A DNA stretch of 64,000 nt from Gemmatimonadales bacterium (GTDB lineage: Bacteria > Gemmatimonadota > Gemmatimonadetes > Gemmatimonadales > GWC2-71-9), in contig JBBCJC010000002.1 in assembly GCA_037189525.1 (NCBI GenBank), positions 125,908 through 189,907 of the forward strand, given 5' to 3'. The notes beneath the pieces were generated by a model that saw only the letters and a program-made list of their open reading frames with translations, had not been told where the DNA came from and made no database searches. Made by a program: the position numbers and the translations under genes. The first letter of the stretch is position 1. Each line of letters begins with the position of its first letter. Below are positions 1-64,000 of this stretch, piece by piece.

Positions 1-57
1 GCAACCCGTCGGGACAATACGCATCAGATCACTCCAGTGCCGGTCTGCCTGCAGGCC

Positions 58-645
58 TCATCGCCTGCGGGCGCCAGCCTTCCCTTGGGATATCTCGCCA
101 TCACGGGTATTGCGCAAGGCACCGACGAGTTCCGGAGCCCGCTGTGCCGCATTCCGCGTCGCGACGGTGCATCCGGCTCGCACCATCGGCACACTGAATC
201 CGCGGGTACCCCCGCCGGGCCTCGGACCTTCGACCCGCGCCACGACCGAATCGGCGCCAACCCTCCGATAGGCAATCCGCTGCGGAAAATCATGCTCGGG
301 ATTTTCGAAGACGAGCAACGTGTCCGACAGGTGTGCCGACGGAAAGGTCGTTTCACGCTGGCCTGACGGCGTGGCCACGTACAGCAACCGGGTGCCGTCA
401 GCTCGAATCCGCAGATGTTCGAACGAGCGGGCAACACCGTCCACCACGGTCCGCCCGCCCCCGATCATGAGGCCGCCCGACGGCACCATCCAGGTTTCGG
501 TGGTGACCCGGTTACCTGCCCGCGCTTCCCAACACCCGGCAAGCCATCCAAGCCGATCCAGCGGATCGGCTTGCGCATCCAGACGTCCGGCCGTCGAACC
601 GACCACAACCACCATCGCCACTGCCCAACCAAGACGGTCAGTCAT
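58..645 (-). CDS. DUF6265-like (lipocalin-like) secreted protein
   Basis: 195-aa ORF with a hydrophobic N-terminus (AVAMVVVVGSTAG). It then carries LGWLAGCWEA...VFENPEHDFPQRIAYRR, a pattern I associate with the DUF6265 family. The family name is from memory and was not searched. Confidence 0.6.
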   Translation of the reverse strand: MTDRLGWAVAMVVVVGSTAGRLDAQADPLDRLGWLAGCWEARAGNRVTTETWMVPSGGLMIGGGRTVVDGVARSFEHLRIRADGTRLLYVATPSGQRETTFPSAHLSDTLLVFENPEHDFPQRIAYRRVGADSVVARVEGPRPGGGTRGFSVPMVRAGCTVATRNAAQRAPELVGALRNTRDGEISQGKAGARRR

Positions 646-728
646 TGTCCACTCACATCGAAAGGTCGGGCATCATGGTATGACTCGAAACGGTCGCCGT
701 CTTGCACAAACACGACATCACGATCGGT

Positions 729-1538
729 CTATCGGTCGTGCTCACCGATGAAAGAACGAGCCAGGTCCGATGCACCGCCGAAGAACTGCCGGGGAGACAG
801 TCCGGCAAACCGGTGGAACTCGCGAATCAGGTGCGCCTGATCGTAGTAGCCACTCGCCGCAGCGATCCGACCGAAGCTGCCGTTCGCACCCTGCTGCAGC
901 ATCGCAAAGGCTCGCCGGAACCGAAGGACTCGCCGCAAGGGCGCCGGCGCCAGGCCCGTAGCACGCGCGAGCCGCCGTTCCAGGGTCCGCGGGCTGACAC
1001 CCAGATTTCTGGCAAGCTGGGCAACGGTGGGCGCCCGGCTCTGATCGAGTGCCTGGATCGCCCCGGACGTCAACAGATCGGGCGTTACCCGCCAGGCGCG
1101 CACCAGGACCGCCGACAACGACGCGACCCGCGCATCCACATCCGAGGCGCCCTCCGCAGCAGCGGTCAATGCGGCGGCAAGGCGACGATCGCAATCGGTC
1201 AATGCCTCGACCCGATCGGTGAGTTCAGCCAGTGGAATCCGAAGGAACGTGGCCGCCGCGGCCGTCCGGAACCGGATGCCGACGACATCGACGACACCCG
1301 TCGATTGGAGATACAGCGGTGCCGTCATCTGCCCGGCAAGCAACGCGGACGCCTGACGCTCGACCGATCCGTCCGCCAGGCGTCGAAGAAAGGGGTCTGC
1401 GAGATGAAGGACGATTTCGAACCGCCCATCCGCCACCACGGGCTCAGGCAACCCATGACCGACCTCTCCGCGCAGGAACCAGAAGCAGCGGATCAAGCCG
1501 TCGAGCGGAGGCGGAGCGGGGCGTTCAGTATAGTCCAT
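729..1538 (-). CDS. AraC family transcriptional regulator
   Basis: C-terminal AraC HTH signature (GYYDQAHLIREFHRFAGLSPRQF). I moved the start to the internal ATG at 1538 (MDYTERP...), which avoids a 46-nt overlap with the upstream kinase gene. Confidence 0.85.
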   Translation of the reverse strand: MDYTERPAPPPLDGLIRCFWFLRGEVGHGLPEPVVADGRFEIVLHLADPFLRRLADGSVERQASALLAGQMTAPLYLQSTGVVDVVGIRFRTAAAATFLRIPLAELTDRVEALTDCDRRLAAALTAAAEGASDVDARVASLSAVLVRAWRVTPDLLTSGAIQALDQSRAPTVAQLARNLGVSPRTLERRLARATGLAPAPLRRVLRFRRAFAMLQQGANGSFGRIAAASGYYDQAHLIREFHRFAGLSPRQFFGGASDLARSFIGEHDR

Positions 1539-1576
1539 CGGCAGTGTACGCAGCAGGCGTTCGCATCGACTCGGCG

Positions 1577-4126
1577 CTATGATCCCGCACCTCGGGCCGT
1601 CCGATCCATCTTGTGCCTCCATTCGGCCGCCAGCGCGGGCTTACCCCAGGCCTGATACAGGTCGACGATGCGCTGCCGGACGTCGGCCACGACTGGAGCA
1701 GCCTCACCGCGCAGTTCGATCATTCGGCGTTCGCTTGCCAGCAAGAGTTGTTCGGCCTCGGCATACCTCCCCGCACGTCCGAGGTGCTCGCCCATGCTGC
1801 TTTCGCTCGACACGATCAGCCAGTGGCCCTCGGGAAGATGCGTTCTCCGGAGCGCCAGGCTCTCACGCAGCCAGCGCTCACCCGCCGCGAGCGAGTCGAG
1901 CCGGTCGAGCGCGCGCCCCAGAACGCCCATCGATGCCGCCACCATCGGGTGCGCATCGCCGAGCGACCGGTCGCGCAGGGCAATCACCTCGCGAGCGTGG
2001 GTGGCGGCTTCGGAATACCGCTCGGCGCGGAAGAGGAAATCGGCGTAGTTGTACAGCGTCCAGGCATACTCGGGGTGCTCGGTGCCAAGCAACTGGCGCC
2101 GCATCTCGAGCGTGGCACGAAACGTCGAATCGGCCAGCTCGAAGGACGCAGTCCGCTGCCGCAACGATGCCAGCGGAGACAGGATAGCCGCGACCAGCGG
2201 GTGGACCTCGCCATGGGCGCGACGGGCCGACTGGAGCGCCAGCACCAGCAGGCTTTCCGCCGGAGCGTCCTGCCCCACGTCGCCGGTGGCCACGCCCAGG
2301 TTGGCATAGGCATAGGCCAGAACGGAATCGTTGCCGGCGGCGTGGCGACGGTACAATTCGAGGGCCCGGGCCAGCAGGGGCACAGCCTGCTGCGCATCAC
2401 CGATCCGCATCAGGAGCCGACCACGGCTGTCCGCGTAGTTCGCCGCGGCGATCCCGTCGTCTCGATCGAGCGGATACAACGCGAGGGCCTCCCGATGCAT
2501 CGAGTCGGCCTCGCCATAGCGCCCCTGCAGCTCCAGGGCCGCGGCAACCTGGACCAGTGCCAGCGCGGTTTCACGGGGGTCGGCCGGCACCATCCGGCGG
2601 CGCGCAGCAAGCGCGTCGGCAAACTGCCGCTCGGCCGCCGTGAACTCGCCAAGACCGAGATAGGTGCCACCGATGATACTCCGGATCTCGGCTTCCAGTT
2701 CCGGCCGCTGCCGCAGCGTATCGGCACGAACGGCCGCGCTATCGAGCACCGCGCGCATCGTGACATCCCGCCCCAGCGAGGCCGGGTTCGCCGCCACGAG
2801 CATCGTGGTCAGGAAGCCCTTGACCTCCGTCACCAGCGCCCGCTCCCGCTCGGCTTCGCGCGCCTTGAGGGCGGTGGCAATCAAACCGCCGATCAGGAAC
2901 ACCCCCGCCAGCGCCAATGCCGCCGCCTCGGCGCGATGCCGGCGGATCAGCTTGCGAATCCGATAGCCGACCCCCTCCGGCCGCGCCGTGACCGGCAGGC
3001 CGTCGAGGTAGTGGCCGATGTCGCGCGCCAGATGTTCGACCGACCCGTAGCGGCGCTCGGGTTCCTTGCGCAGCGCCATCAGGACGATCGCATCCAGGTC
3101 GCCCTCGATCCGCGCCCGACCCCGGCGGGACGAACGCTCTCCCAGCAACTCGAACCGCGCATCGGTCAGCAGCGAACTCGGTTTCGCCGGTGCCGACTCC
3201 GAGATCAGCCGCTCCACCTCGATCGCACTCTTGCCGCGCAGGTCGAAGGGGCGGCTACCCGTCAGCTGCTCGAATAGCACCACGCCCAACGCATAGACGT
3301 CCGAACGGGTGCCGACCGGATGACCGAGCACTTGCTCCGGAGAGGCATAGTCGGGCGTATAGGCGCGGGTTTCGGCCACCGTCGCTGGAGACGTGTCGGT
3401 ACCGACGTCGTTCGCCAGTAGCTTGGCAATGCCGAAGTCGAGCAGCTTGACCTGCCCTTCCTCGGACACCAGGATGTTGCCCGGCTTGAGATCCCGATGG
3501 ACGACCAGACTCTGGTGGGCGTACTGCACCGCCCGGCAAACCTGGAGAAAGAGCAGCAGACGGTCCCGCACCGAAAGACGTCGCTGATCGGCCCACCGGC
3601 TGATCGGCTCGCCCTCGACGTACTCCATCACGATGTAGGGCTGCCCGTCTGGTGTGACACCGCCGTCGAGCAGGCTCGCGATATTGGGATGGTTCAGGTT
3701 GGCGAGAATCTGTCGCTCGGCCCGAAAGCGGCGCCGGATCCCATCGTCGTCGGTGTACCGATGCAGGAACTTGATCGCCACCCGCTTCTGGTACTCTTCG
3801 TCGGCGCGGGCCGCTTCATAGACACTGCCCATGCCACCCACTCCGATCCGCCGGACCACCTGATACACGCCCACGCGCGCACCGGCCCAGGGATCGGTCG
3901 ACGCCGCCGCGGCTCGTCGCAGCGCCTCACCCGACTCCTGCGGATCGAGACCGGTCCGATCGTGCGCTTCCAGCAGTGACTGGACCTCCTCCGCCAGCTC
4001 GGCATCACCGGTACGCAGTTCGTCGAGTATCGCGGACCGTTGATCGGCGGGCAGGTCGACCACGCGCTCGAAGTGGTCTTTGATGACACGGAGACGGGCA
4101 GGGGTCAGGGGCACATCGGATGACAT
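1577..4126 (-). CDS. Serine/threonine protein kinase with TM helix and C-terminal TPR-like repeats
   Basis: Hanks kinase motifs are present: IGVGGMGSVY, VAIK, HRDLKPGNIL, DFGIAK, ASPEQ. There is one TM helix (AAALALAGVFLIGGLIATAL), followed by about 400 aa of helical repeats. Confidence 0.95.
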   Translation of the reverse strand: MSSDVPLTPARLRVIKDHFERVVDLPADQRSAILDELRTGDAELAEEVQSLLEAHDRTGLDPQESGEALRRAAAASTDPWAGARVGVYQVVRRIGVGGMGSVYEAARADEEYQKRVAIKFLHRYTDDDGIRRRFRAERQILANLNHPNIASLLDGGVTPDGQPYIVMEYVEGEPISRWADQRRLSVRDRLLLFLQVCRAVQYAHQSLVVHRDLKPGNILVSEEGQVKLLDFGIAKLLANDVGTDTSPATVAETRAYTPDYASPEQVLGHPVGTRSDVYALGVVLFEQLTGSRPFDLRGKSAIEVERLISESAPAKPSSLLTDARFELLGERSSRRGRARIEGDLDAIVLMALRKEPERRYGSVEHLARDIGHYLDGLPVTARPEGVGYRIRKLIRRHRAEAAALALAGVFLIGGLIATALKAREAERERALVTEVKGFLTTMLVAANPASLGRDVTMRAVLDSAAVRADTLRQRPELEAEIRSIIGGTYLGLGEFTAAERQFADALAARRRMVPADPRETALALVQVAAALELQGRYGEADSMHREALALYPLDRDDGIAAANYADSRGRLLMRIGDAQQAVPLLARALELYRRHAAGNDSVLAYAYANLGVATGDVGQDAPAESLLVLALQSARRAHGEVHPLVAAILSPLASLRQRTASFELADSTFRATLEMRRQLLGTEHPEYAWTLYNYADFLFRAERYSEAATHAREVIALRDRSLGDAHPMVAASMGVLGRALDRLDSLAAGERWLRESLALRRTHLPEGHWLIVSSESSMGEHLGRAGRYAEAEQLLLASERRMIELRGEAAPVVADVRQRIVDLYQAWGKPALAAEWRHKMDRTARGAGS

Positions 4127-4254
4127 CCCGCCGGGACCTCGAAGGAAGAATCGGCCGCCTGCGACCGATGAATTGTAGCTGAGGGTCGAGCCAAGCTATG
4201 GCGCTTCGGAAAGACGGTCAAGACAGCGCGAGGCAACGCGCCCCGCCCCCCGCC

Positions 4255-4698
4255 TCAACGGAGGTCGTGACGCTGATCCCGACCGACGATGAGGTCCGCG
4301 CTGGAGAGCCGCTCCGAGCCGCGGGGCGGCCAGCACAACGCGCCGATCAGCGCGCCCGCGAGCAGACCGGCAACCGCCGTCATACCTGCGAGGTCGAGCG
4401 GGATCCACTCGGGCCAGAGCCCCAGGGCAAACCCGCCCACGCTCGAGAAAATGAGCCCGGTGATGCCCCCGACCAGCGCACCCGCTACACGGCTCCGGGT
4501 CCGGGGCCAGCTCCAGTGCAACAGCAGACCGCCGAGCAGGCCTCCGACCGCGACGACCACCGCATCGAGGATCAGCTGCGCCAGGACCGGACGCGTCGGC
4601 CCCCCGCGCGACGCAAACCAATAGCGGAGCGCCGCCAGACCGAGCAGCCCGCCCGTCGCCAGCAGAGACCGGAGAATCAGATTGGGCGCCTTTGCCAT
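4255..4698 (-). CDS. Hypothetical integral membrane protein
   Basis: ORF with four Gly/Leu-rich hydrophobic segments. Start taken at the internal ATG (MAKAPNLIL...). No recognisable family. Confidence 0.55.
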   Translation of the reverse strand: MAKAPNLILRSLLATGGLLGLAALRYWFASRGGPTRPVLAQLILDAVVVAVGGLLGGLLLHWSWPRTRSRVAGALVGGITGLIFSSVGGFALGLWPEWIPLDLAGMTAVAGLLAGALIGALCWPPRGSERLSSADLIVGRDQRHDLR

Positions 4699-4912
4699 GC
4701 TCCCGTCTTTCCTCTGTCCCACCGAACTGCATCAGGCTCCGCCCAACGGAACCGGAAGGCTGCCTGTTCCATGTTGGCCGAAAATCGGGCCTTTCCCTCG
4801 TCAGTCGTCAACGATTTCGCGCCTCGGATCGTAGTAATTTGTATCGCCATTTCCAACCGGGCGCCTCACCCGGCGCCCGATTCCCATCGCACTACCGGTG
4901 TCCCGGAGTATC

Positions 4913-7900
4913 ATGACTCGTTTGCCAATTCGCCCGTGGTCGGTTGCGGCCGCCGCAACGATCTTCGCCTCGTCCGTTGCCGCGCAGTCCGCGCCGCGCA
5001 AACCCGACCTGCCGCTCTCGGCGGCTCGCACCGCCGCGTTCACGGCGACCCAGGGATCCTGGATGTCGCTGGACGTGAGCCCGGACGGGCAGACCATCGT
5101 CTTCGACCTGCTGGGTGATCTCTACACCCTGCCGATTGCCGGCGGCAAAGCCACCCGCATCACCAGCGGACTGGCCTTCGATGCCCAGCCCCGGTTCAGC
5201 CCCGATGGGAAGCGGATCGCGTTCGTGTCGGATCGAAGCGGCGGTGACAACCTCTGGGTCATGTCGCTCGACCGCCGCGACACGGTCCAGGTGACCAAAG
5301 GCGACGCCAATACCTATCTCTCGCCCGAGTGGACACCCGACGGCAAGTACCTCGTCGCGTCGCGCACCAGCGGCGGGCCGGCCGGTCCGCCCAAGCTCTG
5401 GCTCTTCCACGTCGACGGTGGCACCGGCATTCCGCTCATCACGGCCCCGCAACCGCTCAAGACGGTCGGCGCCGCCTTCGGCAACGACGGACGGTACATC
5501 TGGTACGCCTCCCGCACCGGCGATTTCAGCTACAACGTGATCTTCCCTGCGTACCAACTGAGCGTCTACGATCGGGAAACCGGCAACCAGACCCGGATGA
5601 GTTCGCGCTACGGCTCGGCGTTCCGGCCGGCGCTGTCGTCGGACGGCAAGTGGCTGGTCTACGGCACCCGCGAAAAAACGGAAACCGGCCTGCGAATCCG
5701 CGACCTGGCCACCGGCGAAGAACGCTGGCTGGCCTATCCGGTGCAGCGCGACGAACAGGAATCGCGCGCCTCGCTCGACGTGCTGCCCGGCTACTCGTTT
5801 ACCCCGGATAACCGCGCCGTGGTCCTCTCGTACGGCGGCGAGATCTGGCGGGTCGGCATCGACGGCGGGCCGGCCAGCAAGATTCCATTTACTGCTGACG
5901 TTTCAGTCGATGTCGGGCCCCACGTCAAGTTCACCAACCGGGTCGACACGACCACCACCTTCCACGCCCGGCAAATTCGGGACATCGCGCCGTCTCCCGA
6001 CGGCAAGCGGATTGCCTTCACCGCCCTCGACCGGATTTACGTCGCCGATTATCCCGCCGGCACGCCGCAGCGGCTGACCGATCAGGAGATCGGTGAGAAT
6101 TCGCCGGTCTGGGCGCCGGATGGCAGCGCGATTGCCTTCGCGACCTGGTCCGATGCAGCCGGTGGCCATCTGATGCGGGCGCCGGTGGTGCGCGGCGGCA
6201 AGGCCAAGGCGGTTCGCCTGAGCGACGTGCCGGGCAGCTACGATGAACTGGTCTGGGCGCCTAACGGTCGCATCGTGGCCGTTCAGCGCGCCACCCGCGA
6301 CCTCCAGGACCTGGGCGCCTCGTCCTTCCTCGGTGCAAGCGGCGCCTCCAGTCTGATCTGGGTGCCCGCCACCGGCGGCGCGGTGACGCTGATCGCGCCG
6401 AGCGCCGGGCGAAGCCGGCCGCATTTTACCGGGGACGTGGAACGGATCTACGCCTACAGCCGCACCGACGGCCTGGTGTCCTTCCGCTGGGACGGCACCG
6501 ATCAGCGGTCTCACCTCAAGGTGACCGCACCGACCGGACCTGTCGGCGCCGCGCCCGATTTCGAGTCGGTGCTGCGCATGGCCGGAAACCCGTCGGGCAA
6601 TCCGTCGCCCGATGTTCCACAACTCGATATGCATCCCGATCCGACGGAAACCGGTGCGCCGGCTCCACCGGCCGGGCTCGTGATCATGGCTCCCTCCGGC
6701 GACCAGGCCTTGGCCTATGTCGGAATGGATGTCTATCTGGTGACTGTCCCGCAGGTCGGCGGCACCACACCGACCGTGTCACTGACGTCGCCGGACAACG
6801 CGGCAGTGCCCGTCAAGAAGCTCAACGATATCGGCGCGCAGTTCCCGACCTGGAACGCCGACGGCTCCGCGATCTTCTGGGCAATCGGCAACGCCGCGCT
6901 GCGCTACGACCTGGCCCGCGCCCGCGCCGTCGACGACAGCCTCAAGCGCGCCACTCGGCAAACGCCGGCCGATACCGCCGGCCGAGCCGACTCGACCAGG
7001 CGACAGGCTGCCACCAAGGCCGGCTATCGGCCGGATGAGCACCGCATCCGGGTCGCCATCACCCGCGATACCCCGCGTGGCGTCGCGGTGCTGCGCGGCG
7101 GCCGGGCCGTGACCATGAAGGGCAAGGAGATCATCGACAACGCGGACATCGTGGTGCGCGACAACCGAATCGGCGCCATCGGACCGCGCGGCCAGGTCAC
7201 CATCCCTTCCGGCGCGCGCGAAATCGACGTGTCCGGCAAGACCATCATCCCCGGCTTCGTCGACATCCACTACCATCCGCAGTGGCTGGTGCCGAATGTG
7301 CACAGCAACCAGGTCTGGCAGTATCTCGCGACGCTGGCGTACGGCACCACCACCACCCGTGACCCGCAGACCGCCGTCACCGACGTGCTGACCTACCAAG
7401 ACCGGGTTGAGACCGGCGAGATGATCGGACCGCGGATCTATCACACCGGCCCGGGCGTATTCAGCGCCGAACGGATCCGCGATCTGGATCATGCCCGCAC
7501 CGTGCTGCGCAGGTATTCCGATTACTATGGCGTCACGACCATCAAGATGTACGGCGCCGGCAATCGGCGGCAGCGCCAGTGGATCATCATGGCCGCCAAG
7601 GAACTCGGCATCATGCCCACCACGGAAGGTTCGCTCGATATCCGAGCCAACCTGACGATGGCCATCGACGGCTACCCGGGCATCGAACACAATCTGCCGG
7701 TCGCGCCGCTGTTCAAGGATGTGGTAGAGCTGTTCAAGACGTCACAAACGACCAGCACGCCGACTTTGATCGTGACCTACGGCGGCCCCTGGGGCGAGCA
7801 GTACTTCTATACCAACGAGAAGCCGGGTGCCGATCCCAAGCTGCAGCGCTTTACGCCGCAGTCGGAACTCGACTACAAAGTCCGCCGGCGGGGCGCGGGC

Positions 7901-8362
7901 AACGGACCAGGCGCAGGCGGATGGTTCGACCCCGAGGAATACGTCATGCATCGGCATGGCGCCTTCATCAAGGATCTGGTGGAGAATGGTGCGCGCGCCG
8001 GTGTCGGCAGCCACGGCCAGCTCCAGGGCCTCGGCGTGCATTGGGAAATCTGGGCGATGCAGAAGGGCGGGCTCAGCAACCACGACATGCTCCGGGTCGC
8101 GACGATCTACGGCGCCGAAGCCATCGGAATGGAGATGGATGTCGGCACCCTCGAATCCGGAAAGCTGGCGGACATCCTGGTTCTGGACCGGAATCCGCTC
8201 GACGACATCCGGAACACCAACAGTATCCGCTACGTCATGAAAGATGGACGGCTCTATGAGGCGGACACCTTGAACGAGATCTACCCTCGGCAACGCGCGT
8301 TGCCGGCGCAGTGGTGGATGAACGGATCGCAGTCGCCGCGCAACACGCCGGGACTCCAGTAG
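4913..8362 (+). CDS. Amidohydrolase family protein with N-terminal TolB/PD40-like beta-propellers
   Basis: Signal peptide (MTRLPIRPWSVAAAATIFASSVAAQ). Repeated SPDG(K/Q) PD40-type motifs. C-terminal metal-dependent hydrolase motif GFVDIHYH plus HGQLQG...LVLD. Paralog of 54931-58254. Confidence 0.9.
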   Translation: MTRLPIRPWSVAAAATIFASSVAAQSAPRKPDLPLSAARTAAFTATQGSWMSLDVSPDGQTIVFDLLGDLYTLPIAGGKATRITSGLAFDAQPRFSPDGKRIAFVSDRSGGDNLWVMSLDRRDTVQVTKGDANTYLSPEWTPDGKYLVASRTSGGPAGPPKLWLFHVDGGTGIPLITAPQPLKTVGAAFGNDGRYIWYASRTGDFSYNVIFPAYQLSVYDRETGNQTRMSSRYGSAFRPALSSDGKWLVYGTREKTETGLRIRDLATGEERWLAYPVQRDEQESRASLDVLPGYSFTPDNRAVVLSYGGEIWRVGIDGGPASKIPFTADVSVDVGPHVKFTNRVDTTTTFHARQIRDIAPSPDGKRIAFTALDRIYVADYPAGTPQRLTDQEIGENSPVWAPDGSAIAFATWSDAAGGHLMRAPVVRGGKAKAVRLSDVPGSYDELVWAPNGRIVAVQRATRDLQDLGASSFLGASGASSLIWVPATGGAVTLIAPSAGRSRPHFTGDVERIYAYSRTDGLVSFRWDGTDQRSHLKVTAPTGPVGAAPDFESVLRMAGNPSGNPSPDVPQLDMHPDPTETGAPAPPAGLVIMAPSGDQALAYVGMDVYLVTVPQVGGTTPTVSLTSPDNAAVPVKKLNDIGAQFPTWNADGSAIFWAIGNAALRYDLARARAVDDSLKRATRQTPADTAGRADSTRRQAATKAGYRPDEHRIRVAITRDTPRGVAVLRGGRAVTMKGKEIIDNADIVVRDNRIGAIGPRGQVTIPSGAREIDVSGKTIIPGFVDIHYHPQWLVPNVHSNQVWQYLATLAYGTTTTRDPQTAVTDVLTYQDRVETGEMIGPRIYHTGPGVFSAERIRDLDHARTVLRRYSDYYGVTTIKMYGAGNRRQRQWIIMAAKELGIMPTTEGSLDIRANLTMAIDGYPGIEHNLPVAPLFKDVVELFKTSQTTSTPTLIVTYGGPWGEQYFYTNEKPGADPKLQRFTPQSELDYKVRRRGAGNGPGAGGWFDPEEYVMHRHGAFIKDLVENGARAGVGSHGQLQGLGVHWEIWAMQKGGLSNHDMLRVATIYGAEAIGMEMDVGTLESGKLADILVLDRNPLDDIRNTNSIRYVMKDGRLYEADTLNEIYPRQRALPAQWWMNGSQSPRNTPGLQ

Positions 8363-8372
8363 CTCGAAGTAT

Positions 8373-8414
8373 CCGGTACCGGTGGTGTCGCATGCGACCA
8401 ACCACCGGTACCGG
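8373..8414 (+). terminator. Long nested palindromic hairpin immediately after the amidohydrolase stop
   Basis: CCGGTACCGGTGGT (8373-8386) pairs with ACCACCGGTACCGG (8401-8414). The centre, GTCGCATGCGAC (8387-8398), is itself a perfect 12-bp palindrome. It lies 11 nt after the stop codon, and no U-tract follows. Confidence 0.5.
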
Positions 8415-8474
8415 GCATCCCCAACCCGTCGGAACGACGACGTCACAGCTCTCTTTTCGGAACTCAGTGACCCG

Positions 8475-9581
8475 ATGATCTCTCGCGCCCGTTTTCTCAT
8501 CCTGGGCGCCGCGTTGGCCGCGGCCCCTCTGTTCGGCTCGACCCTCGCCGCGCAACGCCACTTCCCGTCCGACGCCGCCATTCGCGCCATTCTCGATGAT
8601 CAGGTGACCAATAAGGGCACCGTCGGGCTCGTGCTCGGTGTGATGGAGGCCGACGGCAGCACCCGCATCTACACGGCCGGGCGGTCCGGCGGCGCCGCAG
8701 CACTCGATGGCAACACGGTGTTCGAAATCGGTTCGATCACCAAGGTGTTCACGACCAGCCTGCTCGCTGACATGGTGTCCCGCGGAGAGGTTGCCCTCGA
8801 CGATCCGGTCCAGAAATATCTGCCGAGCGGCGTCACCGTACCGGCCCGCAACGGGAAGCAGATCACCCTGGCGAATCTGGCCGCGGTCAACTCTGGCTTG
8901 CCGCGCACTCCCACCAACTTCCGCCCGGCAGACCGCTCCAATCCGTTTGCGGACTACACGGTCGCCCAGCTGTACGAGTTTCTGAACGGATACACCCTGC
9001 CCCGCGACATCGGCGCCGAGTATGAGTACTCGAACGTTGGGATGGGCTTGCTGGGACATGCGCTGGCGCTGCGGCTGGGCAAGAGCTACATCGAAGCCGT
9101 CGACGAGCGGGTCCTCACCCCGCTCGGTATGCAGCACACGGCAATCACCCTGACACCGTGGATGCAGCAGCACCTGGCTCCCGGGCACAACGCCGAGGGC
9201 GCCATCGTTCCCAACTGGGATATTCCGACGCTTGCCGGGACCGGGGCCATCCGGTCGAACGTGAACGACATGTTCAAGTTCCTGGCCGCCCATCTGAACC
9301 CGGACTCGAAACCACTCGGCCCCGTCCTGGCCATCACCCACGCGGCCCGCACCCAGACCAGCTCGCCCGCCATGTCGGTCGGACTGGCCTGGCACATTCG
9401 CAACACGCCGAGCGGCCCGATCGTCTGGCACAACGGCGGCACCGGAGGCTACCGGACATTCATGGGGTTCGATCCGGCGACGAAGGTAGGGGTCGTGCTG
9501 CTCACCAACACCCAGGTGTCGGCCGACAACATCGGGTTTCACCTGATCAAGCCGGAGATTCCGCTCACCGCAGGCCGGTAG
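8475..9581 (+). CDS. Serine hydrolase, beta-lactamase fold (class C / PF00144-type)
   Basis: Signal peptide. SxxK (FEIGSITKVF), YxN (YEYSN), and HNG (WHNGGTGGY) in place of KTG. Start placed at the ATG for MISRARFLILGAA. Confidence 0.9.
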   Translation: MISRARFLILGAALAAAPLFGSTLAAQRHFPSDAAIRAILDDQVTNKGTVGLVLGVMEADGSTRIYTAGRSGGAAALDGNTVFEIGSITKVFTTSLLADMVSRGEVALDDPVQKYLPSGVTVPARNGKQITLANLAAVNSGLPRTPTNFRPADRSNPFADYTVAQLYEFLNGYTLPRDIGAEYEYSNVGMGLLGHALALRLGKSYIEAVDERVLTPLGMQHTAITLTPWMQQHLAPGHNAEGAIVPNWDIPTLAGTGAIRSNVNDMFKFLAAHLNPDSKPLGPVLAITHAARTQTSSPAMSVGLAWHIRNTPSGPIVWHNGGTGGYRTFMGFDPATKVGVVLLTNTQVSADNIGFHLIKPEIPLTAGR

Positions 9582-9605
9582 CTCCCAGTCCTCCCCAGCA
9601 CGCTA

Positions 9606-9628
9606 CGGGCTCCGGGATTTCCGGGGCC
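9606..9628 (+). terminator. Possible hairpin between the two serine-hydrolase paralogs
   Basis: GGGCTCCGG-GATTT-CCGGGGCCC forms a 9-bp stem with one T.G pair. It lies 25 nt after the stop at 9581. No clear U-tract. Confidence 0.3.
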
Positions 9629-9741
9629 CGTCGTGCGTTGGGGTGTGTAAGATTCGACCGGTAACTGCAACCTATCCTTCGACAGGGTCCGCAGTCGCGG
9701 GCCGAGCTGGTGGCCGGATTTACTCTCTCGACTGGTGGACG

Positions 9742-11133
9742 ATGCCTCGCCTTGCTCCCACACGCTTTTCGCTGACTACGCTGGCCGCCATCCTTGGCGT
9801 CGCGGGCTCTCTCGAAGCCCAGCGCCATTTTCCGTCGGACGACGCCATTCAGGCCATCCTGAACGAGCAGGTTACCGCGAAGAAAACGACCGGCCTGGTG
9901 ATCGGCCTGCTCGAGCCCGATGGCACCCGCCGGATCTTCACCGCCGGACGATCGGGCAATCCCTCGGTAGAGCTGAACAGCAAAACCGTCTTCGAGATCG
10001 GCTCGATCACCAAAGTGTTCACGACCGAACTCCTGGCCGAGATGGTGAGTCGCGGCGAGGTGGCGCTGAACGACCCGGTGCAGAAATACCTGCCGGCCGG
10101 TGTCACCATGCCATCCCGAAACGGGCGGCAGATCACGCTGCAGGATCTGGCCACCGTCAACTCGGGCCTGCCCGGCATGCCGAGCAACTTCAAGCCGGCC
10201 GACATGAGCAATCCGTACGCGGACTACACTGTCAAGGAGATGTACGAATTTCTGAGCGGCTACACGCTGCCCCGAGACATCGGTTCGCAGTACGAGTATT
10301 CGAATCTCGGCATGGGCCTGCTCGGCCATGTGCTGGGCTTGCGACTCGGCAAGAGTTACTTCGAGGCCATCGACGAACGGATCCTGCAGCCGCTTGGTAT
10401 GCACGACACCCGGATCGACTTCAATCCGTCGATGCGGGCACGCCTCGCGCCCGGCCACAACCCCGGCGGAGCCGCGGTTTCCAACTGGGATATTCCCACG
10501 CTGGCGGGCGCCGGCGCACTGCGGTCGACGGTGGACGACATGCTCCTGTTCCTGGCCGCCAACGCCAATCCTGCGTCGACGCCGTTAGGCAAGATCTTCT
10601 CCGGCACACATGCGCCGCTGGCGTCGACCGGATCGCCGGCCATGTCGGTCGGTCTGGGCTGGCATCTCTTGAACCGGTCCGCCGGCCCGATCGTCTGGCA
10701 CAATGGCGGCACCGGAGGCTACCGGGCGTTCCTCGGCTTCGACCCCGCCACCAAGGCCGGCGTGGTGCTGCTGACCAATTCGGCCATTACGGCCGACGAC
10801 ATCGGCTTTCATCTGATCGACCCGAAGTTCCCGCTGTCCAAGCCGCGGGTGGTTCGGACGGCCATCGCAGTCGATCCGGCCAGCCTGCCGCAGTACGTAG
10901 GGACCTATGCGGTGACCGGAGACTTCACTGTTGCCGTTACGGCGGAACAGGGCGCGCTCTGGCTCGAACCGACCGGCCAGTCCAAGTTCAAGGTCGCCGC
11001 GTCCGCCGAGAATGAGTTCTTCCTCAATGAAGCGGATCTGGTGATCCACTTCATCAAAGACAGCAGCGGTGCCGTGACCGGGCTTCGTCTGACGCAGGGC
11101 GGCGCGGTCACCCCGGCCAAGAAGATCAAATAG
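9742..11133 (+). CDS. Serine hydrolase, beta-lactamase fold, with C-terminal DUF3471-like extension
   Basis: Roughly 70% identical by eye to the upstream gene, with the same SITK, YSN and HNG motifs. It has an extra 110 aa or so at the C-terminus (LPQYVGTYAV...LWLEPTGQSKF...GAVTGLRLTQGG). Confidence 0.9.
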   Translation: MPRLAPTRFSLTTLAAILGVAGSLEAQRHFPSDDAIQAILNEQVTAKKTTGLVIGLLEPDGTRRIFTAGRSGNPSVELNSKTVFEIGSITKVFTTELLAEMVSRGEVALNDPVQKYLPAGVTMPSRNGRQITLQDLATVNSGLPGMPSNFKPADMSNPYADYTVKEMYEFLSGYTLPRDIGSQYEYSNLGMGLLGHVLGLRLGKSYFEAIDERILQPLGMHDTRIDFNPSMRARLAPGHNPGGAAVSNWDIPTLAGAGALRSTVDDMLLFLAANANPASTPLGKIFSGTHAPLASTGSPAMSVGLGWHLLNRSAGPIVWHNGGTGGYRAFLGFDPATKAGVVLLTNSAITADDIGFHLIDPKFPLSKPRVVRTAIAVDPASLPQYVGTYAVTGDFTVAVTAEQGALWLEPTGQSKFKVAASAENEFFLNEADLVIHFIKDSSGAVTGLRLTQGGAVTPAKKIK

Positions 11134-11149
11134 CCACACGGGAGCAACC

Positions 11150-12115
11150 ATGATCGAGCGGGAGCAGGACGACGGGCAACCTCACGGACCACGCCGGATC
11201 GTCTCCCTGCTCCCGGCCGCAACCGAGATTCTCACCGTGCTGGGCTTGCGGGATCGGCTGGTCGGTGTGACTCACGAATGCGACTACCCGGCAAGCGTGT
11301 GCGAGCTGCCCAAGGTGACTCGCACCCTGATCCCGCCTGATGCATCGAGCCGGGAAGTCGACCAGCTGGTTCGTGACCGAATGGCCAGCCGGCAACCGCT
11401 CTACTCGCTCGACCTCGCCGTCCTTCGGGATTGCGCTCCCGACCTGATCGTCACGCAGGCCCTGTGCGACGTCTGCGCCGTCGCGGAGGCGGAGGTCGCG
11501 GCTGCCGCGTGCGCGTTGCCGGGCCGGCCGCCGGTCGTCAATCTCGAGCCTGAAACGTTGGGCGAGGTACTCGAGTCGATTCGAATCGTGGCGGCGGCGG
11601 CCGGCATTGCTGCGAAGGAGGCCGATGCGGTAATCGGCGGACTCGAGGCCCGCATCCGGGCGGTCGCCGACCGGTCCGGGCGCCTGACACCCGTCAGGAT
11701 CGGCTTTCTGGAGTGGCTCGACCCGCCCTTTTCCTGCGGCCATTGGAGCCCTGAACTGGTCCGACTCGCGGGCGGTGTCGATGGCTTGAGCCGGGAGGGT
11801 GAGCGATCCCGCACGCTGCGATGGGAGGAAGTCATTGCCTGGCAGCCGGAGGTGCTGTTCATCGCTTGCTGCGGCTTCGATGTCGAGCGCACTCTCCGGG
11901 ACCTGACCGCGACCAGCCGGATCCCGGGGTGGGAAACGATCCCCGCCGTACGGGCGGGCCGGATCTATGTCGTCGATGGATCGCATTACTTCAGCCGGCC
12001 GGGACCGCGACTGGTCGACAGTCTCGAAATCCTGGCCCATGCGCTCCACCCCGAGGTCCATCCGCTGCCAGCACACCTTCCGGCAGCGGTTTGCGCAGCG
12101 GCTACCCTTCAGTAA
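11150..12115 (+). CDS. Periplasmic-binding-protein type 2 fold (cobalamin/siderophore-binding-like), no signal peptide
   Basis: RIVSLLPAATEILTVLGL...LVGVTHECDYP...PDLIVTQ... matches the BtuF-like pattern. GGGAG lies 8 nt upstream of the ATG. No adjacent permease or ATPase genes. Confidence 0.7.
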   Translation: MIEREQDDGQPHGPRRIVSLLPAATEILTVLGLRDRLVGVTHECDYPASVCELPKVTRTLIPPDASSREVDQLVRDRMASRQPLYSLDLAVLRDCAPDLIVTQALCDVCAVAEAEVAAAACALPGRPPVVNLEPETLGEVLESIRIVAAAAGIAAKEADAVIGGLEARIRAVADRSGRLTPVRIGFLEWLDPPFSCGHWSPELVRLAGGVDGLSREGERSRTLRWEEVIAWQPEVLFIACCGFDVERTLRDLTATSRIPGWETIPAVRAGRIYVVDGSHYFSRPGPRLVDSLEILAHALHPEVHPLPAHLPAAVCAAATLQ

Positions 12116-12121
12116 CCTTCC

Positions 12122-13777
12122 TCATGGCGCTGGCGCCCGGCTTGCCGGCGTGCCAAAGCGATTTCCGAAGAAATCACCCGGGCGCCAGCTTGGCCGGACG
12201 GACGCATTCGCCACACGCTCGCCGACCCGGAACGCCACCTCCGCATACTTGGCGCCCGCTTCGTAGTGCATCGGCTGCGCCAGGTCGTCCTTGGGCGTAT
12301 GGTAGATGGTGCCGAGCCAGTTCATCAGGACGGCGCCGCCATCGACGGTCGAATCGCTGCTGCGAGTGCCGTTGACGAAAAACAGGGCGGGAATCCCTTT
12401 CTTGACGAAGGGATACTGGTCACTTCGGATGAAGAAGGCCTGCTCGGGCATCAATTCGGTTTCGAGCTCGACGCCCGCTGCCTGCGCAGCAGCGGCGGCG
12501 TCATCCGCCAGCGTCGAATGTTCCGCGCCGAGTGCCACGATGCTCCGAGTCGGAAAGAGCATGTGGTTGCCGTCCATGTTGAGGTTGGCAACGATGGCAT
12601 CGACCGGCACTGTCGCACGTTCGACGTAATACTCGGCGCCCAGCAGGCCCTTTTCTTCTGCAGCCGTGGCTACGAACAGAATCGACCGTTTGGGCCGCTC
12701 CTTCCGCTCCGAAAACGCCCGGGCAATTTCCAGCAGGGCCGCGATACCCGACGCATTATCGATGGCGCCATTGTAAATCGAGTCGCCCGCCATCGGCGCG
12801 CCGATGCCATCGTGGTCGAGATGCGCCGTATAGACGACATACTCTTCAGCCAGGGCAGGATCGGAGCCTGTCAGCTTGGCAACGACGTTGGGCGCGCTGA
12901 ATTCGCGATGGATGCTCGCCTTGCGGACCTGAATCTCGCCGGGGAGAGCGAACGACTGCGGCTTTCCCTGGCGCGCCGTCTCGAGCACGCGGGCCCACGA
13001 GGTGGAAGCGCCAGCAAAGAGACGCGCCGATGCCGCCGGGCTCAGTACCACACCGCCCAGCATGCTGGACGATTCGGCCGGGAGCGACCCATCGGGCGCG
13101 AGCCAGACCATCCCGCTTCGATGCGACAGACGTTCCATGAACGTCCAGGGCGCGGTCCGCTCGGCCTCATCGGTCCAGAGGGTAATTACGCCGCGAGCCC
13201 CGCGGGCCGCCGCGGCCTTTGCCTTCTCGGCGCCCGAGAAATGCGCGCGCGGATTCGCGGGCAGCGACGCTGGCGCACCGAACAGCACGACGACGACTTT
13301 GTCCTTGACATCGATGTTGGCGTAGTCGTCATACTGGAACTCGGGCGCACTGACACCATACCCGGCGAACACGATCGGTCCGCCGAACGCCGTGACCGTA
13401 TCGCGCGCATCGCTCGATGCAACGAAGTCGACGCCGGGTGTCAGCGTCATCGGGCGCGGGCCGCTTACCCGGACCGAGGCACTGCCGGGCACCAGACTGG
13501 TCTCCCGAAACAGCACCGGCTGGAAGTAGCCGCCGTCCGACATGCCTGGCGCGAGCCCGTATCGTTTGAATTGCTCCGCTACGTAGGCCGCCGCCTTGTC
13601 GTAGCCGCGCTGTCCGGTACCCCGCCCTTCGAGCGAATCGTGGGCCAGTACGGTGACATGCTGCCTGATCCCGTCGACGGAAATCACAGCGGTGTCAGAG
13701 CGGTTGCCCGGCGTGCAGGCAACGGCGAGCAATGCCCCCGACATCAGGGCGACGACGCGTCGATCGAGCATGGGCAT
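12122..13777 (-). CDS. M28 family metallopeptidase with PA domain (lipoprotein-type signal)
   Basis: MPMLDRRVVALMSGALLAVAC lipobox-like signal. M28 metal-ligand context (YTAHLDHDG, GAIDNASG, FVATAAEEKGLLGA, NLNMDG). Confidence 0.9.
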   Translation of the reverse strand: MPMLDRRVVALMSGALLAVACTPGNRSDTAVISVDGIRQHVTVLAHDSLEGRGTGQRGYDKAAAYVAEQFKRYGLAPGMSDGGYFQPVLFRETSLVPGSASVRVSGPRPMTLTPGVDFVASSDARDTVTAFGGPIVFAGYGVSAPEFQYDDYANIDVKDKVVVVLFGAPASLPANPRAHFSGAEKAKAAAARGARGVITLWTDEAERTAPWTFMERLSHRSGMVWLAPDGSLPAESSSMLGGVVLSPAASARLFAGASTSWARVLETARQGKPQSFALPGEIQVRKASIHREFSAPNVVAKLTGSDPALAEEYVVYTAHLDHDGIGAPMAGDSIYNGAIDNASGIAALLEIARAFSERKERPKRSILFVATAAEEKGLLGAEYYVERATVPVDAIVANLNMDGNHMLFPTRSIVALGAEHSTLADDAAAAAQAAGVELETELMPEQAFFIRSDQYPFVKKGIPALFFVNGTRSSDSTVDGGAVLMNWLGTIYHTPKDDLAQPMHYEAGAKYAEVAFRVGERVANASVRPSWRPGDFFGNRFGTPASRAPAP

Positions 13778-13888
13778 GACCTTGGGAAGGAGCGCTAACG
13801 CTACGAACGGAGCAATCCGGCGACAAGGGGCGGGTACCAAATCGCGGTGAACCTCCTACTTTAGAGCCCCCAACGTCACCGAGAAGGC

Positions 13889-15289
13889 ATGGCACGGCCC
13901 GAGCCGAAGCATCAGACAGAGCATATCCGACCAGGTTCGGTCGGGCCGTCGGTTGCCAGGCCGATCCATCAGGAAATTGCCTACGGCAGTGCCTGGAGCG
14001 CGGTACGCCGGCTGGCCGGCCAATCGGGGCTCGTCTTTCTCGACAGCGCCATGCTGCATCCGCACCTTGGCCGCTACAGCTTCGTCGCCGCCGACCCGGT
14101 CGCTACGACGTCGAGTCTGACGGAATTGCGCCAGGCGATGGCGCTGCTTGCGCTCCAGCACGTCGACGAGCTTCCGCCGTTTCAAGGTGGCGCCGCCGGC
14201 TATCTGAGCTACGAGGCCGCACGGTTTCTCGAGCCGCGGCTCGCCGAACGGATTCCGCCCGCGAACATTCCACCCATCGAGTTCCGTATCTACGATCGGG
14301 TCGTCGCCTTCGACCACCTGTACGAACGCGCTTTTGCAATCTCGACCGGCTACCCCGAGCAGCGCGAAGAGCCTCGCCTAACGCTGGCTTCGCAACGGCT
14401 GGGCGAACTGCTTCAACAGCTTGGGGAAGCCCCCGCAGCGCGACCGGGCCACCGGACGATTCGCGGCTGGCAGTCCAATGTTTCCCGGATCGACTACGAG
14501 GCTGCCATCCGCCGAACGGTCGACTACATCCTCGACGGCGACATCTTCCAGGCCAATATCACCCAACGTTTCTCGGCTCCGATTCCGCCCGGTTTCGATC
14601 CGCTCTTCTTTTACGAAATCCTCCGAGCCCGGAACGCTGCGCCGTTTGCCGCGTATCTCGATTTCGGTGACGTCGTCATCGCGTCGAGCTCGCCGGAACG
14701 CCTGGTCCACTTCGATGGCATGACGGCGGAGGCACGCCCGATCAAGGGCACGCGCCGCCGCGAAGCCGACCCGGCCAAGGACGCAGCCGAGCAGCACGCG
14801 CTCCTGTCCAGCCAAAAGGACCGGGCCGAGAACGTGATGATCGTCGACTTGCTGCGCAACGACCTGTCCCGGGTGTGCGACCCCGGGTCGATCGAGGTCC
14901 CCGTCCTGTGTGGACTCGAGTCCTACACCTCGGTCCACCACCTCACGTCAGTGGTCACCGGCCGGCTGGCATCGGAGTATGCGCCCATCGACTTGATCGG
15001 GGCCCTCTTTCCCGGCGGCTCGATCACTGGCGCCCCCAAGCTCCGCGCGATGGAGATCATTGCCGAGCTGGAACGGTCGCCCCGCAATGCCTACTGCGGC
15101 TCAGTCGGCTATCTCAGCTTCTCGGGCCGGATGGACCTCAACATCTGTATCCGGACCGCCTTATTTCACCAAGGTATTGCTACGGTCGAAACGGGTGGAG
15201 GAATTACTCGACGCTCGGAGCCCGCCGCGGAGTACGAGGAGTCGCTGATCAAAGTCGCGCCGATCCTCGAGGCGTTCGAGGAGCCATGA
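13889..15289 (+). CDS. pabB: Aminodeoxychorismate (or anthranilate) synthase component I
   Basis: Chorismate-binding signature (FPGGSITGAPKLRAMEII, YCGSVGY). ATGA overlap with the downstream glutamine amidotransferase. PabB versus TrpE cannot be resolved by eye. Confidence 0.8.
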   Translation: MARPEPKHQTEHIRPGSVGPSVARPIHQEIAYGSAWSAVRRLAGQSGLVFLDSAMLHPHLGRYSFVAADPVATTSSLTELRQAMALLALQHVDELPPFQGGAAGYLSYEAARFLEPRLAERIPPANIPPIEFRIYDRVVAFDHLYERAFAISTGYPEQREEPRLTLASQRLGELLQQLGEAPAARPGHRTIRGWQSNVSRIDYEAAIRRTVDYILDGDIFQANITQRFSAPIPPGFDPLFFYEILRARNAAPFAAYLDFGDVVIASSSPERLVHFDGMTAEARPIKGTRRREADPAKDAAEQHALLSSQKDRAENVMIVDLLRNDLSRVCDPGSIEVPVLCGLESYTSVHHLTSVVTGRLASEYAPIDLIGALFPGGSITGAPKLRAMEIIAELERSPRNAYCGSVGYLSFSGRMDLNICIRTALFHQGIATVETGGGITRRSEPAAEYEESLIKVAPILEAFEEP

Positions 15290-15843
15290 TTCTCGTCGTC
15301 GACAACTACGACAGCTTCGTCCACAACGTCAGCCGCTATCTGCGCGAGCTGGGCGAAACCACCATCACGTTACGCAACGATGCGTTCGTCGACGTGCCGG
15401 ACGGTACGACAGCCATCATTCTGTCACCCGGTCCCTGCACACCTGCCGATGCCGGCATCTCGCTCTACCTGGTCCGGCGGTTCTCGGGACGCCTTCCCAT
15501 CCTCGGCATCTGCCTCGGTCATCAGTGCATCGGGCAGGCATTCGGAGGACGTGTCACCCGCGCGCAGGAGCCGCTCCACGGCGAAGCGACGCCGATCCGC
15601 CATACCGGCCGAGGCATCTTGCGCGGCTTGCCAGACCGATTCCAGGGTGGACGGTATCACTCACTGATCGTCGAGCTACCGGACCCGTCACCGCTCCACG
15701 TCACGGCCCGATCCGAACGCGGGGAGATCATGGCGGTCGAGCACCTCGAGCATCCGACCTATGGGGTTCAGTTTCATCCCGAATCCATCCTGACCGAGCA
15801 TGGCCACGACCTGCTGCGCAACTTCCTGGCCCGTCGCCGATGA
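15286..15843 (+). CDS. pabA: Aminodeoxychorismate/anthranilate synthase component II (glutamine amidotransferase)
   Basis: MILVVDNYDSFVHN...GICLGHQ...FHPES class-I GATase triad context. The start overlaps the pabB stop (ATGA at 15286-15289). Confidence 0.9.
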   Translation: MILVVDNYDSFVHNVSRYLRELGETTITLRNDAFVDVPDGTTAIILSPGPCTPADAGISLYLVRRFSGRLPILGICLGHQCIGQAFGGRVTRAQEPLHGEATPIRHTGRGILRGLPDRFQGGRYHSLIVELPDPSPLHVTARSERGEIMAVEHLEHPTYGVQFHPESILTEHGHDLLRNFLARRR

Positions 15844-15912
15844 GCCACCTCGAAGACATGGCGAGCCCTCGTACCCGGTGAACGACTGCCCGCTACAAAC
15901 CCTTGTTAGCTG

Positions 15913-16332
15913 TCAAATAGCATCGAGATAGTCAGTCACAAATGCCCGAGGTTTGATGACCGTAATGCCGCGCCAACCATTCACGCCCAGGAGATGCCGA
16001 TCTCCGGATACGATCACCGATGTGTTGCTCGCTAATGCTGCCGCCAGAAACATGTCGTCGGCTGGGTCCGGGCTGACCGGCTCAGGCAGGGGTGGCGCCG
16101 CCACCATGAGCGCATGGGTGGCCAGCAACGTCAACGTCCTGGCAAGGGGTTCCTGAAGGCTCGGGTAGCGCCGGCTCAATTCCTCGCCTACGCGCGCTGG
16201 TACTCCTCGAACACGGCCGGTGATAGTACGAGGTCGAACGCTTGGGCCGCCCAGGCCGGAGAGGATCCGGCCCGGAACGCCGCCGAAGAAGATGCCCGAC
16301 ACGACCACGTTCGTATCGAGCATAACTCTCAT
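15913..16332 (-). CDS. PIN-domain toxin (type II TA)
   Basis: MRVMLDTNVVVSG... N-terminal PIN acidic motif, about 139 aa. The start overlaps the antitoxin stop by 1 nt (TGATG). Confidence 0.85.
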   Translation of the reverse strand: MRVMLDTNVVVSGIFFGGVPGRILSGLGGPSVRPRTITGRVRGVPARVGEELSRRYPSLQEPLARTLTLLATHALMVAAPPLPEPVSPDPADDMFLAAALASNTSVIVSGDRHLLGVNGWRGITVIKPRAFVTDYLDAI

Positions 16333-16592
16333 CAGGCGCGGCGAACCTTTCGCACGGCTTTCCGGACATCGGCCGGCCGGAGACTGGTCCGCTTCGCCGC
16401 TCGGCGCGCCTCGCTCGCAAGCGCCTCGAACTCGTTCCGCGAGGGCGGTTCGAGCACTTTGAAAATGACGACGTCCCGATCGCCGACGACTACGAACTGG
16501 GCGCCGGGCTTCAGGCCGAGCCGAGTGCGGATCTCTTCCGGAATGACGACCTGCCCCTTGGAGGACAGGGTGGTGGTTGCGGTATCAGTCAT
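16332..16592 (-). CDS. AbrB/MazE/SpoVT-family antitoxin
   Basis: 86 aa. SSKGQVVIPEEIRTRLGLKPG swapped-hairpin motif. GGGAG lies about 8 nt upstream of the ATG at 16592. Confidence 0.85.
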   Translation of the reverse strand: MTDTATTTLSSKGQVVIPEEIRTRLGLKPGAQFVVVGDRDVVIFKVLEPPSRNEFEALASEARRAAKRTSLRPADVRKAVRKVRRA

Positions 16593-16612
16593 GTTCCACT
16601 CCCGACATGTCT

Positions 16613-16639
16613 TACTGGTAAGATCACTGCCTTCCAGTA
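16613..16639. promoter_or_regulatory. Imperfect inverted repeat upstream of the antitoxin gene (candidate TA operator)
   Basis: TACTGGTAAG (16613-16622) and CTTCCAGTA (16631-16639) lie 20-45 nt upstream of the antitoxin start on the minus strand. Confidence 0.3.
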
Positions 16640-16785
16640 CCAGGGCAAGAGGAGGGTAGGTTGACAGCCAACAGGCCAAAACCCAATCAGAACTTAGTGT
16701 TTGGGAGGATACACCGACTTCGGCCGGGCGAGGCGCTTGTTGTTGCCGTCGTGATTGGGAGCCCTCAGTCGGAGTCAGGGAGCTA

Positions 16786-19125
16786 CTAGGACGAGGCAGT
16801 CGAGCGACCCTCGACCTGAGAGGTTTCAGTAGACGGAAACGAGCTGCGAAGCCAGCGAGTAACAGGCGCGCGGCGGGTCGGATTCGAACCAATCGCCAGC
16901 GATACGACATGGCGACCTTGCTCGGTCGCCTTCGGAGTCGGTAGCGTCCATCCGGCGTGGCCTCGTCGAGTGGTGAGGTCGTCCTTCGACAGCACGCCAA
17001 CGGCCCGAAGCAGGGTGATCAGCACGTCACCCTCGTCGGTCAGTTCGTACTCGAAGAAACCAGGCAGGTCGAGACGAAACCCCGACCCCGGATCCGCCGG
17101 CGCGAGCCAGTCATGCGCCGGCGCGGTCGGGAGCCCGGTTTCACCAGGCCAGGACGTGTCGAGTTTGCCGGCGCCCCGCCGTTCCACGCCAAACGGTGAC
17201 CCCGTCATCACCTCGCCTTCGATCGCAAGCGGCAGACGAATCCTCAACCGGACGTCGTGCGCCCAGTTGTCGAACTCGATCCGAAGCCGTATCGCCGCTT
17301 CGCCCGCATGGAGAGACAGCACCGTTCGCCCGTACACCATGCCACCGCTGGCGGGCTCGAAGGTCCAGGCCAGCTCGAGCGCACCTACCAGGGGCCCCGG
17401 CGCAAGCTGACATATGGTATGCACCCGCGAACTGCGCAGACCAGTCGGGTCGATATCCGGGGTGTAGAGGTCGCCCCGATCCGGCTCCGACTCGATTGCG
17501 CCGAGCCCGGCAATGCGGCGGCCGCTACGAAGATCACGAATCGCAAAGCGTCCATCGGGATCGACGACGACCTCGATCCGATCGTTCCGGAGCGAGCGCG
17601 AACCGACACGTACCGACCCCGTCGCACCAGGCTGACCCGACGCCAGCCCCGAACATACCTCGAACACAACCGGTCTGCCGCCGGGCAGATCGGAAGCGCG
17701 GAATGCGATCCACGCCTCGTCGACCAGATCGAGATCCGGGTAGTGTTCCGACGCGTCGACTCGCTCGGCCGACTCGGAAACCCGCAGCACCTGGACCGGT
17801 ATCTGCACCCCATCGGCTGTCTGCAGATGGAACGGTCGGTATCCGGATCCTACCCGGGGCACGCGGTCGCCGGGCGGACCGACCAGCACGTCTCGCTTGA
17901 ACCACGACGTCCGAGCAAGCACGACCCCGCTCCATGGTTCGGCATCGGCGTGCCACAGCACCAGCGTTGGGCGGAACCGATTGGGGTCTCGACGCGCGAC
18001 GTTCGGATCGTAACCGACGAGCCGATCCAGTCCGACAGCCGTGAGTTCCCGAGCAATCGTGGTGGCCGCATCGAGGCGGACCTCCTGCTCCCGCGCCACG
18101 CCGTCCGCCGCGCACCCGGCAATCGTATCATGGAACTGCGACTGGACCAGCAAGCGCCACGCCTCATCGAGCAGGGCCGGCCGCTCCCCCACCGTCGCGA
18201 CCAGCGGCTCGACCACATCGACCAACATCGACTCCGCCTCCGCGTGGCGCCGCTTCATACGCACGCGGGTCGAGTGGACCCCTTGCAGCGACCAGACGTA
18301 CCCCGTCGAACTCCGGAGTTCGCCCTCCAGCAGTGGGACCGAAGGATTGGCGTCTTCGACGGCCCCAAAGAACTCATCGAAACTGCTGAAGCGAACCGCT
18401 GCTTCAGGCTCAAGGGCTGCAATCCGCTCGGCCAGGTACGGAAGCTCGGCCGAAGGTGCGTGATGATCCGCACCAACCAGGATGGCAACATGCTCGCACC
18501 CGGCGCGCGCCGTCATCCGACTTCGAACATCCCGCCATCGCGCCGGAAGGTCCGCACCGGCCGTGACGAGGTCGATGCCCATTTCGTACCCCTCGGGCGG
18601 GAGGTGATACACGAGCACCGAGCCTCCCTCCGGCCCAGTCCACCGATACAGATCATGCGAGCGCCAGCCCACCTGGCCGAGCCCACGCCAAAGCACCGCC
18701 CAGGGCAGCCCGAACTCCGCGGCGAGATCCGGCAATCCGGCGGGATGACCAAACGCATCCGGACTGTAGAGCACCCGCGAGGATCCACCCAGGGCCTGCG
18801 CGGACGCCATCCCGAGTTCGAGGTTCTTACGAAGCGAAGCGCCGCGGGGAATCAGCTCGTCGGCCAGCACATACCACGGACCGAGCGCGAGCTGCCCGCG
18901 CTCCACCAGACGTCGAATCTGATCCCTGCGCCCGGGCACGACCGCCAGGTAGTCCTCGGCGACGATGGTCTGGCCGTCGAGATGGAAACGGAGGGACGGA
19001 TTGGCGTCGAGCAGATCGAGCACCCGGTCCAGCATCGGCACCAGGCGAGCCAGGAAGCCGTGCCGAGTCAGGTACCACTCCCGATCCCAGTGAACGTGCG
19101 GGATCAGATGGAACGTGAAGCTCAT
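16786..19125 (-). CDS. Glycoside hydrolase family 38 (alpha-mannosidase-like)
   Basis: N-terminal FHLIPHVHWDREWY GH38 signature. About 780 aa. Start placed at ATG 19125 (MSFTFHLIP), which forms an ATGA overlap with the upstream gene's stop. Confidence 0.85.
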   Translation of the reverse strand: MSFTFHLIPHVHWDREWYLTRHGFLARLVPMLDRVLDLLDANPSLRFHLDGQTIVAEDYLAVVPGRRDQIRRLVERGQLALGPWYVLADELIPRGASLRKNLELGMASAQALGGSSRVLYSPDAFGHPAGLPDLAAEFGLPWAVLWRGLGQVGWRSHDLYRWTGPEGGSVLVYHLPPEGYEMGIDLVTAGADLPARWRDVRSRMTARAGCEHVAILVGADHHAPSAELPYLAERIAALEPEAAVRFSSFDEFFGAVEDANPSVPLLEGELRSSTGYVWSLQGVHSTRVRMKRRHAEAESMLVDVVEPLVATVGERPALLDEAWRLLVQSQFHDTIAGCAADGVAREQEVRLDAATTIARELTAVGLDRLVGYDPNVARRDPNRFRPTLVLWHADAEPWSGVVLARTSWFKRDVLVGPPGDRVPRVGSGYRPFHLQTADGVQIPVQVLRVSESAERVDASEHYPDLDLVDEAWIAFRASDLPGGRPVVFEVCSGLASGQPGATGSVRVGSRSLRNDRIEVVVDPDGRFAIRDLRSGRRIAGLGAIESEPDRGDLYTPDIDPTGLRSSRVHTICQLAPGPLVGALELAWTFEPASGGMVYGRTVLSLHAGEAAIRLRIEFDNWAHDVRLRIRLPLAIEGEVMTGSPFGVERRGAGKLDTSWPGETGLPTAPAHDWLAPADPGSGFRLDLPGFFEYELTDEGDVLITLLRAVGVLSKDDLTTRRGHAGWTLPTPKATEQGRHVVSLAIGSNPTRRAPVTRWLRSSFPSTETSQVEGRSTASS

Positions 19126-20504
19126 TCCGCCAGGATATCGAGGCTGGCGCGGCGCTCCGGCGGCACCGCGCTGGGCTTCCCGAGCACGCGGCGTACGAAG
19201 TCGTCCCACCAGTCCACTTGCGGCTCCCGCTGCCGGTACTGCGCCAGCGCCTCCCAGGTGCGCAGATGAATCACGGCGGCGCGCTTGGCCGCTTCCGCAC
19301 CGTCAACGCCTTCATGTTTGAGCCAGCGCCGGCCGATCTGCGTATGCAACACCTCGTCGGCCCAGTCGAAATCGTGAAAGTGGGCCGACAGTTCGTCGCC
19401 GGCCTCGATGGCGGTCCGATACTCGAATCGCTTCCCGGTGTCGCCGGGCATCAGCGACTGCTCGATGGCAAAGAGGAGGATCTGGCGTTCGAGCGGCGTG
19501 GCGTGACGATTGAGGCGCAGACCAAAGCCGACATTGAGCGGAATGCTGGTCCAGTCGATACCCTTGGCTTCGAACGCCACGGTCCCCATCATCGCGTGGC
19601 GCGCCTCGTCCCAGAGCTGACGAGCATACTCCAGGTGAAACTCCCAGGGAAGATCGGTCCGCTCGACCAGTACAGACGCCATCATCTCCGGCACGTCCAT
19701 TTCGAGCGTCCGCTTGGCGAGCAACGCGAGGTTGCGCTCATCGGCGGGCGCCGCGGGATCGTTATACACCGCGTGGGGCGGAAACTCGAAATTGTACTGT
19801 CCGGCAAACCGGGTATCCCGCACGGGAGTCTGGTCGGGCACGAACGGCGCCGTCGCACGAGCCGGAGGCAGAGTCCGCTCGGGCACCGGGTCGCTTCCCG
19901 ACACCCACCCGGCAGCGGCGAGATACTCGCGCAGGTGGCGTCCCCACTCGGCCGCGCGCCCCGCATCGTCCGACGATCGCGCCGTCGTGATGGCAATGGC
20001 CTCTTCGCCCCAATGCAGCAGGTCTTCGAGTTCGAGCAGTGCATGGCGAACCACCCGGCGAGACGGATGATCCACCAGGAGATTGGCCTGACGAAGAAAG
20101 GCGCGATACTCCTCGACCAGCGCCCGGATCGTGACGTCGTAAATGCCCGTCAGGATCTCGATCGTGCCGGATGATCTTACCAGTTCGTCGACGAAGCGAT
20201 CGAGCCGCTGGTCCGGCGTGGTATCGAGGGCCGGCACGGGATGGCGCATCTCTCCGATCCGCTGCCGGATCGCCTCGACGTGCTGGGCCGTGTACCACTG
20301 CGCCAGCGCCAGAGCGCATTTGACTTCCCACTCGGGCGTACCTGCAAGGTGCGCAAGAGCAGTTCGCATCACCGCGCGTTCGAGCCATTGGAACCGGAGC
20401 AAGCGCCGGACCGTGTCCTCGACCGAATAGCCGATTCGCGTCGCGTCCCGATAGCTGCCGAGTCCGGCCAGCTCCGGAATACCGATCGAGGGCGCGAACG
20501 ACAT
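19122..20504 (-). CDS. Ferritin-like / di-iron carboxylate superfamily protein (DUF455-like), uncharacterised
   Basis: 460 aa. Two ExxH motifs in predicted helices (DEARH at aa 299-303, DEVLH at aa 383-387), plus candidate bridging carboxylates (LEMDVPE, AIEQS). Family assignment is by pattern only. Confidence 0.6.
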   Translation of the reverse strand: MSFAPSIGIPELAGLGSYRDATRIGYSVEDTVRRLLRFQWLERAVMRTALAHLAGTPEWEVKCALALAQWYTAQHVEAIRQRIGEMRHPVPALDTTPDQRLDRFVDELVRSSGTIEILTGIYDVTIRALVEEYRAFLRQANLLVDHPSRRVVRHALLELEDLLHWGEEAIAITTARSSDDAGRAAEWGRHLREYLAAAGWVSGSDPVPERTLPPARATAPFVPDQTPVRDTRFAGQYNFEFPPHAVYNDPAAPADERNLALLAKRTLEMDVPEMMASVLVERTDLPWEFHLEYARQLWDEARHAMMGTVAFEAKGIDWTSIPLNVGFGLRLNRHATPLERQILLFAIEQSLMPGDTGKRFEYRTAIEAGDELSAHFHDFDWADEVLHTQIGRRWLKHEGVDGAEAAKRAAVIHLRTWEALAQYRQREPQVDWWDDFVRRVLGKPSAVPPERRASLDILAE

Positions 20505-20516
20505 GATATTAACCGG

Positions 20517-22484
20517 TCAGGTCGCGGGACCGAACTGCTGGGCGATCCACTCCATCCAGCGCTGGCGGACATCCCGCTGATGGACCGGATCGGGCGGGAA
20601 ATGCCCGCCGGTCGGGTACGCGATGAACTGAACCGGCGTACCGTTGTCCTTGAGCGCATAGTACAGCTTGTACGACTGCGTCACCGTCACCCGCGGATCG
20701 CCGGTCGTCGACAGAATCAGCGTCGGCGTCTTGATCTTGTGGGCATAGGCCATTGGAGACTGGCGCCAGTAGTTGGCCGCGTTGTCGTTGAGCCAGGGGG
20801 ACCCGCCCAGCCCGAAGCCCGACCAGGTGTTCATGTCGGCCAGCGTGTACCAGTCGAACCAGTCGGTCACCGCCGCGCCGGCAACGGCCGCCTTCCAAAC
20901 CTGATAGTGCGCCGTCAGCCACGCAGTCATGTAGCCGCCATACGACCAGCCGGACACCGCCATCTTGGATTCATCGATCAGGCCGCGCTTCTTGAGCGCC
21001 TCGACCCCGGACATCACGTCCCGGCCCGGCCCCTCGCCCGCGTCGTTGATGACCGCGCCCTGGAACTTGTCGCCCTGGTTGTTGCTGCCACGATAGTTCG
21101 GGCTGAAGACGATCCATCCTTGCGCAGCCAGCAGCTGATTGGGCGCCGACCATCCCTCGGCCGACGTTCCCATCGGGCCGCCGTGGATGTTGAGCACCAG
21201 CGGATACTTGCGACCGCTGGTGTAGCCGGGCGGATAGGTAATGACGCCGTTCTGGGTGAACCCGTCCGGTCCCTGCCAGGTGATCGTTTCGATCCGCCCG
21301 GTCTCGAGCCCCGCGATCGCGCCGTTCAGATCGGTGATTCGCCGCGGCTTTTCCGTCAACGACGCGGCGTAGTAAATCTCGCTCGGCCGGTTGGGTTCGC
21401 GGCCGACAAAGGCCACCGCGCCCGACCGGCTCAGCGTCAGATCCGAGGCATCGAGGTTCCCCAGCTCCAGCTGACGAACCTTCCCATCGAGCGGCTGCAC
21501 CCAGATCCGGTACCGTGTCAGATCGGGCCCGGTACCGACCACCGCCCGGCTGTCCGGCGTCCACTGGATGCCGCCGAAGTTCCGATCGAGCGCGGCGGTC
21601 ACGTCCCGCGCCTCACCGCCCTCGAGCGGCGCGACCAGCACGCCCGACGTGCGGAATCCGATTTCCGGCCCCCGGCTGGCACTCCACGCCACCCACCGAC
21701 CGTCCGGCGACACAGACCCGGCGACTCCGAATCCCTTTCGATCCGAAATGGTGCGCTCGGCCCCCGACCCTATGTCGCGAATGACCAACGTGCCGTTGAT
21801 GGCCTCACCCGAGTGCGGCTTGGGCCAGACGCCCAGCACGACCCGACGCCCATCCGGGGTCCATGACACCGACGCGATGTGCCGCGTTCCCGACGTGATC
21901 CGCGTCGGTGCACCGCCGTCGGCCGAGACGGTCCAGAGATGCGTGGGCAGCGTGGCCGCCTGATCGAGATAGCTGCTGTTGCCCACCTCGAACGACTTGT
22001 TGTGCCGCTCCTCGCCGGTGCGCTCGGGCGCCTCATCCCGGGTCAGAATCGCGAACGACTGTCCGTCGGGCCGCCAGACGTAGCTGCCGACACCCTGCTT
22101 GACCGAGGTGATCCGGCGGGCCTCTCCGCCGCCCAGGGGCAGCACATAGAGCTGGGTTTCTTTCCCTTCCTCCCGGTCGAGGAAAGCCAGCCGATCGCCG
22201 CTCGGCGACCACTCGGCCGACCCGACGTTGCGGCGACCGGGGGCCAGTTCGCGCGAGGTGCCGGTGGCGGCATCGATCAGGACGAGGGACCGCTCGAACC
22301 GGTTGTCCGCATAGTTGGTCCGCGTCAGAACGGCGACCACCTGCCGGCCATCCGGCGAGAGCCGGACGCTCGAGACGCTCACCTCGCGACCGAGATCGTT
22401 GAGTTCGAACCGCCGCCCCTGCGCCGGCGTCTCGACGGTCCATGTCAGCAATAGAACTGCAAATGCTCCAGTTACGAAGCGCAT
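20517..22484 (-). CDS. S9 family serine peptidase (acylaminoacyl-peptidase/prolyl oligopeptidase-like) with PD40 propeller
   Basis: Signal peptide MRFVTGAFAVLLLTWTVETPAQG. GWSYGGYM nucleophile elbow. N-terminal SPDG repeats. Confidence 0.9.
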   Translation of the reverse strand: MRFVTGAFAVLLLTWTVETPAQGRRFELNDLGREVSVSSVRLSPDGRQVVAVLTRTNYADNRFERSLVLIDAATGTSRELAPGRRNVGSAEWSPSGDRLAFLDREEGKETQLYVLPLGGGEARRITSVKQGVGSYVWRPDGQSFAILTRDEAPERTGEERHNKSFEVGNSSYLDQAATLPTHLWTVSADGGAPTRITSGTRHIASVSWTPDGRRVVLGVWPKPHSGEAINGTLVIRDIGSGAERTISDRKGFGVAGSVSPDGRWVAWSASRGPEIGFRTSGVLVAPLEGGEARDVTAALDRNFGGIQWTPDSRAVVGTGPDLTRYRIWVQPLDGKVRQLELGNLDASDLTLSRSGAVAFVGREPNRPSEIYYAASLTEKPRRITDLNGAIAGLETGRIETITWQGPDGFTQNGVITYPPGYTSGRKYPLVLNIHGGPMGTSAEGWSAPNQLLAAQGWIVFSPNYRGSNNQGDKFQGAVINDAGEGPGRDVMSGVEALKKRGLIDESKMAVSGWSYGGYMTAWLTAHYQVWKAAVAGAAVTDWFDWYTLADMNTWSGFGLGGSPWLNDNAANYWRQSPMAYAHKIKTPTLILSTTGDPRVTVTQSYKLYYALKDNGTPVQFIAYPTGGHFPPDPVHQRDVRQRWMEWIAQQFGPAT

Positions 22485-22589
22485 CGGGTGATCTCCCCAG
22501 AAGGATGGCAGTATCAGATTGCAATCTATCGTCATCCGGACACCGGCGGGGTTAATGACGCCGGACAACGAGGCCTGCCCCGGTCCCGC

Positions 22590-24632
22590 CTATTCGTCCG
22601 TCGAACGACCCACCCGCCACAGCACAAAGGCATAATCGGTCGCGATTTCGCGCAGGCGATCGTACCGCCCCGACGCCCCCGAGTGCCCGGCATCGAGATT
22701 GGTGAGCAGCACCGCCGGACGCCGATCGGTATCGAGCATGCGCAGCTTAGCGACGTACTTGGCCGGCTCCCAGTACATCACTTGGCTGTCGTTCAGGGAG
22801 CTCCGGATCAGAAGGGCGGGATACGAACCGGGACGCAGATTGGTATACGGGCAGTAGCTCCGGATCCAACGAAACTGTTCCTCGAGTTCCGGATTGCCCC
22901 ACTCCTCATACTCACCTACCGTGAGCGGGAGGGACGCATCGCGCATCGTATTGAGCACATCGACGAACGGCACCTGGAGAATGGCCGCGCCGGCCAGATC
23001 GGGACGCAGGTTGAGCACCGCCCCCATCAGCAGTCCGCCGGCGCTGCCGCCCTCGATCACCAGCTCCGCCGGCGTAGTCCGACCGGTGGCCGCGAGGTGA
23101 TCCGCGCAGGCGATGAAATCGGTGAACGAGTTGCTCTTCTGACCCATCTTGCCGGCATCATGCCACGGTCGTCCCAACTCGCCGCCGCCACGCACATGCG
23201 CCACCGCGAACGCGACACCCCGATCGAGTAGGCTGAGACGATTGGAGGTGAACGAGACCGGATAGGGAATGCCGTAGGCCCCATACCCCGTCAGATACGT
23301 CGGGGTCGGCCGCGGCGGGCCGGCCAACCGCACCAGCGAAATCGGGATCCGGACACCGTCCGATGCCACGGCAAAGAGGCGCTCGCTCACGTACCGGGAC
23401 GGGTCGTAGTCGCCCAGTACTTCCTTGCGCTTGAGCAACACGGACACGTGCGCCACCATATCGTACTCGTAGACCGACGACGAGGTCACGAACGATTCGT
23501 AACGATAGCGGAACCGGGTCGCGTCCCACTCGAGATTGGTCGTCGAACTGACGTCGTACACCTCCTCGGCGAAATCGATGAGGCGTCCGACCGGGCTCTC
23601 GATCGGGCCGACTCGGATCCGCGGCAAGCCTTCGCTTCGCTCCCAGGCGACCCAATGGCCGGCATAGCACTCGAACCCTTCGAGCATCACGCCGAGATGC
23701 GCCGGCAGGAATTCGGTCCAGTTCGCCTCGTCGGGCGAAGCCACCGGCGCGGTAACGATCCGAAACGTCGGCGCTGTATCGTTGACGCGGATGAAGAAAC
23801 GATCGCCGTGATGATCGATGTCGTACTCGCGGTCCTGCTGCCGAGGCGCAACGATACGCCAGGCGCCATCGGGTGCGGCCGCTTGGAGCACACGCGCTTC
23901 GGTCGTGACGTGGCTTGCCGCGTACATCACCAGATACTGCCGGCTCCGGGTCCGGGTCACGAAGACCCGGAAGCGTTCATCCTCCTCTTCGTACACCAGC
24001 CGCACCGGGGCGCCGTCGATGCCGGCCGCGTACATCCGGTACTCGCGCTTGGTGACGGGATCGTCCACCGTATAAAAGAACGACCGGCTGTCCGCCGCCC
24101 ATGCGAAGGAACCGACCCGCTCGACGGGCACGATCCGGGCTTCGCCGGTCGTGAGGTCCTTGATGTGCAGGGTGTATTCGCGAAACCCTGTCGTATCGAG
24201 CGCGTAGGCAAGCAGCCGGGCATCGGGACTGACGGCATAGACGCCCAGGCCCATGAACGCGTGCCCTTGGGCCAGCGCATTCAGATCGAGCAGGACTTCC
24301 TCGGGCGCCTCCATACTGCCCTGCCGGCGGGCATAGATCGAATACTGCTGACCTTCGACCGTGCGCGAGTAGTACCAGTATTCTCCGTCGCGGTACGGCA
24401 CGCTGAGATCCGTCTGCCTGATCCGCGCCAGCATCTCCTCATACAGCCTCGACTCCAACCCGGCCAGCGGCGCCAGTACCTCCTGGCCGTACGCATTCTC
24501 GGCCTCGAGATAGGCACGCACTTCGGGATCGTCCCGCCGGCGCATCCAGGCATAATCGTCGTGGAATGTCTCTCCGTGCATCGAGAAGGTGGTCGGCTCA
24601 CACCGCGCCACCGGCGGTAATTGCGTCGTCAT
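22590..24632 (-). CDS. ptrB: Oligopeptidase B (S9A family)
   Basis: N-terminal PPVA...HG...DDYAWMRRRDDPEV. GGSAGGLLMGAV nucleophile motif. 680 aa. Confidence 0.85.
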   Translation of the reverse strand: MTTQLPPVARCEPTTFSMHGETFHDDYAWMRRRDDPEVRAYLEAENAYGQEVLAPLAGLESRLYEEMLARIRQTDLSVPYRDGEYWYYSRTVEGQQYSIYARRQGSMEAPEEVLLDLNALAQGHAFMGLGVYAVSPDARLLAYALDTTGFREYTLHIKDLTTGEARIVPVERVGSFAWAADSRSFFYTVDDPVTKREYRMYAAGIDGAPVRLVYEEEDERFRVFVTRTRSRQYLVMYAASHVTTEARVLQAAAPDGAWRIVAPRQQDREYDIDHHGDRFFIRVNDTAPTFRIVTAPVASPDEANWTEFLPAHLGVMLEGFECYAGHWVAWERSEGLPRIRVGPIESPVGRLIDFAEEVYDVSSTTNLEWDATRFRYRYESFVTSSSVYEYDMVAHVSVLLKRKEVLGDYDPSRYVSERLFAVASDGVRIPISLVRLAGPPRPTPTYLTGYGAYGIPYPVSFTSNRLSLLDRGVAFAVAHVRGGGELGRPWHDAGKMGQKSNSFTDFIACADHLAATGRTTPAELVIEGGSAGGLLMGAVLNLRPDLAGAAILQVPFVDVLNTMRDASLPLTVGEYEEWGNPELEEQFRWIRSYCPYTNLRPGSYPALLIRSSLNDSQVMYWEPAKYVAKLRMLDTDRRPAVLLTNLDAGHSGASGRYDRLREIATDYAFVLWRVGRSTDE

Positions 24633-24641
24633 GCAGAGACC

Positions 24642-25373
24642 TCAGATTTCGGCGTGGGGCCAGGCCTGCCGGATCAGATCCGGCAGCACCGTTCCCGCCG
24701 GACCGATCAGATGATGGATACTCGCCCCGCTGCGTTGACCGTCTGTCGCCGTGTTCACGACCACCACGACCGCGCCGGCCGCCGCTGCCAGCCAGGGGAG
24801 TGATGCCGCCGGTTCGACGACGTTCGAAGTGCCGACGGACAGGAACAGATCCGCCGACTCTGCCGCTCTCTGCGCACGGCGCAGCGCTTGCGCAGGCAGC
24901 ATCTCGCCGAACCAGACGACATCCGGCCGGAGCCATCCGCCGCAGTCGGCGCACGACGGCACCCGGTCGGTATCCGCAAACTCCGTGACGTGTCGTCCGC
25001 AATCGAAGCATTTAATCCGGGCAATGTTGCCGTGCAGCTCGACCGGATCCCGGCTGCCGGCCCTGCGATGCAGTCCATCGACGTTCTGGGTGATCAACGT
25101 GACATCCGGCGCCAGCCGTTCCAGCGCAGCGAGCGCACGGTGGCCCGGGTTCGGCTCCGCGTTGGCCACGGCCAGGCGGCGTGACCGATACCAGCTCCAC
25201 ACCAGGTCCGGATTCCGCCGAAACCCCTCGGGCGTCGCCAGTTCCTCCGGCGAATAGTCGGCCCACAGCCCCGTCAACGCGTCACGAAAGGTCGGGATGC
25301 CGCTTTCCGCCGAGATACCGGCGCCCGTCAGCACGGCAACGCGCTGCGCACGCCGGAGCACCTCAACGACCAA
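24642..25373 (-). CDS. cobB: NAD-dependent protein deacylase (Sir2/CobB family)
   Basis: VLTGAGISAESGIPTFRD, QNVDGLH, and a Zn ribbon (CFDCG...CADCGGWLRPDVVWFGE). The 332-aa ORF overlaps the GNAT gene, so I place the start at TTG 25373 (LVVEVLRRAQ...). The start is uncertain. Confidence 0.8.
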   Translation of the reverse strand: MVVEVLRRAQRVAVLTGAGISAESGIPTFRDALTGLWADYSPEELATPEGFRRNPDLVWSWYRSRRLAVANAEPNPGHRALAALERLAPDVTLITQNVDGLHRRAGSRDPVELHGNIARIKCFDCGRHVTEFADTDRVPSCADCGGWLRPDVVWFGEMLPAQALRRAQRAAESADLFLSVGTSNVVEPAASLPWLAAAAGAVVVVVNTATDGQRSGASIHHLIGPAGTVLPDLIRQAWPHAEI

Positions 25374-25950
25374 GTCTCGCCTCCAGCTTTGCCTTGGCTT
25401 CGGGCCACTCGGTGGCCAGGATGCTGTAGTAGACGGTATCCCGGTAGACGCCGTCCCACCGCAAACTGTGGTGACGAAGGACCCCTTCACGCACCCCACC
25501 GATCCGCTCGATGGCCTGCTGGGACTGCTGATTTCGGCCATCTGTCTTGAACTGGATTCTGAGCGCCCCCAGATCCTCGATGGCATGGCGAAGCAGGAGA
25601 TATTTGCACTCGGTGTTAATCGGCGTCCGCTGCGCGGCAAGGCTCAGCCAGGTCCAGCCGATTTCGAGCGCGCGATCGCCGTGGCGGATTTCCAGGAACC
25701 GGGTCGACCCGATGGCGCGATCGGCGCGGGCATCGATAATGGCAAAGGGGACTTCGCTCCTGTCCGCGGCGGCCCGCCAGGCCCGGTCGATGATGGCAAT
25801 CATCGCCTCGCGATCACGGGGACGAGGCGTCGGCATATAGCGCCAGATCAGATCATCGGCGCCGGCCTCGATCAGCTGGTCGGCATGGTCGTGGTCGAGC
25901 GGCTCGAGGCGAACATGCTCGCCGTAGAGCACCACGGGCGTCGGATTCAT
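25363..25950 (-). CDS. GNAT family N-acetyltransferase (RimJ/RimL-like)
   Basis: MNPTPVVLYGEHVRLEPLDHDHADQL... matches the Acetyltransf_3 pattern. 195 aa. Confidence 0.8.
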   Translation of the reverse strand: MNPTPVVLYGEHVRLEPLDHDHADQLIEAGADDLIWRYMPTPRPRDREAMIAIIDRAWRAAADRSEVPFAIIDARADRAIGSTRFLEIRHGDRALEIGWTWLSLAAQRTPINTECKYLLLRHAIEDLGALRIQFKTDGRNQQSQQAIERIGGVREGVLRHHSLRWDGVYRDTVYYSILATEWPEAKAKLEARLGR

Positions 25951-26057
25951 CGATGGCTCGGTCGTCGGGAGTGAAGGCGGTGCAATCTATCACGCCCCCC
26001 TCATCCGAAGTACAACAGGACTTGTCACCGATGCCCGGTCTGCCGACCCTTCACCCG

Positions 26058-27548
26058 ATGAGTACGGACCTGTTGTTCGAACGCGCGGCGCGGTTCGGCG
26101 CCCGGACCGCCATCGTGGACCCGACCGGCGCGTACAGCTACGACACGCTGGCGGCCCGCACCGATGCCGTGGCCGCCGGCTTGGTCGAACGCGGGGTCCG
26201 GCCGGGTGACCGGGTCGCCTATCTGATCGAGCCCGGCTTCGACCATGTCGCCGTCCAGTGGGGAGTCTGGCGGGCGGGCGCCATTGCCGTGCCGCTCGCG
26301 ACCTCGCATCCCGAACGGGAACTGGCCCACGTCCTCGACGATGCGACGCCGTCGGCCGTCGTCGCCGGTAGAGGAGAGTATCTCGATCGGGTCGCCGGGT
26401 TGGCCGGAGAACGCCGCATCCCGGTCTCGACCCCAGGCGATCTCCAGCCCGACGACGTACCCACCTTGCCGCAGGTCCGCGCCGAACATCCGGCGTTGGT
26501 GATTTACACCAGCGGAACGACGGGTCGTCCGAAAGGTGTCGTCACTACGCACGCCAATCTGCGAGCCCAGATCACGACGCTGGTGGCCGCGTGGGAATGG
26601 CGGGACACCGATCGGAGCCTGCACGTCCTGCCGCTCCATCATATCCACGGCGTCATCAACGCCCTGTCCTCGGCGCTGTGGTGCGGAGCCGCCGTCGAGT
26701 TCCTCACGCCCTTCGATGCGCTCCAGGCGTGGGCGCGGCTCGGTTCGGGCGAGATCACCTTCTTCACGGCGGTCCCGACCGTCTACGCTCGGCTGATCGG
26801 CGCCTGGGACGCGAGCGATCCGGCCCTCCGGCGATACTGGCGGCGCGGCCTCGACCGGGTTCGCGTGATGTGCTCCGGATCGGCGGCATTGCCGGTGTCG
26901 ACCCTCGAGCATTGGGAGACCATGACGGGCCACCGCCTGCTCGAGCGCTACGGCATGACGGAAATCGGAATGGCGCTTGGCAACCCGCTCCACGGCCAGC
27001 GACGCGCCGGCACCGTGGGAGTTCCGTTTCCCGATGTGGCGCTCCGCCTGGTCGACGAAACGGGCCAGGTCGTGCCGGACGGCGTGGTGGGAGAAATCGA
27101 AGTCCAGAGCGCGCAAGTGTTCCGCGAATACTGGCAGCGCCCCGAAGAAACGGCCAAGGCGTTCCGCAACGACTGGTTCATTACCGGCGACGTGGGCATC
27201 CGCGAAGACGGCTACTATCGCCTGCTGGGCAGACGCAGCGTCGATATCATCAAATCAGCCGGCTACAAACTCTCCGCGCTCGAAATCGAGGAGGCCATCC
27301 GGGAACACCCGGAGGTGGCCGACTGCGCCGTGGTCGGGCTGGAGGATGCGGACCTGGGCGAAAAAGTAGCGGCGCTGATCGTCTGTCGCGGCTCCGCATC
27401 GGTCGAACCCGATCCGTTCCGCGCCTGGCTCAAGACCCGCATGGCGGCCTACAAGGTCCCCCGGATCATCGCCTTTGCCAACGAGTTGCCGCGCAACGCG
27501 ATGGGCAAGGTGACCAAGACCGCGGTACGCGACGCGCTCCGAAGCTAG
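26058..27548 (+). CDS. AMP-forming acyl-CoA synthetase/ligase
   Basis: AMP-binding motif IYTSGTTGRPKGV, GYYRLLGR, and C-terminal PRNAMGKV. The start is ATG 26058 or 26031. Confidence 0.9.
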   Translation: MSTDLLFERAARFGARTAIVDPTGAYSYDTLAARTDAVAAGLVERGVRPGDRVAYLIEPGFDHVAVQWGVWRAGAIAVPLATSHPERELAHVLDDATPSAVVAGRGEYLDRVAGLAGERRIPVSTPGDLQPDDVPTLPQVRAEHPALVIYTSGTTGRPKGVVTTHANLRAQITTLVAAWEWRDTDRSLHVLPLHHIHGVINALSSALWCGAAVEFLTPFDALQAWARLGSGEITFFTAVPTVYARLIGAWDASDPALRRYWRRGLDRVRVMCSGSAALPVSTLEHWETMTGHRLLERYGMTEIGMALGNPLHGQRRAGTVGVPFPDVALRLVDETGQVVPDGVVGEIEVQSAQVFREYWQRPEETAKAFRNDWFITGDVGIREDGYYRLLGRRSVDIIKSAGYKLSALEIEEAIREHPEVADCAVVGLEDADLGEKVAALIVCRGSASVEPDPFRAWLKTRMAAYKVPRIIAFANELPRNAMGKVTKTAVRDALRS

Positions 27549-28078
27549 CGAGGTTCGGCCGGCGCCTCTTGGATCCTGGCGGTGCGCGCGCGACGGAACA
27601 GGATGGCAATACCCGCCAGACACGACACCGTCATCAGCATGAACGCCACCATGCGAATGGTACGGGCAATCGCCTGATCACTGCCGAGCAGGTCGAATTC
27701 CGCCAGCAGATAGGTCCAATCGTGCTCCCCGCCGCCGACCAGCGGCAGTTCCTGCGCACGGGCATCCGCGACGTACCGCGCAATGTTCCAACCGTTCTGG
27801 CCGAGCCACCAGATCGACACGGTGACGGCGTGCCAATCGCGCTGCCGGGCAAAGTACACTGCAAAGACGAGCGGAAAGATCAGCTGCAGCAAGGTCCCGC
27901 CGAACGCGGCCAGGCGCTCTCCACCCCACCCGAAGAGGAGGTGGCCCGTCTCGTGGATTGCGAGGTCGACATCGTCGAGCCAGGTGTAACTGTCTGGGCT
28001 CCGCATGATCCAGAGCCCGAAGATGAACAGCAGAATCGTGACCCCGACCCGCAGGGCCTCTTCGTTCCGACTCGACAT
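27545..28078 (-). CDS. Integral membrane protein with HExxH zincin-like motif
   Basis: 177 aa with 4-5 hydrophobic helices. AIHETGHLL (HExxH) sits at the end of the first loop. Confidence 0.6.
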   Translation of the reverse strand: MSSRNEEALRVGVTILLFIFGLWIMRSPDSYTWLDDVDLAIHETGHLLFGWGGERLAAFGGTLLQLIFPLVFAVYFARQRDWHAVTVSIWWLGQNGWNIARYVADARAQELPLVGGGEHDWTYLLAEFDLLGSDQAIARTIRMVAFMLMTVSCLAGIAILFRRARTARIQEAPAEPR

Positions 28079-28168
28079 CGCGGTCTCGGATAGCGGAAAC
28101 CAGCAATTTACCAGGACGGCGGCTCACCCTCGCGCATCCCGACGCCAGGTACCTACTTTTCCCGACCC

Positions 28169-29008
28169 ATGCGCATTCCCTCTCGACGCCGGACCTTCTG
28201 GCGGGTACTCGCTTTCGGCTTCGTCTGCTCCCTCGTCGGATTCGGCTCGATCATCCTGACGCGGCGGCCATCCAACCGGCGCCCGTGGATTGCCGATCAT
28301 GCCCGCGCACCGGAGGTCGTCTTCTCCGATTCGCTGGTCCGGATTGCCAACCTGCGCAATTTTCATCCGGTCGGGGTCGACTCGTTCATCCCGGCCTATG
28401 AGACGCGCACCTACGACCTCCGGCGCCTCAATTCGGCATGGTTCGTCCTGGCGCCGTTTTCCAAAGCGTGGCGCGGGCCGGCGCACGGGTTCGTCAGCTT
28501 CGGGTTCGACGACTCCACCTATGTGACGATTTCCGTCGAAGCCAGGCGCGAAGTGGGCGAGACGTACGGCGTCCTGGCCGGACTGGGGCGCAACTTCGAA
28601 CTGATTTATGTGGTGGGAGACGAACGGGACGTGATCGGCCGGCGCGCGGCATTCGGCGACGTGGACGTCTATCTGTATCCGATCCGGACCACCCCGGAGC
28701 GGGCGCGGGCCGTCTTCGTCGACATGCTCCGGCGCGCCGATGCACTGAGCGCAACGCCCGAATTCTATCATACGGTGCGCAACAACTGCATGTCGAATCT
28801 GGTGGCCAGCGTCAACCGGGTGGTCCCGAATCGGATCGACGCCGGGCTCCGTCTCCTCCTGCCCGGCTACGCCGACGAGATCGCCCGCTCACTGGGTTTG
28901 CTGGAGGAGGGCGTGCCGATCGACCAGATCCGCACCCGCTATCGTATCAATGAGGCCGCCGCTCGCTACCTCGACAGCGCGGACTTCTCTCGGCGGATTC
29001 GTTCGTGA
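28169..29008 (+). CDS. DUF4105 (Lnb-type periplasmic domain) protein
   Basis: N-terminal TM helix. GPAHGFVSFGF...YVVGDERDVI...EFYHTVRNNCMSNL matches my recollection of DUF4105. Confidence 0.7.
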   Translation: MRIPSRRRTFWRVLAFGFVCSLVGFGSIILTRRPSNRRPWIADHARAPEVVFSDSLVRIANLRNFHPVGVDSFIPAYETRTYDLRRLNSAWFVLAPFSKAWRGPAHGFVSFGFDDSTYVTISVEARREVGETYGVLAGLGRNFELIYVVGDERDVIGRRAAFGDVDVYLYPIRTTPERARAVFVDMLRRADALSATPEFYHTVRNNCMSNLVASVNRVVPNRIDAGLRLLLPGYADEIARSLGLLEEGVPIDQIRTRYRINEAAARYLDSADFSRRIRS

Positions 29009-29024
29009 GCATTTTTGTCCCCCC

Positions 29025-29053
29025 TTCCGCATTCCACGAATCGGGCGCATAAT
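29025..29053 (+). promoter_or_regulatory. Putative sigma70-like promoter upstream of the AP2-like gene
   Basis: TTCCGC (29025-29030), a 17-nt spacer, then CATAAT (29048-29053). It lies 50 nt upstream of ATG 29103. Promoter consensus for this lineage is unknown. Confidence 0.3.
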
Positions 29054-29102
29054 AGGTCCGTCGAACCTCCCCACACCTAACGGACTTCGGACCCACGCGC
29101 CC

Positions 29103-29381
29103 ATGGCGACACGTCGACTATCGACCAAATCCAAGGCCCCGGCAGCTCGATCCCGCGCAACGGCCAAGGTTCCCGGCATCTCGCGGATCGACCAGGCCAG
29201 TACCCGGACCTTCGGTTGGTTCTGTCGCGTAGGGTACCGCCCAACTCCGACCGGTACACGGCCCAAGTTCACGGCCTTCTTCGGCGACGCCAGCAACGGC
29301 GGCAAGAAGAAAGCCTACGACCGCGCCGTACTCTGGCTCAAAACGGTCGAACGAACCGGTAAAGCTCCCAAGAAGAAGTGA
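29103..29381 (+). CDS. Small basic stand-alone AP2-like DNA-binding protein
   Basis: 92 aa. GISRIDQASTRTFGWFCRVGY...KFTAFFGD...KKKAYDRAVLWL resembles the AP2/ERF strand-strand-strand-helix pattern (xRGV..r.WG.W.a.I...r.wLG.F...eeAa.AYD.AA). Lys-rich tail. Confidence 0.55.
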   Translation: MATRRLSTKSKAPAARSRATAKVPGISRIDQASTRTFGWFCRVGYRPTPTGTRPKFTAFFGDASNGGKKKAYDRAVLWLKTVERTGKAPKKK

Positions 29382-29406
29382 CGCGACCGAGCACGACCGC
29401 GCCCGC

Positions 29407-30612
29407 ATGAAGGCGTGGGTTCGCGGTTCGCTGGCGGCCGCCGCTGTACTCGTCCTCGCGGCCGCCGCGCTCGAGTTATACTGGCAATCGCTTCCGCCGC
29501 GCGGGCAGGCGATCACGCTGGACGCGCCGGATGGCCGGCCCCCGTCCGAGGGGATCGCGATACCCCGGCTGCGCACCGTGGCCGCCGCCGATGACGCCCT
29601 CTATGCCATCGAAGACCACGCCCTCTACGAAAGCCGGGACGGGGGCGCCTCATTTCGCTTGCTGGGCACATTGCCCAAACCGGAACGGGGCCTCGGTGCG
29701 CAGCTGCGAAACGCCGTCGCGCGGCTCCAGCTCATCCGGCGGATCCGGCTCAATCGCGGACCCGGGACCGTGGTCCGCCTGTCGACCGGGACGCTGCTCG
29801 TCTTCTACGACCGTATCTACCGGACGACCGACCAGGGCCGCTCGTTCGATGTCCTGGGCCCGTTTCCCGGAGGGTTTCCGACCGGCGGCGTTGCCGTCGG
29901 CGCCGGCGATACGGTGCTCTTCGGCGAATACCGGGCCGATCCCCGGCCCCATCCGGTCCGCCTCGTTCGCGGCACCGACGACGGCCGCCAGTGGGAGGTA
30001 ATCGAGCAGTTTGCCTCGGGGGTCACCTTCCACGTCCATTCCGTGACCTGGGACCCCTATCGGCGCACCTACTGGATTGCCACCGGCGACCGGGGCGACG
30101 AGGTCATGCTGCTCTCCGCCGATGCCGGCCTCAGCCGGATCGACACCCTGCTCCGAGGCACCCAGGACGCCCGGATCGTGTCGATGATCGTGACCGACAG
30201 CGCCCTCTTCTGGGGGAGTGACAACGACGAGGCCGCCTCCTCGATCTTCCGCTTCGACCCCGCCAGCCGGGCGCTGACCCGCTTGCAGGACATCGGTAAT
30301 CCGAGCTACGCCTCGGCCCGCCTTGCCGACGGCACCCTGATCATCACGACGACGTTCGAACCTGGCTCGCGCTTTACCCGGGAAACCAGCGCCTCCATGA
30401 GTTACACCAGCCTCTGGGCGTCGCGCACCGGCGAGCAATGGACCGAGATTCTTCGCCTGCCTGCGGATACCGCAGCCGCGTGGGCCGGCCGGCGAGCCCA
30501 GATTCAATTGCCGGCCACTCAGGTGCCACTTCCGCAGCTGGTCATGACGCCTTTCTGGACCATCCAGCATGACTTTTCGACTCTGATTCTTCCTTCGCCA
30601 CCGCTCCCCTGA
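29407..30612 (+). CDS. BNR/Asp-box repeat beta-propeller protein (sialidase-like fold), membrane-anchored or secreted
   Basis: N-terminal hydrophobic anchor. Asp-boxes SRDGGASF, TTDQGRSF and TDDGRQW. Confidence 0.7.
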   Translation: MKAWVRGSLAAAAVLVLAAAALELYWQSLPPRGQAITLDAPDGRPPSEGIAIPRLRTVAAADDALYAIEDHALYESRDGGASFRLLGTLPKPERGLGAQLRNAVARLQLIRRIRLNRGPGTVVRLSTGTLLVFYDRIYRTTDQGRSFDVLGPFPGGFPTGGVAVGAGDTVLFGEYRADPRPHPVRLVRGTDDGRQWEVIEQFASGVTFHVHSVTWDPYRRTYWIATGDRGDEVMLLSADAGLSRIDTLLRGTQDARIVSMIVTDSALFWGSDNDEAASSIFRFDPASRALTRLQDIGNPSYASARLADGTLIITTTFEPGSRFTRETSASMSYTSLWASRTGEQWTEILRLPADTAAAWAGRRAQIQLPATQVPLPQLVMTPFWTIQHDFSTLILPSPPLP

Positions 30613-30698
30613 CCGAACTCCAGACCTCGGCGCCGGAGTCTTTGGCGCCTCCTCATTTCAACGCTACCTTTCGCGCTGATCCATCAGTGGGCGGAACC

Positions 30699-32072
30699 AT
30701 GATTCGGAAGATTCTCGTCGTCGTCATCATCCTGCTAGTCGTGACTTTGGGTGCGGCCGCGTACGGATATTCCCAGGGCGCCATCGTGCCGGGCCTGGGC
30801 GCCAAAGATCTGGAGCAGGTGATCGATCGGCCGGCCACCGGAGATTCGATCGAACTGGCCAATTTCGCGAAGAACCGCTGCCGGTTGGCGGGCACCGGCA
30901 AGCAGGCCTGCTACGAAGAGATCTTTCTCGAACTGACGGAGCGCGGTCAGGTCCGCCTGGCCATGGATGCGCTTTCGGTCTTGAGCCGAATCGACCCGGC
31001 CTCGAATCGCTATGGCCACGACCTGACGCACGTCGTCGGCATCAACGCCTGGACCCCGGGCAAGGATGTCGGGACCGTGTACGAGTCCTGCACCGGTCTC
31101 TACCAGTCGGGATGCTACCACGGCGTGGTGCAGGCCTACCTCGATGCGCAGGGGACGGACAGCACTACGGTCTACGGCCTCTGCAATGACATGCCGGTGA
31201 CGGTGGCCAATCTCTGGCTCCGCTTTCAGTGCGTACACGGCATCGGTCACGGGCTGATCCAGAACACCGGCTTGCATCTGCCCAAGGCCCTGGCCGGCTG
31301 CGACTGGCTGGTCAACAGCTGGGATGCCCAGTCCTGCTACGGCGGGGCGTTCATGGAATTCATCGTGGCGGGGCGCGGCCAGTCGCACCATCCGCACAAG
31401 AAGGCCGGCCAGGCCGATGGCCATGGCGACCACGACACCCAGGTAAGTCATGACTCGACCGGTCATGACATGGCCAGCCACGACATGACGAGCCACGATC
31501 ACGCCGCCATGGTGGCCGCCGCCGATACCTTTGCGATCCGGAACCCGAACGATCCGCTCTATCCCTGTTCCGCCATCGACACCAAGTACCAGCCCTCGTG
31601 TTACGGCATGCAGGCCGGGATCATCATCGAGACGGTCGGGGCCGACTGGGGCAAGATTGCCGCGGCGTGCGACGGCGCGCCCGTGGCCATGCAGCCGTCC
31701 TGCTATCAGGGCATCGGGACGTACGTGGCGGGCTACACGGTGCTCGACTTGGACAAGTCCATCGAGAATTGCGCCCGCGGCCACGATGCGCTGCAAGCGT
31801 GGTGCTACGTCGGCGCCGTCAAGAACTTCATCGACGTGTCCTCGATCCCCGCGGACGGCTTTCCCTTCTGCGCCAAGCTGACCGATCGACGCTATGCAGT
31901 TGCGTGTTACAACGCGATCGGTGAACAGACCAGCGTGCTGATCCGGACCCCCGCCGATCGGGAGCCCGTCTGTGCCCAGGTACCGTCCGGCTACGTCGAA
32001 GCCTGCCGATACGGCGCCGGCCTGCCGGCCCCGCGCCCGCCGGAACTGACCCCGTTCCATCCCTCTGCGTGA
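30699..32072 (+). CDS. Secreted/anchored Cys-pair repeat protein with His/Asp-rich insert (uncharacterised)
   Basis: N-terminal TM/signal (MIRKILVVVIILLVVTLGAAAYG). Nine C-x(7-15)-C-[YVR]-x-[GAE] units. A His-rich stretch spans aa 229-268. Confidence 0.7.
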   Translation: MIRKILVVVIILLVVTLGAAAYGYSQGAIVPGLGAKDLEQVIDRPATGDSIELANFAKNRCRLAGTGKQACYEEIFLELTERGQVRLAMDALSVLSRIDPASNRYGHDLTHVVGINAWTPGKDVGTVYESCTGLYQSGCYHGVVQAYLDAQGTDSTTVYGLCNDMPVTVANLWLRFQCVHGIGHGLIQNTGLHLPKALAGCDWLVNSWDAQSCYGGAFMEFIVAGRGQSHHPHKKAGQADGHGDHDTQVSHDSTGHDMASHDMTSHDHAAMVAAADTFAIRNPNDPLYPCSAIDTKYQPSCYGMQAGIIIETVGADWGKIAAACDGAPVAMQPSCYQGIGTYVAGYTVLDLDKSIENCARGHDALQAWCYVGAVKNFIDVSSIPADGFPFCAKLTDRRYAVACYNAIGEQTSVLIRTPADREPVCAQVPSGYVEACRYGAGLPAPRPPELTPFHPSA

Positions 32073-32554
32073 GCGAAGACTCGGCGATGCTGGGCCGGAT
32101 GATCGACCACCTCGCTTGGGCGGATGAGCGGGTCATCGAGGCGCTCGCAGCGGCCGAGTCGGTCCCCACCGCCACGTTGACGCTGCTGGCCCACCTGGCG
32201 GCAGCCGAGCACATCTGGTATGCCCGGCTGACGGGCGCCACGCCGGCGCACCCGGTCTGGCCCGCGCTGAGCCTTTCCGAGGCCGCGGCGCTGAGTCGAA
32301 AAACCATCGAGGGTTTCCGGACCTTGGTGGCGTCGATGAGTCCCGACCACCTGCGCCGAGATGTGAGCTACGCCAACAGCGCCGGGACCCGCTTCACCAC
32401 GCCGGCAATCGACATCCTGATTCATGTCTGCCTGCATGGCGCGTATCATCGCGGCCAGATTGCCACCACCGTGCGGCAGGCCGGTGGGGTTCCGGTTTCC
32501 ACCGATTACATCCAGTTCGTTCGCGACCCCGCCACCACCCCGCTCCCGCGCTGA
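32069..32554 (+). CDS. DinB family protein
   Basis: MIDHLAWADERV...LAHLAAAEHIW...HGAYHRGQI four-helix DinB histidine pattern. The GTG start overlaps the upstream stop (GTGA); ATG 32087 is an alternative. Confidence 0.8.
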   Translation: MSEDSAMLGRMIDHLAWADERVIEALAAAESVPTATLTLLAHLAAAEHIWYARLTGATPAHPVWPALSLSEAAALSRKTIEGFRTLVASMSPDHLRRDVSYANSAGTRFTTPAIDILIHVCLHGAYHRGQIATTVRQAGGVPVSTDYIQFVRDPATTPLPR

Positions 32555-32570
32555 GTCGGCGCCCGCGGCG

Positions 32571-32612
32571 AAACGAAAACTCCCGCCCCGGCACTTGCGC
32601 CGAGACGGGAGT
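32571..32612 (-). terminator. Rho-independent terminator for the minus-strand dodecin-LysM-lipoprotein genes
   Basis: Stem ACTCCCG (32579-32585) pairs with CGGGAGT (32606-32612). An inner CGGC/GCCG pair is present. On the minus strand the hairpin is followed by UUUUCGUUU (complement of 32571-32579). Confidence 0.6.
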
Positions 32613-32635
32613 CATCCGATTGAAGACAGCCGGTA

Positions 32636-33073
32636 TCAGCGCCGGACTTCGAATTCCTTCTCGCTGACCGCGATCCCGTTCAGGCTGATCGACACCTTGT
32701 ACTTGCCGGTCGGCCACGCCGAAGCCTTCATGATGCTGAACTGAGTGTTGGCCGGGCCGGTCGGCTGAATCTGGACCGTGGTCGAGTCGACCAGCTGACC
32801 GTCGCCGAAGGTCCAGACGGCGCCCAGCGCCGCGGAAGAGGCGACCCCCGTAGTGGCCACGGAGGCATAGATCGTGTCGCGAAGCCCGAACACGTCCGTC
32901 GGGGCCACCACACGCATCGACGCGTCGACGCTCTTACCGAGTTCGAGCCCGGCAAACGCCAGCGGCGGCGGGGCCGGCACCTCGGGCGGCGGCGGAGGCG
33001 GCGCCTTCTTGCAGGCCGCGAGCGACGTCAGGGCAAGTCCCGCGAACAGAACCGCACGGGTCATCATCTTCAT
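32636..33073 (-). CDS. Lipoprotein, uncharacterised
   Basis: MKMMTRAVLFAGLALTSLAAC lipobox, then a Pro-rich linker and a beta-rich domain. The start overlaps the LysM gene stop by 1 nt. Confidence 0.75.
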   Translation of the reverse strand: MKMMTRAVLFAGLALTSLAACKKAPPPPPPEVPAPPPLAFAGLELGKSVDASMRVVAPTDVFGLRDTIYASVATTGVASSAALGAVWTFGDGQLVDSTTVQIQPTGPANTQFSIMKASAWPTGKYKVSISLNGIAVSEKEFEVRR

Positions 33074-33336
33074 CAGGACGCTCCTTCCAATTCCGGGATG
33101 GTCAGCACCTGCCCGGGCTTGATGAGGTTCGGATTGGGGCCTACCACCGCCTGGTTGGCATCGAAAATCACCTTCCAGCTGTTGGCATTGCCATAGAACT
33201 TTTTCGCGATCTTGGAAAGGCTGTCACCCGCAACCACGGTGTAGGTCCGCGGAGCTGGCTTGGGCGTTTCCTGGATCGGCGCCGTCGAGTCTACCCTGCT
33301 CGTGACATCCGAAAAATCCGGCTTCTCGTTCGCCAT
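33073..33336 (-). CDS. LysM peptidoglycan-binding domain protein
   Basis: YTVVAGDSLSKIAKKFYGNANSWKVIFDANQ...IKPGQVLTIP is a canonical LysM. 87 aa. Confidence 0.85.
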   Translation of the reverse strand: MANEKPDFSDVTSRVDSTAPIQETPKPAPRTYTVVAGDSLSKIAKKFYGNANSWKVIFDANQAVVGPNPNLIKPGQVLTIPELEGAS

Positions 33337-33347
33337 CGATTCCTCCT

Positions 33348-33551
33348 CTAGGCGTTCAGGACGAACGTGACCTTCATGATCACGCGATACTGGACAATCT
33401 TTCCGTTCTCGACTTCCACCTTCATCGACTTGACCCACGCCCCCTGGACGTCATCGAGGGTTTTGCTGGCGCGGGCAATGCCCGCATTGATGGCGTCCTC
33501 GAAGCTCGTCTTCGACGTCGCCATGATTTCCACGACCTTGGCTACCGACAT
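33348..33551 (-). CDS. Dodecin family protein
   Basis: 67 aa. MSVAKVVEIMATSKTSFEDAINAGIARASKTLDDVQGAWVK...YRVIMKVTFVL matches the dodecin pattern. Confidence 0.8.
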   Translation of the reverse strand: MSVAKVVEIMATSKTSFEDAINAGIARASKTLDDVQGAWVKSMKVEVENGKIVQYRVIMKVTFVLNA

Positions 33552-33689
33552 GATTCCCCCTTTGGTGATGGTCTCGCGTGAGACTGGTGACGGCCTTCGC
33601 GTCCGGTGGCCACACCCCGGGTAACGATCATCCGGTAGCCCGAACGCCTCGCCGACCCGACGAGACCCCGAAACCTGCAACACGACCTG

Positions 33690-34130
33690 CTACTGGATGT
33701 CGTCGGTATCTACTTGACCCGAGATGCGGCGACTCAAATGCGACCAGCTCATACCCAAAGTCAGGACGACTGCCAGGGCCACCAGGACCACATGAGCAAT
33801 GGCTCGGCTGCTGTGGGCCTCGAGGATTCGCCAGTCGATCAGGGCCCAAACCAGCGCGCCCAGAATGGCCGCCACGAGGATGGCGCCTTTGACCCCGATG
33901 GCCCGGCGGGTCACTTGTAACAGAAAGACCCAAAGTCCCACCAGCAGCAGTCCGACCAGCAGTTTGATGGGGAGGCCCTCCCGAGCCGCTGCTGCCGGCC
34001 CGTCGACGAGGGGCTTGAGCGCCCAATGAAAGAACGAGTACCCTTCCGGATTGAAGGTTCCGTAGACCAGCACGACCGCCGCCAGGAATCGGCCGAGGAC
34101 TCCCGTGGCAGAGATGGATTCGGATTGCAT
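33690..34130 (-). CDS. Hypothetical integral membrane protein
   Basis: 146 aa with four hydrophobic helices. It lies upstream of, and co-directional with, the dodecin gene. Confidence 0.6.
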   Translation of the reverse strand: MQSESISATGVLGRFLAAVVLVYGTFNPEGYSFFHWALKPLVDGPAAAAREGLPIKLLVGLLLVGLWVFLLQVTRRAIGVKGAILVAAILGALVWALIDWRILEAHSSRAIAHVVLVALAVVLTLGMSWSHLSRRISGQVDTDDIQ

Positions 34131-34354
34131 GACACTCCGCGATGATGCGAATGAGGGACTCGGAATAAAGTAGCGCGGCGAGCGAACCGCGGCCAGCGAA
34201 CCGCTCGGGGCGTAGCAAGGATCTCGTCCTACGCCCGGATTGCTCGCGCCCGGGCACGATTCGGCGCTACCTTTGGGATGACCCCCTGGAACCTACGACA
34301 GCCGGACCTCATGCCTTCGTCTCCGTTACCAGCGGTCTGCGACAGCACCCGGTT

Positions 34355-35101
34355 ATGAAACCCAACCCCAAGAACGTCGCGTTGATCGCGCCGGTCCGCG
34401 CGGCCCTCATGCGTGCCGGCAACGCGACCCGGGCCAAGGGCGCCCAGGCGTACATGAAGTCGACCATGCCGTATCACGGCGTGGCGGTTCCCGAGATGCG
34501 CCGCCTGGTGCGGGAGATCTTCGACACCTACCCGATCGGCATGGCCGCCGATTGGCGTCAGGCCGTCGGCGACCTCTGGGATCAGGCGACCCATCGGGAA
34601 GAGCGGTACGCCGCCATCGAACTCGCGGCGCATCCGCCCTATCAACGGTTCATCTCGCTCGCCGTGCTGCCGCTCTATCGGCGGATGATCCAGGAAGGGG
34701 CCTGGTGGGATCTGGTCGACGGCCTGGCCGCGCGGGTGGCCGTCCTGCTCGCCACCTATCCCGATCGCCTCAAGCCCACCTTGCGCGCCTGGGCCCGAAA
34801 CGAGAACCTTTGGCTCCGCCGAGTGGCCATCATCAGCCAGATCTCGTTCCGGGAAGCGACCGACAGCCAGTTGCTCTGGGACGTGATCGCCCCATCGCTC
34901 GGTTCGTCGGAGTTCTTCCTGCGCAAGGCGATCGGCTGGGCGTTGCGGGAACATGCCAAAGCCCGTCCGGAGGAAGTGGCCGACTACCTCGCCCGCCATG
35001 GCACCGAGCTCTCGCCGCTCTCTCGTCGTGAAGCCATGAAGGGGCTCGCGCATTTCAAACAGCGCGGCCCGACCCGCCAATCCTCGCGGAGGAAGAGATG
35101 A
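34355..35101 (+). CDS. DNA alkylation repair protein (AlkD-like HEAT repeat)
   Basis: KGAQAYMKSTMPYHGV...EERYAAIELA...WWDLVD...LWLRRVAII...FFLRKAIGWALRE. Confidence 0.8.
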   Translation: MKPNPKNVALIAPVRAALMRAGNATRAKGAQAYMKSTMPYHGVAVPEMRRLVREIFDTYPIGMAADWRQAVGDLWDQATHREERYAAIELAAHPPYQRFISLAVLPLYRRMIQEGAWWDLVDGLAARVAVLLATYPDRLKPTLRAWARNENLWLRRVAIISQISFREATDSQLLWDVIAPSLGSSEFFLRKAIGWALREHAKARPEEVADYLARHGTELSPLSRREAMKGLAHFKQRGPTRQSSRRKR

Positions 35102-36705
35102 AACGCCGCCAGTTCATCGGAGCAACCGTCGCCACCGGACTCTCCGCGTCGATCGCGCCGAGTACCGCCCGAGCGGCCCGGCCGGAAGGTCGCACCATGG
35201 TGGCGGACGACTTCGAACTCAACGAACTGACCGTTGCAGAGCTGCAGAACGGAATGCAGTCGGGCCGCTGGACCGCGCGCCGCCTGGTCGAACTGTACCG
35301 CGGGCGGATCGACGCGATCGACAAACGCGGCCCCGCGATCAACGCCGTCATCGAACTCAACCCCGATGCCCTCGCCATTGCCGACGGCCTCGATGCCGAG
35401 CGACGCGCCGGCAAGGTTCGCGGGCCGCTGCATGGCATTCCGGTTTTGATCAAAGACAATATCGATACGGGCGACAAGATGCAGACGACGGCCGGCGCCC
35501 TGGCACTGGCCGGATCGATTGCTCCGCGCGACGCGTTCATCGTCGAACGGCTGCGCGCAGCAGGCGCCGTGCTGCTCGGCAAGACCAACCTGAGCGAGTG
35601 GGCCAACTTCCGGTCGCGACCGTCATCCAGCGGCTGGAGCGGGCGGGGGGGCCAGACCCGGAACCCCTACGCCCTCAACCGCTCGCCCTGCGGATCGAGT
35701 TCCGGCTCGGGGTCGGCCGGCGCTGCGAACCTGGCGGCCATCACCATCGGGACCGAGACGGACGGATCGATCCTCTGCCCCTCCTCGATCAACGGCCTGG
35801 TCGGCATCAAACCGACGGTCGGCCTCTGGAGCCGCTCCGGGATCATTCCGATTTCCCACTCGCAGGACACGGCCGGACCGATGTGCCGCACCGTGGCCGA
35901 CGCCGCCATCTTGCTTGGTGCGCTAACAGGTGTCGACCCGCGCGACCCCGTCACGGACGCCAGCCGAGGCAAGGCGCTGAGCGACTATCGCCCCGCGCTC
36001 GATCCCAACGCGCTCCGCGGCGCCCGGATCGGCGTGGTTCGCCGTCACATCAACGTCGCCGCCAAGGGCAACGCCGTCTTCGACACGGCGATTGCTGCGC
36101 TCAAGCAGGCCGGCGCCGACCTGGTCGACCCCACCGACTTCGAAGCCCCCGCGGCGCTCGGCGCTGCCGAAGGTACCGTGCTGCACTACGAGTTCAAGGC
36201 GGGCGTCGAGGCCTATCTCGCCACGCTGGGCGGGCGAGTGCCGCATCGGACGCTGGCCGACATCATTGCCTTCAACAAGGCCAACGCCGCGCGGGAAGGA
36301 TCGCCCTTCGGCCAGGAAAGCCTCGAACGCGCCGCGGCCCTGGGCGACCTCTCGAGTCAGGAGTATCGCGACGCGCTGGCCACCTCCCGCCGCTTGAGCC
36401 AGGCGGAAGGTATCGACGCCCTGCTTGCTCGGCACAAGGTAACGGCCCTGGTGGCGATCTCGACCGGTCCCTCCTGGCCGATCGATCACGTCAGCGGCGA
36501 TCGCTTCGGAGGCGGCAGCTCGACCTGGGCCGCCGTGGCCGGCTATCCGGCCATCACCGTACCGATGGGGATGGTCCAGGGCCTGCCGATCGGCCTCACG
36601 TTCATGGGCCCGGCCTGGAGCGAGGCGCATCTGATCGGGCTGGCGTACGCCTTCGAACAAGCGACCAAGGCGCGCCGCCCACCCACCTTTCAACCGGTCA
36701 TCTAA
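35098..36705 (+). CDS. Amidase (amidase-signature family), Tat-signal
   Basis: MKRRQFIGATVATGLSASIAPSTARA twin-arginine-like signal. AS motif CGSSSGSGSA...GTETDGSI. ATGA overlap with the upstream gene. Confidence 0.9.
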   Translation: MKRRQFIGATVATGLSASIAPSTARAARPEGRTMVADDFELNELTVAELQNGMQSGRWTARRLVELYRGRIDAIDKRGPAINAVIELNPDALAIADGLDAERRAGKVRGPLHGIPVLIKDNIDTGDKMQTTAGALALAGSIAPRDAFIVERLRAAGAVLLGKTNLSEWANFRSRPSSSGWSGRGGQTRNPYALNRSPCGSSSGSGSAGAANLAAITIGTETDGSILCPSSINGLVGIKPTVGLWSRSGIIPISHSQDTAGPMCRTVADAAILLGALTGVDPRDPVTDASRGKALSDYRPALDPNALRGARIGVVRRHINVAAKGNAVFDTAIAALKQAGADLVDPTDFEAPAALGAAEGTVLHYEFKAGVEAYLATLGGRVPHRTLADIIAFNKANAAREGSPFGQESLERAAALGDLSSQEYRDALATSRRLSQAEGIDALLARHKVTALVAISTGPSWPIDHVSGDRFGGGSSTWAAVAGYPAITVPMGMVQGLPIGLTFMGPAWSEAHLIGLAYAFEQATKARRPPTFQPVI

Positions 36706-36915
36706 ACACCGATTCCAACGACCCGAACCGACCCGAGTCCCGCGGGACGCGTGTTATCACAGGTGTGAGTGATTCTCCACCGCGATAGCGGGATTTGATC
36801 GGGTTTTGTGCAGGAAAAGCGTGAAGGGCGAGTCCTCCTTCTATCATCGCGCACGCGGTGGCTCATACCGCCCTGTACCTGCAGGGAACCCGAATGAGAT
36901 GAAGTGGAGGACCCT

Positions 36916-37518
36916 ATGCCTCGCGAACTACTTCGGGTCATGTACGTCGATGATTTGCTGCACCTCTGGAGCGCGGAGAAGGGCCTGGTGGTGCCGATGT
37001 CACGCATGGCCCGCACCGCCACGTCCCCGTTCCTCAGACAAATCCTGATCAATCACGCCCGATTGATCGACTTCCACGCGCAGCGGCTCGAGTGGATGTG
37101 CGAAGGCTTGGGCGTGCGCGCGCGCGACCGGACCAGACGGTGCGCCGGGATGGATGGCCTGATCGCCCAGGCATACACCGTCATGAGCGGCGAGTACCGC
37201 GAAGACGTGTTGGACGCCGCCCTTGCCGCAACGGCCCAACGAATCACGCTGTACAAGGTGGTGCGCTACGGCACCGCCCGCTCGCGTGCGGCCCAGCTCG
37301 GCTACCGGGACCAGGTCTCTCTCCTGGACAACACGCAAAGCGAAGAGACGATCGTACTCGAAACACTCGAGGCCATGGGCGAAGCGCTGGCAGGACCCTA
37401 CGCAGCGGCAACGTCGGACCGTTCGAGTTCCTTCGACCTCACGATGTCCTCTGACAGCACCTCACAACATCGGCGAGATGACGGCGCGATCGATTTCGCC
37501 GAGACCGGCCAGGGATAA
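36916..37518 (+). CDS. Ferritin-like DUF892 (YciE/YciF-type) protein
   Basis: LLRVMYVDDLLHLWSAEKGLV...FLRQILINHARLIDFHAQRLE. The ATG at 36916 is preceded by GGAGGA; ATG 36904 is an alternative. Confidence 0.75.
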   Translation: MPRELLRVMYVDDLLHLWSAEKGLVVPMSRMARTATSPFLRQILINHARLIDFHAQRLEWMCEGLGVRARDRTRRCAGMDGLIAQAYTVMSGEYREDVLDAALAATAQRITLYKVVRYGTARSRAAQLGYRDQVSLLDNTQSEETIVLETLEAMGEALAGPYAAATSDRSSSFDLTMSSDSTSQHRRDDGAIDFAETGQG

Positions 37519-37522
37519 GGGA

Positions 37523-37573
37523 GGGAGCCGACGCCTCGACGCGCAGCAAGCGAGGCGTCGGCTCCCTTCGTTT
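37523..37573 (+). terminator. Rho-independent terminator
   Basis: Perfect 16-bp stem: GGGAGCCGACGCCTCG (37523-37538) pairs with CGAGGCGTCGGCTCCC (37551-37566). The loop is 12 nt, and TTCGTTT follows. It starts 5 nt after the stop at 37518. Confidence 0.8.
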
Positions 37574-37580
37574 GGTGCGT

Positions 37581-38090
37581 ATGCCTTCGATCGACTGGCA
37601 AAGCATGTTCGTGCCGAGTGTCGACCTCCTCAGCCTGATCATCCGCACCACGCTGGTATTTGTGGCACTGCTGGCCGGTCTCCGCATCCTCCACCGCGAT
37701 GCGGGACAGATGTCGCCGACGGACCTGCTCGTCATCATCTTCGTCGGGGATATCGCGGTCTTTGCGATGGACGTCGAGGCCAATTCCGTTACCGAAGCAG
37801 TGGTGATGCTGGGAACGGTGTTCACGGCCAACTATCTGCTCGATTGGCTAGCATCCCGTTTTCCCTGGGCCCACCGCCTGCTCCATGCGCCCCCGTTACC
37901 CCTGATTCGGAACGGGGTGGTCCAGCGGAAGAACCTCCGGCGTGAATTGATGACGATCGACGATCTGCGCTCGCAGCTGCGAGAGCACGGCGTGGAGGAC
38001 TTCGGGAACGTGAAGAAGTGCTTCCTGGAGCCGGACGGCAAGATCAGCGTCGTCACCGATGAGCCTGGCGGATCCGCCTCCGAGAGCTGA
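37581..38090 (+). CDS. DUF421 (YetF-like) membrane protein
   Basis: IIRTTLVFVALLAGLRILHRDAGQMSPTDLLVII...PPLPLIRNGVV...LRRELMTIDDLRSQLREHGV...EPDGKISVV. Confidence 0.8.
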   Translation: MPSIDWQSMFVPSVDLLSLIIRTTLVFVALLAGLRILHRDAGQMSPTDLLVIIFVGDIAVFAMDVEANSVTEAVVMLGTVFTANYLLDWLASRFPWAHRLLHAPPLPLIRNGVVQRKNLRRELMTIDDLRSQLREHGVEDFGNVKKCFLEPDGKISVVTDEPGGSASES

Positions 38091-38134
38091 GGCCTCGGCT
38101 TCCCCTCCCTTCCACAATCGCCCAAATTGGGGGT

Positions 38135-38623
38135 ATGACGATCGCGCGGAAGGCCAGGATCTTCTGGCCGGTTTTCCTGCTGCTGTTCCTGGCCGATTGT
38201 ACCACCAAGGACCTGGCCGAAACCCACCTGGCATGGTCGGTCCCGGAATCGGTCATCGGCGACTTTTTCCGCCTGACCCTGGGCTACAACCCTGGCGCCG
38301 CTCTGGGCATCTCTATCGGAGAGCACTCCCGGATCTTCTTCAGCCTGACCGCGGCCATCATCGTGATTGCGTTGACCCACATCTATCGCCGAGCCGAGCC
38401 GAAAAGCACCATCGTGGGGTTATCGGTGGGCCTGCTGATCGGCGGCGCCCTGGGCAATCTCTACGATCGGCTGCGCTCGCCACGCGGGGTCGTCGACTTC
38501 ATCGATATCGGGGTCGGTGACGTGCGATTCTGGACCTTCAACGTCGCGGACATCGGCATCTGTATCGGGGGCGTCCTGCTGGCTTGGCACCTGTCCACCA
38601 TGCCCGAATCGAAACCGACATGA
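38135..38623 (+). CDS. lspA: Signal peptidase II (lipoprotein signal peptidase)
   Basis: LADCTTKDLA...LGYNPGAALGI...GGALGNLYDRL...VVDFID...FNVADIGI. Confidence 0.9.
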   Translation: MTIARKARIFWPVFLLLFLADCTTKDLAETHLAWSVPESVIGDFFRLTLGYNPGAALGISIGEHSRIFFSLTAAIIVIALTHIYRRAEPKSTIVGLSVGLLIGGALGNLYDRLRSPRGVVDFIDIGVGDVRFWTFNVADIGICIGGVLLAWHLSTMPESKPT

Positions 38624-39234
38624 TGAGAATCAACATCACACTGATTGCCGCGGCCCTGTTTGGGATGGCCCCGGCGCTGACGGCCCAGAGCAATCCCGAG
38701 CCGGGCAAGCTCTCCATGGCGGGCGTGATGCGCGGCAGCGCCATGGTCGATTCGGTCTTCGTCGACCGCACCCTTCCCGCCGGGAAGATCGAAGGGGGCG
38801 ACTGGGCCTCCTATCTGCTCGCCCGCCTGGGCGCCGGGCCGATGCCCGATGGCCTCGGCATCATCGTCAACGTGGACACGAGCCATATCGATGTCCGGGG
38901 CCGGTTACAGGATCTGCCGCTCGAGGCGCGTGCCCTCCTCGGCCCCATTGCGACCATGGTCGACTCGAGCACCATGATCTCGGCCGCCGTCCTGATGCAG
39001 CGGACCGGTCCCGAAGTGCTCCGCTTCTGGCTCAGGAGCATCACCGTCAACGGCATGGCGCTCCCGGAATTCATCCTGGGGCAGATGATGGCCTCGGTAG
39101 GTCGGCAGTATCCCGCCCTGACCAGGACCGGACGCGATCTCTACATCCAGGTTCCGCGGGACGGCATCGTCCGCCTGGGCTCCCGGGCGGTCCATCTCGG
39201 CATCGACCCCACGCCGCCGGCCCCGTCGCCCTGA
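38620..39234 (+). CDS. Hypothetical secreted protein
   Basis: MMRINITLIAAALFGMAPALTAQ signal peptide. The start overlaps the lspA stop (ATGATGA). No recognised domain. Confidence 0.65.
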   Translation: MMRINITLIAAALFGMAPALTAQSNPEPGKLSMAGVMRGSAMVDSVFVDRTLPAGKIEGGDWASYLLARLGAGPMPDGLGIIVNVDTSHIDVRGRLQDLPLEARALLGPIATMVDSSTMISAAVLMQRTGPEVLRFWLRSITVNGMALPEFILGQMMASVGRQYPALTRTGRDLYIQVPRDGIVRLGSRAVHLGIDPTPPAPSP

Positions 39235-39341
39235 CGGAAACGTCCCCTCCGCGCCCGACGCGGCCCTCACTCGGCCGGCCTCTGCTCCTGGCCGGCATCG
39301 CGGGCACACTGGCCGGCCCGCTCCTCCCGCATGTCGTCGAG

Positions 39342-40049
39342 GTGGAGCGCCTCCGCCAGGTGGGCATTGCGTGGCTGGGCGTCACGATCCTCACCACGAC
39401 CGCCGTGATCGGCCTGCTCTATCGCCGGCTGGGCGTCGCGGGGCTCGCGTTGGGAGTCGGCACGCTGGCCGTCGGCTTTGCCATTCTCGGCGGAGACTGG
39501 TCCGGATCGCTGGGCACCCGGCTCCCCTGTCGCCACAACTGGCGCATCGCCGATGCGTACCTGCCGCGGGCCAGCCCGCTCCGTTCGATCACCTTCGACC
39601 TGGGAGCCACCCGCGTCAAAATCTGCTACGGCGCCCCGGCCACGCGCGGCAAACGGCGCCTGGGTAGTCCGGACATCCCGTACGGCCACCTCTGGCGTAC
39701 CGGCGCCAACGAGCCGACCACGATTCGGAGCAGCGGGCCGATTGCCATTGCGGGCATTCCGGTAACCCAGGGCAATGTCTCCCTCTATACCGTCCCCGGT
39801 CCGGAAACCTGGGAAATCGTCGTCAACCGGGCGACCAAGCAGTGGGGCCGGGAAGAGGACTACACCGAGGCGATTGCCCGGCAGGAAGTCGGCCGGACCA
39901 TCGTCCCGGCAGCCGCCCTGCCGGAGCCCCAGGAGCGGCTCGCCTTCGCGTTCGAAAACGCCGATGACGGCTCAGACTCGGGAACCCTGATTCTCCGCTG
40001 GGAAAGCACCGAAGTTCGACTTCCGATCCGATCGGACGCCACCCCGTAG
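39342..40049 (+). CDS. DUF2911 domain protein with hydrophobic N-terminal region
   Basis: The C-terminal two-thirds matches the DUF2911 pattern (KICYGAPATRG...PYGHLWRTGANEPTTI...GNVSLYTVPG...WEIVVN). There is no in-frame ATG. The start is guessed at GTG 39342, with GTG 39360 as an alternative. The 5' part of the 510-aa ORF is not considered coding. Confidence 0.65.
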   Translation: MERLRQVGIAWLGVTILTTTAVIGLLYRRLGVAGLALGVGTLAVGFAILGGDWSGSLGTRLPCRHNWRIADAYLPRASPLRSITFDLGATRVKICYGAPATRGKRRLGSPDIPYGHLWRTGANEPTTIRSSGPIAIAGIPVTQGNVSLYTVPGPETWEIVVNRATKQWGREEDYTEAIARQEVGRTIVPAAALPEPQERLAFAFENADDGSDSGTLILRWESTEVRLPIRSDATP

Positions 40050-40380
40050 GGACCCGCCGCGCCCCGAAAAGGGCCGCAAAATCCAATACCGACGAGCAAG
40101 CTACCAAAACCCGGATCGAGGCCAATCCTGCCGGCTGGACCTCTTTTCATGTTTATCGCCGTGTACTAATGGTACAGCTCGTAGTCGATATGGGGGCGAC
40201 AATGACACTATATCAGTCACGACAACTCGTTGATAATGAATGAGATGGATAACAAACAGCCAACGACTACAGCTTGGGAGTAGTCCCAAGGCATACTGTA
40301 TGACTATTGCACTATCAAATTGACATAACTCTGACCTCACAACCCAGGCAATCACGGCGGCCGGAAAACAAGCCCGACTT

Positions 40381-43005
40381 ATGCACCAACGGGCAGGGCT
40401 AGCAGCCATACGTCCGTCAGGGATCGATTGCGCCATGGCCCAGGACAGTTCCAATTCGACTCGTGAATCGCGGCCCACGACGCCGCCGCGTTCGCGCATC
40501 CGGTCGCCGGGCCGCCCGAAGCTGACCAGCCTCCGGGCGCGCGTCACGCTGGGCGCCGTGATCGGAGCGCTGGTCCTCGCGGCCGCCGGCACCCTGGTGG
40601 TACTGCGGGCTGCTGGGGCCGTCCGCTCTCTCGAACGGACCCGGTACATCGGTCTTGCGACCGACGCCCGCAATCGCCTCGATCAACTGGAAGGCCGGGA
40701 TCGCACCCGGCTGATGGAGATTGCCTTTTCGGACGGGCTCTATGCCCTGGCCGAGAAGGGGCCGGCACCGTCGGACTCATTTATCCGGCCGACCTTTGCC
40801 GACCGTTTTCTGACCCAACACGGCGACCCCTATCTCGGGATCTATGACCCGAGTGGGAAGCGCATCTTTGCCGCAGACCGCTCGGCCGGCGGCGACCTGG
40901 CCCAGATCGCCGGGAGCAATGTCTTCTTCCGGATGCTGGACAACCGGTCGCCGGAGATCGGCCTGATCCGGCAGGGCAACCGGCTCTATTGGATCGGCGG
41001 GGCGCCGATCCTTCCCACGACCTATACGGATGCGAGCCGCCCGATTCGTGGCTACCTGGTCGTGGTTCGCCCGTTCGACCCGGCCACACTGACCTCGGGC
41101 GCCGATCGGACCGGCACGCCAACCGTCGAGCCGCTGACACCCACGCGTCCCGCCTTTCAACCCCGGGTCGACACCGACGGACGCGACAGCGCCCGGATCC
41201 AGTTTGCCCTGACCGACATCTTTGCGCAGCAGACGAGCCTGGCCACCGTAACGGCCAGCCGCGCCGACTATCTCGCCGCCGAGCGGCGAGTGGCTTTTGC
41301 CGCGGCGTTAGGCCTGATCCTGATCCTCCTGGCCGTGGCGGCCGCATGGGTCGCGATCATGCGGTGGCTGGTCACGCCCGCCGCGTCGCTGGCTCGGAGC
41401 GTCGGCGGCCACGCCGGAGGCTCGCCCGGTTCCCTGATTACCGCGCCGTCGAACGCCGCCGAGTGGCGACTGGTCACCGGCGCCGTCAATCGCGTCATCT
41501 CACAGCATCGCGCCGGCCTCGAGCGATTCGACCGGCTGACGCGCGCGGGCCGAGACGGCCTCTGGGAGCGCGACCTCACCTCCGGCGAGTGGACTACCAC
41601 CGCCCGATTCCACGAACTGCTCGGCTATCAGGACGGCGACATCGTATCGCCGCTGACGGCGCTGACGAACCGACTCCATCCAGACGATGCGGGTCCGATC
41701 CTGGCCTGGCTGGCCGCGGAACGGCCGACGCCCGCGACGTGGGCCAGCGATGCCCGAGCCCGCCGTGGTCCGCAGGAGTGGTTCCCGGTGCGCATCGAAG
41801 CGACCGTGAGCGCCAATGCCGTGACCGGCCGCCTGATCGACCTGACCGGGCAGCGCGCCGCCGAACTGGCCATTGCCGATGCGGAAGCCCGGAGCGAACA
41901 GCGCCAGGAAAGCCTGGGCCACCTGCTGCAGGGTGTCGCTGCCCAGCTGCCGTCCGGGACGCAGACCCTGGCCATCCGCCATCGGCTCGAGCTGGTGGGC
42001 GCTGGGCTCAACGGGAGCCTCAAAGGCACCGCGGCGCCGTTCGACTTCTACACCTTCCTGCAGGAGACGGCGCAGAGCCTGAATGCGGAGCTGGCGGTGG
42101 CGCCCGGCGTACCCGACTGGGTCGAAGGCGATCGCAGCCTGCTCCGGACCGCCCTCGACTGCCTCGCGACCGATACCAGTGGCGGACGCCTTTCGCTGCG
42201 GGTGGAACTCGAGGACCGCCGCACGCCGGACCGGATCCTCTTTACGCTCGAATGCCGAGGCACCGCCTTTACCGACGCGCGGACCAGCGCGATCCGAAGC
42301 ACGCTCGAGACCGGCGAGCCGGGTTTTCCCGAGCCGTTCCTCGAGTGGCGCGCCGCGCATCACATTGCCCGAGCACTCGGCGGAACGGCCGTCTTCGACA
42401 ACGATGGCCCCGATTCTCGGCGGCGGCTCGCACTGCCGCTGGCCGCGGCGAGCAACCCGTTTGTCGGCGCGGTGCCTGATGCCGACTGGGACACCGCCGC
42501 GCCGGCCGACGCCACCTTCGGCGTGGAAGCCCCCGAGCCGGTCGTCGCGGCAAGCGCAGGCCCAGCAAGCGCTCCGGTGGAACTGGTGGCCGACGCAACG
42601 GTCACGATCAACCTCGATGACGGACCGACGGCGCGCCCCGGTTCCGACGCTCCTGCGGAGCCGGCGATCGATTCGGCGACTCTGGAACAGATCTCCGCGT
42701 CGCTCACGAGCGGATCGGGGCTGGGCAGCCAGCTGATCACGCTGTTCCGGACCGAGGCGCCGGGTCGAGTCGAGGCCATCGAAGAGGCGGCCGGCACCGG
42801 CGACTGGGCCGCGCTCCGGATGCGCGCCAACGACCTCAAGGGTATGTGCGCCCTGATCGGGGCGAGCCCGCTCGCGGCACGCTGTGTCGCGCTGGCGAAC
42901 ACCACCGGCCCGGCCGCGCACGATGCCGCGCGCGCCGTTCGGACGGAATGGGAACGAGTCGAAGTGTTACTGGACGGACTGGCCGGCGCCCAAGCTGGCG
43001 CCTAA
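40381..43005 (+). CDS. Membrane sensor protein: 2 TM + periplasmic domain, PAS-like, degenerate kinase-core-like region, His-less HPt-like C-terminus
   Basis: TM helices at about aa 55-76 and 305-331. The periplasmic segment of about 230 aa looks CHASE-type by eye. PAS-like region (GLWERDL...RLHPDDAG). C-terminal ...RMRANDLKGMCALIGA... follows the HPt pattern. ATG 40435 is an alternative start. Confidence 0.8.
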   Translation: MHQRAGLAAIRPSGIDCAMAQDSSNSTRESRPTTPPRSRIRSPGRPKLTSLRARVTLGAVIGALVLAAAGTLVVLRAAGAVRSLERTRYIGLATDARNRLDQLEGRDRTRLMEIAFSDGLYALAEKGPAPSDSFIRPTFADRFLTQHGDPYLGIYDPSGKRIFAADRSAGGDLAQIAGSNVFFRMLDNRSPEIGLIRQGNRLYWIGGAPILPTTYTDASRPIRGYLVVVRPFDPATLTSGADRTGTPTVEPLTPTRPAFQPRVDTDGRDSARIQFALTDIFAQQTSLATVTASRADYLAAERRVAFAAALGLILILLAVAAAWVAIMRWLVTPAASLARSVGGHAGGSPGSLITAPSNAAEWRLVTGAVNRVISQHRAGLERFDRLTRAGRDGLWERDLTSGEWTTTARFHELLGYQDGDIVSPLTALTNRLHPDDAGPILAWLAAERPTPATWASDARARRGPQEWFPVRIEATVSANAVTGRLIDLTGQRAAELAIADAEARSEQRQESLGHLLQGVAAQLPSGTQTLAIRHRLELVGAGLNGSLKGTAAPFDFYTFLQETAQSLNAELAVAPGVPDWVEGDRSLLRTALDCLATDTSGGRLSLRVELEDRRTPDRILFTLECRGTAFTDARTSAIRSTLETGEPGFPEPFLEWRAAHHIARALGGTAVFDNDGPDSRRRLALPLAAASNPFVGAVPDADWDTAAPADATFGVEAPEPVVAASAGPASAPVELVADATVTINLDDGPTARPGSDAPAEPAIDSATLEQISASLTSGSGLGSQLITLFRTEAPGRVEAIEEAAGTGDWAALRMRANDLKGMCALIGASPLAARCVALANTTGPAAHDAARAVRTEWERVEVLLDGLAGAQAGA

Positions 43006-43017
43006 CGGAGTGAGTCA

Positions 43018-46000
43018 ATGAGCCTCTACGAGCACGAGACGCAACCATCGGACCTTCAGGGGAACGACACGCTGTCACTTCCCGAGATGAGCGAATATCT
43101 GCTCGCCATGCGACACGAACTGCGAGCGCCGCTCAACGCCATCATCGGCATGTCGGCCCTGCTGCTCGACGATGATGTCACGCTCCGCCAGGCGCAGTAC
43201 GTCAAGAGCGTCCACGCGGCCGGCGAGAGCCTGTCCGTCATCCTGAACGACGTGCTCGACCTCGCCAGTGTCGCGGCCAACCGGCTGGCCATCGAACCGA
43301 TTCCGTTCGACCTCAAGTCGATGATCGAAGAGACGGCCAGCGCGCTGGCGCCGAAGGCCAACGAGCGCGGCCTGGCGTTGCGGGTCGACTGGCGTCCGGA
43401 GCTGCCCCGCTACCTGGTGGGCGACCCGGGCCGGACCCGACAGGTCATCGGCAACCTGGTCGGTTACGCCGTCAACGGCACCACCCACGGTGAGGTCGTC
43501 ATCCGCGTCACGCCGGACGGCGAGCGGAGCGGCATCCCGGCGATCCGGTTCTCGGTGGAGGACACCGGCATCGGCATTGCCCCGAATCGCTTGGCGCGCA
43601 TCTTCGACGAGTATGTGCCGCTCGACGCGTCGCCCTACCGCTCGTTCGGCGTCACCGGCCTCGGACTTCGTCTTTCGGCCGAATTGGTTCGGCTGATGAA
43701 CGGGGTGATCCACGCCGAGAGCGAGCCGGGCCGCGGCAACCGCCTCTGGTTTTCGATTCCGATGCCCACGGCGGCACAGTACGAAACCGGCGTCGGCACG
43801 GAGCCGGCTCTGACGGGAGGCGGCCGCGCCCTGATCGTCGAAGCTGACTTCTCCAACCGCTCCCGCTTCGCGCAGCAGTTCCAGGACGCCGGCTGGCGGG
43901 TCGAGTTCACCGACGACATCGACTCGGTCGGTGCGCAACTCCGGCAGGCCATTACCGAGGGCGACCCGTATCGGACCTGCATCATCTCGCACTATGCGGT
44001 CCGGCCGATCCACATGGAACTCGCGCGCGACCTCAAGGCCGATAGCCTGCTCGCGCCGGTGGCGCTGGTGATGGTCACGGCCGTTGGCAGCCCGGGCGAT
44101 GGACAGAAACTCTGGAGCGCGGGTTTCGCCGCCTATCTGCGGAAGCCGGTGCCGGCAGAAGAGATTCGCGAGTCGCTGGAGGCTTTATCGCGCTTGGGGC
44201 CGACCGGAAAGGGCAACTCCCTGATTACCCGCCACTCGCTGGCGGAAATCCGGAATGCGCAATCGTTCGAGGTCGAGGGCATCGATGAGATGCTCGCGAG
44301 CCTGACCGCCCCGGAGGAATCGACCACCGCATCGTCCGCAGCTACCGCGCCGAGCGATGTCTCCGCGCAGCTGGACGACGCGGCAATCCAGGCGTCGGCT
44401 GCGGAGCCGACTGCCGAATTCACTGCCGAGCCGGTCGAGTCTTCGAACGAAGCGGGCAACGAGGCGAGTGAGGTCAGTGCCGACGCCAATGCGTCCACAT
44501 CGCTGCCGCCGGCGCTCGGCGCCCTGCTGGCGCTTCCGGTGCCTGAAGTCCAGGAAGAGCAGCCCTTGGCGGTCGACGTGACCGCCGTCGAATCTGATGC
44601 TTCTGAGGCGCTGCCCGACGCGGCCACGTCCAAAGCCAGCCTCTCTGTACCCGAAGCCCTCGATGCGGACTCGAGCACAGAGGCCCTCGTCGAATCGGCA
44701 ACGAGTCTGTCGGCCGCGCCCGAAGTCGAGTTCGAGATCGAGGCCGAAGCGGAGCCTGCCCGGCAATCGGAGCCGCTCCTGCTCGCGGCACCCCAGGATG
44801 TATCGCAGGACGTACCGAGCGAGCCGGCAGCCCTGTTCGGACCAGCCGTCCCACCGATCGTCGAGTCGAGCGCATCCGCGCCGACGCTCTTCCACGCTGA
44901 GCTCGATATCCTTGCTCCGCCCGCGATTGCGCCGACTCCGGAACCTGTCGAAGCGGCAGTGGTAGCGCCGGACACCAGCGCGGCCGAGGCTACGATCGCA
45001 ATCGAGATCAGTGCCAATGTCAGTGAGGATGCCGTTGTGGCCTCCTCGGAGATCACCGGTGTCGACGCGGACATCACGATCGAAGCCACCATTGCCGAGC
45101 AAGACTCGACCGGCGAAGCCGCGATCGATGAACCGACAGCGCAGCTTCCGGCTTCACTGATCGACGGGCACCAGGATGCGCTCTGGGAATCCGAACCGAT
45201 CGTCCCGACGCTCGAGGGGCTGGTGACCCAGGCGGACGAGGCGATCGACGCTCCGAGCGCGGTGATCGAGTCGGTCACCCTGACCTCGCCCGGAGACTAC
45301 CTGGTCGACCATCCGTCGGAGCCCGTCGCGATCGAATCCGCAGCTGCCGAGCCCGCACCGGCCATCGATCAGATTGCGGCAGCTGAGCAAACGGAGATCG
45401 AGCAAGCAGAGATCGAACAAGCGCCGGTCGAAGTTGCCTCGCTGATCGAGCAGTCTGTGAGTATCGAGTCCTCGGATGCCATCGACGCGACGGTCACGGT
45501 GGAACCCACCTCACTAGTCGAGTCCGAATCGGCCGTCGACGCGGATACCTTCTTGGCCATCGAGCACGGCGCAACCGAGACCATCGAATCGACTGAAACC
45601 GTCGTCGAGACGCCCGACGCGCCGATCGAGTCGATCCTCGACAGCAACGATACCGACGGCTTTGCCGCCACAACCTCCGAGCCTGCGGACGCAGACCCGG
45701 ACCTCGAACCGGAACAGGACATCGACGTCTCGACGTTCGACGTCGTGAGTCCGCAGCTGCTCGATCAGCTCTCCACCGGCGGCGGCTTCTTCACCCAGCA
45801 CGTGGTCACCACGTTCCTGCGGGATGGAGGCGCCCAAGTCGAGCATCTCGCCACGGCGCGCGACGCGCAGCTGGCGGAATCGCTCGACAAGCTGGCCCAT
45901 GCGGCCGAGTGGGTTGGCGCGGCACGACTGTCGGCCCTGGTTGCCGATGCTGCGGCTCGCTTCGAGCGGACCGGACGGGTCAGCCCGACCGCACGGATCG

Positions 46001-46413
46001 CGGCCGCGCTGGCCGAGGCACGCACTACTCTCGATTTCGCGAGTCCGCAGGGCCTTCCGGCCGAGCTGCCCGCCATCGGGGCGACCTTTGCCGAGCAGTT
46101 GTCGCCGTCGCAGGAAGGGTCGGGCCGTCTGCTGGCCGTCACGCTGGCAAACAGCTTCGTGTCGGAAGCCCCGGTCCGTGCATCCGAGCTGCGCGATGCC
46201 GTCGCGCAGGGCAACACCGATGCAGCCCAGCGGCTGGCTCAGACGCTCAAGGGCATGTGCGGCCTGATCGGCGCCGAGCCGCTTGCCAAGCTGGCGGCAC
46301 TCGTCGAGGCGGATGCCCGTCTCAAGCGGCTCGGCCAGACCGAGCGCTATCTGACACACATCGACCTCGAGCTGGAACGAGTTCGTGCCTTTCTCGATCA
46401 GGCCCGCGCCTAG
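43018..46413 (+). CDS. Soluble hybrid histidine kinase: HisKA-HATPase_c, pseudo-receiver, ~485-aa acidic low-complexity region, two HPt-like domains
   Basis: H box LAMRHELRAPLNAIIG (His33), G1 EDTGIGI, F IFDEY, G2 GVTGLGL. REC-like region at aa 270-390. C-terminal RLAQTLKGMCGLIGA. GGAG lies 7 nt before the ATG, and the gene starts 12 nt after the upstream stop. Confidence 0.9.
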   Translation: MSLYEHETQPSDLQGNDTLSLPEMSEYLLAMRHELRAPLNAIIGMSALLLDDDVTLRQAQYVKSVHAAGESLSVILNDVLDLASVAANRLAIEPIPFDLKSMIEETASALAPKANERGLALRVDWRPELPRYLVGDPGRTRQVIGNLVGYAVNGTTHGEVVIRVTPDGERSGIPAIRFSVEDTGIGIAPNRLARIFDEYVPLDASPYRSFGVTGLGLRLSAELVRLMNGVIHAESEPGRGNRLWFSIPMPTAAQYETGVGTEPALTGGGRALIVEADFSNRSRFAQQFQDAGWRVEFTDDIDSVGAQLRQAITEGDPYRTCIISHYAVRPIHMELARDLKADSLLAPVALVMVTAVGSPGDGQKLWSAGFAAYLRKPVPAEEIRESLEALSRLGPTGKGNSLITRHSLAEIRNAQSFEVEGIDEMLASLTAPEESTTASSAATAPSDVSAQLDDAAIQASAAEPTAEFTAEPVESSNEAGNEASEVSADANASTSLPPALGALLALPVPEVQEEQPLAVDVTAVESDASEALPDAATSKASLSVPEALDADSSTEALVESATSLSAAPEVEFEIEAEAEPARQSEPLLLAAPQDVSQDVPSEPAALFGPAVPPIVESSASAPTLFHAELDILAPPAIAPTPEPVEAAVVAPDTSAAEATIAIEISANVSEDAVVASSEITGVDADITIEATIAEQDSTGEAAIDEPTAQLPASLIDGHQDALWESEPIVPTLEGLVTQADEAIDAPSAVIESVTLTSPGDYLVDHPSEPVAIESAAAEPAPAIDQIAAAEQTEIEQAEIEQAPVEVASLIEQSVSIESSDAIDATVTVEPTSLVESESAVDADTFLAIEHGATETIESTETVVETPDAPIESILDSNDTDGFAATTSEPADADPDLEPEQDIDVSTFDVVSPQLLDQLSTGGGFFTQHVVTTFLRDGGAQVEHLATARDAQLAESLDKLAHAAEWVGAARLSALVADAAARFERTGRVSPTARIAAALAEARTTLDFASPQGLPAELPAIGATFAEQLSPSQEGSGRLLAVTLANSFVSEAPVRASELRDAVAQGNTDAAQRLAQTLKGMCGLIGAEPLAKLAALVEADARLKRLGQTERYLTHIDLELERVRAFLDQARA

Positions 46414-46523
46414 TCTGCCTGCTTTCGCGCCTCGGGCTTCGGAACCGATTTCCGGAGCCTGAGGCGCGCGCGTTGGGCCGGGGCTGGCCGCCCGGAATCC
46501 CTCGACAATACCTTTAGACATCC

Positions 46524-47366
46524 ATGCTGCCCGAGGGGGCCCGCGTGTACCGATCCTCCAACTTCGACTTTTCCGATCAACGGATCCCGGCCCGGTACGA
46601 CGAGCGTCTCGTCCCGGTGCTGTTCGCGCCGTGGGGTGAAGGGTTGGTTGGTCATGCCAAGCCGTCGCTGGGGATTCGGGCGTTGGACGTCGCGACCGGA
46701 CCTGGTACGGTCGCACGGATCCTGGCCCGGAAGATCGGAGCGAAGGGGATGGTCGCGGGGTGTGACGCGTCACCGGCCATGATCACACGGGCGCAGTCCA
46801 AACCCGAGCGCACCGAGTACGCGCCGACGGCCTATACGGTCTGTCCGGCGGCGCCGCTGCCCTATCCGGATGCGGCCTTTGACCTGGTCACCTGCCAGCA
46901 GGGGCTCCAGTTTTTCCCCGACGGCGCCAGTGCACTGTCCGAGATGCGGCGGACCCTGGTGCGGGGAGGACGGCTGGCGGCGAGCGTGTGGTGCCAACCG
47001 GAGGACTGCACCATTTTCTTTGCCTATCAGCAGGCGCTGCGTCGTGCCGGACAATCGGAGCTGGCCGACCTGATGCGCATTCCGTTTCCGCACTGGACCG
47101 CCGAAGACATCCGCGCCCGTGTTGCCGCCAGCGGCTTTTCCTCCGTCCAGGTGGGCGACGAAACGCGGGACCTCGTTTTCGACGGCGGCTTGCAGCAGGC
47201 CCTGGCCGCCTTTGCGGCCACACCGATCGGCCCGGCCGTCGATGCCCTTCCCGATACCGACCGGGCCGCCATTGCCGATGCCGCTCGCCACACCTTTGCG
47301 CCCTGGACCGTCGACGGCGTGATTCGCGGCCCGATGCGGTCGTGGATCATCCTGGCCACGACCTGA
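46524..47366 (+). CDS. Class I SAM-dependent methyltransferase
   Basis: Motif I LDVATGPGTVA, followed by GCDASPAMI and FDLVTCQQGLQFF. Confidence 0.85.
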   Translation: MLPEGARVYRSSNFDFSDQRIPARYDERLVPVLFAPWGEGLVGHAKPSLGIRALDVATGPGTVARILARKIGAKGMVAGCDASPAMITRAQSKPERTEYAPTAYTVCPAAPLPYPDAAFDLVTCQQGLQFFPDGASALSEMRRTLVRGGRLAASVWCQPEDCTIFFAYQQALRRAGQSELADLMRIPFPHWTAEDIRARVAASGFSSVQVGDETRDLVFDGGLQQALAAFAATPIGPAVDALPDTDRAAIADAARHTFAPWTVDGVIRGPMRSWIILATT

Positions 47367-47367
47367 C

Positions 47368-47922
47368 ATGCTCCGTCGCATTGCCGTCATCGCCGGCCAG
47401 GCGGAATTGGTCAGTCCCGACGAGATCGCGGCCGCCCTGCAGGTCGGACGCCTCCTGGGCGAGAACGCCGTAACGCTGGTCTTCGATAGCGCAGCAACCG
47501 GCATGATCGAAACCGTGGCCGACACCGCCATCCAGAGCGGCGGGCGCCTGCTGGGCATTCGGCTCGACGGCCAGACCGCGGGGCGATCCGACCTGGCGGA
47601 GGACCGCATCGCGGCCTCGCGCGGCGAATGGTGCGAGGAGGTCGGCCGGCTGTCCGATGCGTTCCTGGGTCTTCCGGGGGGATTCGCGTCGCTGGGCGAA
47701 GCGTTTGCCATTTGGGACTGGGGCGGCGGCAGTATCGATCGTCCATTGGGACTGCTCGATCAGGGCGGGTACTACAGCACGCTGCTCAAGGAAGGATCCG
47801 ACGATGTGGTCGACCGCTTCGTCATCGAATCTCAGCGCGGACAGCTGATCGTCGGCACGAGCGCGGCCGAACTGCTGCGTCGCCTGGCCGACTACCGGGC
47901 GCCCGAAGGCCGGCGGGAGTAG
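47368..47922 (+). CDS. LOG/TIGR00730-family Rossmann-fold protein (divergent motifs)
   Basis: LPGGFASLGEAFAIWDW resembles the PGGxGTxxE motif. The expected GGGxxGLMG position reads DSAATGMIE. The start is 1 nt after the methyltransferase stop. Confidence 0.6.
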   Translation: MLRRIAVIAGQAELVSPDEIAAALQVGRLLGENAVTLVFDSAATGMIETVADTAIQSGGRLLGIRLDGQTAGRSDLAEDRIAASRGEWCEEVGRLSDAFLGLPGGFASLGEAFAIWDWGGGSIDRPLGLLDQGGYYSTLLKEGSDDVVDRFVIESQRGQLIVGTSAAELLRRLADYRAPEGRRE

Positions 47923-47931
47923 CGACCAAGG

Positions 47932-48417
47932 CTACTCGGTGTCGCCCTTCGTCTTGCGCACCTTGCGGTTGAAGACATTGTCGAGCGGAACGCCGAGCAC
48001 CAGCACCACGATGCAGAGGCCGAGCGCCAGCAACGCGGTGCGCCAGAGGCCGACTCCCGCGGCCACACCGAGCGCGGCCGCCACCCAGATCGACGATGCC
48101 GTCGTGATCCCCTTGACCTCGGTATCGCGATGGCGCTGCAGAATGGCGCCCGCGCCGATGAAGCCCACCCCCGCAACGACACCCTGGATCACCCGGCTCA
48201 ACGCATCACCCGCAATCGGCGTCCCGGGCGCCAGCGCCACGAGCGGGACCAGGACGAAGAGCGCCGAGCCTAACGCCACCATCGCGTGGGTGCGGAGCCC
48301 GGCGGGCTTCCGGTGAATTTCACGGTCCAGGCCGACCGCCGCGCCCAGTCCGACCGCACCAACCAGCCTGAGCGCGACATCGAGCCAATCGTCGGGGATA
48401 CGAACCGATTCGATCAT
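47932..48417 (-). CDS. MgtC/SapB family membrane protein
   Basis: LRLVGAVGLGAAVGLDREIHRKPAGLRTHAMVALGSALF...GVGFIGAGAIL...VKGITTASSIWVAAALG. Start taken at the internal ATG 48417. Confidence 0.85.
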   Translation of the reverse strand: MIESVRIPDDWLDVALRLVGAVGLGAAVGLDREIHRKPAGLRTHAMVALGSALFVLVPLVALAPGTPIAGDALSRVIQGVVAGVGFIGAGAILQRHRDTEVKGITTASSIWVAAALGVAAGVGLWRTALLALGLCIVVLVLGVPLDNVFNRKVRKTKGDTE

Positions 48418-48509
48418 GTTCCGGGGACGACGGCTGGAGCCGAAACGCACACGCCGGCATCCTGGGACGCCGGCGTGGCGGGAACGAACATGGCGGGAAC
48501 CCGCTCCGT

Positions 48510-50849
48510 CTACTCCCCGTCCGGAGCAGCCGATCGGGCCCACGGTTCGGTCGGCTGCACTATCTCATAGTCGACCGGCGGCGTGACACCCATCAGGTGC
48601 TGGACGAAGTAGTCCCAGCGCCGGCGAACGACATACGGCTCGTTGAGTCCGTGCGCCCGGTTGGGCAGCACCAGGAAGTCGAAGGTCTTGTTGGCCTTGA
48701 TGAGCAGATCAGCCACCTGGAGCGTCATCGCGGGATGCACGTTGTCGTCCATGTCACCGGTCATCAGGAACAGCTTGCCCTTCAGATTCTTGGCATACGC
48801 TCCCGTAGCCGACGACGCAAAGTTGTCGGTCTTCCTGACCGTGTCACGAACCATCTGGCCCTGATACTTCTCGGCCCAATAGATGTTGTAGCTCCGATTA
48901 TCGTGGTTGCCGGCAGTCGAGACGGCCACCTTGAAGAAATCGGGGAAGCGGAGAATCGCATCGGTCGAGGCAAAACCGCCGCCCGAGTGTCCGAAGATGC
49001 CGACGCGATCGACATCGAGCCCCGGATAACGAGCAGCCAACTGCTTGACCGCTTCGATCTGGTCCGGCAAGCCGTTGTCGATGAAGTTGGCGTAGTAGTT
49101 GTCGTGGAACGCCTTGGAGCGCAACGGCGTGCCCATCGCATCGAGCTGGATGACCACAAAGCCGAGCTGGGCCAGTGCAAACGCCTCGGCGCCCGACCGG
49201 AAGTTCCAGGCGCGCACGCTGCCGATCTGCGGTCCCGGATAGATCTCGACGATGATCGGGTAGCTCCCGGTGCTGTCGAACGCCGGCGGGAAGAAAATCA
49301 GGCCGTTGAGATCGGTGACGCCGTCACGCGCCTTGGTCGTGAAGACCTGGGCCGGCCGCCACCCCACTTCGCGGAGCCGCGACACGTCGGCCGTTTCGAG
49401 CGTCCGAATGATTCGTCCGTCCACCGCGGACCGCAGTACCGTCACGGTCGGCGTTTCGATCCGCGAGTAGCTATCGATGAAATACCGGCCGCTCGGCGCG
49501 AACTGGACCTCGTGCGTGGCATCTTCCGGCGTCAGCAGGGTCAGCCCGGAGCCGTCGAAGTTGACCCGGTACAGCTTGGCATAGTACCAGAAGTGGCCGG
49601 CCTCACGACCACGCGCCGTGAAGTAGATCTGCTTGGCCGTCTCGTCGACATGCTGAATGGCGCTTGCAAACCAGGCGCCTTCGGTCAGCCGGTTGCGGAT
49701 CGAGCCGTCCGGCGCCAGGCGATAGAAATGCGCCCAGCCGTCCCGCTCCGACCACCAGAACGTGTCCTGTCCGTCGCGCGTGACGTACCAGGTCTGCGGC
49801 TCGTTAGGCGGAGCCAGCTCGACGTAGGTCTTGGAGCTGTCGGCCGCGCGGAGACGGACCGTGCCGGTGGCGGCATCGACCTCGTGGAGCGTGGCCCGCT
49901 GCGAGCCGCGACCCAGAGCGCTGACGTACACCTTATCGCTGCCGTCGCTCCAGACCGAGTCGCGCGCCGATCCGCTGAGCGTGATCTGCACCGGCTGCGG
50001 AGCGATGCGAACTTCCCGGTTGGACTTGCTGGCAACATCGATGATGTGCAAGGTCGGCACCGGGATGATCGAGTCGCCCGGCAACGCATACGGCTGGCTG
50101 TAGTGCTTGGGCCGCTGGTGCGTCATCGAGATGTAGTGCATGTGCGCCACCTGGCGCTCGTCCTGGCGGCTCACCACCAGCTTCTTCGAGTCGGGCGACC
50201 AGCGGATCATCGGCGCCCGCGGCTGGGGCCGGACCACCTGGTTGGGACGCGGCGCGGTGAGCCCATAGCCCCAGTGCTCGACCCCGTCGGTCGTCAGCTG
50301 GGTCGAATCTTTGCCGCCCCGCGAACGAACCCAGACGTTGTGCCCGGAGATGAAGGCTTCCTGGCGCTTGTCCGGCGACAGGATATACGGCACCTCACTC
50401 GGCAGCGTGTCGGACACTGCGCAGCGATAGGCCACGATGTCGCAGACGAAGCGCTTCCGGTTGGCGTTGAATTCGATTTCCCGCTCGTTCTGGCCATCGT
50501 TGGTAAACCGGAACCGGGCAAACGGCAGCCGGGCAGGATCATAGGCCGAGTCGCGCGCGACACTCATCGCGGCTGCCAGCTTTGCGGTCTCGAACACCAG
50601 CCCGCGGGTGTTTCGCACCGGATCGACCAGGACGAACTCGGCGCCGGCCGCCGTCTTGTTGCGGTACCAGAACCGATTGCCATCCGGATACCACTCGGCC
50701 CGAACCGAGTCGCCCGTGACCAGCCGGGCCGTGTGCCAGGGGAGGAGCCGTTCGGCTCGGGCATAGTCGACCTGGGCCAGGAGGGGCGCGGTCGAGCCTA
50801 ACGAGAGCGGAAGCGCCAGCAGCAGGGCGCGCACCGTTCGAGGTGTCAT
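48510..50849 (-). CDS. S9B family peptidase (dipeptidyl-peptidase IV-like)
   Basis: Signal peptide MTPRTVRALLLALPLSLGSTAPLLAQ. DPP-IV-type N-terminal propeller. GHSGGGF nucleophile elbow. Confidence 0.9.
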   Translation of the reverse strand: MTPRTVRALLLALPLSLGSTAPLLAQVDYARAERLLPWHTARLVTGDSVRAEWYPDGNRFWYRNKTAAGAEFVLVDPVRNTRGLVFETAKLAAAMSVARDSAYDPARLPFARFRFTNDGQNEREIEFNANRKRFVCDIVAYRCAVSDTLPSEVPYILSPDKRQEAFISGHNVWVRSRGGKDSTQLTTDGVEHWGYGLTAPRPNQVVRPQPRAPMIRWSPDSKKLVVSRQDERQVAHMHYISMTHQRPKHYSQPYALPGDSIIPVPTLHIIDVASKSNREVRIAPQPVQITLSGSARDSVWSDGSDKVYVSALGRGSQRATLHEVDAATGTVRLRAADSSKTYVELAPPNEPQTWYVTRDGQDTFWWSERDGWAHFYRLAPDGSIRNRLTEGAWFASAIQHVDETAKQIYFTARGREAGHFWYYAKLYRVNFDGSGLTLLTPEDATHEVQFAPSGRYFIDSYSRIETPTVTVLRSAVDGRIIRTLETADVSRLREVGWRPAQVFTTKARDGVTDLNGLIFFPPAFDSTGSYPIIVEIYPGPQIGSVRAWNFRSGAEAFALAQLGFVVIQLDAMGTPLRSKAFHDNYYANFIDNGLPDQIEAVKQLAARYPGLDVDRVGIFGHSGGGFASTDAILRFPDFFKVAVSTAGNHDNRSYNIYWAEKYQGQMVRDTVRKTDNFASSATGAYAKNLKGKLFLMTGDMDDNVHPAMTLQVADLLIKANKTFDFLVLPNRAHGLNEPYVVRRRWDYFVQHLMGVTPPVDYEIVQPTEPWARSAAPDGE

Positions 50850-51037
50850 GGAAGCTTCCCGTACGCAGATGGGGTGTGTTGTGGCGAACCCTGGCAATTT
50901 CTCCACCCCGCGCGCCTGCCGCCAGCCCCGGGAAACTGCCGGGACTTGACTTCCCGGCTCGCGGGCCCATTGTGCGGAGATTCGGACGGACGCCACTCGA
51001 GGCCCCGTCACGCCATGACCCGGACCCAGGGCCACCC

Positions 51038-53761
51038 GTGCGCCGTCGCTTCGCGTTTTCGATCGTCCTTCTCGTCCTCATCCTCGCCATTTCGATTCCG
51101 GGGCTGAGCAGCGTCCTCATCGACTGGTGGTGGTTCCGCGAAATCGGTTTCGCGATTGTCTTTACCCGCCAGCTGGCGACCAAGATCGCCCTGTTCTTTG
51201 GCGTGGGCGTCGCCACGTTCGGCCTGGTCTATCTCAACCTCCGGATGGCCCAGCGCGGCATCGTGCCGGACCCGATCGTCTTCCAGTTTCAGCCGGCCAG
51301 CCAGCGGGTCGACCTCACCGGCATGCTGCGCCGGATGAGCTTCCCGGTGGCGCTCGCGCTGGGCCTCTTGACCGGCCTCGGCGCGACGCCGGCGTGGAGC
51401 CTGATCCTGCAGGCCATCCACGGTACCCCGTTCGGCATCACCGACCCGGTCTTCGGTCGGGACATCGGGTTCTACGTCTTCTCGCTGCCGGCGTGGTCGG
51501 TCGCGCTCGGGCTCCTGACCAGCATACTGACCCTGACCCTGCTGCTGATCACGCCGATCTACTGGCTCCGCGGCGACATCATCCTGCGTCCTCGTCAGCT
51601 GCGGATCGAGCCGTCGGCCGGCCTGCATCTGGGCATGCTGATCGCCGCCAACCTGCTGCTCGCGGCGGCGCGACACTGGATCATCGACGCCTCCGGCCTG
51701 CTCTATTCCACTACCGGACCGCTGGTCGGCGCCAGCTACACCGATCTCAATGCCACTCTGCCCGCCATTCGGGTGAGTTCGGTCGTAGCCCTGATCGCCG
51801 CGGCGGGTGTCCTCTTCGGCGCGGCGCGCGGCAAGCTGGCGTGGTATGGTCTCTGGTCCGTCGGCAGCTACCTGATCGTGTCGTTCGTGGGCAAGAGCCT
51901 GGCGCCCTGGGCCATGCAGAAGTTCATCGTGGCGCCCACCGAATTGACCAAGGAAGCGCCGCAACTCGTCTCGCACATCGCAGCCACGCGGCACGCATGG
52001 GGTCTCGACAGCGTCGAGATCCGCGACCTGGACGGCGAATCCGAACTGACCCAGGAAACCATCCGGGCCAACGCGGCAACCATCGAGAACGTCCGGCTCT
52101 GGGACGGTGAGCCCTTGCTCCGCACGCTGGGGCAGCTCCAGGAAATCCGCACCTACTACGACTTCGTTTCGGTCGACGACGATCGCTACTGGATCGACGG
52201 CAAGTATCGCCAGGTCCTGCTGGCGCCGCGCGAACTCAATCCCGGCGCGCTGCCGACTCGGACCTTCATCAACGAGCACCTGACCTTCACCCACGGCATG
52301 GGGCTCACCATGAGCCCGGTCAACCAGGTCACCACCCAGGGCCTGCCGGTGCTGTTCATTCAGGATCTGCCGCCCCGGTCGACGGTGTCGCTCGAGATTG
52401 CCCGGCCGCAGATCTACTACGGCGAGATGGCGGATCGCTACGTCTTCGTCAACACCCTGCAGCGGGAGTTCGATCATCCGGCCGGCGAGACCAACATATA
52501 CCGTTCCTACACGGGTACCGGCGGGATTCCGATCGGCAGCTCGCTTCGACGGCTGCTCTTCTCGATCCATTACGGCTCGACCAAGATCCTCCTTTCCGGC
52601 GACATCAGTAACGAGAGCAAGATCCTCTATCGTCGCAACATCGTCGAACGGGGACGCGAAGCACTTCCCTTCCTGAGTTTCGATCGCGATCCCTATCTGG
52701 TGATCGGCACCGATGGCACGCTCAAGTGGGTCCTCGATGCGTACACCACCTCGGATCGGTATCCGTACGCGGCGCGCTTCGGACAAACCAGCACCAACTA
52801 CATGCGCAACAGCGTCAAGGTGGTGATCGACGCCTATGACGGTTCGGTCGGCGCTTACGTCAGCGACCCGAACGATCCGATCATCACCACCTGGGGCGCC
52901 ATCCTGCCGGGCATTTTCCGTCCGCTCGACCAGCTGCCGGCCGGACTGGAAGCCCATTTGCGCTACCCGGACGATCTCTACCGGGCCCAGACCGCGCTGT
53001 ACACGACGTATCACATGACCGAGCCGGAGGAGTTCTACCACCGCGAAGACCAGTGGCAGATTCCCGTCGTCGCCAAGAGCGACGGATCGGTGCCGTTCAT
53101 GCGCCGGATCGTGATGCGCCTGCCCGAGGAAACCGCGGCGGAGTTCATCTACATGGTGCCGTTCACCCCTCGCGGCAAGGACAACCTGGCCGCCTGGATG
53201 GTGGCGCGCAGCGACGGCGAGGACTACGGCAAGCTGCGCGTCTATCGGCTGCCCCGCCAAAGCCTGGTCTTCGGTCCGCAGCAGATCGAGAACCGGATCA
53301 ATCAGGATACCGAGATTGCCCGGCAGGTGTCGCTTTGGGATCAGCGGGGCACCCGCGTCATTCGCGGCGACCTGCTGGTCATCCCGATCGAGGAAGCGTT
53401 GCTCTACGTCCAGCCGCTGTATCTCCAAGCGGAGGGCGGCCGGATTCCGGAACTCAAGCGAGTGGTCGTGGCGTATCGCAATCAGGTCGTGATGGAGGAG
53501 ACGCTCGAAGCCGGCCTGGCCGTGCTGTTCGGCGGCGGCACCGGTCCGGCTCGACCCACGACGGCAACGGCCGACCAGCCGGCCGCATCCACCGGCACCC
53601 CCTCGAGCGCGGTCCAGCAGCTCTCGGCCGAGGCGCGCCGGCGCTACCAGGCGGCACTCGATGCCCAGCGAGCGGGCGACTGGAGCCGCTATGGCGAGGA
53701 AATCCGGCGTCTCGGTGAACTGCTCGAGCAGCTCGCCGCGGCATCCGCTCCTCGGGAGTAA
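51038..53761 (+). CDS. UPF0182 family large membrane protein
   Basis: Seven or so N-terminal TM helices, beginning VRRRFAFSIVLLVLILA...LIDWWWFREIGF. Large C-terminal domain. GTG start at 51038, since upstream ORF sequence overlaps the divergent DPP-IV gene. Confidence 0.8.
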   Translation: MRRRFAFSIVLLVLILAISIPGLSSVLIDWWWFREIGFAIVFTRQLATKIALFFGVGVATFGLVYLNLRMAQRGIVPDPIVFQFQPASQRVDLTGMLRRMSFPVALALGLLTGLGATPAWSLILQAIHGTPFGITDPVFGRDIGFYVFSLPAWSVALGLLTSILTLTLLLITPIYWLRGDIILRPRQLRIEPSAGLHLGMLIAANLLLAAARHWIIDASGLLYSTTGPLVGASYTDLNATLPAIRVSSVVALIAAAGVLFGAARGKLAWYGLWSVGSYLIVSFVGKSLAPWAMQKFIVAPTELTKEAPQLVSHIAATRHAWGLDSVEIRDLDGESELTQETIRANAATIENVRLWDGEPLLRTLGQLQEIRTYYDFVSVDDDRYWIDGKYRQVLLAPRELNPGALPTRTFINEHLTFTHGMGLTMSPVNQVTTQGLPVLFIQDLPPRSTVSLEIARPQIYYGEMADRYVFVNTLQREFDHPAGETNIYRSYTGTGGIPIGSSLRRLLFSIHYGSTKILLSGDISNESKILYRRNIVERGREALPFLSFDRDPYLVIGTDGTLKWVLDAYTTSDRYPYAARFGQTSTNYMRNSVKVVIDAYDGSVGAYVSDPNDPIITTWGAILPGIFRPLDQLPAGLEAHLRYPDDLYRAQTALYTTYHMTEPEEFYHREDQWQIPVVAKSDGSVPFMRRIVMRLPEETAAEFIYMVPFTPRGKDNLAAWMVARSDGEDYGKLRVYRLPRQSLVFGPQQIENRINQDTEIARQVSLWDQRGTRVIRGDLLVIPIEEALLYVQPLYLQAEGGRIPELKRVVVAYRNQVVMEETLEAGLAVLFGGGTGPARPTTATADQPAASTGTPSSAVQQLSAEARRRYQAALDAQRAGDWSRYGEEIRRLGELLEQLAAASAPRE

Positions 53762-53866
53762 GACGCGCGCCCCTCGGACTGGCGCTGGATGCAATCCAGG
53801 ATACAATCATGGCGGCGCACGGAGGATCTCTCCCTGCGCCGTCGTCCGTTTCCCGGAGAAACTCTG

Positions 53867-54829
53867 ATGCGGTTCGTCACGCTCGGTGGCCTCATCGCCG
53901 CCACCCTGATGGCTCGCCCGGCCCAGGCCCAGGGGGTCGAGGCCGAGATCGAGGCCATGCTGAACGGGCTCAAGGCCAAATCCTCGCTCTACGCCAAGCA
54001 CATTCCCTCGGGTCGGACCATCGCGATCCGCGCCGATGTCCCGATGAACACCCTGAGCGTGATCAAGATCCCGGTCATGATCCAGGTCTTTCGTGACGTC
54101 GAGGCCGGCCGGCTCAAGCTGACCGACCGATACACCATCCGCCCCGAAGACCTGCGGCGCGGCAGCGGGCTGATCCAGCGCTTCGACGTCGGCCTGTCGC
54201 CGACGATTCGCGACCTGATCGATCAGATGATCATCACGAGCGACAACACCGCCACCGACATCCTGATTGCCAAGGTCGGGCGCGACCGGGTCAACCAGAT
54301 GCTGGCGTCGTTCGGCTTTACCCAGACCCGGCTCGAGCGTACCACCGGCGATCTCTTCCGCGAGGTCTGGATCCGTTCCGACCCCAAGTTCGCGACCCTC
54401 ACCGATCGCGAAGTGTACCAGCGCGGCTTTCCGAACGACGCGCAGTCGTCGGCCCGGTCGTTTGCCCTCGAAGGCGATTCGACCCGCTGGCTGGGCAGGA
54501 CGACGGCCCGCGAGATGTCCGTCCTGCTCGAAGGGATTCGCGACGGGAAGTACGCTTCGGCCGAGCACAGCCGGATGATGATGTCGATGTTGTACGGGCA
54601 GTTCTACGCCTCGCGGCTGCCCCAGCGGCTGATGTGGAAGCCGGGTATTGCCGTGGCCCACAAAACGGGTGACTGGCCGCCCATTGCCGGCAACGATGTC
54701 GGCATCATTACCTATCCCGGCGGTCCGCTGGTAATTTCGATCTTCACCAATCAGAACACCGGGGACTTTTTCGAGCTCGAGGCCGTCGAAGGTCGCATTG
54801 CCGAGCGGCTCGTCAATACCTGGAAGTAA
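53867..54829 (+). CDS. Class A beta-lactamase-fold serine hydrolase
   Basis: Signal peptide MRFVTLGGLIAATLMARPAQAQ. SxxK (LSVIK), SDN (ITSDNTA) and KTG (AHKTGDW). Confidence 0.85.
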   Translation: MRFVTLGGLIAATLMARPAQAQGVEAEIEAMLNGLKAKSSLYAKHIPSGRTIAIRADVPMNTLSVIKIPVMIQVFRDVEAGRLKLTDRYTIRPEDLRRGSGLIQRFDVGLSPTIRDLIDQMIITSDNTATDILIAKVGRDRVNQMLASFGFTQTRLERTTGDLFREVWIRSDPKFATLTDREVYQRGFPNDAQSSARSFALEGDSTRWLGRTTAREMSVLLEGIRDGKYASAEHSRMMMSMLYGQFYASRLPQRLMWKPGIAVAHKTGDWPPIAGNDVGIITYPGGPLVISIFTNQNTGDFFELEAVEGRIAERLVNTWK

Positions 54830-54930
54830 CATCACCACGGGCGCGCATCGCCCAATCGATGACCCCGCACCACGACCGATGCGGGAGCCGCTTCTCAGGC
54901 TCCCGCACGTTTCACCCCCTCGGAGTCAGC

Positions 54931-57900
54931 ATGCGCTTCAGATCAGTTCTCGGCCTTACCCTGCTGGTTGGCATGACCTCGTCCGCGGCCGGACAGGACG
55001 CCTCGTCGCAACCGGCGTGGGACGTGACCCAGCCCCGCGGCACTACCCGTGAGATCAGCTTCACGACTACGGAAGGCACCTGGATGTCGGTCGATCAGAG
55101 CCCCGACGGGCGCTGGCTGACCTTCGACCTCCTGGGCCACATCTACCGGATCGACGCGGCGGGCGGTACGGCCACCGCGCTGACCCAGTCGAGCGGGATT
55201 GCCATCAATTCCCATCCCAGGATTTCGCCGGACGGCAAGTCGATCGCGTTCATCTCGGACCGGAAGGGACAGATGAACCTCTGGGTCATGGATGCGGATG
55301 GGTCCAATCCGCGCGCCGTCTTCACCGAGAACTACGTCCGCGCCTCGATGCCGGCCTGGACGCCGGACGGCAATTACATCGTGGTGGTTCGCCAGCAGCT
55401 GCCCAGCGGGATGGGTGGCGGCGGGGGCGGCAGCGGGATCTGGATGTATCACAAGGACGGCGGTAGCGGGGTCGAACTCGTGCCCGGCAACCGTCAGCCG
55501 GGCGCCAGCTGGCCCAGCATCTCGCGAGACGGCCGGTATCTCTACTTCCAGGTCCGGGCGGGCTCGGGGCAACCCGGCTACGGCGGACGCACCGAGTTCC
55601 TCACCGGCTCCGCCCAGGTTCGGCGGATCGACCTCCAGACCTCTGAGATCGTCGCGATCTCGTTTGGTGAGCAGAGCCAGCAGGTACAGACCTCGAGCGG
55701 CGGTATGGCGGCGCCGGAAATCTCACCGGACGGCCGCTGGCTCGCCTTCGTGCGGCGGATTCCCGACGGGACGATTTCCTGGCGCGGCCACACCTTCGGC
55801 CCGCGCTCGGCGCTCTGGCTCCGCGACTTACAGACCGGCAGCGAACGCCTGCTGATGGACCCGGTGGAACAGGACATGGTCGAAGCAGGCAAAGTCCTGC
55901 GACCCTTCCCCGGCTACTCCTGGAGCGCCGACGGCCGGTCGATCGTGATCACCCAGGGTGGCCTGCTCCACCGCGTCGACGTCCCCACCGGACGGGTCAC
56001 GCCGATTCCATTCAGCGCCCCGGTCAAGCGGACCATTTCGGAACTGGTGAATCACCAGGATCGGATCACGGATGAGCCGTTCGAGAGTCGCTTCATCCGC
56101 TGGCAGACCGCGTCACCCGATGGCAAGCGGCTCGCCTTCCAGTCGGTGGGCAGGATCTGGATCCAGGATCTGCCGAACGGCACGCCCCGCCGCCTGACGC
56201 CGGCCTCGTTCGAACCGTTCGAGTATGCCCCGTCGTGGTCGCCGGACGGGCAGTGGATTGCTTTCACCAGCTGGGCAGACTCGGTGGCGGGCCATGTCTT
56301 CCGGATTCGCGTCGCGGGCGGCGCGCCGGAGCAGCTGACCCGGGACGCCGGCGAGTATACCCACCCCGTCTGGCGGCCCGACGGCGGTGAGCTGGTGGTG
56401 TCGCGCGGCGCCGGGGAAAGCCGGCACGGCCGCGGTATCGTCTGGAACCCGTACTGGGATCTGGTTCGCCTTCCCGCTACGGGGGGCGCCACCACACCGA
56501 TCGTCCGGGTCACCGTCTCACCAGACGGCACCGCGGGCGCGGTCTTCAACAGCATCCGGAATCAGATCGTGCGGGCCAGCTGGGGTCCGGACGGCCGGAT
56601 CTTCTATCCGCACCTGACGATCGGCGCCACCGGTCTCGAAACTACGTTCTACTCGATTCGCCCCGACGGGTCGGATCGGCGTGCGCACTTGACGTTCCCG
56701 TTTGCGGACGAGGTCGTCACCTCGCCCGACGGCAAGTGGGTCGCGTTCCAGGAGTCCGACAACGTCTGGGTCGCGCCGTTTCCCTACGCCGGCCACGGCT
56801 CGGCGCCGGTCCAGGTCACCAAGCTGCGTGGCAAGCTGCCGACCACGCGGGTGACCACGACGGGCGGGCTCTTTCCCCGCTGGCGCGACAATGAAACGGT
56901 GGAGCTGGGAAGCGGCAACCGCTATTTCCGCTACTCGGTGGCGACCAAGAAAACCGACACCGTCACGGTCCGTCTCCGGGTTCCGCGCGACATCCCGAAC
57001 GGCAGTGTCGTCTTCACCAATGCCAGGATCGTCACGCTCAACAAGCGGCAGGTAATCGAAGGTTCGCTGGTAGTGACCGGCAGCCGGATTGCCTGTGTCG
57101 GCAGCTGCACCGCGCCCGCGGGCGCTCGCATCTTCGACGCGGCGGGTAAGACCATCGTGCCCGGCTTCATCGATGTCCATTCGCACAACTATCGCGAGCA
57201 TCGGGGCATCATTCCGCAGCGGAACACCGAGGGCGCCATTTTCCTGGCCTACGGTGTGACGACGACGATGGATCCGTCGATGTGGTCGCACAACATCTTC
57301 CCGACGGCCGAGATGGTCGATGCCGGGCTGGTGGTCGGCTCCCGGGTCTACTCTACCGGCGATCCGCTCTACGCCGGCGACGGGTCCCGCCAGGAGAATT
57401 TCACATCCTACGCAGCAGCCGAAGCCGGGATTGCCAAGCTGAAGGACTGGGGCGCGGTGTCGCTCAAGCAGTATCTCCAGCCCCGTCGCGACCAGCGGCA
57501 GTGGGTGTCCGAAGCCGCCCGGAAGCTGGGCATCCAGCTGACCGCCGAGAATGGCGATCTCGAATTCAATCTCGGCCTGCTGATGGACGGGCACACCGGC
57601 TTCGAGCACCCGCTCAGCTATCTCCCGCTCTACCGCGACTTCACCCAGTTCATGGGGCGGACCCAGGGCACCTATTCGCCCACCTTCATGGTCGGCGGCG
57701 CCGGCCCGTGGAACGAAGATTACTGGTTCCAGGAATCCGACACCTGGAAAGATCCCAAGACCCGCCGGTTCATGTCATGGCTGCAGTTCATTCCGCAGAC
57801 CCGCCGCCGGGTGCTGGTGCCGGAAACGGATTACAGTTTCCCCTGGATTGCCCAGGGCCTGGCCGACATCATCGAGGCCGGCGGTTTCGGCGCGATCGGT

Positions 57901-58254
57901 GCGCACGGCCAGCACAACGGTCTGGGATCACATTGGGAGGTCTGGATGGCCGCATCGGCGCTGGGTCCGATGGGCGCGCTCGAAATCGCGAGCCTGCATG
58001 GGGCGCGATTCATTGGGAAGGAGCGGGATCTGGGGTCGATCGAGGTGGGCAAGCTGGCCGACTTCATGATCCTCAACTCGGATCCGCTCGCCAACATCCG
58101 GAATACGACCGATATCCAGTACGTCGTGAAGGGCGGCGTGGTCTATGACGACGAGACCCTCGACGAAGTCTGGCCGCGGCAGCGCCGCTATGGCACCGGG
58201 CAGTGGGTCATTCCGGAGGCCCTCAAGCAGGACGACAAGCCGATTCGTCCCTGA
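54931..58254 (+). CDS. Amidohydrolase family protein with N-terminal TolB/PD40-like beta-propellers (paralog of 4913-8362)
   Basis: Signal peptide. SPDG(K/R) repeats. GFIDVHSHNY metal motif. C-terminal GKLADFMILNSDPL. Confidence 0.9.
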   Translation: MRFRSVLGLTLLVGMTSSAAGQDASSQPAWDVTQPRGTTREISFTTTEGTWMSVDQSPDGRWLTFDLLGHIYRIDAAGGTATALTQSSGIAINSHPRISPDGKSIAFISDRKGQMNLWVMDADGSNPRAVFTENYVRASMPAWTPDGNYIVVVRQQLPSGMGGGGGGSGIWMYHKDGGSGVELVPGNRQPGASWPSISRDGRYLYFQVRAGSGQPGYGGRTEFLTGSAQVRRIDLQTSEIVAISFGEQSQQVQTSSGGMAAPEISPDGRWLAFVRRIPDGTISWRGHTFGPRSALWLRDLQTGSERLLMDPVEQDMVEAGKVLRPFPGYSWSADGRSIVITQGGLLHRVDVPTGRVTPIPFSAPVKRTISELVNHQDRITDEPFESRFIRWQTASPDGKRLAFQSVGRIWIQDLPNGTPRRLTPASFEPFEYAPSWSPDGQWIAFTSWADSVAGHVFRIRVAGGAPEQLTRDAGEYTHPVWRPDGGELVVSRGAGESRHGRGIVWNPYWDLVRLPATGGATTPIVRVTVSPDGTAGAVFNSIRNQIVRASWGPDGRIFYPHLTIGATGLETTFYSIRPDGSDRRAHLTFPFADEVVTSPDGKWVAFQESDNVWVAPFPYAGHGSAPVQVTKLRGKLPTTRVTTTGGLFPRWRDNETVELGSGNRYFRYSVATKKTDTVTVRLRVPRDIPNGSVVFTNARIVTLNKRQVIEGSLVVTGSRIACVGSCTAPAGARIFDAAGKTIVPGFIDVHSHNYREHRGIIPQRNTEGAIFLAYGVTTTMDPSMWSHNIFPTAEMVDAGLVVGSRVYSTGDPLYAGDGSRQENFTSYAAAEAGIAKLKDWGAVSLKQYLQPRRDQRQWVSEAARKLGIQLTAENGDLEFNLGLLMDGHTGFEHPLSYLPLYRDFTQFMGRTQGTYSPTFMVGGAGPWNEDYWFQESDTWKDPKTRRFMSWLQFIPQTRRRVLVPETDYSFPWIAQGLADIIEAGGFGAIGAHGQHNGLGSHWEVWMAASALGPMGALEIASLHGARFIGKERDLGSIEVGKLADFMILNSDPLANIRNTTDIQYVVKGGVVYDDETLDEVWPRQRRYGTGQWVIPEALKQDDKPIRP

Positions 58255-58287
58255 GAATCGGCTGGTCGCTCGCTTCGCATCCGGTCG

Positions 58288-58857
58288 TCAGCGCAGGCGG
58301 CCGGATGCCATTCCCGACGGTTCGTGGTCATCCGCAGCCGGCGGGCGGTAGGTCGGATCGGGAGCTGCACCCAGCGGCTCCCGCGCCATGCCCCGCCGGA
58401 GCGCCGGATGCTTCCGGACCAGATACCACGCCATCACCGCGGCCGCCAGCGTGTTGGCCGCCAAGACCGACCACATCGGGAAAAGCCCTTCCGTGCCCCG
58501 GAAGAACATGTTGAGGAGTCCGTAGAAGAACACTTCGAACGCGATGAACCCCATCAACAGCACGAACCGGAAGATGCCATGCCGATCCGCCAGAAACACG
58601 AGCTGCGTGGCAACCGCGCCGATGACCAGGAAGGCCGCCACATGGAGCGCGGAATACGCCGCCACCGCCGACCACTGAACCGTTTCCGTCACAGGCGTGG
58701 TCTGACCGAAGAGAATTACCTGACCCAGGATGCTCGGCGTCACGAAGGGCCGGCCCGCCAGCGTGTCGACCACCAGGAACCAGAGCGCGACGGCGCCGGC
58801 GCCAAGCAATCCGGTCACCAGGCTCTCACCGCCAATCGAGTGATGGTGTTTCATCAT
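58288..58857 (-). CDS. Hypothetical integral membrane protein
   Basis: MMKHHHSIGG..., then five hydrophobic helices. No recognised family. Confidence 0.6.
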   Translation of the reverse strand: MMKHHHSIGGESLVTGLLGAGAVALWFLVVDTLAGRPFVTPSILGQVILFGQTTPVTETVQWSAVAAYSALHVAAFLVIGAVATQLVFLADRHGIFRFVLLMGFIAFEVFFYGLLNMFFRGTEGLFPMWSVLAANTLAAAVMAWYLVRKHPALRRGMAREPLGAAPDPTYRPPAADDHEPSGMASGRLR

Positions 58858-58933
58858 CGGAATTCCGCCTTTCTTCCGTAACAGATCCTCTCGGAAACTC
58901 GGGGAGGCCGCCCGGCATGGATGCTGGCCCGTT

Positions 58934-58949
58934 TCAATGCTAGCATTGA
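58934..58949. promoter_or_regulatory. Perfect 16-bp palindrome in a divergent promoter region (candidate operator)
   Basis: TCAATGCTAGCATTGA. It lies between the divergent genes starting at 58857 (-) and 59084 (+). A TTCAAT half-site recurs about 45 nt downstream. Confidence 0.35.
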
Positions 58950-59083
58950 TTCGGACTCGACATAACCCGGCCACGTCAGTGGCGTATTTTCAATCACTTC
59001 GCCTGATCTCAGTGCCTGACCCGTTCCTCCATCTAGGGGTGACGGGGCGGCCTGATCCGATCGCACACCCATGGAGGCCCGGT

Positions 59084-61234
59084 ATGCGCCGTTCCCGTCT
59101 CATCGCTTTCGCGCTGGCAGCCTGGTGCGGAGCCGATGCTGCCGCTCTCAACGCCCAGGCTTCGGCACCCAAGCCGGAGATCATTCGGACCGCGTACGGC
59201 GTGCCGCACATCTATGCGGACAATCTCTGGGCCGCCGGCTACGGACTCGGCTGGGTCCAGGCGGAAGACTATGGCACCCGCGTCGTGCATGGCCTGGTCA
59301 GCGGTCGCGGCCAGATGGGCCGAACCTTCGGTCGCGACAGCCTCGACGGCGACTTCGGACGGCGACCGATCCACGCCGAGGCTATCCGCCGCTGGCCGAC
59401 CCTGGAACGGGCAACGCAGGACGTCTATGACGGCTTTGCCGTGGCGATCAACGATTTCATCCGCGCCAACCGGGGCCGCTTCAACCCCGCGATCGAGCCC
59501 GATTTTACCGGGTGGGACGTGCTGGCCCGGGAGATGGGCGGCGGCGGCAACCCCATGACTGCCCGGCGGCTGGTGCAGCGAGCGCTCGGCCGATCGGGAT
59601 CTAGCGGCGGGTCCGGGTCCGGCGGTCCCTCCGGCGAGGCCCTCAGTGGCTTCCCAACAGGCTGGGAAGGGCCGGTCGACGGCTCCAACGCCTGGGCCGT
59701 GGCGCCGAGCCGGACGGCGTCGGGCCGGGCGATCCTGCTCCGCAATCCGCACCTGGCGTGGACCGCCGGGTACTACGAGGCGCACGTCGTGGTGCCGGGC
59801 CGCTTCGACTTCTACGGCGACTTCCGGATCGGGAGTCCGTTCGGCGTGGTCGGCGGCTTCAATCGGGATCTCGGCTGGGCCACGACCAACAACAACGTGG
59901 ATACGGACGAGCTCTACGCGGTGCCGCTTGCGCCGGGACTGGTCGACCACATCCTGATCGATGACCGCCCGGTGCCGCTCGAACCGGTCGACGTGACGGT
60001 CGAGTACCGGAACGGGCCCGGATTCTCGTCGGAAACCCGTCGGAGCTGGACCTCGCCGTTCGGGCCGGTGGTGGAGCGCGCCGGTGGTCAGGCGTTCATC
60101 CTCAAAGCGGCGGGCGCCGGAGAACACCGCGGCGGCGAGCAGTTCCTCAGGATGATGCACGCCAAGACGCTCGCCGAGTGGGAGGCCGCGGTGGCGATGC
60201 GGGCGCGGGCGAGCTCCAACTTCACCTATGCGGACCGAGCGGGGAACATCTTCTACGTCTGGAACGGATCGCTGCCTGCGCTGCCGCATCCCTCCGGCGG
60301 CGATTCCACGGTCGTCGCGGTCACGTCGAGCCGGCAGATCTGGTCGCAGCTGGTGCCGTACGATTCGCTGCCCAAGGTCAAGAACCCGCCGGGCGGCTAC
60401 GTCCATCAGGAGAACTCGTCGCCGCACTTCACCAACCTGCTGGCGCCGCTCGACCCGGCAAACTACCCGCCGAACATCGAGGCGCCCAGCCTGAGCCTCA
60501 GGAGCCAGCTCGGCGCGGACCTGATCGGCACGCAGGGCCGCAAGCTGACGCTGGAGAATGTGCTCCAGCTCAAGAACAGCACCCGGATGCTGCTCGCCGA
60601 GCGGATCAAACCCGACCTGCTCCGCGCGGCGGCAGCTGCGTCGAACGGCAAAATTCGTGAAGCGACCGCCCTGCTCGAACAGTGGGACAACACCACCGAC
60701 CCCGACAAGCGCGGGGGCGTCCTCTTCGAGATGTGGTGGCGGCTCTACTCCCGCTCCACGCGGCAGCCGTTTGCTACGCAGTGGGCCATCACCGAACCGA
60801 CCACGACGCCACGCGGGCTGGCCAATCCGACCGCGGCGGTCGAAGCGCTGGCGCAGGCGGTCGACTCGGTCACGACCCGGTGGGGCCGCATCGACGTGCC
60901 CTGGGGTGAGGTCCATCGCGTCCGCATTGCCAACCACGATGTGCCGGTCGGCGGCTGTCTCGGTGTGATGGGATGTTTCCGGACCCTGGCCTTCCAGGAC
61001 GACCCCGACGGCAAACGGCGGGTGTCCGGCGGCGACGGCTGGATCCTCGCGGTGGAGTTCGGCGCCACGCCCCGCGCGTACTCGGTGCTCGCGTACGGGC
61101 AGAGCAACGATCCGTCGTCACCCTACTACGGCGACCAGGCGCCGATGTTTGCGCGCGGCGAGTTCAAGCCGATTGCGTACACGCGGGCCGACGTCGAGAA
61201 GCAGGCCATCCGGCGCTACCGGCCAGGCCAGTAA
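59084..61234 (+). CDS. Penicillin acylase family (Ntn hydrolase; acyl-homoserine-lactone/penicillin acylase-like)
   Basis: Signal peptide MRRSRLIAFALAAWCGADAAALNAQ. Autoprocessing-site context GSNAWAVAPSRTASGRAILLRNPHL. Confidence 0.85.
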   Translation: MRRSRLIAFALAAWCGADAAALNAQASAPKPEIIRTAYGVPHIYADNLWAAGYGLGWVQAEDYGTRVVHGLVSGRGQMGRTFGRDSLDGDFGRRPIHAEAIRRWPTLERATQDVYDGFAVAINDFIRANRGRFNPAIEPDFTGWDVLAREMGGGGNPMTARRLVQRALGRSGSSGGSGSGGPSGEALSGFPTGWEGPVDGSNAWAVAPSRTASGRAILLRNPHLAWTAGYYEAHVVVPGRFDFYGDFRIGSPFGVVGGFNRDLGWATTNNNVDTDELYAVPLAPGLVDHILIDDRPVPLEPVDVTVEYRNGPGFSSETRRSWTSPFGPVVERAGGQAFILKAAGAGEHRGGEQFLRMMHAKTLAEWEAAVAMRARASSNFTYADRAGNIFYVWNGSLPALPHPSGGDSTVVAVTSSRQIWSQLVPYDSLPKVKNPPGGYVHQENSSPHFTNLLAPLDPANYPPNIEAPSLSLRSQLGADLIGTQGRKLTLENVLQLKNSTRMLLAERIKPDLLRAAAAASNGKIREATALLEQWDNTTDPDKRGGVLFEMWWRLYSRSTRQPFATQWAITEPTTTPRGLANPTAAVEALAQAVDSVTTRWGRIDVPWGEVHRVRIANHDVPVGGCLGVMGCFRTLAFQDDPDGKRRVSGGDGWILAVEFGATPRAYSVLAYGQSNDPSSPYYGDQAPMFARGEFKPIAYTRADVEKQAIRRYRPGQ

Positions 61235-61256
61235 CTCCGGACCGATCGAGCAAGCG

Positions 61257-61547
61257 ATGTCACGAGCATTCGTCAAAGAAGACAGCGATGGGGCCGCGCC
61301 GCGATACTCGCTGCCGGCCCCCGACGATCCGGCCTACCCGATGGCCGCCGCGCGGGCCTTGCTGACCGGCGCCAACGCTGGCGATACGGGGAGCGCCGAA
61401 GCCGCCACCGGGTACCTCTGGGGCGACCCGCGCCTGGTCGACGAGTTCCGCCAGCTGCGCCTGGAAGCCATCGAGCGCCGCGACGACCGCGCGGAAACGC
61501 TGGCCGAGCGGTACCTGCGCAATGCTGGAGTCGTTATCGAGGACTGA
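61257..61547 (+). CDS. Hypothetical small protein (MSRAFVKED N-terminus)
   Basis: 96 aa. The N-terminal MSRAFVKEDSD resembles the start of some GreA/Rnk-like proteins, but no C-terminal domain is present. Confidence 0.45.
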   Translation: MSRAFVKEDSDGAAPRYSLPAPDDPAYPMAAARALLTGANAGDTGSAEAATGYLWGDPRLVDEFRQLRLEAIERRDDRAETLAERYLRNAGVVIED

Positions 61548-61558
61548 ATCTTTGTTCT

Positions 61559-61691
61559 GTCGGGAGGGACGAGGGGGCGCGGCGCTGCCAGCGCGTCAGT
61601 CGCACGGTACCCGGTCTGTGATCCCACCGATCGAGTGCGACTGCAGCGCCAAGCGCCGCGCCCCGCCCCGCGCCCCCTCGTCCCTCCCGAC
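61559..61691. repeat. 133-nt rod-like inverted repeat between convergent genes
   Basis: Perfect 24-bp arms: GTCGGGAGGGACGAGGGGGCGCGG (61559-61582) and CCGCGCCCCCTCGTCCCTCCCGAC (61668-61691). An inner 9-bp pair CAGTCGCAC/GTGCGACTG and further GC palindromes are present. Confidence 0.8.
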
Positions 61692-61706
61692 GCTACGTTC
61701 CGTGAG

Positions 61707-63575
61707 TCAAGGCAGGTCGACCTTGTACTCGACGACCCCGCCACGTGTGCTGAGCAACCGAACGGTCAGGGAACGATCCGCGGTCTCGGCGCCCGCTTTG
61801 ATCCGGAGTCGGATCGTTTTGGTCTCGTTGCCACCCATCCAGAACTCCGGCGCTCTGCCGACCGTCCGGCTCTTGCTTCCTTTGGCAAACTCGGCCACGA
61901 GCCGGTCGGGCCGCACAATCTTGACCTTTTTGGCTTGATCCAGCGCGGTCGGCAAGCGGCCGGCGTTGCGGACCGTTACGACCAGTTCATGGGTGGCCGA
62001 GTCGGCGGCGGCGCGGGTCAGGCGGGAGGCCTTGACCGAAGGGATCGACAGCTGCGGAAGGGATTTGGCCATGTACAGATTGAACATGGCCTGTTTGCGG
62101 GCCCACTCCTCCAGCACCTCCGGCGGGCCATTCTGCGAGAAGAACTTCGGGTTGAAGCCGCCGATTTCGACCTTGCCGAGCTGCGGGTGATCGAACGGAG
62201 TCCACGGCTTGAAGCAGGTCCCGTTGAAGCGCTCGTCGCACCAGCGGAGCACCTCCCATTCGTCGATATCGCCGTCCCCGTCGTAGTCCTTTTCGCGGCC
62301 GCCGTGCCAGATCTCGTCTCCGTACCAGACGGCGCCGAAATCGGCGTAGCCCCAGTCCGGGCCATGGCCGAACAGCGGCGAGGGACGCGTCGAATCGCCG
62401 GTGAACGGGTTGATGGCGCGGCGGGTGGCGTAGGTCCGGTAGACGTCGCCCGCCCACGGATAGCCGGTGAAACTGAGCCCGGCCGAATCCATGTGGTGAT
62501 AGATGACGAGGTCGGACGGCATGATGCACTCGGTTTCTTCGCAGACCGAGGGACCGCGTAAATGCATCGGCACCGCCGTGTCCATCGAGTTGACCACGCC
62601 GACGTGCGGATGGCGCAGCAACCAGAGCACCAGCGAACGCGTCTCCGGCTCCGATAACGGATGCTCGCCCGCGCCCAACTGGGTCCAGCCTCGCCCCGTG
62701 ACGTCGCTCCCCGGTTCGGGCCGCCAATTGGACGGGTAGTTGCGGTGGAGGTCGAGCCCGCCGATCCCGTCCTCGTTGTAGCGGCCGTCGCCGTCGTTGT
62801 CGATCCCTTCGCTCCAGACCTTCCAATCGCCGGTGCCGGTTCGCACCCGCTTCATCGCGCGGCCCGAGGGATCCTTGGGATCCTGGATGTAGTCGCCCTT
62901 GCCCATCTCGACCCGCTGGCGCATCTGGCGGATATACCCGTCGCTATCGAGGTCCTCTCCCGGGTCTTCGTCGAGCAAGCCGTCCCCATCCGAGTCGTGC
63001 GGTCGGACACTGCTGCGATTGGTTTGCGCGGTGAGCCGGTAGAGGTCCGAGCCATCCGGATTGTTGAGTGGTCGGACGTAAATGGCCTTCTGATCGAGCA
63101 GGGCCGTGATCTCCGGATCCTTGCCGTAGTTCTCGAGCAGGTACCAGGCGAGGTAGAGCGCCGATTCCGTGCTGGAAATCTCGCCCGAGTGCCGCCCCGC
63201 ATCGAACAGGGCGGCGGGCTTATCGGTGTGCTTGCCGGTCTTCTTGTTGGTGAGCGTGAGTTGCCAGAGGGTCCGACCGCCAAAACTCTCACCCACTTCG
63301 TAGAGGTCCACCAGCTCCGGATACCGTTTGGCCCACTCGTGCATCCACCATTCCACCTCGACCGAGGTATGGTAGTGCTTGAAATCCATCTGTCCCTCGA
63401 CCAGCGGTTTGGTCTCGGGATAGCTGGTCAGCGGAAAGATGCTGGGTCCGTGGCGCAGTCCAGGTACGGCCAGGACTTTCGGCGTCGAGTCGCGTGTGGA
63501 CGGGCGGTCTTGCCCTATCAGCGGGACAATCGCAACAAGCGGAAGTGCCGCAACGAGAAAGGCGCGGAGAGCCAT
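61707..63575 (-). CDS. M14 family zinc carboxypeptidase
   Basis: Signal peptide MALRAFLVAALPLVAIVPLIGQ. HxxE zinc motif context (FDAGRHSGEISSTE). 622 aa. Confidence 0.85.
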   Translation of the reverse strand: MALRAFLVAALPLVAIVPLIGQDRPSTRDSTPKVLAVPGLRHGPSIFPLTSYPETKPLVEGQMDFKHYHTSVEVEWWMHEWAKRYPELVDLYEVGESFGGRTLWQLTLTNKKTGKHTDKPAALFDAGRHSGEISSTESALYLAWYLLENYGKDPEITALLDQKAIYVRPLNNPDGSDLYRLTAQTNRSSVRPHDSDGDGLLDEDPGEDLDSDGYIRQMRQRVEMGKGDYIQDPKDPSGRAMKRVRTGTGDWKVWSEGIDNDGDGRYNEDGIGGLDLHRNYPSNWRPEPGSDVTGRGWTQLGAGEHPLSEPETRSLVLWLLRHPHVGVVNSMDTAVPMHLRGPSVCEETECIMPSDLVIYHHMDSAGLSFTGYPWAGDVYRTYATRRAINPFTGDSTRPSPLFGHGPDWGYADFGAVWYGDEIWHGGREKDYDGDGDIDEWEVLRWCDERFNGTCFKPWTPFDHPQLGKVEIGGFNPKFFSQNGPPEVLEEWARKQAMFNLYMAKSLPQLSIPSVKASRLTRAAADSATHELVVTVRNAGRLPTALDQAKKVKIVRPDRLVAEFAKGSKSRTVGRAPEFWMGGNETKTIRLRIKAGAETADRSLTVRLLSTRGGVVEYKVDLP

Positions 63576-63609
63576 GAGAACCGGTCACGGAAGGGGGACT
63601 CACTAAGAT

Positions 63610-63639
63610 AGCGCTCCGCTTGGAGTAACGCGGAGCGCT
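63610..63639 (-). terminator. Hairpin downstream of the partial minus-strand gene
   Basis: AGCGCTCCGC (63610-63619) pairs with GCGGAGCGCT (63630-63639), a 10-bp stem. It lies 26 nt after the stop at 63666. The U-tract is weak. Confidence 0.45.
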
Positions 63640-63665
63640 TTATAAGCGGACCTACGCCCGACAGG

Positions 63666-64000
63666 CTATTGCGCGGGGATCGTGGTCCATGCCGAGAGCA
63701 CCTCTCCCGTGGGTTGGACATAGCGCGCCCAAACGGTGTCTCCCGCCTGTACCTGCAGTCGGTAGTCACCGGGCACCCCCGAACCTCCTACCGCCGCGAC
63801 TGCAAAGTCACCGTACTGTCCCGCCGGAACGGGGCCCCAAGCCCTACGATAGCTATTCTCGACCCAGTCGACCGAAGACCATCGCGAAATGATCTTGGCG
63901 GCCTCTTTCCAACCCAATGGGCCTACGACCCGAATGTGGATTGCCCGACCCTGAAGAAGCGAGGTCACGAACTGAGCATGGATTCCGGGCAAAAGCTGAA
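63666..64000 (-). CDS. Hypothetical protein, 5'-truncated by the window edge
   Basis: The ORF is open to the window end, with no in-frame stop between 63992 and 64000. The C-terminus is beta-rich (GDYRLQVQAGDTVWARYVQPTGEV). No family recognised. Confidence 0.4.
   Translation of the reverse strand, partial: QLLPGIHAQFVTSLLQGRAIHIRVVGPLGWKEAAKIISRWSSVDWVENSYRRAWGPVPAGQYGDFAVAAVGGSGVPGDYRLQVQAGDTVWARYVQPTGEVLSAWTTIPAQ

Follow-up and report, generated by a model that had tools for sequence, protein, structure and literature searches.

A conserved gene pair of Gemmatimonadota encoding two atypical phosphorelay proteins, a membrane sensor and a soluble kinase-like partner

Two adjacent genes in the 64-kb stretch of DNA analysed here (the window) specify two proteins, one a sensor in the membrane and the other soluble and kinase-like. 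Because of losses in the N box, at the fourth residue after the H-box His (H+4), at His33, in the receiver and in the Hpt domains, the term pseudo- or atypical phosphorelay proteins suits the two better than the label of sensor plus competent kinase. Signalling by the pair is probably based mainly on contacts between proteins, since most of the residues that pass phosphate have been lost while the relay folds are kept. In the reading that we favour, to which we give about an even chance, the two proteins would form a heteromeric, Gemmatimonadota-specific signalling module derived from an eroded unorthodox kinase, in which gene 1 controls gene 2 by contact and the output is exerted by binding.

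Organization and conservation of the gene pair

Re-reading the sequence placed both open reading frames, and the motif between them, exactly where the first-pass annotation had put them.

40381–43005, forward strand: gene 1 ORF, 874 aa; CHASE4-TM-PAS pseudo-histidine kinase with a C-terminal pseudo-Hpt domain
43007–43010, forward strand: GGAG Shine-Dalgarno-like motif, 7 nt 5' of the gene 2 ATG, read directly
43018–46413, forward strand: gene 2 ORF, 1131 aa; soluble protein of the order DHp, CA, pseudo-receiver, acidic disordered region and two Hpt-like domains

The gene 1 TAA (43003–43005) is separated from the gene 2 ATG (43018) by 12 nt, as read directly, and gene 2 is proposed to be translationally coupled to gene 1. 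The homologues of gene 1 begin at its Met18 (MAQD…), so the true start is probably this codon, at 40432, giving a protein of 857 aa.

Gene 1 has about 22 homologues, all from Gemmatimonadota. When the neighbourhood was compared among relatives, a gene 2 orthologue was found directly 3' of the gene 1 orthologue, on the same strand, in 22/22 related Gemmatimonadota loci, which represent at least 16 species-level genomes. The intergenic gap is 12–21 nt or is replaced by a small overlap. A stop codon separates the genes at every locus, and their relative reading frame varies from locus to locus. The comparison supports the view that the genes form a conserved functional pair whose products are truly separate polypeptides. 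In genomes in which the identity of gene 1 has fallen to 33–45%, residues 1–420 of gene 2 retain 62–68%, and the pair is evidently kept under strong, purifying selection.

The statement that no response-regulator gene flanks the pair also held. A phmmer search found no CheY/OmpR-like ORF in the whole window, a Pfam scan detected no response regulator among the ten flanking ORFs, and none lies next to the pair in any of the 22 loci.

Gene 1 combines a CHASE4 sensor with a degenerate kinase core

The N-terminal half of gene 1 contains the following features.

40537–40626, forward strand: TM helix 1, aa 53–82; Kyte-Doolittle 19-residue window maximum 2.49; long AF2 helix from aa 51
40708–41118, forward strand: periplasmic CHASE4 domain, aa 110–246; Pfam PF05228, E 3e-10, 40.8 bits against a cut-off of 26.2
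41272–41385, forward strand: TM helix 2, aa 298–335; hydropathy maximum 2.8; AF2 helix 295–341
41512–41874, forward strand: cytoplasmic PAS domain, aa 378–498; PDB 3mr0, E 3.9e-7; PAS_3, 21.4 bits, slightly below the Pfam cut-off; AF2 PAS fold at 393–487

As had been proposed, two TM helices bracket a periplasmic domain, here of about 215 aa including CHASE4. The AF2 model of gene 1 (mean pLDDT 75.8) has a mixed α/β fold at residues 118–293, covering the CHASE4 region. This domain is the best-conserved part of the gene 1 family, with the motifs LDNR, PIRGY and W..G.P.LP. The PAS-like segment is likewise real, as judged from the PDB match, the predicted fold and the just sub-threshold PAS_3 score.

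The C-terminal half resembles a kinase core followed by an Hpt domain.

41845–42012, forward strand: DHp-like helical hairpin without a conserved His, aa 489–544; AF2 helices 489–522 and 527–544
42034–42465, forward strand: degenerate CA (HATPase-like) domain, aa 552–695; N, G1 and G2 boxes lost; AF2 α/β domain 552–685
42673–42999, forward strand: pseudo-Hpt domain, aa 765–873; Pfam Hpt, E 5e-10; AF2 helical bundle with pLDDT around 90

The kinase core that the first-pass annotation had aligned by eye reflects true homology. Residues 541–695 of the gene 1 family matched the gene 2 CA profile in hhalign (probability 98.7%, E 3.5e-16), and Foldseek with the AF2 model of the core retrieved the kinase folds of WalK, YF1, RetS, GacS, DivL and HK853. 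The CA domain of a deep relative, P0152, still scores 39.7 bits. Gene 1 itself has no Pfam match to HisKA or HATPase_c, and the profile alignment revealed no intact N, G1 or G2 box, in agreement with the earlier reading: ALDCLATDTS stands opposite the N box, LECRGTAF opposite G1 and FLEWRAAHH opposite G2. The DHp-like hairpin has no conserved His, as column 514 contains Arg in 11 sequences, His in four, Glu in three, Ala in two and Thr in one. His514 is limited to the clade of the window, most relatives having Arg, and H660 is the sole invariant His of the entire gene 1 family. The alignments thus support the reading of gene 1 as a sensor whose kinase core is dead, the H, N, G1 and G2 boxes having all been lost.

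The C-terminal Hpt domain is an addition to the first-pass annotation. Asn817 (42829–42831, in RANDLKGMC) occupies its phospho-His site, opposite the His found in RcsD/YojN (1sr2) and 7c1i. The family has no His in this column (Asn in six sequences, Gly in five, Thr in three, Glu and Ala in two each, and also Arg, Asp and Ser). Long homologues of gene 1 retain a second Hpt-like domain, which matches the first Hpt-like domain of gene 2.

The DHp-CA core of gene 2 lacks conserved catalytic residues

No segment of gene 2 reaches the TM hydropathy threshold, and its description as a protein without a TM helix stands. Comparisons were made with 51 orthologues and, as an outgroup, with the 71 nearest ordinary kinases outside the family.

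43087–43275, forward strand: DHp/HisKA domain, aa 24–86; Pfam HisKA (25–85), E 8.5e-13
43300–43767, forward strand: CA/HATPase_c domain, aa 95–250; Pfam HATPase_c (135–250), E 3.8e-20, 72.8 bits

The H box and the G1, F and G2 boxes that had been recognized are all present. His33 (43114–43116) lies in RHELRAPLN, where Glu34 follows it and Ala occupies H+4. Each of the G1 (DTGIG), F and G2 (GVTGLGL) boxes is intact, and the G1 and G2 residues D182, T183, G184, G214, L215 and G216 are invariant in the family. The description of the catalysis as apparently competent finds no support in the comparison, however. The N box reads NLVGYAVNGT, with Tyr150 (43465–43467) in place of the Mg-binding Asn. 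In structural alignments, Tyr150 coincides with the Asn of NLVGNAIKFT and its equivalents in 7z8n, 6qrj, 7p8e, 4pl9 and 4jas. Column 150 contains His in 43 orthologues, Tyr in seven and Gln in one, so that Asn occurs in 0/51 orthologues as compared to 71/71 outgroup kinases; this loss had been missed in the first-pass annotation. The N-box Lys is also absent from all 51 (Asn in the window copy) and is kept in 71/71 of the outgroup. The H+4 residue is Ala in 49/51 orthologues and Thr in 2/51 (P0063 and P0074), as compared to Thr or Asn in 71/71 outgroup kinases. His33 is kept in 40/51 orthologues and is replaced by Pro, Ala, Gln, Asn or Arg in the other 11, which span several clades and in which the surrounding motif stays conserved; its equivalent is kept in 71/71 of the outgroup. 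The His150 of most relatives could be a metal ligand. Given that gene 2 of the window keeps His33, the HE dipeptide and perfect G1, F and G2 boxes, it may bind nucleotide and even perform some autophosphorylation with unusual metal coordination.

Pseudo-receiver, acidic linker and Hpt-like domains of gene 2

The remainder of gene 2, where Pfam gave a weak Response_reg match and two Hpt matches, includes a receiver-fold domain and two Hpt domains, which are additions to the first-pass annotation.

43825–44190, forward strand: pseudo-receiver, aa 270–391; Pfam Response_reg, 18.4 bits against a cut-off of 30.2; AF2 (βα)5 fold
44302–45702, forward strand: polyacidic disordered linker, aa 429–895, about 470 residues; AF2 pLDDT around 30
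45751–46041, forward strand: Hpt-like domain 1, aa 912–1008, without a conserved phospho-His; AF2 pLDDT above 90
46081–46407, forward strand: Hpt-like domain 2, aa 1022–1130; Pfam Hpt, E 2.2e-13

The earlier classification of gene 2 as a hybrid kinase is not borne out, as its receiver is a pseudo-receiver in which His325 (43990–43992, in SHYAVRP) occupies the phospho-Asp position. This column holds His in 26 orthologues, Asp in 24, about half, and Asn in one. The domain aligns with the pseudo-receiver (aa 596–750) of a single-chain relative, P0193, and not with its true receiver (768–879). In gene 2, the place of a true receiver is taken by the acidic linker: residues 426–925 comprise 105 Asp and Glu as compared to two Lys and Arg. 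The acidity is common to all orthologues with linkers of 200–616 aa, while the sequence itself is not conserved.

The two Hpt-like domains of gene 2 matched each other at 99.2% in hhalign, and the second matched the gene 1 Hpt domain at 99.5% (E 4e-23). In the first, the phospho-His site falls on H961 by BLASTP to P0193 and on K958 by hhalign, which puts His961 within a few residues of the site. Column 961 contains Arg in 19 orthologues, Ala in 13, Thr in seven, and His and Gln in four each, with His961 limited to the clade of the window. In the second, Gln1075 (46240–46242, in LAQTLKGMCGLIGA) stands at the phospho-His site, aligned with the His of 7c1i, and the column holds Gln in 43, Pro in six, Arg in one and never His. 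The 26 outgroup kinases in which an Hpt motif was found have AH.LKG. As aligned, all three Hpt domains of the pair are without a conserved phospho-His.

Origin of the pair

P0193 is a single chain of the order CHASE4-kinase-pseudoreceiver-receiver-Hpt-Hpt with all catalytic residues intact. It matches the gene 1 CHASE4 sensor with E 4e-16 and the DHp-CA-pseudoreceiver block of gene 2 with 37% identity over 411 aa (E 2e-62), to which it adds a true receiver and two His-bearing Hpt domains. The Hpt domains of genes 1 and 2 score higher against one another than against canonical Hpt domains and have the signature KGMC.LIGA in common. Since such a canonical single-chain relative exists, the pair has the appearance of a phosphorelay that was duplicated or split and whose catalytic residues have eroded. 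The ancestor would have been a CHASE4-type unorthodox hybrid histidine kinase (CHASE4-TM-DHp-CA-pseudoreceiver-receiver-Hpt-Hpt), and the two genes would descend from it through a duplication or a split, after which the phosphoryl-transfer residues were lost.

Alternative explanations

Gene 2 could instead be a working, atypical kinase under gene 1 control in trans, autophosphorylating on His33 and serving an unlinked orphan response regulator, which we regard as possible but doubtful. The conserved pairing, the HATPase_c score, His33 in 40/51 orthologues, Glu34, and the invariant or nearly invariant G1, F and G2 boxes with the adenine-binding Asp182 would all suit such an enzyme. However, the N-box Asn is required for ATP-Mg binding in GHKL ATPases, and the EnvZ N347D mutant is kinase-dead; this Mg ligand is missing from every orthologue, as is the N-box Lys, and His33 has been lost repeatedly although the nearby motif is conserved, whereas the outgroup kinases keep these residues throughout. 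A DHp domain with its His, joined to a CA domain without the Mg-binding Asn, also recalls the architecture of ChpT and Spo0B. Gene 2 of the window, which retains His33 and Glu34, might accordingly act without ATP as a phosphotransferase or phosphatase, His33 shuttling or removing phosphoryl groups for regulators phosphorylated elsewhere. We consider this unlikely, given that His33 is dispensable in 11/51 orthologues, that the H+4 Thr or Asn needed for HisKA phosphatase activity has been replaced by Ala in nearly all of them, and that a pure phosphotransferase would have no need of invariant G1 and G2 ATP-lid motifs.

In the window, the two ORFs share a frame, with the TAA and four codons between them and the gene 2 start 2637 nt (a multiple of three) after that of gene 1, as would be seen if a sequencing error or a read-through stop had interrupted the gene of a single ordinary hybrid kinase. 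Yet an entire Hpt domain closes gene 1 and gene 2 opens with a DHp domain of its own, the same split recurs in independent assemblies, and the frame of gene 2 differs from that of gene 1 in most loci. A frameshift or read-through fusion is refuted by the stops in 22/22 loci and the varying relative frame, and we consider the chance of an artefact negligible. The absence of several catalytic residues from both proteins would also fit two pseudogenising kinase genes with no function left. This explanation is strongly disfavoured and very improbable, as both frames are intact at 857–1271 aa in dozens of genomes, the gene 2 core keeps 62–68% identity between lineages and has many invariant residues that are not catalytic, synteny holds at 22/22 loci, and AF2 is confident for each folded domain.

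Proposed mechanism

In the contact-based module that we favour, the CHASE4 domain of gene 1 would bind a ligand in the periplasm, and the signal would pass through TM helix 2 and the PAS domain to the catalytically dead DHp/CA core and the Hpt bundle. Gene 2, with its very strongly conserved DHp-CA-pseudoreceiver block, would be the cytoplasmic partner on which gene 1 acts directly. The contact might be a DHp-DHp heterodimer like that of RetS and GacS, and/or a pseudo-Hpt domain docked on the pseudo-receiver, re-using the ancestral Hpt-receiver interface. No His-Asp-His relay would be able to run within the pair, and any phosphotransfer from His33 would amount to no more than an optional addition in particular lineages. 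The output would be an unlinked partner regulated by binding, a conjecture drawn from analogy with RetS, DivL and AHP6. The architecture, the residue losses, the homology to P0193, the strict pairing and the purifying selection come directly from the comparisons; the physical interaction and the nature of ligand and output are what we infer here. Of the heteromeric or trans-acting sensor-kinase module proposed earlier, the conserved pair of separate genes and the dead-core sensor are retained, while the competence of gene 2 is not.

Comparison with known systems

Gene 1 has the layout of RcsD (YojN), the partner of RcsC in the enterobacterial Rcs phosphorelay, which likewise consists of a periplasmic domain, a TM segment, a boxless kinase-like core and a C-terminal Hpt domain, and is likewise paired with a separate kinase-type protein. 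The RcsD Hpt domain (1sr2) is among the PDB sequence matches of gene 1. However, it keeps its phospho-His and relays to RcsB, whereas gene 1 has Asn817 in a family that never has His. The gene 1 sensor is composed of CHASE4 and PAS, no RcsB-like regulator is linked, and neither a true receiver nor the N-box Asn is found in the partner, gene 2.

The Arabidopsis pseudo-HPt AHP6 has Asn for the phospho-His and acts by competition or binding rather than by phosphotransfer. It shares with gene 1 an Hpt fold with Asn at this site, but it stands alone as a protein, is eukaryotic and has no specific relationship to the pair. Pseudo-HPt proteins have been described in work on plants. About 0.9% of bacterial Hpt domains lack the His (PMC12632262), and a literature search found no functionally characterised example among them.

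In the RetS-GacS network of Pseudomonas (with LadS and PA1611), a kinase-like sensor regulates another kinase by DHp contact and not by ordinary phosphotransfer. Searches with both proteins of the pair placed the cores of GacS (7z8n) and RetS (6dk7, 6dk8, 7n0e) among the best matches in sequence and fold. However, the genes of RetS and GacS lie apart from each other, each product is itself a membrane sensor, and GacS is catalytically competent and has a receiver and an Hpt domain that function. In the pair described here, the genes would be translationally coupled, a sensor is present in one protein alone, and both proteins are short of the complete catalytic set. In Caulobacter, DivL, a kinase-fold protein without the phospho-His, is an allosteric regulator of its partner kinase CckA (PMC12189002). 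DivL (4q20) is both a sequence and a fold match, but it retains an ATP-binding CA domain and has Tyr at the His site, and its partner CckA is a fully active kinase that signals to ChpT and CtrA. The DivL-CckA system has neither Hpt or pseudo-Hpt domains nor such a gene pairing.

Gene 2 has the soluble DHp-CA-pseudoreceiver order of Caulobacter ShkA, one of its top matches (6qrj, E 1.2e-39), in which the pseudo-receiver is an input domain that binds c-di-GMP (PMC12632262). The N box of ShkA is intact and the protein ends in a true receiver; gene 2 lacks both, but carries the acidic disordered region and two pseudo-Hpt domains. The unorthodox or tripartite hybrid kinases (BarA/GacS, TorS, ArcB) have the same domain order and clear homology, the nearest being the single-chain CHASE4 protein P0193. 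Residues 25–390 of gene 2 score 211 bits against the NCBIfam TorS model and 207 bits against that of BarA, far under the equivalog cut-offs of 676 and 890. Unlike these kinases, the pair lacks the receiver Asp and the Hpt His, and its sensor and core reside on two polypeptides. We regard it as an instance of the pseudo-histidine-kinase theme represented by RcsD, RetS and DivL.

Organization and conservation of the gene pair

The membrane sensor (gene 1) and its soluble partner (gene 2) are adjacent on the forward strand.

40381-43005, + strand: gene 1 ORF, 874 aa
43003-43005 (TAA), 43007-43010 (GGAG) and 43018 (ATG), + strand: junction, by direct sequence reading
43018-46413, + strand: gene 2 ORF, 1131 aa

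The true start of gene 1 is probably 40432, because its homologues begin at Met18. The G+C content is 64-69 % throughout the window. Its homologues place the window in Gemmatimonadota, order Gemmatimonadales, near an uncultured Gemmatimonas MAG.

Homologues of gene 1 number about 22 sequences, all from Gemmatimonadota. When 1.84 billion representatives were searched with a profile, only about 16 full-length clusters at 50 % identity were recovered, the lower-ranked matches being single domains only, mostly PAS. The pairing was examined in 22 loci, 6 of them metagenomic and 16 from species-representative genomes; none of the recovered loci is from a cultured strain. In 22 of 22, the gene-2 orthologue directly follows the gene-1 orthologue on the same strand, with a spacer of 12-21 nt or a slight overlap. 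The first 420 residues of gene 2 are 62-68 % identical where gene 1 shows 33-45 % identity, and gene 2 is therefore under strong purifying selection, even though catalytic residues are missing.

In the window, genes 1 and 2 share a frame, with the TAA and four codons (RSES) between them (43003-43020), and read-through of the gene 1 stop would yield a fusion protein. The shared frame is probably a coincidence, since the frames differ in most relatives. A broken fusion or read-through was rejected as the origin of the pair, given that the relative frame varies among the loci while a stop is present in all of them. As the first-pass annotation had stated, no response-regulator gene flanks the pair, and none adjoins it in any locus. 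Pfam revealed no response regulator in the ten flanking ORFs of the window, phmmer searches with CheY and OmpR against all window ORFs of at least 90 aa found none, and none recurs consistently in the neighbourhoods of the relatives.

Gene 1 is a predicted pseudo-histidine kinase with a genuine sensor

The sensory part of gene 1 consists of the following features.

aa 53-82 and aa 298-335, + strand: TM segments, by hydropathy
aa 110-246, between both TM segments, + strand: CHASE4 domain (Pfam PF05228, E 3e-10, 40.8 bits against a gathering score of 26.2)

The PF05228 match above the gathering score, flanked by two TM helices, assigns gene 1 to the CHASE4 class, for which iron is the one known ligand, in IsmP of P. 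aeruginosa (PMC10904736). The cytoplasmic part contains a PAS domain, as indicated by a match to PDB 3mr0 (E 3.9e-7), with PAS_3 slightly under its cut-off, and ends in an Hpt domain (Pfam, E 5e-10) that was absent from the first-pass annotation. The stretch between PAS and Hpt gave no Pfam match, neither to HisKA nor to HATPase_c. The gene-1 family profile aligned with the CA profile of gene 2 at an hhalign probability of 98.7 % (E 3.5e-16). The AlphaFold2 model, for which 21 family members served as input (mean pLDDT 75.8, folded domains mostly 80-94), contains a helical hairpin at 489-544 followed by an α/β domain at 552-685, and its Foldseek matches include WalK, the YF1 LOV-kinase, RetS, GacS, DivL, ShkA and HK853.

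The catalytic boxes of this core had been read as degenerate from the sequence, and hhalign bore this out: the N box is ALDCLATDTS, G1 is LECRGTAF and G2 is FLEWRAAHH. The DHp-like hairpin has no conserved His, His514 being Arg in most relatives, and H660 is the sole invariant His across the family. Gene 1 therefore lacks the H-box His and the N, G1 and G2 boxes of a canonical HisKA kinase, although the fold and homology are present. Because the core fold and homology are present, the boxes are replaced and the DHp His is not conserved, the modelled protein, which is under selection, is best classified as a pseudo-histidine kinase bearing a real sensor.

The Hpt domain is similarly predicted to be dead. 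In alignments with the Hpt domains of RcsD/YojN (1sr2) and 7c1i, Asn817 (RANDLKGMC) lies opposite the phospho-His, and this column holds N, G, T, E, A, R, D or S across 21 members, with His in 0 of 21. In the surrounding segment D818, L819, G827, A828 and C835 show no variation, and K820, G821, M822 and C823 hardly any.

Two Cys residues, spaced 12 positions apart (KGMC…C), are conserved in the pseudo-Hpt domains of both genes. In gene 1, Cys823 (42847-42849) is present in 20/21 members and Cys835 (42883-42885) in 21/21. In gene 2, Cys1081 (46258-46260) is present in 46/50, and the second Cys in 24/50, being Ala in the window. Such a pattern could reflect disulfide formation, metal binding or a redox site in place of the phospho-His chemistry.

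Gene 2 retains nucleotide-binding motifs but has lost key catalytic residues

Hydropathy revealed no TM segment in gene 2. Pfam detected HisKA (25-85), HATPase_c (135-250) and two Hpt stretches, with a sub-threshold Response_reg match at 272-387 (18.4 bits against a cut-off of 30.2). The AlphaFold2 model, based on 35 orthologues, comprises a DHp domain (24-86), a CA domain (95-248), a (βα)5 receiver fold (270-391), approximately 470 residues at a pLDDT of about 30, and two bundles (912-1008 and 1022-1130) at a pLDDT above 90.

The G1 (VEDTGIGI), F (IFDEYV) and G2 (GVTGLGL) boxes are present and invariant or nearly so, the second Gly of G1 being missing in one subclade. The H box, RHELRAPLN, carries His33 and Glu34. 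However, the N box reads NLVGYAVNGT and places Tyr150 at the Asn position, opposite the Asn of NLVGNAIKFT, in five alignments (GacS 7z8n, ShkA 6qrj, 7p8e, ETR1 4pl9 and HK853 4jas). In GHKL ATPases, this Asn is a ligand of Mg in Mg-ATP, and the EnvZ N347D mutant is reportedly kinase-negative. We compared these residues between 51 gene-2 orthologues and the 71 nearest non-family kinases.

Table. Catalytic positions in gene-2 orthologues (n=51) and outgroup kinases
Position; gene-2 orthologues; outgroup kinases
N-box Asn (150); H43, Y7, Q1; Asn 71/71
N-box Lys (153); N45, S4, G1, H1; Lys 71/71
H+4; Ala 49, Thr 2; Thr or Asn 71/71
H-box His (33); His 40/51; His 71/71

In 11/51 orthologues, which belong to several clades, P, A, Q, N or R takes the place of His33 while the adjoining ELRAPLN stays the same. 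The first-pass annotation had assigned apparently competent catalysis to gene 2, a proposal left unsupported by an N-box Asn in 0/51, an N-box Lys in 0/51, Ala at H+4 in 49/51 and a His at position 33 in only 40/51. The partial loss of catalytic residues places gene 2 among the pseudo-histidine kinases as well, and we regard it, on its residues, as a probable non-standard kinase. The invariant G1/G2 motifs and Asp182 point to continued nucleotide binding, in which the nucleotide could act as a regulatory ligand.

The downstream relay domains lack their acceptors as well. His325 occupies the phospho-Asp position of the receiver fold, where the family has H26, D24 and N1. It is doubtful that this position is a live phospho-Asp even in the Asp-bearing half of the orthologues, because the domain aligns with the pseudo-receiver of P0193, a single-chain relative with intact catalytic residues. 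The last Hpt carries Gln1075 (AQTLKG) in place of the His of HxxKG, with Q43, P6 and R1 in the family. In the first Hpt, the phospho-site is not conserved: His961 lies near the expected position only in the window clade, is 0 to 4 residues off the site depending on the alignment, and is missing the K/G context.

The linker of gene 2 (aa 429-895, 44302-45702) is predicted to be disordered and contains 105 D+E against 2 K+R. Among the orthologues the acidic composition is kept, but the sequence and length (mostly 200-616 aa) are not. The linker stands where P0193 has its true receiver.

A canonical single-chain relative and the origin of the pair

P0193 (1145 aa), recovered by the profile search, is a single polypeptide with, in order, CHASE4, HisKA (SHEIRTP), HATPase_c (NLVGNALKFT), an Asp-less receiver-like domain, a true receiver with the motif DLVFMDCQMPELDG, and two Hpt domains, both of which carry the His (IAHTLRG and AAHLLKG). 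Its sensor is 28 % identical to gene 1 (E 4e-16), and its DHp-CA-pseudoreceiver portion is 37 % identical to gene 2 aa 7-416 (E 2e-62). We conclude that the true receiver has been replaced by the acidic linker in gene 2, because the receiver fold of gene 2 aligns with the P0193 pseudo-receiver (596-750) and not with the true receiver (768-879).

The P0193 gene is the last of three hybrid kinase genes in tandem, showing that tandem duplication of such genes occurs. At its locus (L023, 817-9438; GCA_044229445.1, JBGASX010000013.1), an HDOD/HD gene is followed by the three consecutive, overlapping genes, of GAF-, PAS- and CHASE4-type, each encoding HK-REC-Hpt.

The Hpt domains of genes 1 and 2 match each other best (hhalign 99.5 %, E 4e-23; phmmer E 5e-8) and share KGMC.LIGA, a signature absent from P0193 and from the majority of other canonical Hpt domains. 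The longer gene-1 homologues have an additional domain, about 110 residues in length, that matches the first Hpt of gene 2 (97 %, E 9e-11) and is deleted in the window clade. The specific affinity between the two genes is confined to the Hpt domains. A recent copying of the gene 2 CA domain into gene 1 was considered and rejected, the HMM scoring about 34 bits to gene-2 cores against 38-42 to P0193. The erosion of gene 1 was gradual, because its deep relative P0152 keeps a recognisable HATPase_c (39.7 bits) with the N box HLAANAARV and a GLGL G2 box.

Genomic neighbourhood

The spacer upstream of gene 1 (40050-40431, about 330-380 nt) is A+T-rich by eye against a G+C background of about 66 %, and relatives have a comparable gap of 330-390 nt between the DUF2911 gene and gene 1. 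The spacer presumably acts as a promoter or regulatory region of the pair itself. A simple scan of 39900-46700 on the + strand for promoters and terminators gave nothing above the shuffled expectation and no sigma-70-like site, and the window as a whole gave no hit to Rfam at the gathering threshold and no tRNA.

The upstream DUF2911 ORF (38517-40049, + strand), a mechanical call, is 510 aa long. Because the domain covers only the last ~150 residues and the orthologues have 202-264 aa, the GTG start assigned to it probably lies much too far upstream, or else a second small gene occupies the 5' part. Downstream, a UbiE-type methyltransferase gene (46524-47366, + strand) precedes a LOG/'Lysine_decarbox' gene of the SLOG fold (47368-47922, + strand), and the LOG gene follows the pair at a distance of a few genes in the window, as it does in every related locus examined. 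The amidase, DUF2911 and NMN transporter neighbours are syntenic too, so the LOG linkage may reflect nothing more than core-genome synteny, with no functional tie to the CHASE4 sensor. Farther downstream, a DPP-IV/S9 peptidase gene (listed at 48510-51035, - strand) and a gene for a UPF0182 family membrane protein (Pfam E 3.7e-264; listed at 50843-53761, + strand) form an ordinary housekeeping context, syntenic in relatives.

A model for signalling by the pair

The gene pair is a real, conserved, lineage-specific feature. From the first-pass annotation, the idea of a coupled, non-classical module with sensing and kinase-type output on two polypeptides stands, whereas the competent catalysis that it ascribed to gene 2 does not, the N-box Asn being found in 0/51 orthologues. 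With the acceptor residues as they are, a His-Asp-His relay inside the pair would be impossible. The best-supported reading is a heteromeric pseudo-phosphorelay. Ligand binding to CHASE4 would change the conformation of the dead DHp/CA/Hpt part of gene 1, and the altered conformation would change its contacts with gene 2, either DHp to DHp, as in RetS-GacS, or through the pseudo-Hpt on the pseudo-receiver. Gene 2 could then regulate an unlinked target by binding. We infer the whole of this mechanism, from the ligand through the contact to the target.

The main rival holds that gene 2 is an atypical yet active kinase that phosphorylates an orphan regulator. In the window copy, His33 alone is left as a canonical phospho-site; it sits in a core without the Mg-binding Asn, and the family tolerates its loss. 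For this copy we consider the rival plausible, though less likely than the pseudo-phosphorelay reading. A bolder extension of the pseudo-phosphorelay reading, which we advance only tentatively, is that an entire two-gene multi-step phosphorelay was turned into a phosphorylation-independent allosteric machine, which would employ the ancestral Hpt-receiver and DHp-DHp interfaces anew, for protein contacts either permanent or switched by ligand, and in which the conserved polyacidic arm, replacing the true receiver, would serve as an output or tether. If true, this would be the first bacterial system giving pseudo-Hpt domains a defined role.

Comparison with known systems

The existence of pseudo-histidine kinases and pseudo-receivers is recognised, but they are poorly understood. 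The pair offers a natural, strongly conserved case: it combines a pseudo-kinase sensor with an atypical kinase core devoid of the Mg-Asn, a pseudo-receiver and three Hpt domains without the His, and has P0193 as an intact single-chain comparator. It is a concrete system for studying signalling by two-component folds without phosphotransfer, in Gemmatimonadota, a phylum that is common in soils and whose signalling is almost unstudied. The automatic labels 'ATP-binding response regulator' and 'Hpt domain protein' mask the missing residues of these genes. For two-component-system specialists, the pair should be of moderate to good relevance, extending the pseudo-histidine-kinase theme. Our literature searches found no published description of this gene-pair family, and on a Gemmatimonadota CHASE4 system or bacterial pseudo-Hpt function they returned only plant pseudo-HPt work and general reviews.

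A recent review of pseudo-receivers and pseudo-kinases puts the share of bacterial domains that lack the His at just 0.9 % for HisKA and 0.9 % for Hpt (PMC12632262). Bacterial pseudo-Hpt domains have so far been known only as this statistic. Given this rarity of His-less Hpt domains, a two-gene unit with three of them, a pseudo-kinase and a pseudo-receiver is unusual. Gene 1 shares with RcsD the layout of a membrane-anchored periplasmic domain and a degenerate kinase core, but differs in the defining Hpt His, since Asn817 aligns with the His of 1sr2. Gene 2 resembles the unorthodox kinases of the BarA/TorS/GacS type and ShkA, but it lacks the N-box Asn, receiver Asp and Hpt His and scores far below the NCBIfam equivalog cut-offs for TorS (211 against 676.5 bits) and BarA (207 against 890 bits). 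The closest functional analogies to the pair are RetS-GacS and DivL-CckA (PMC12189002).
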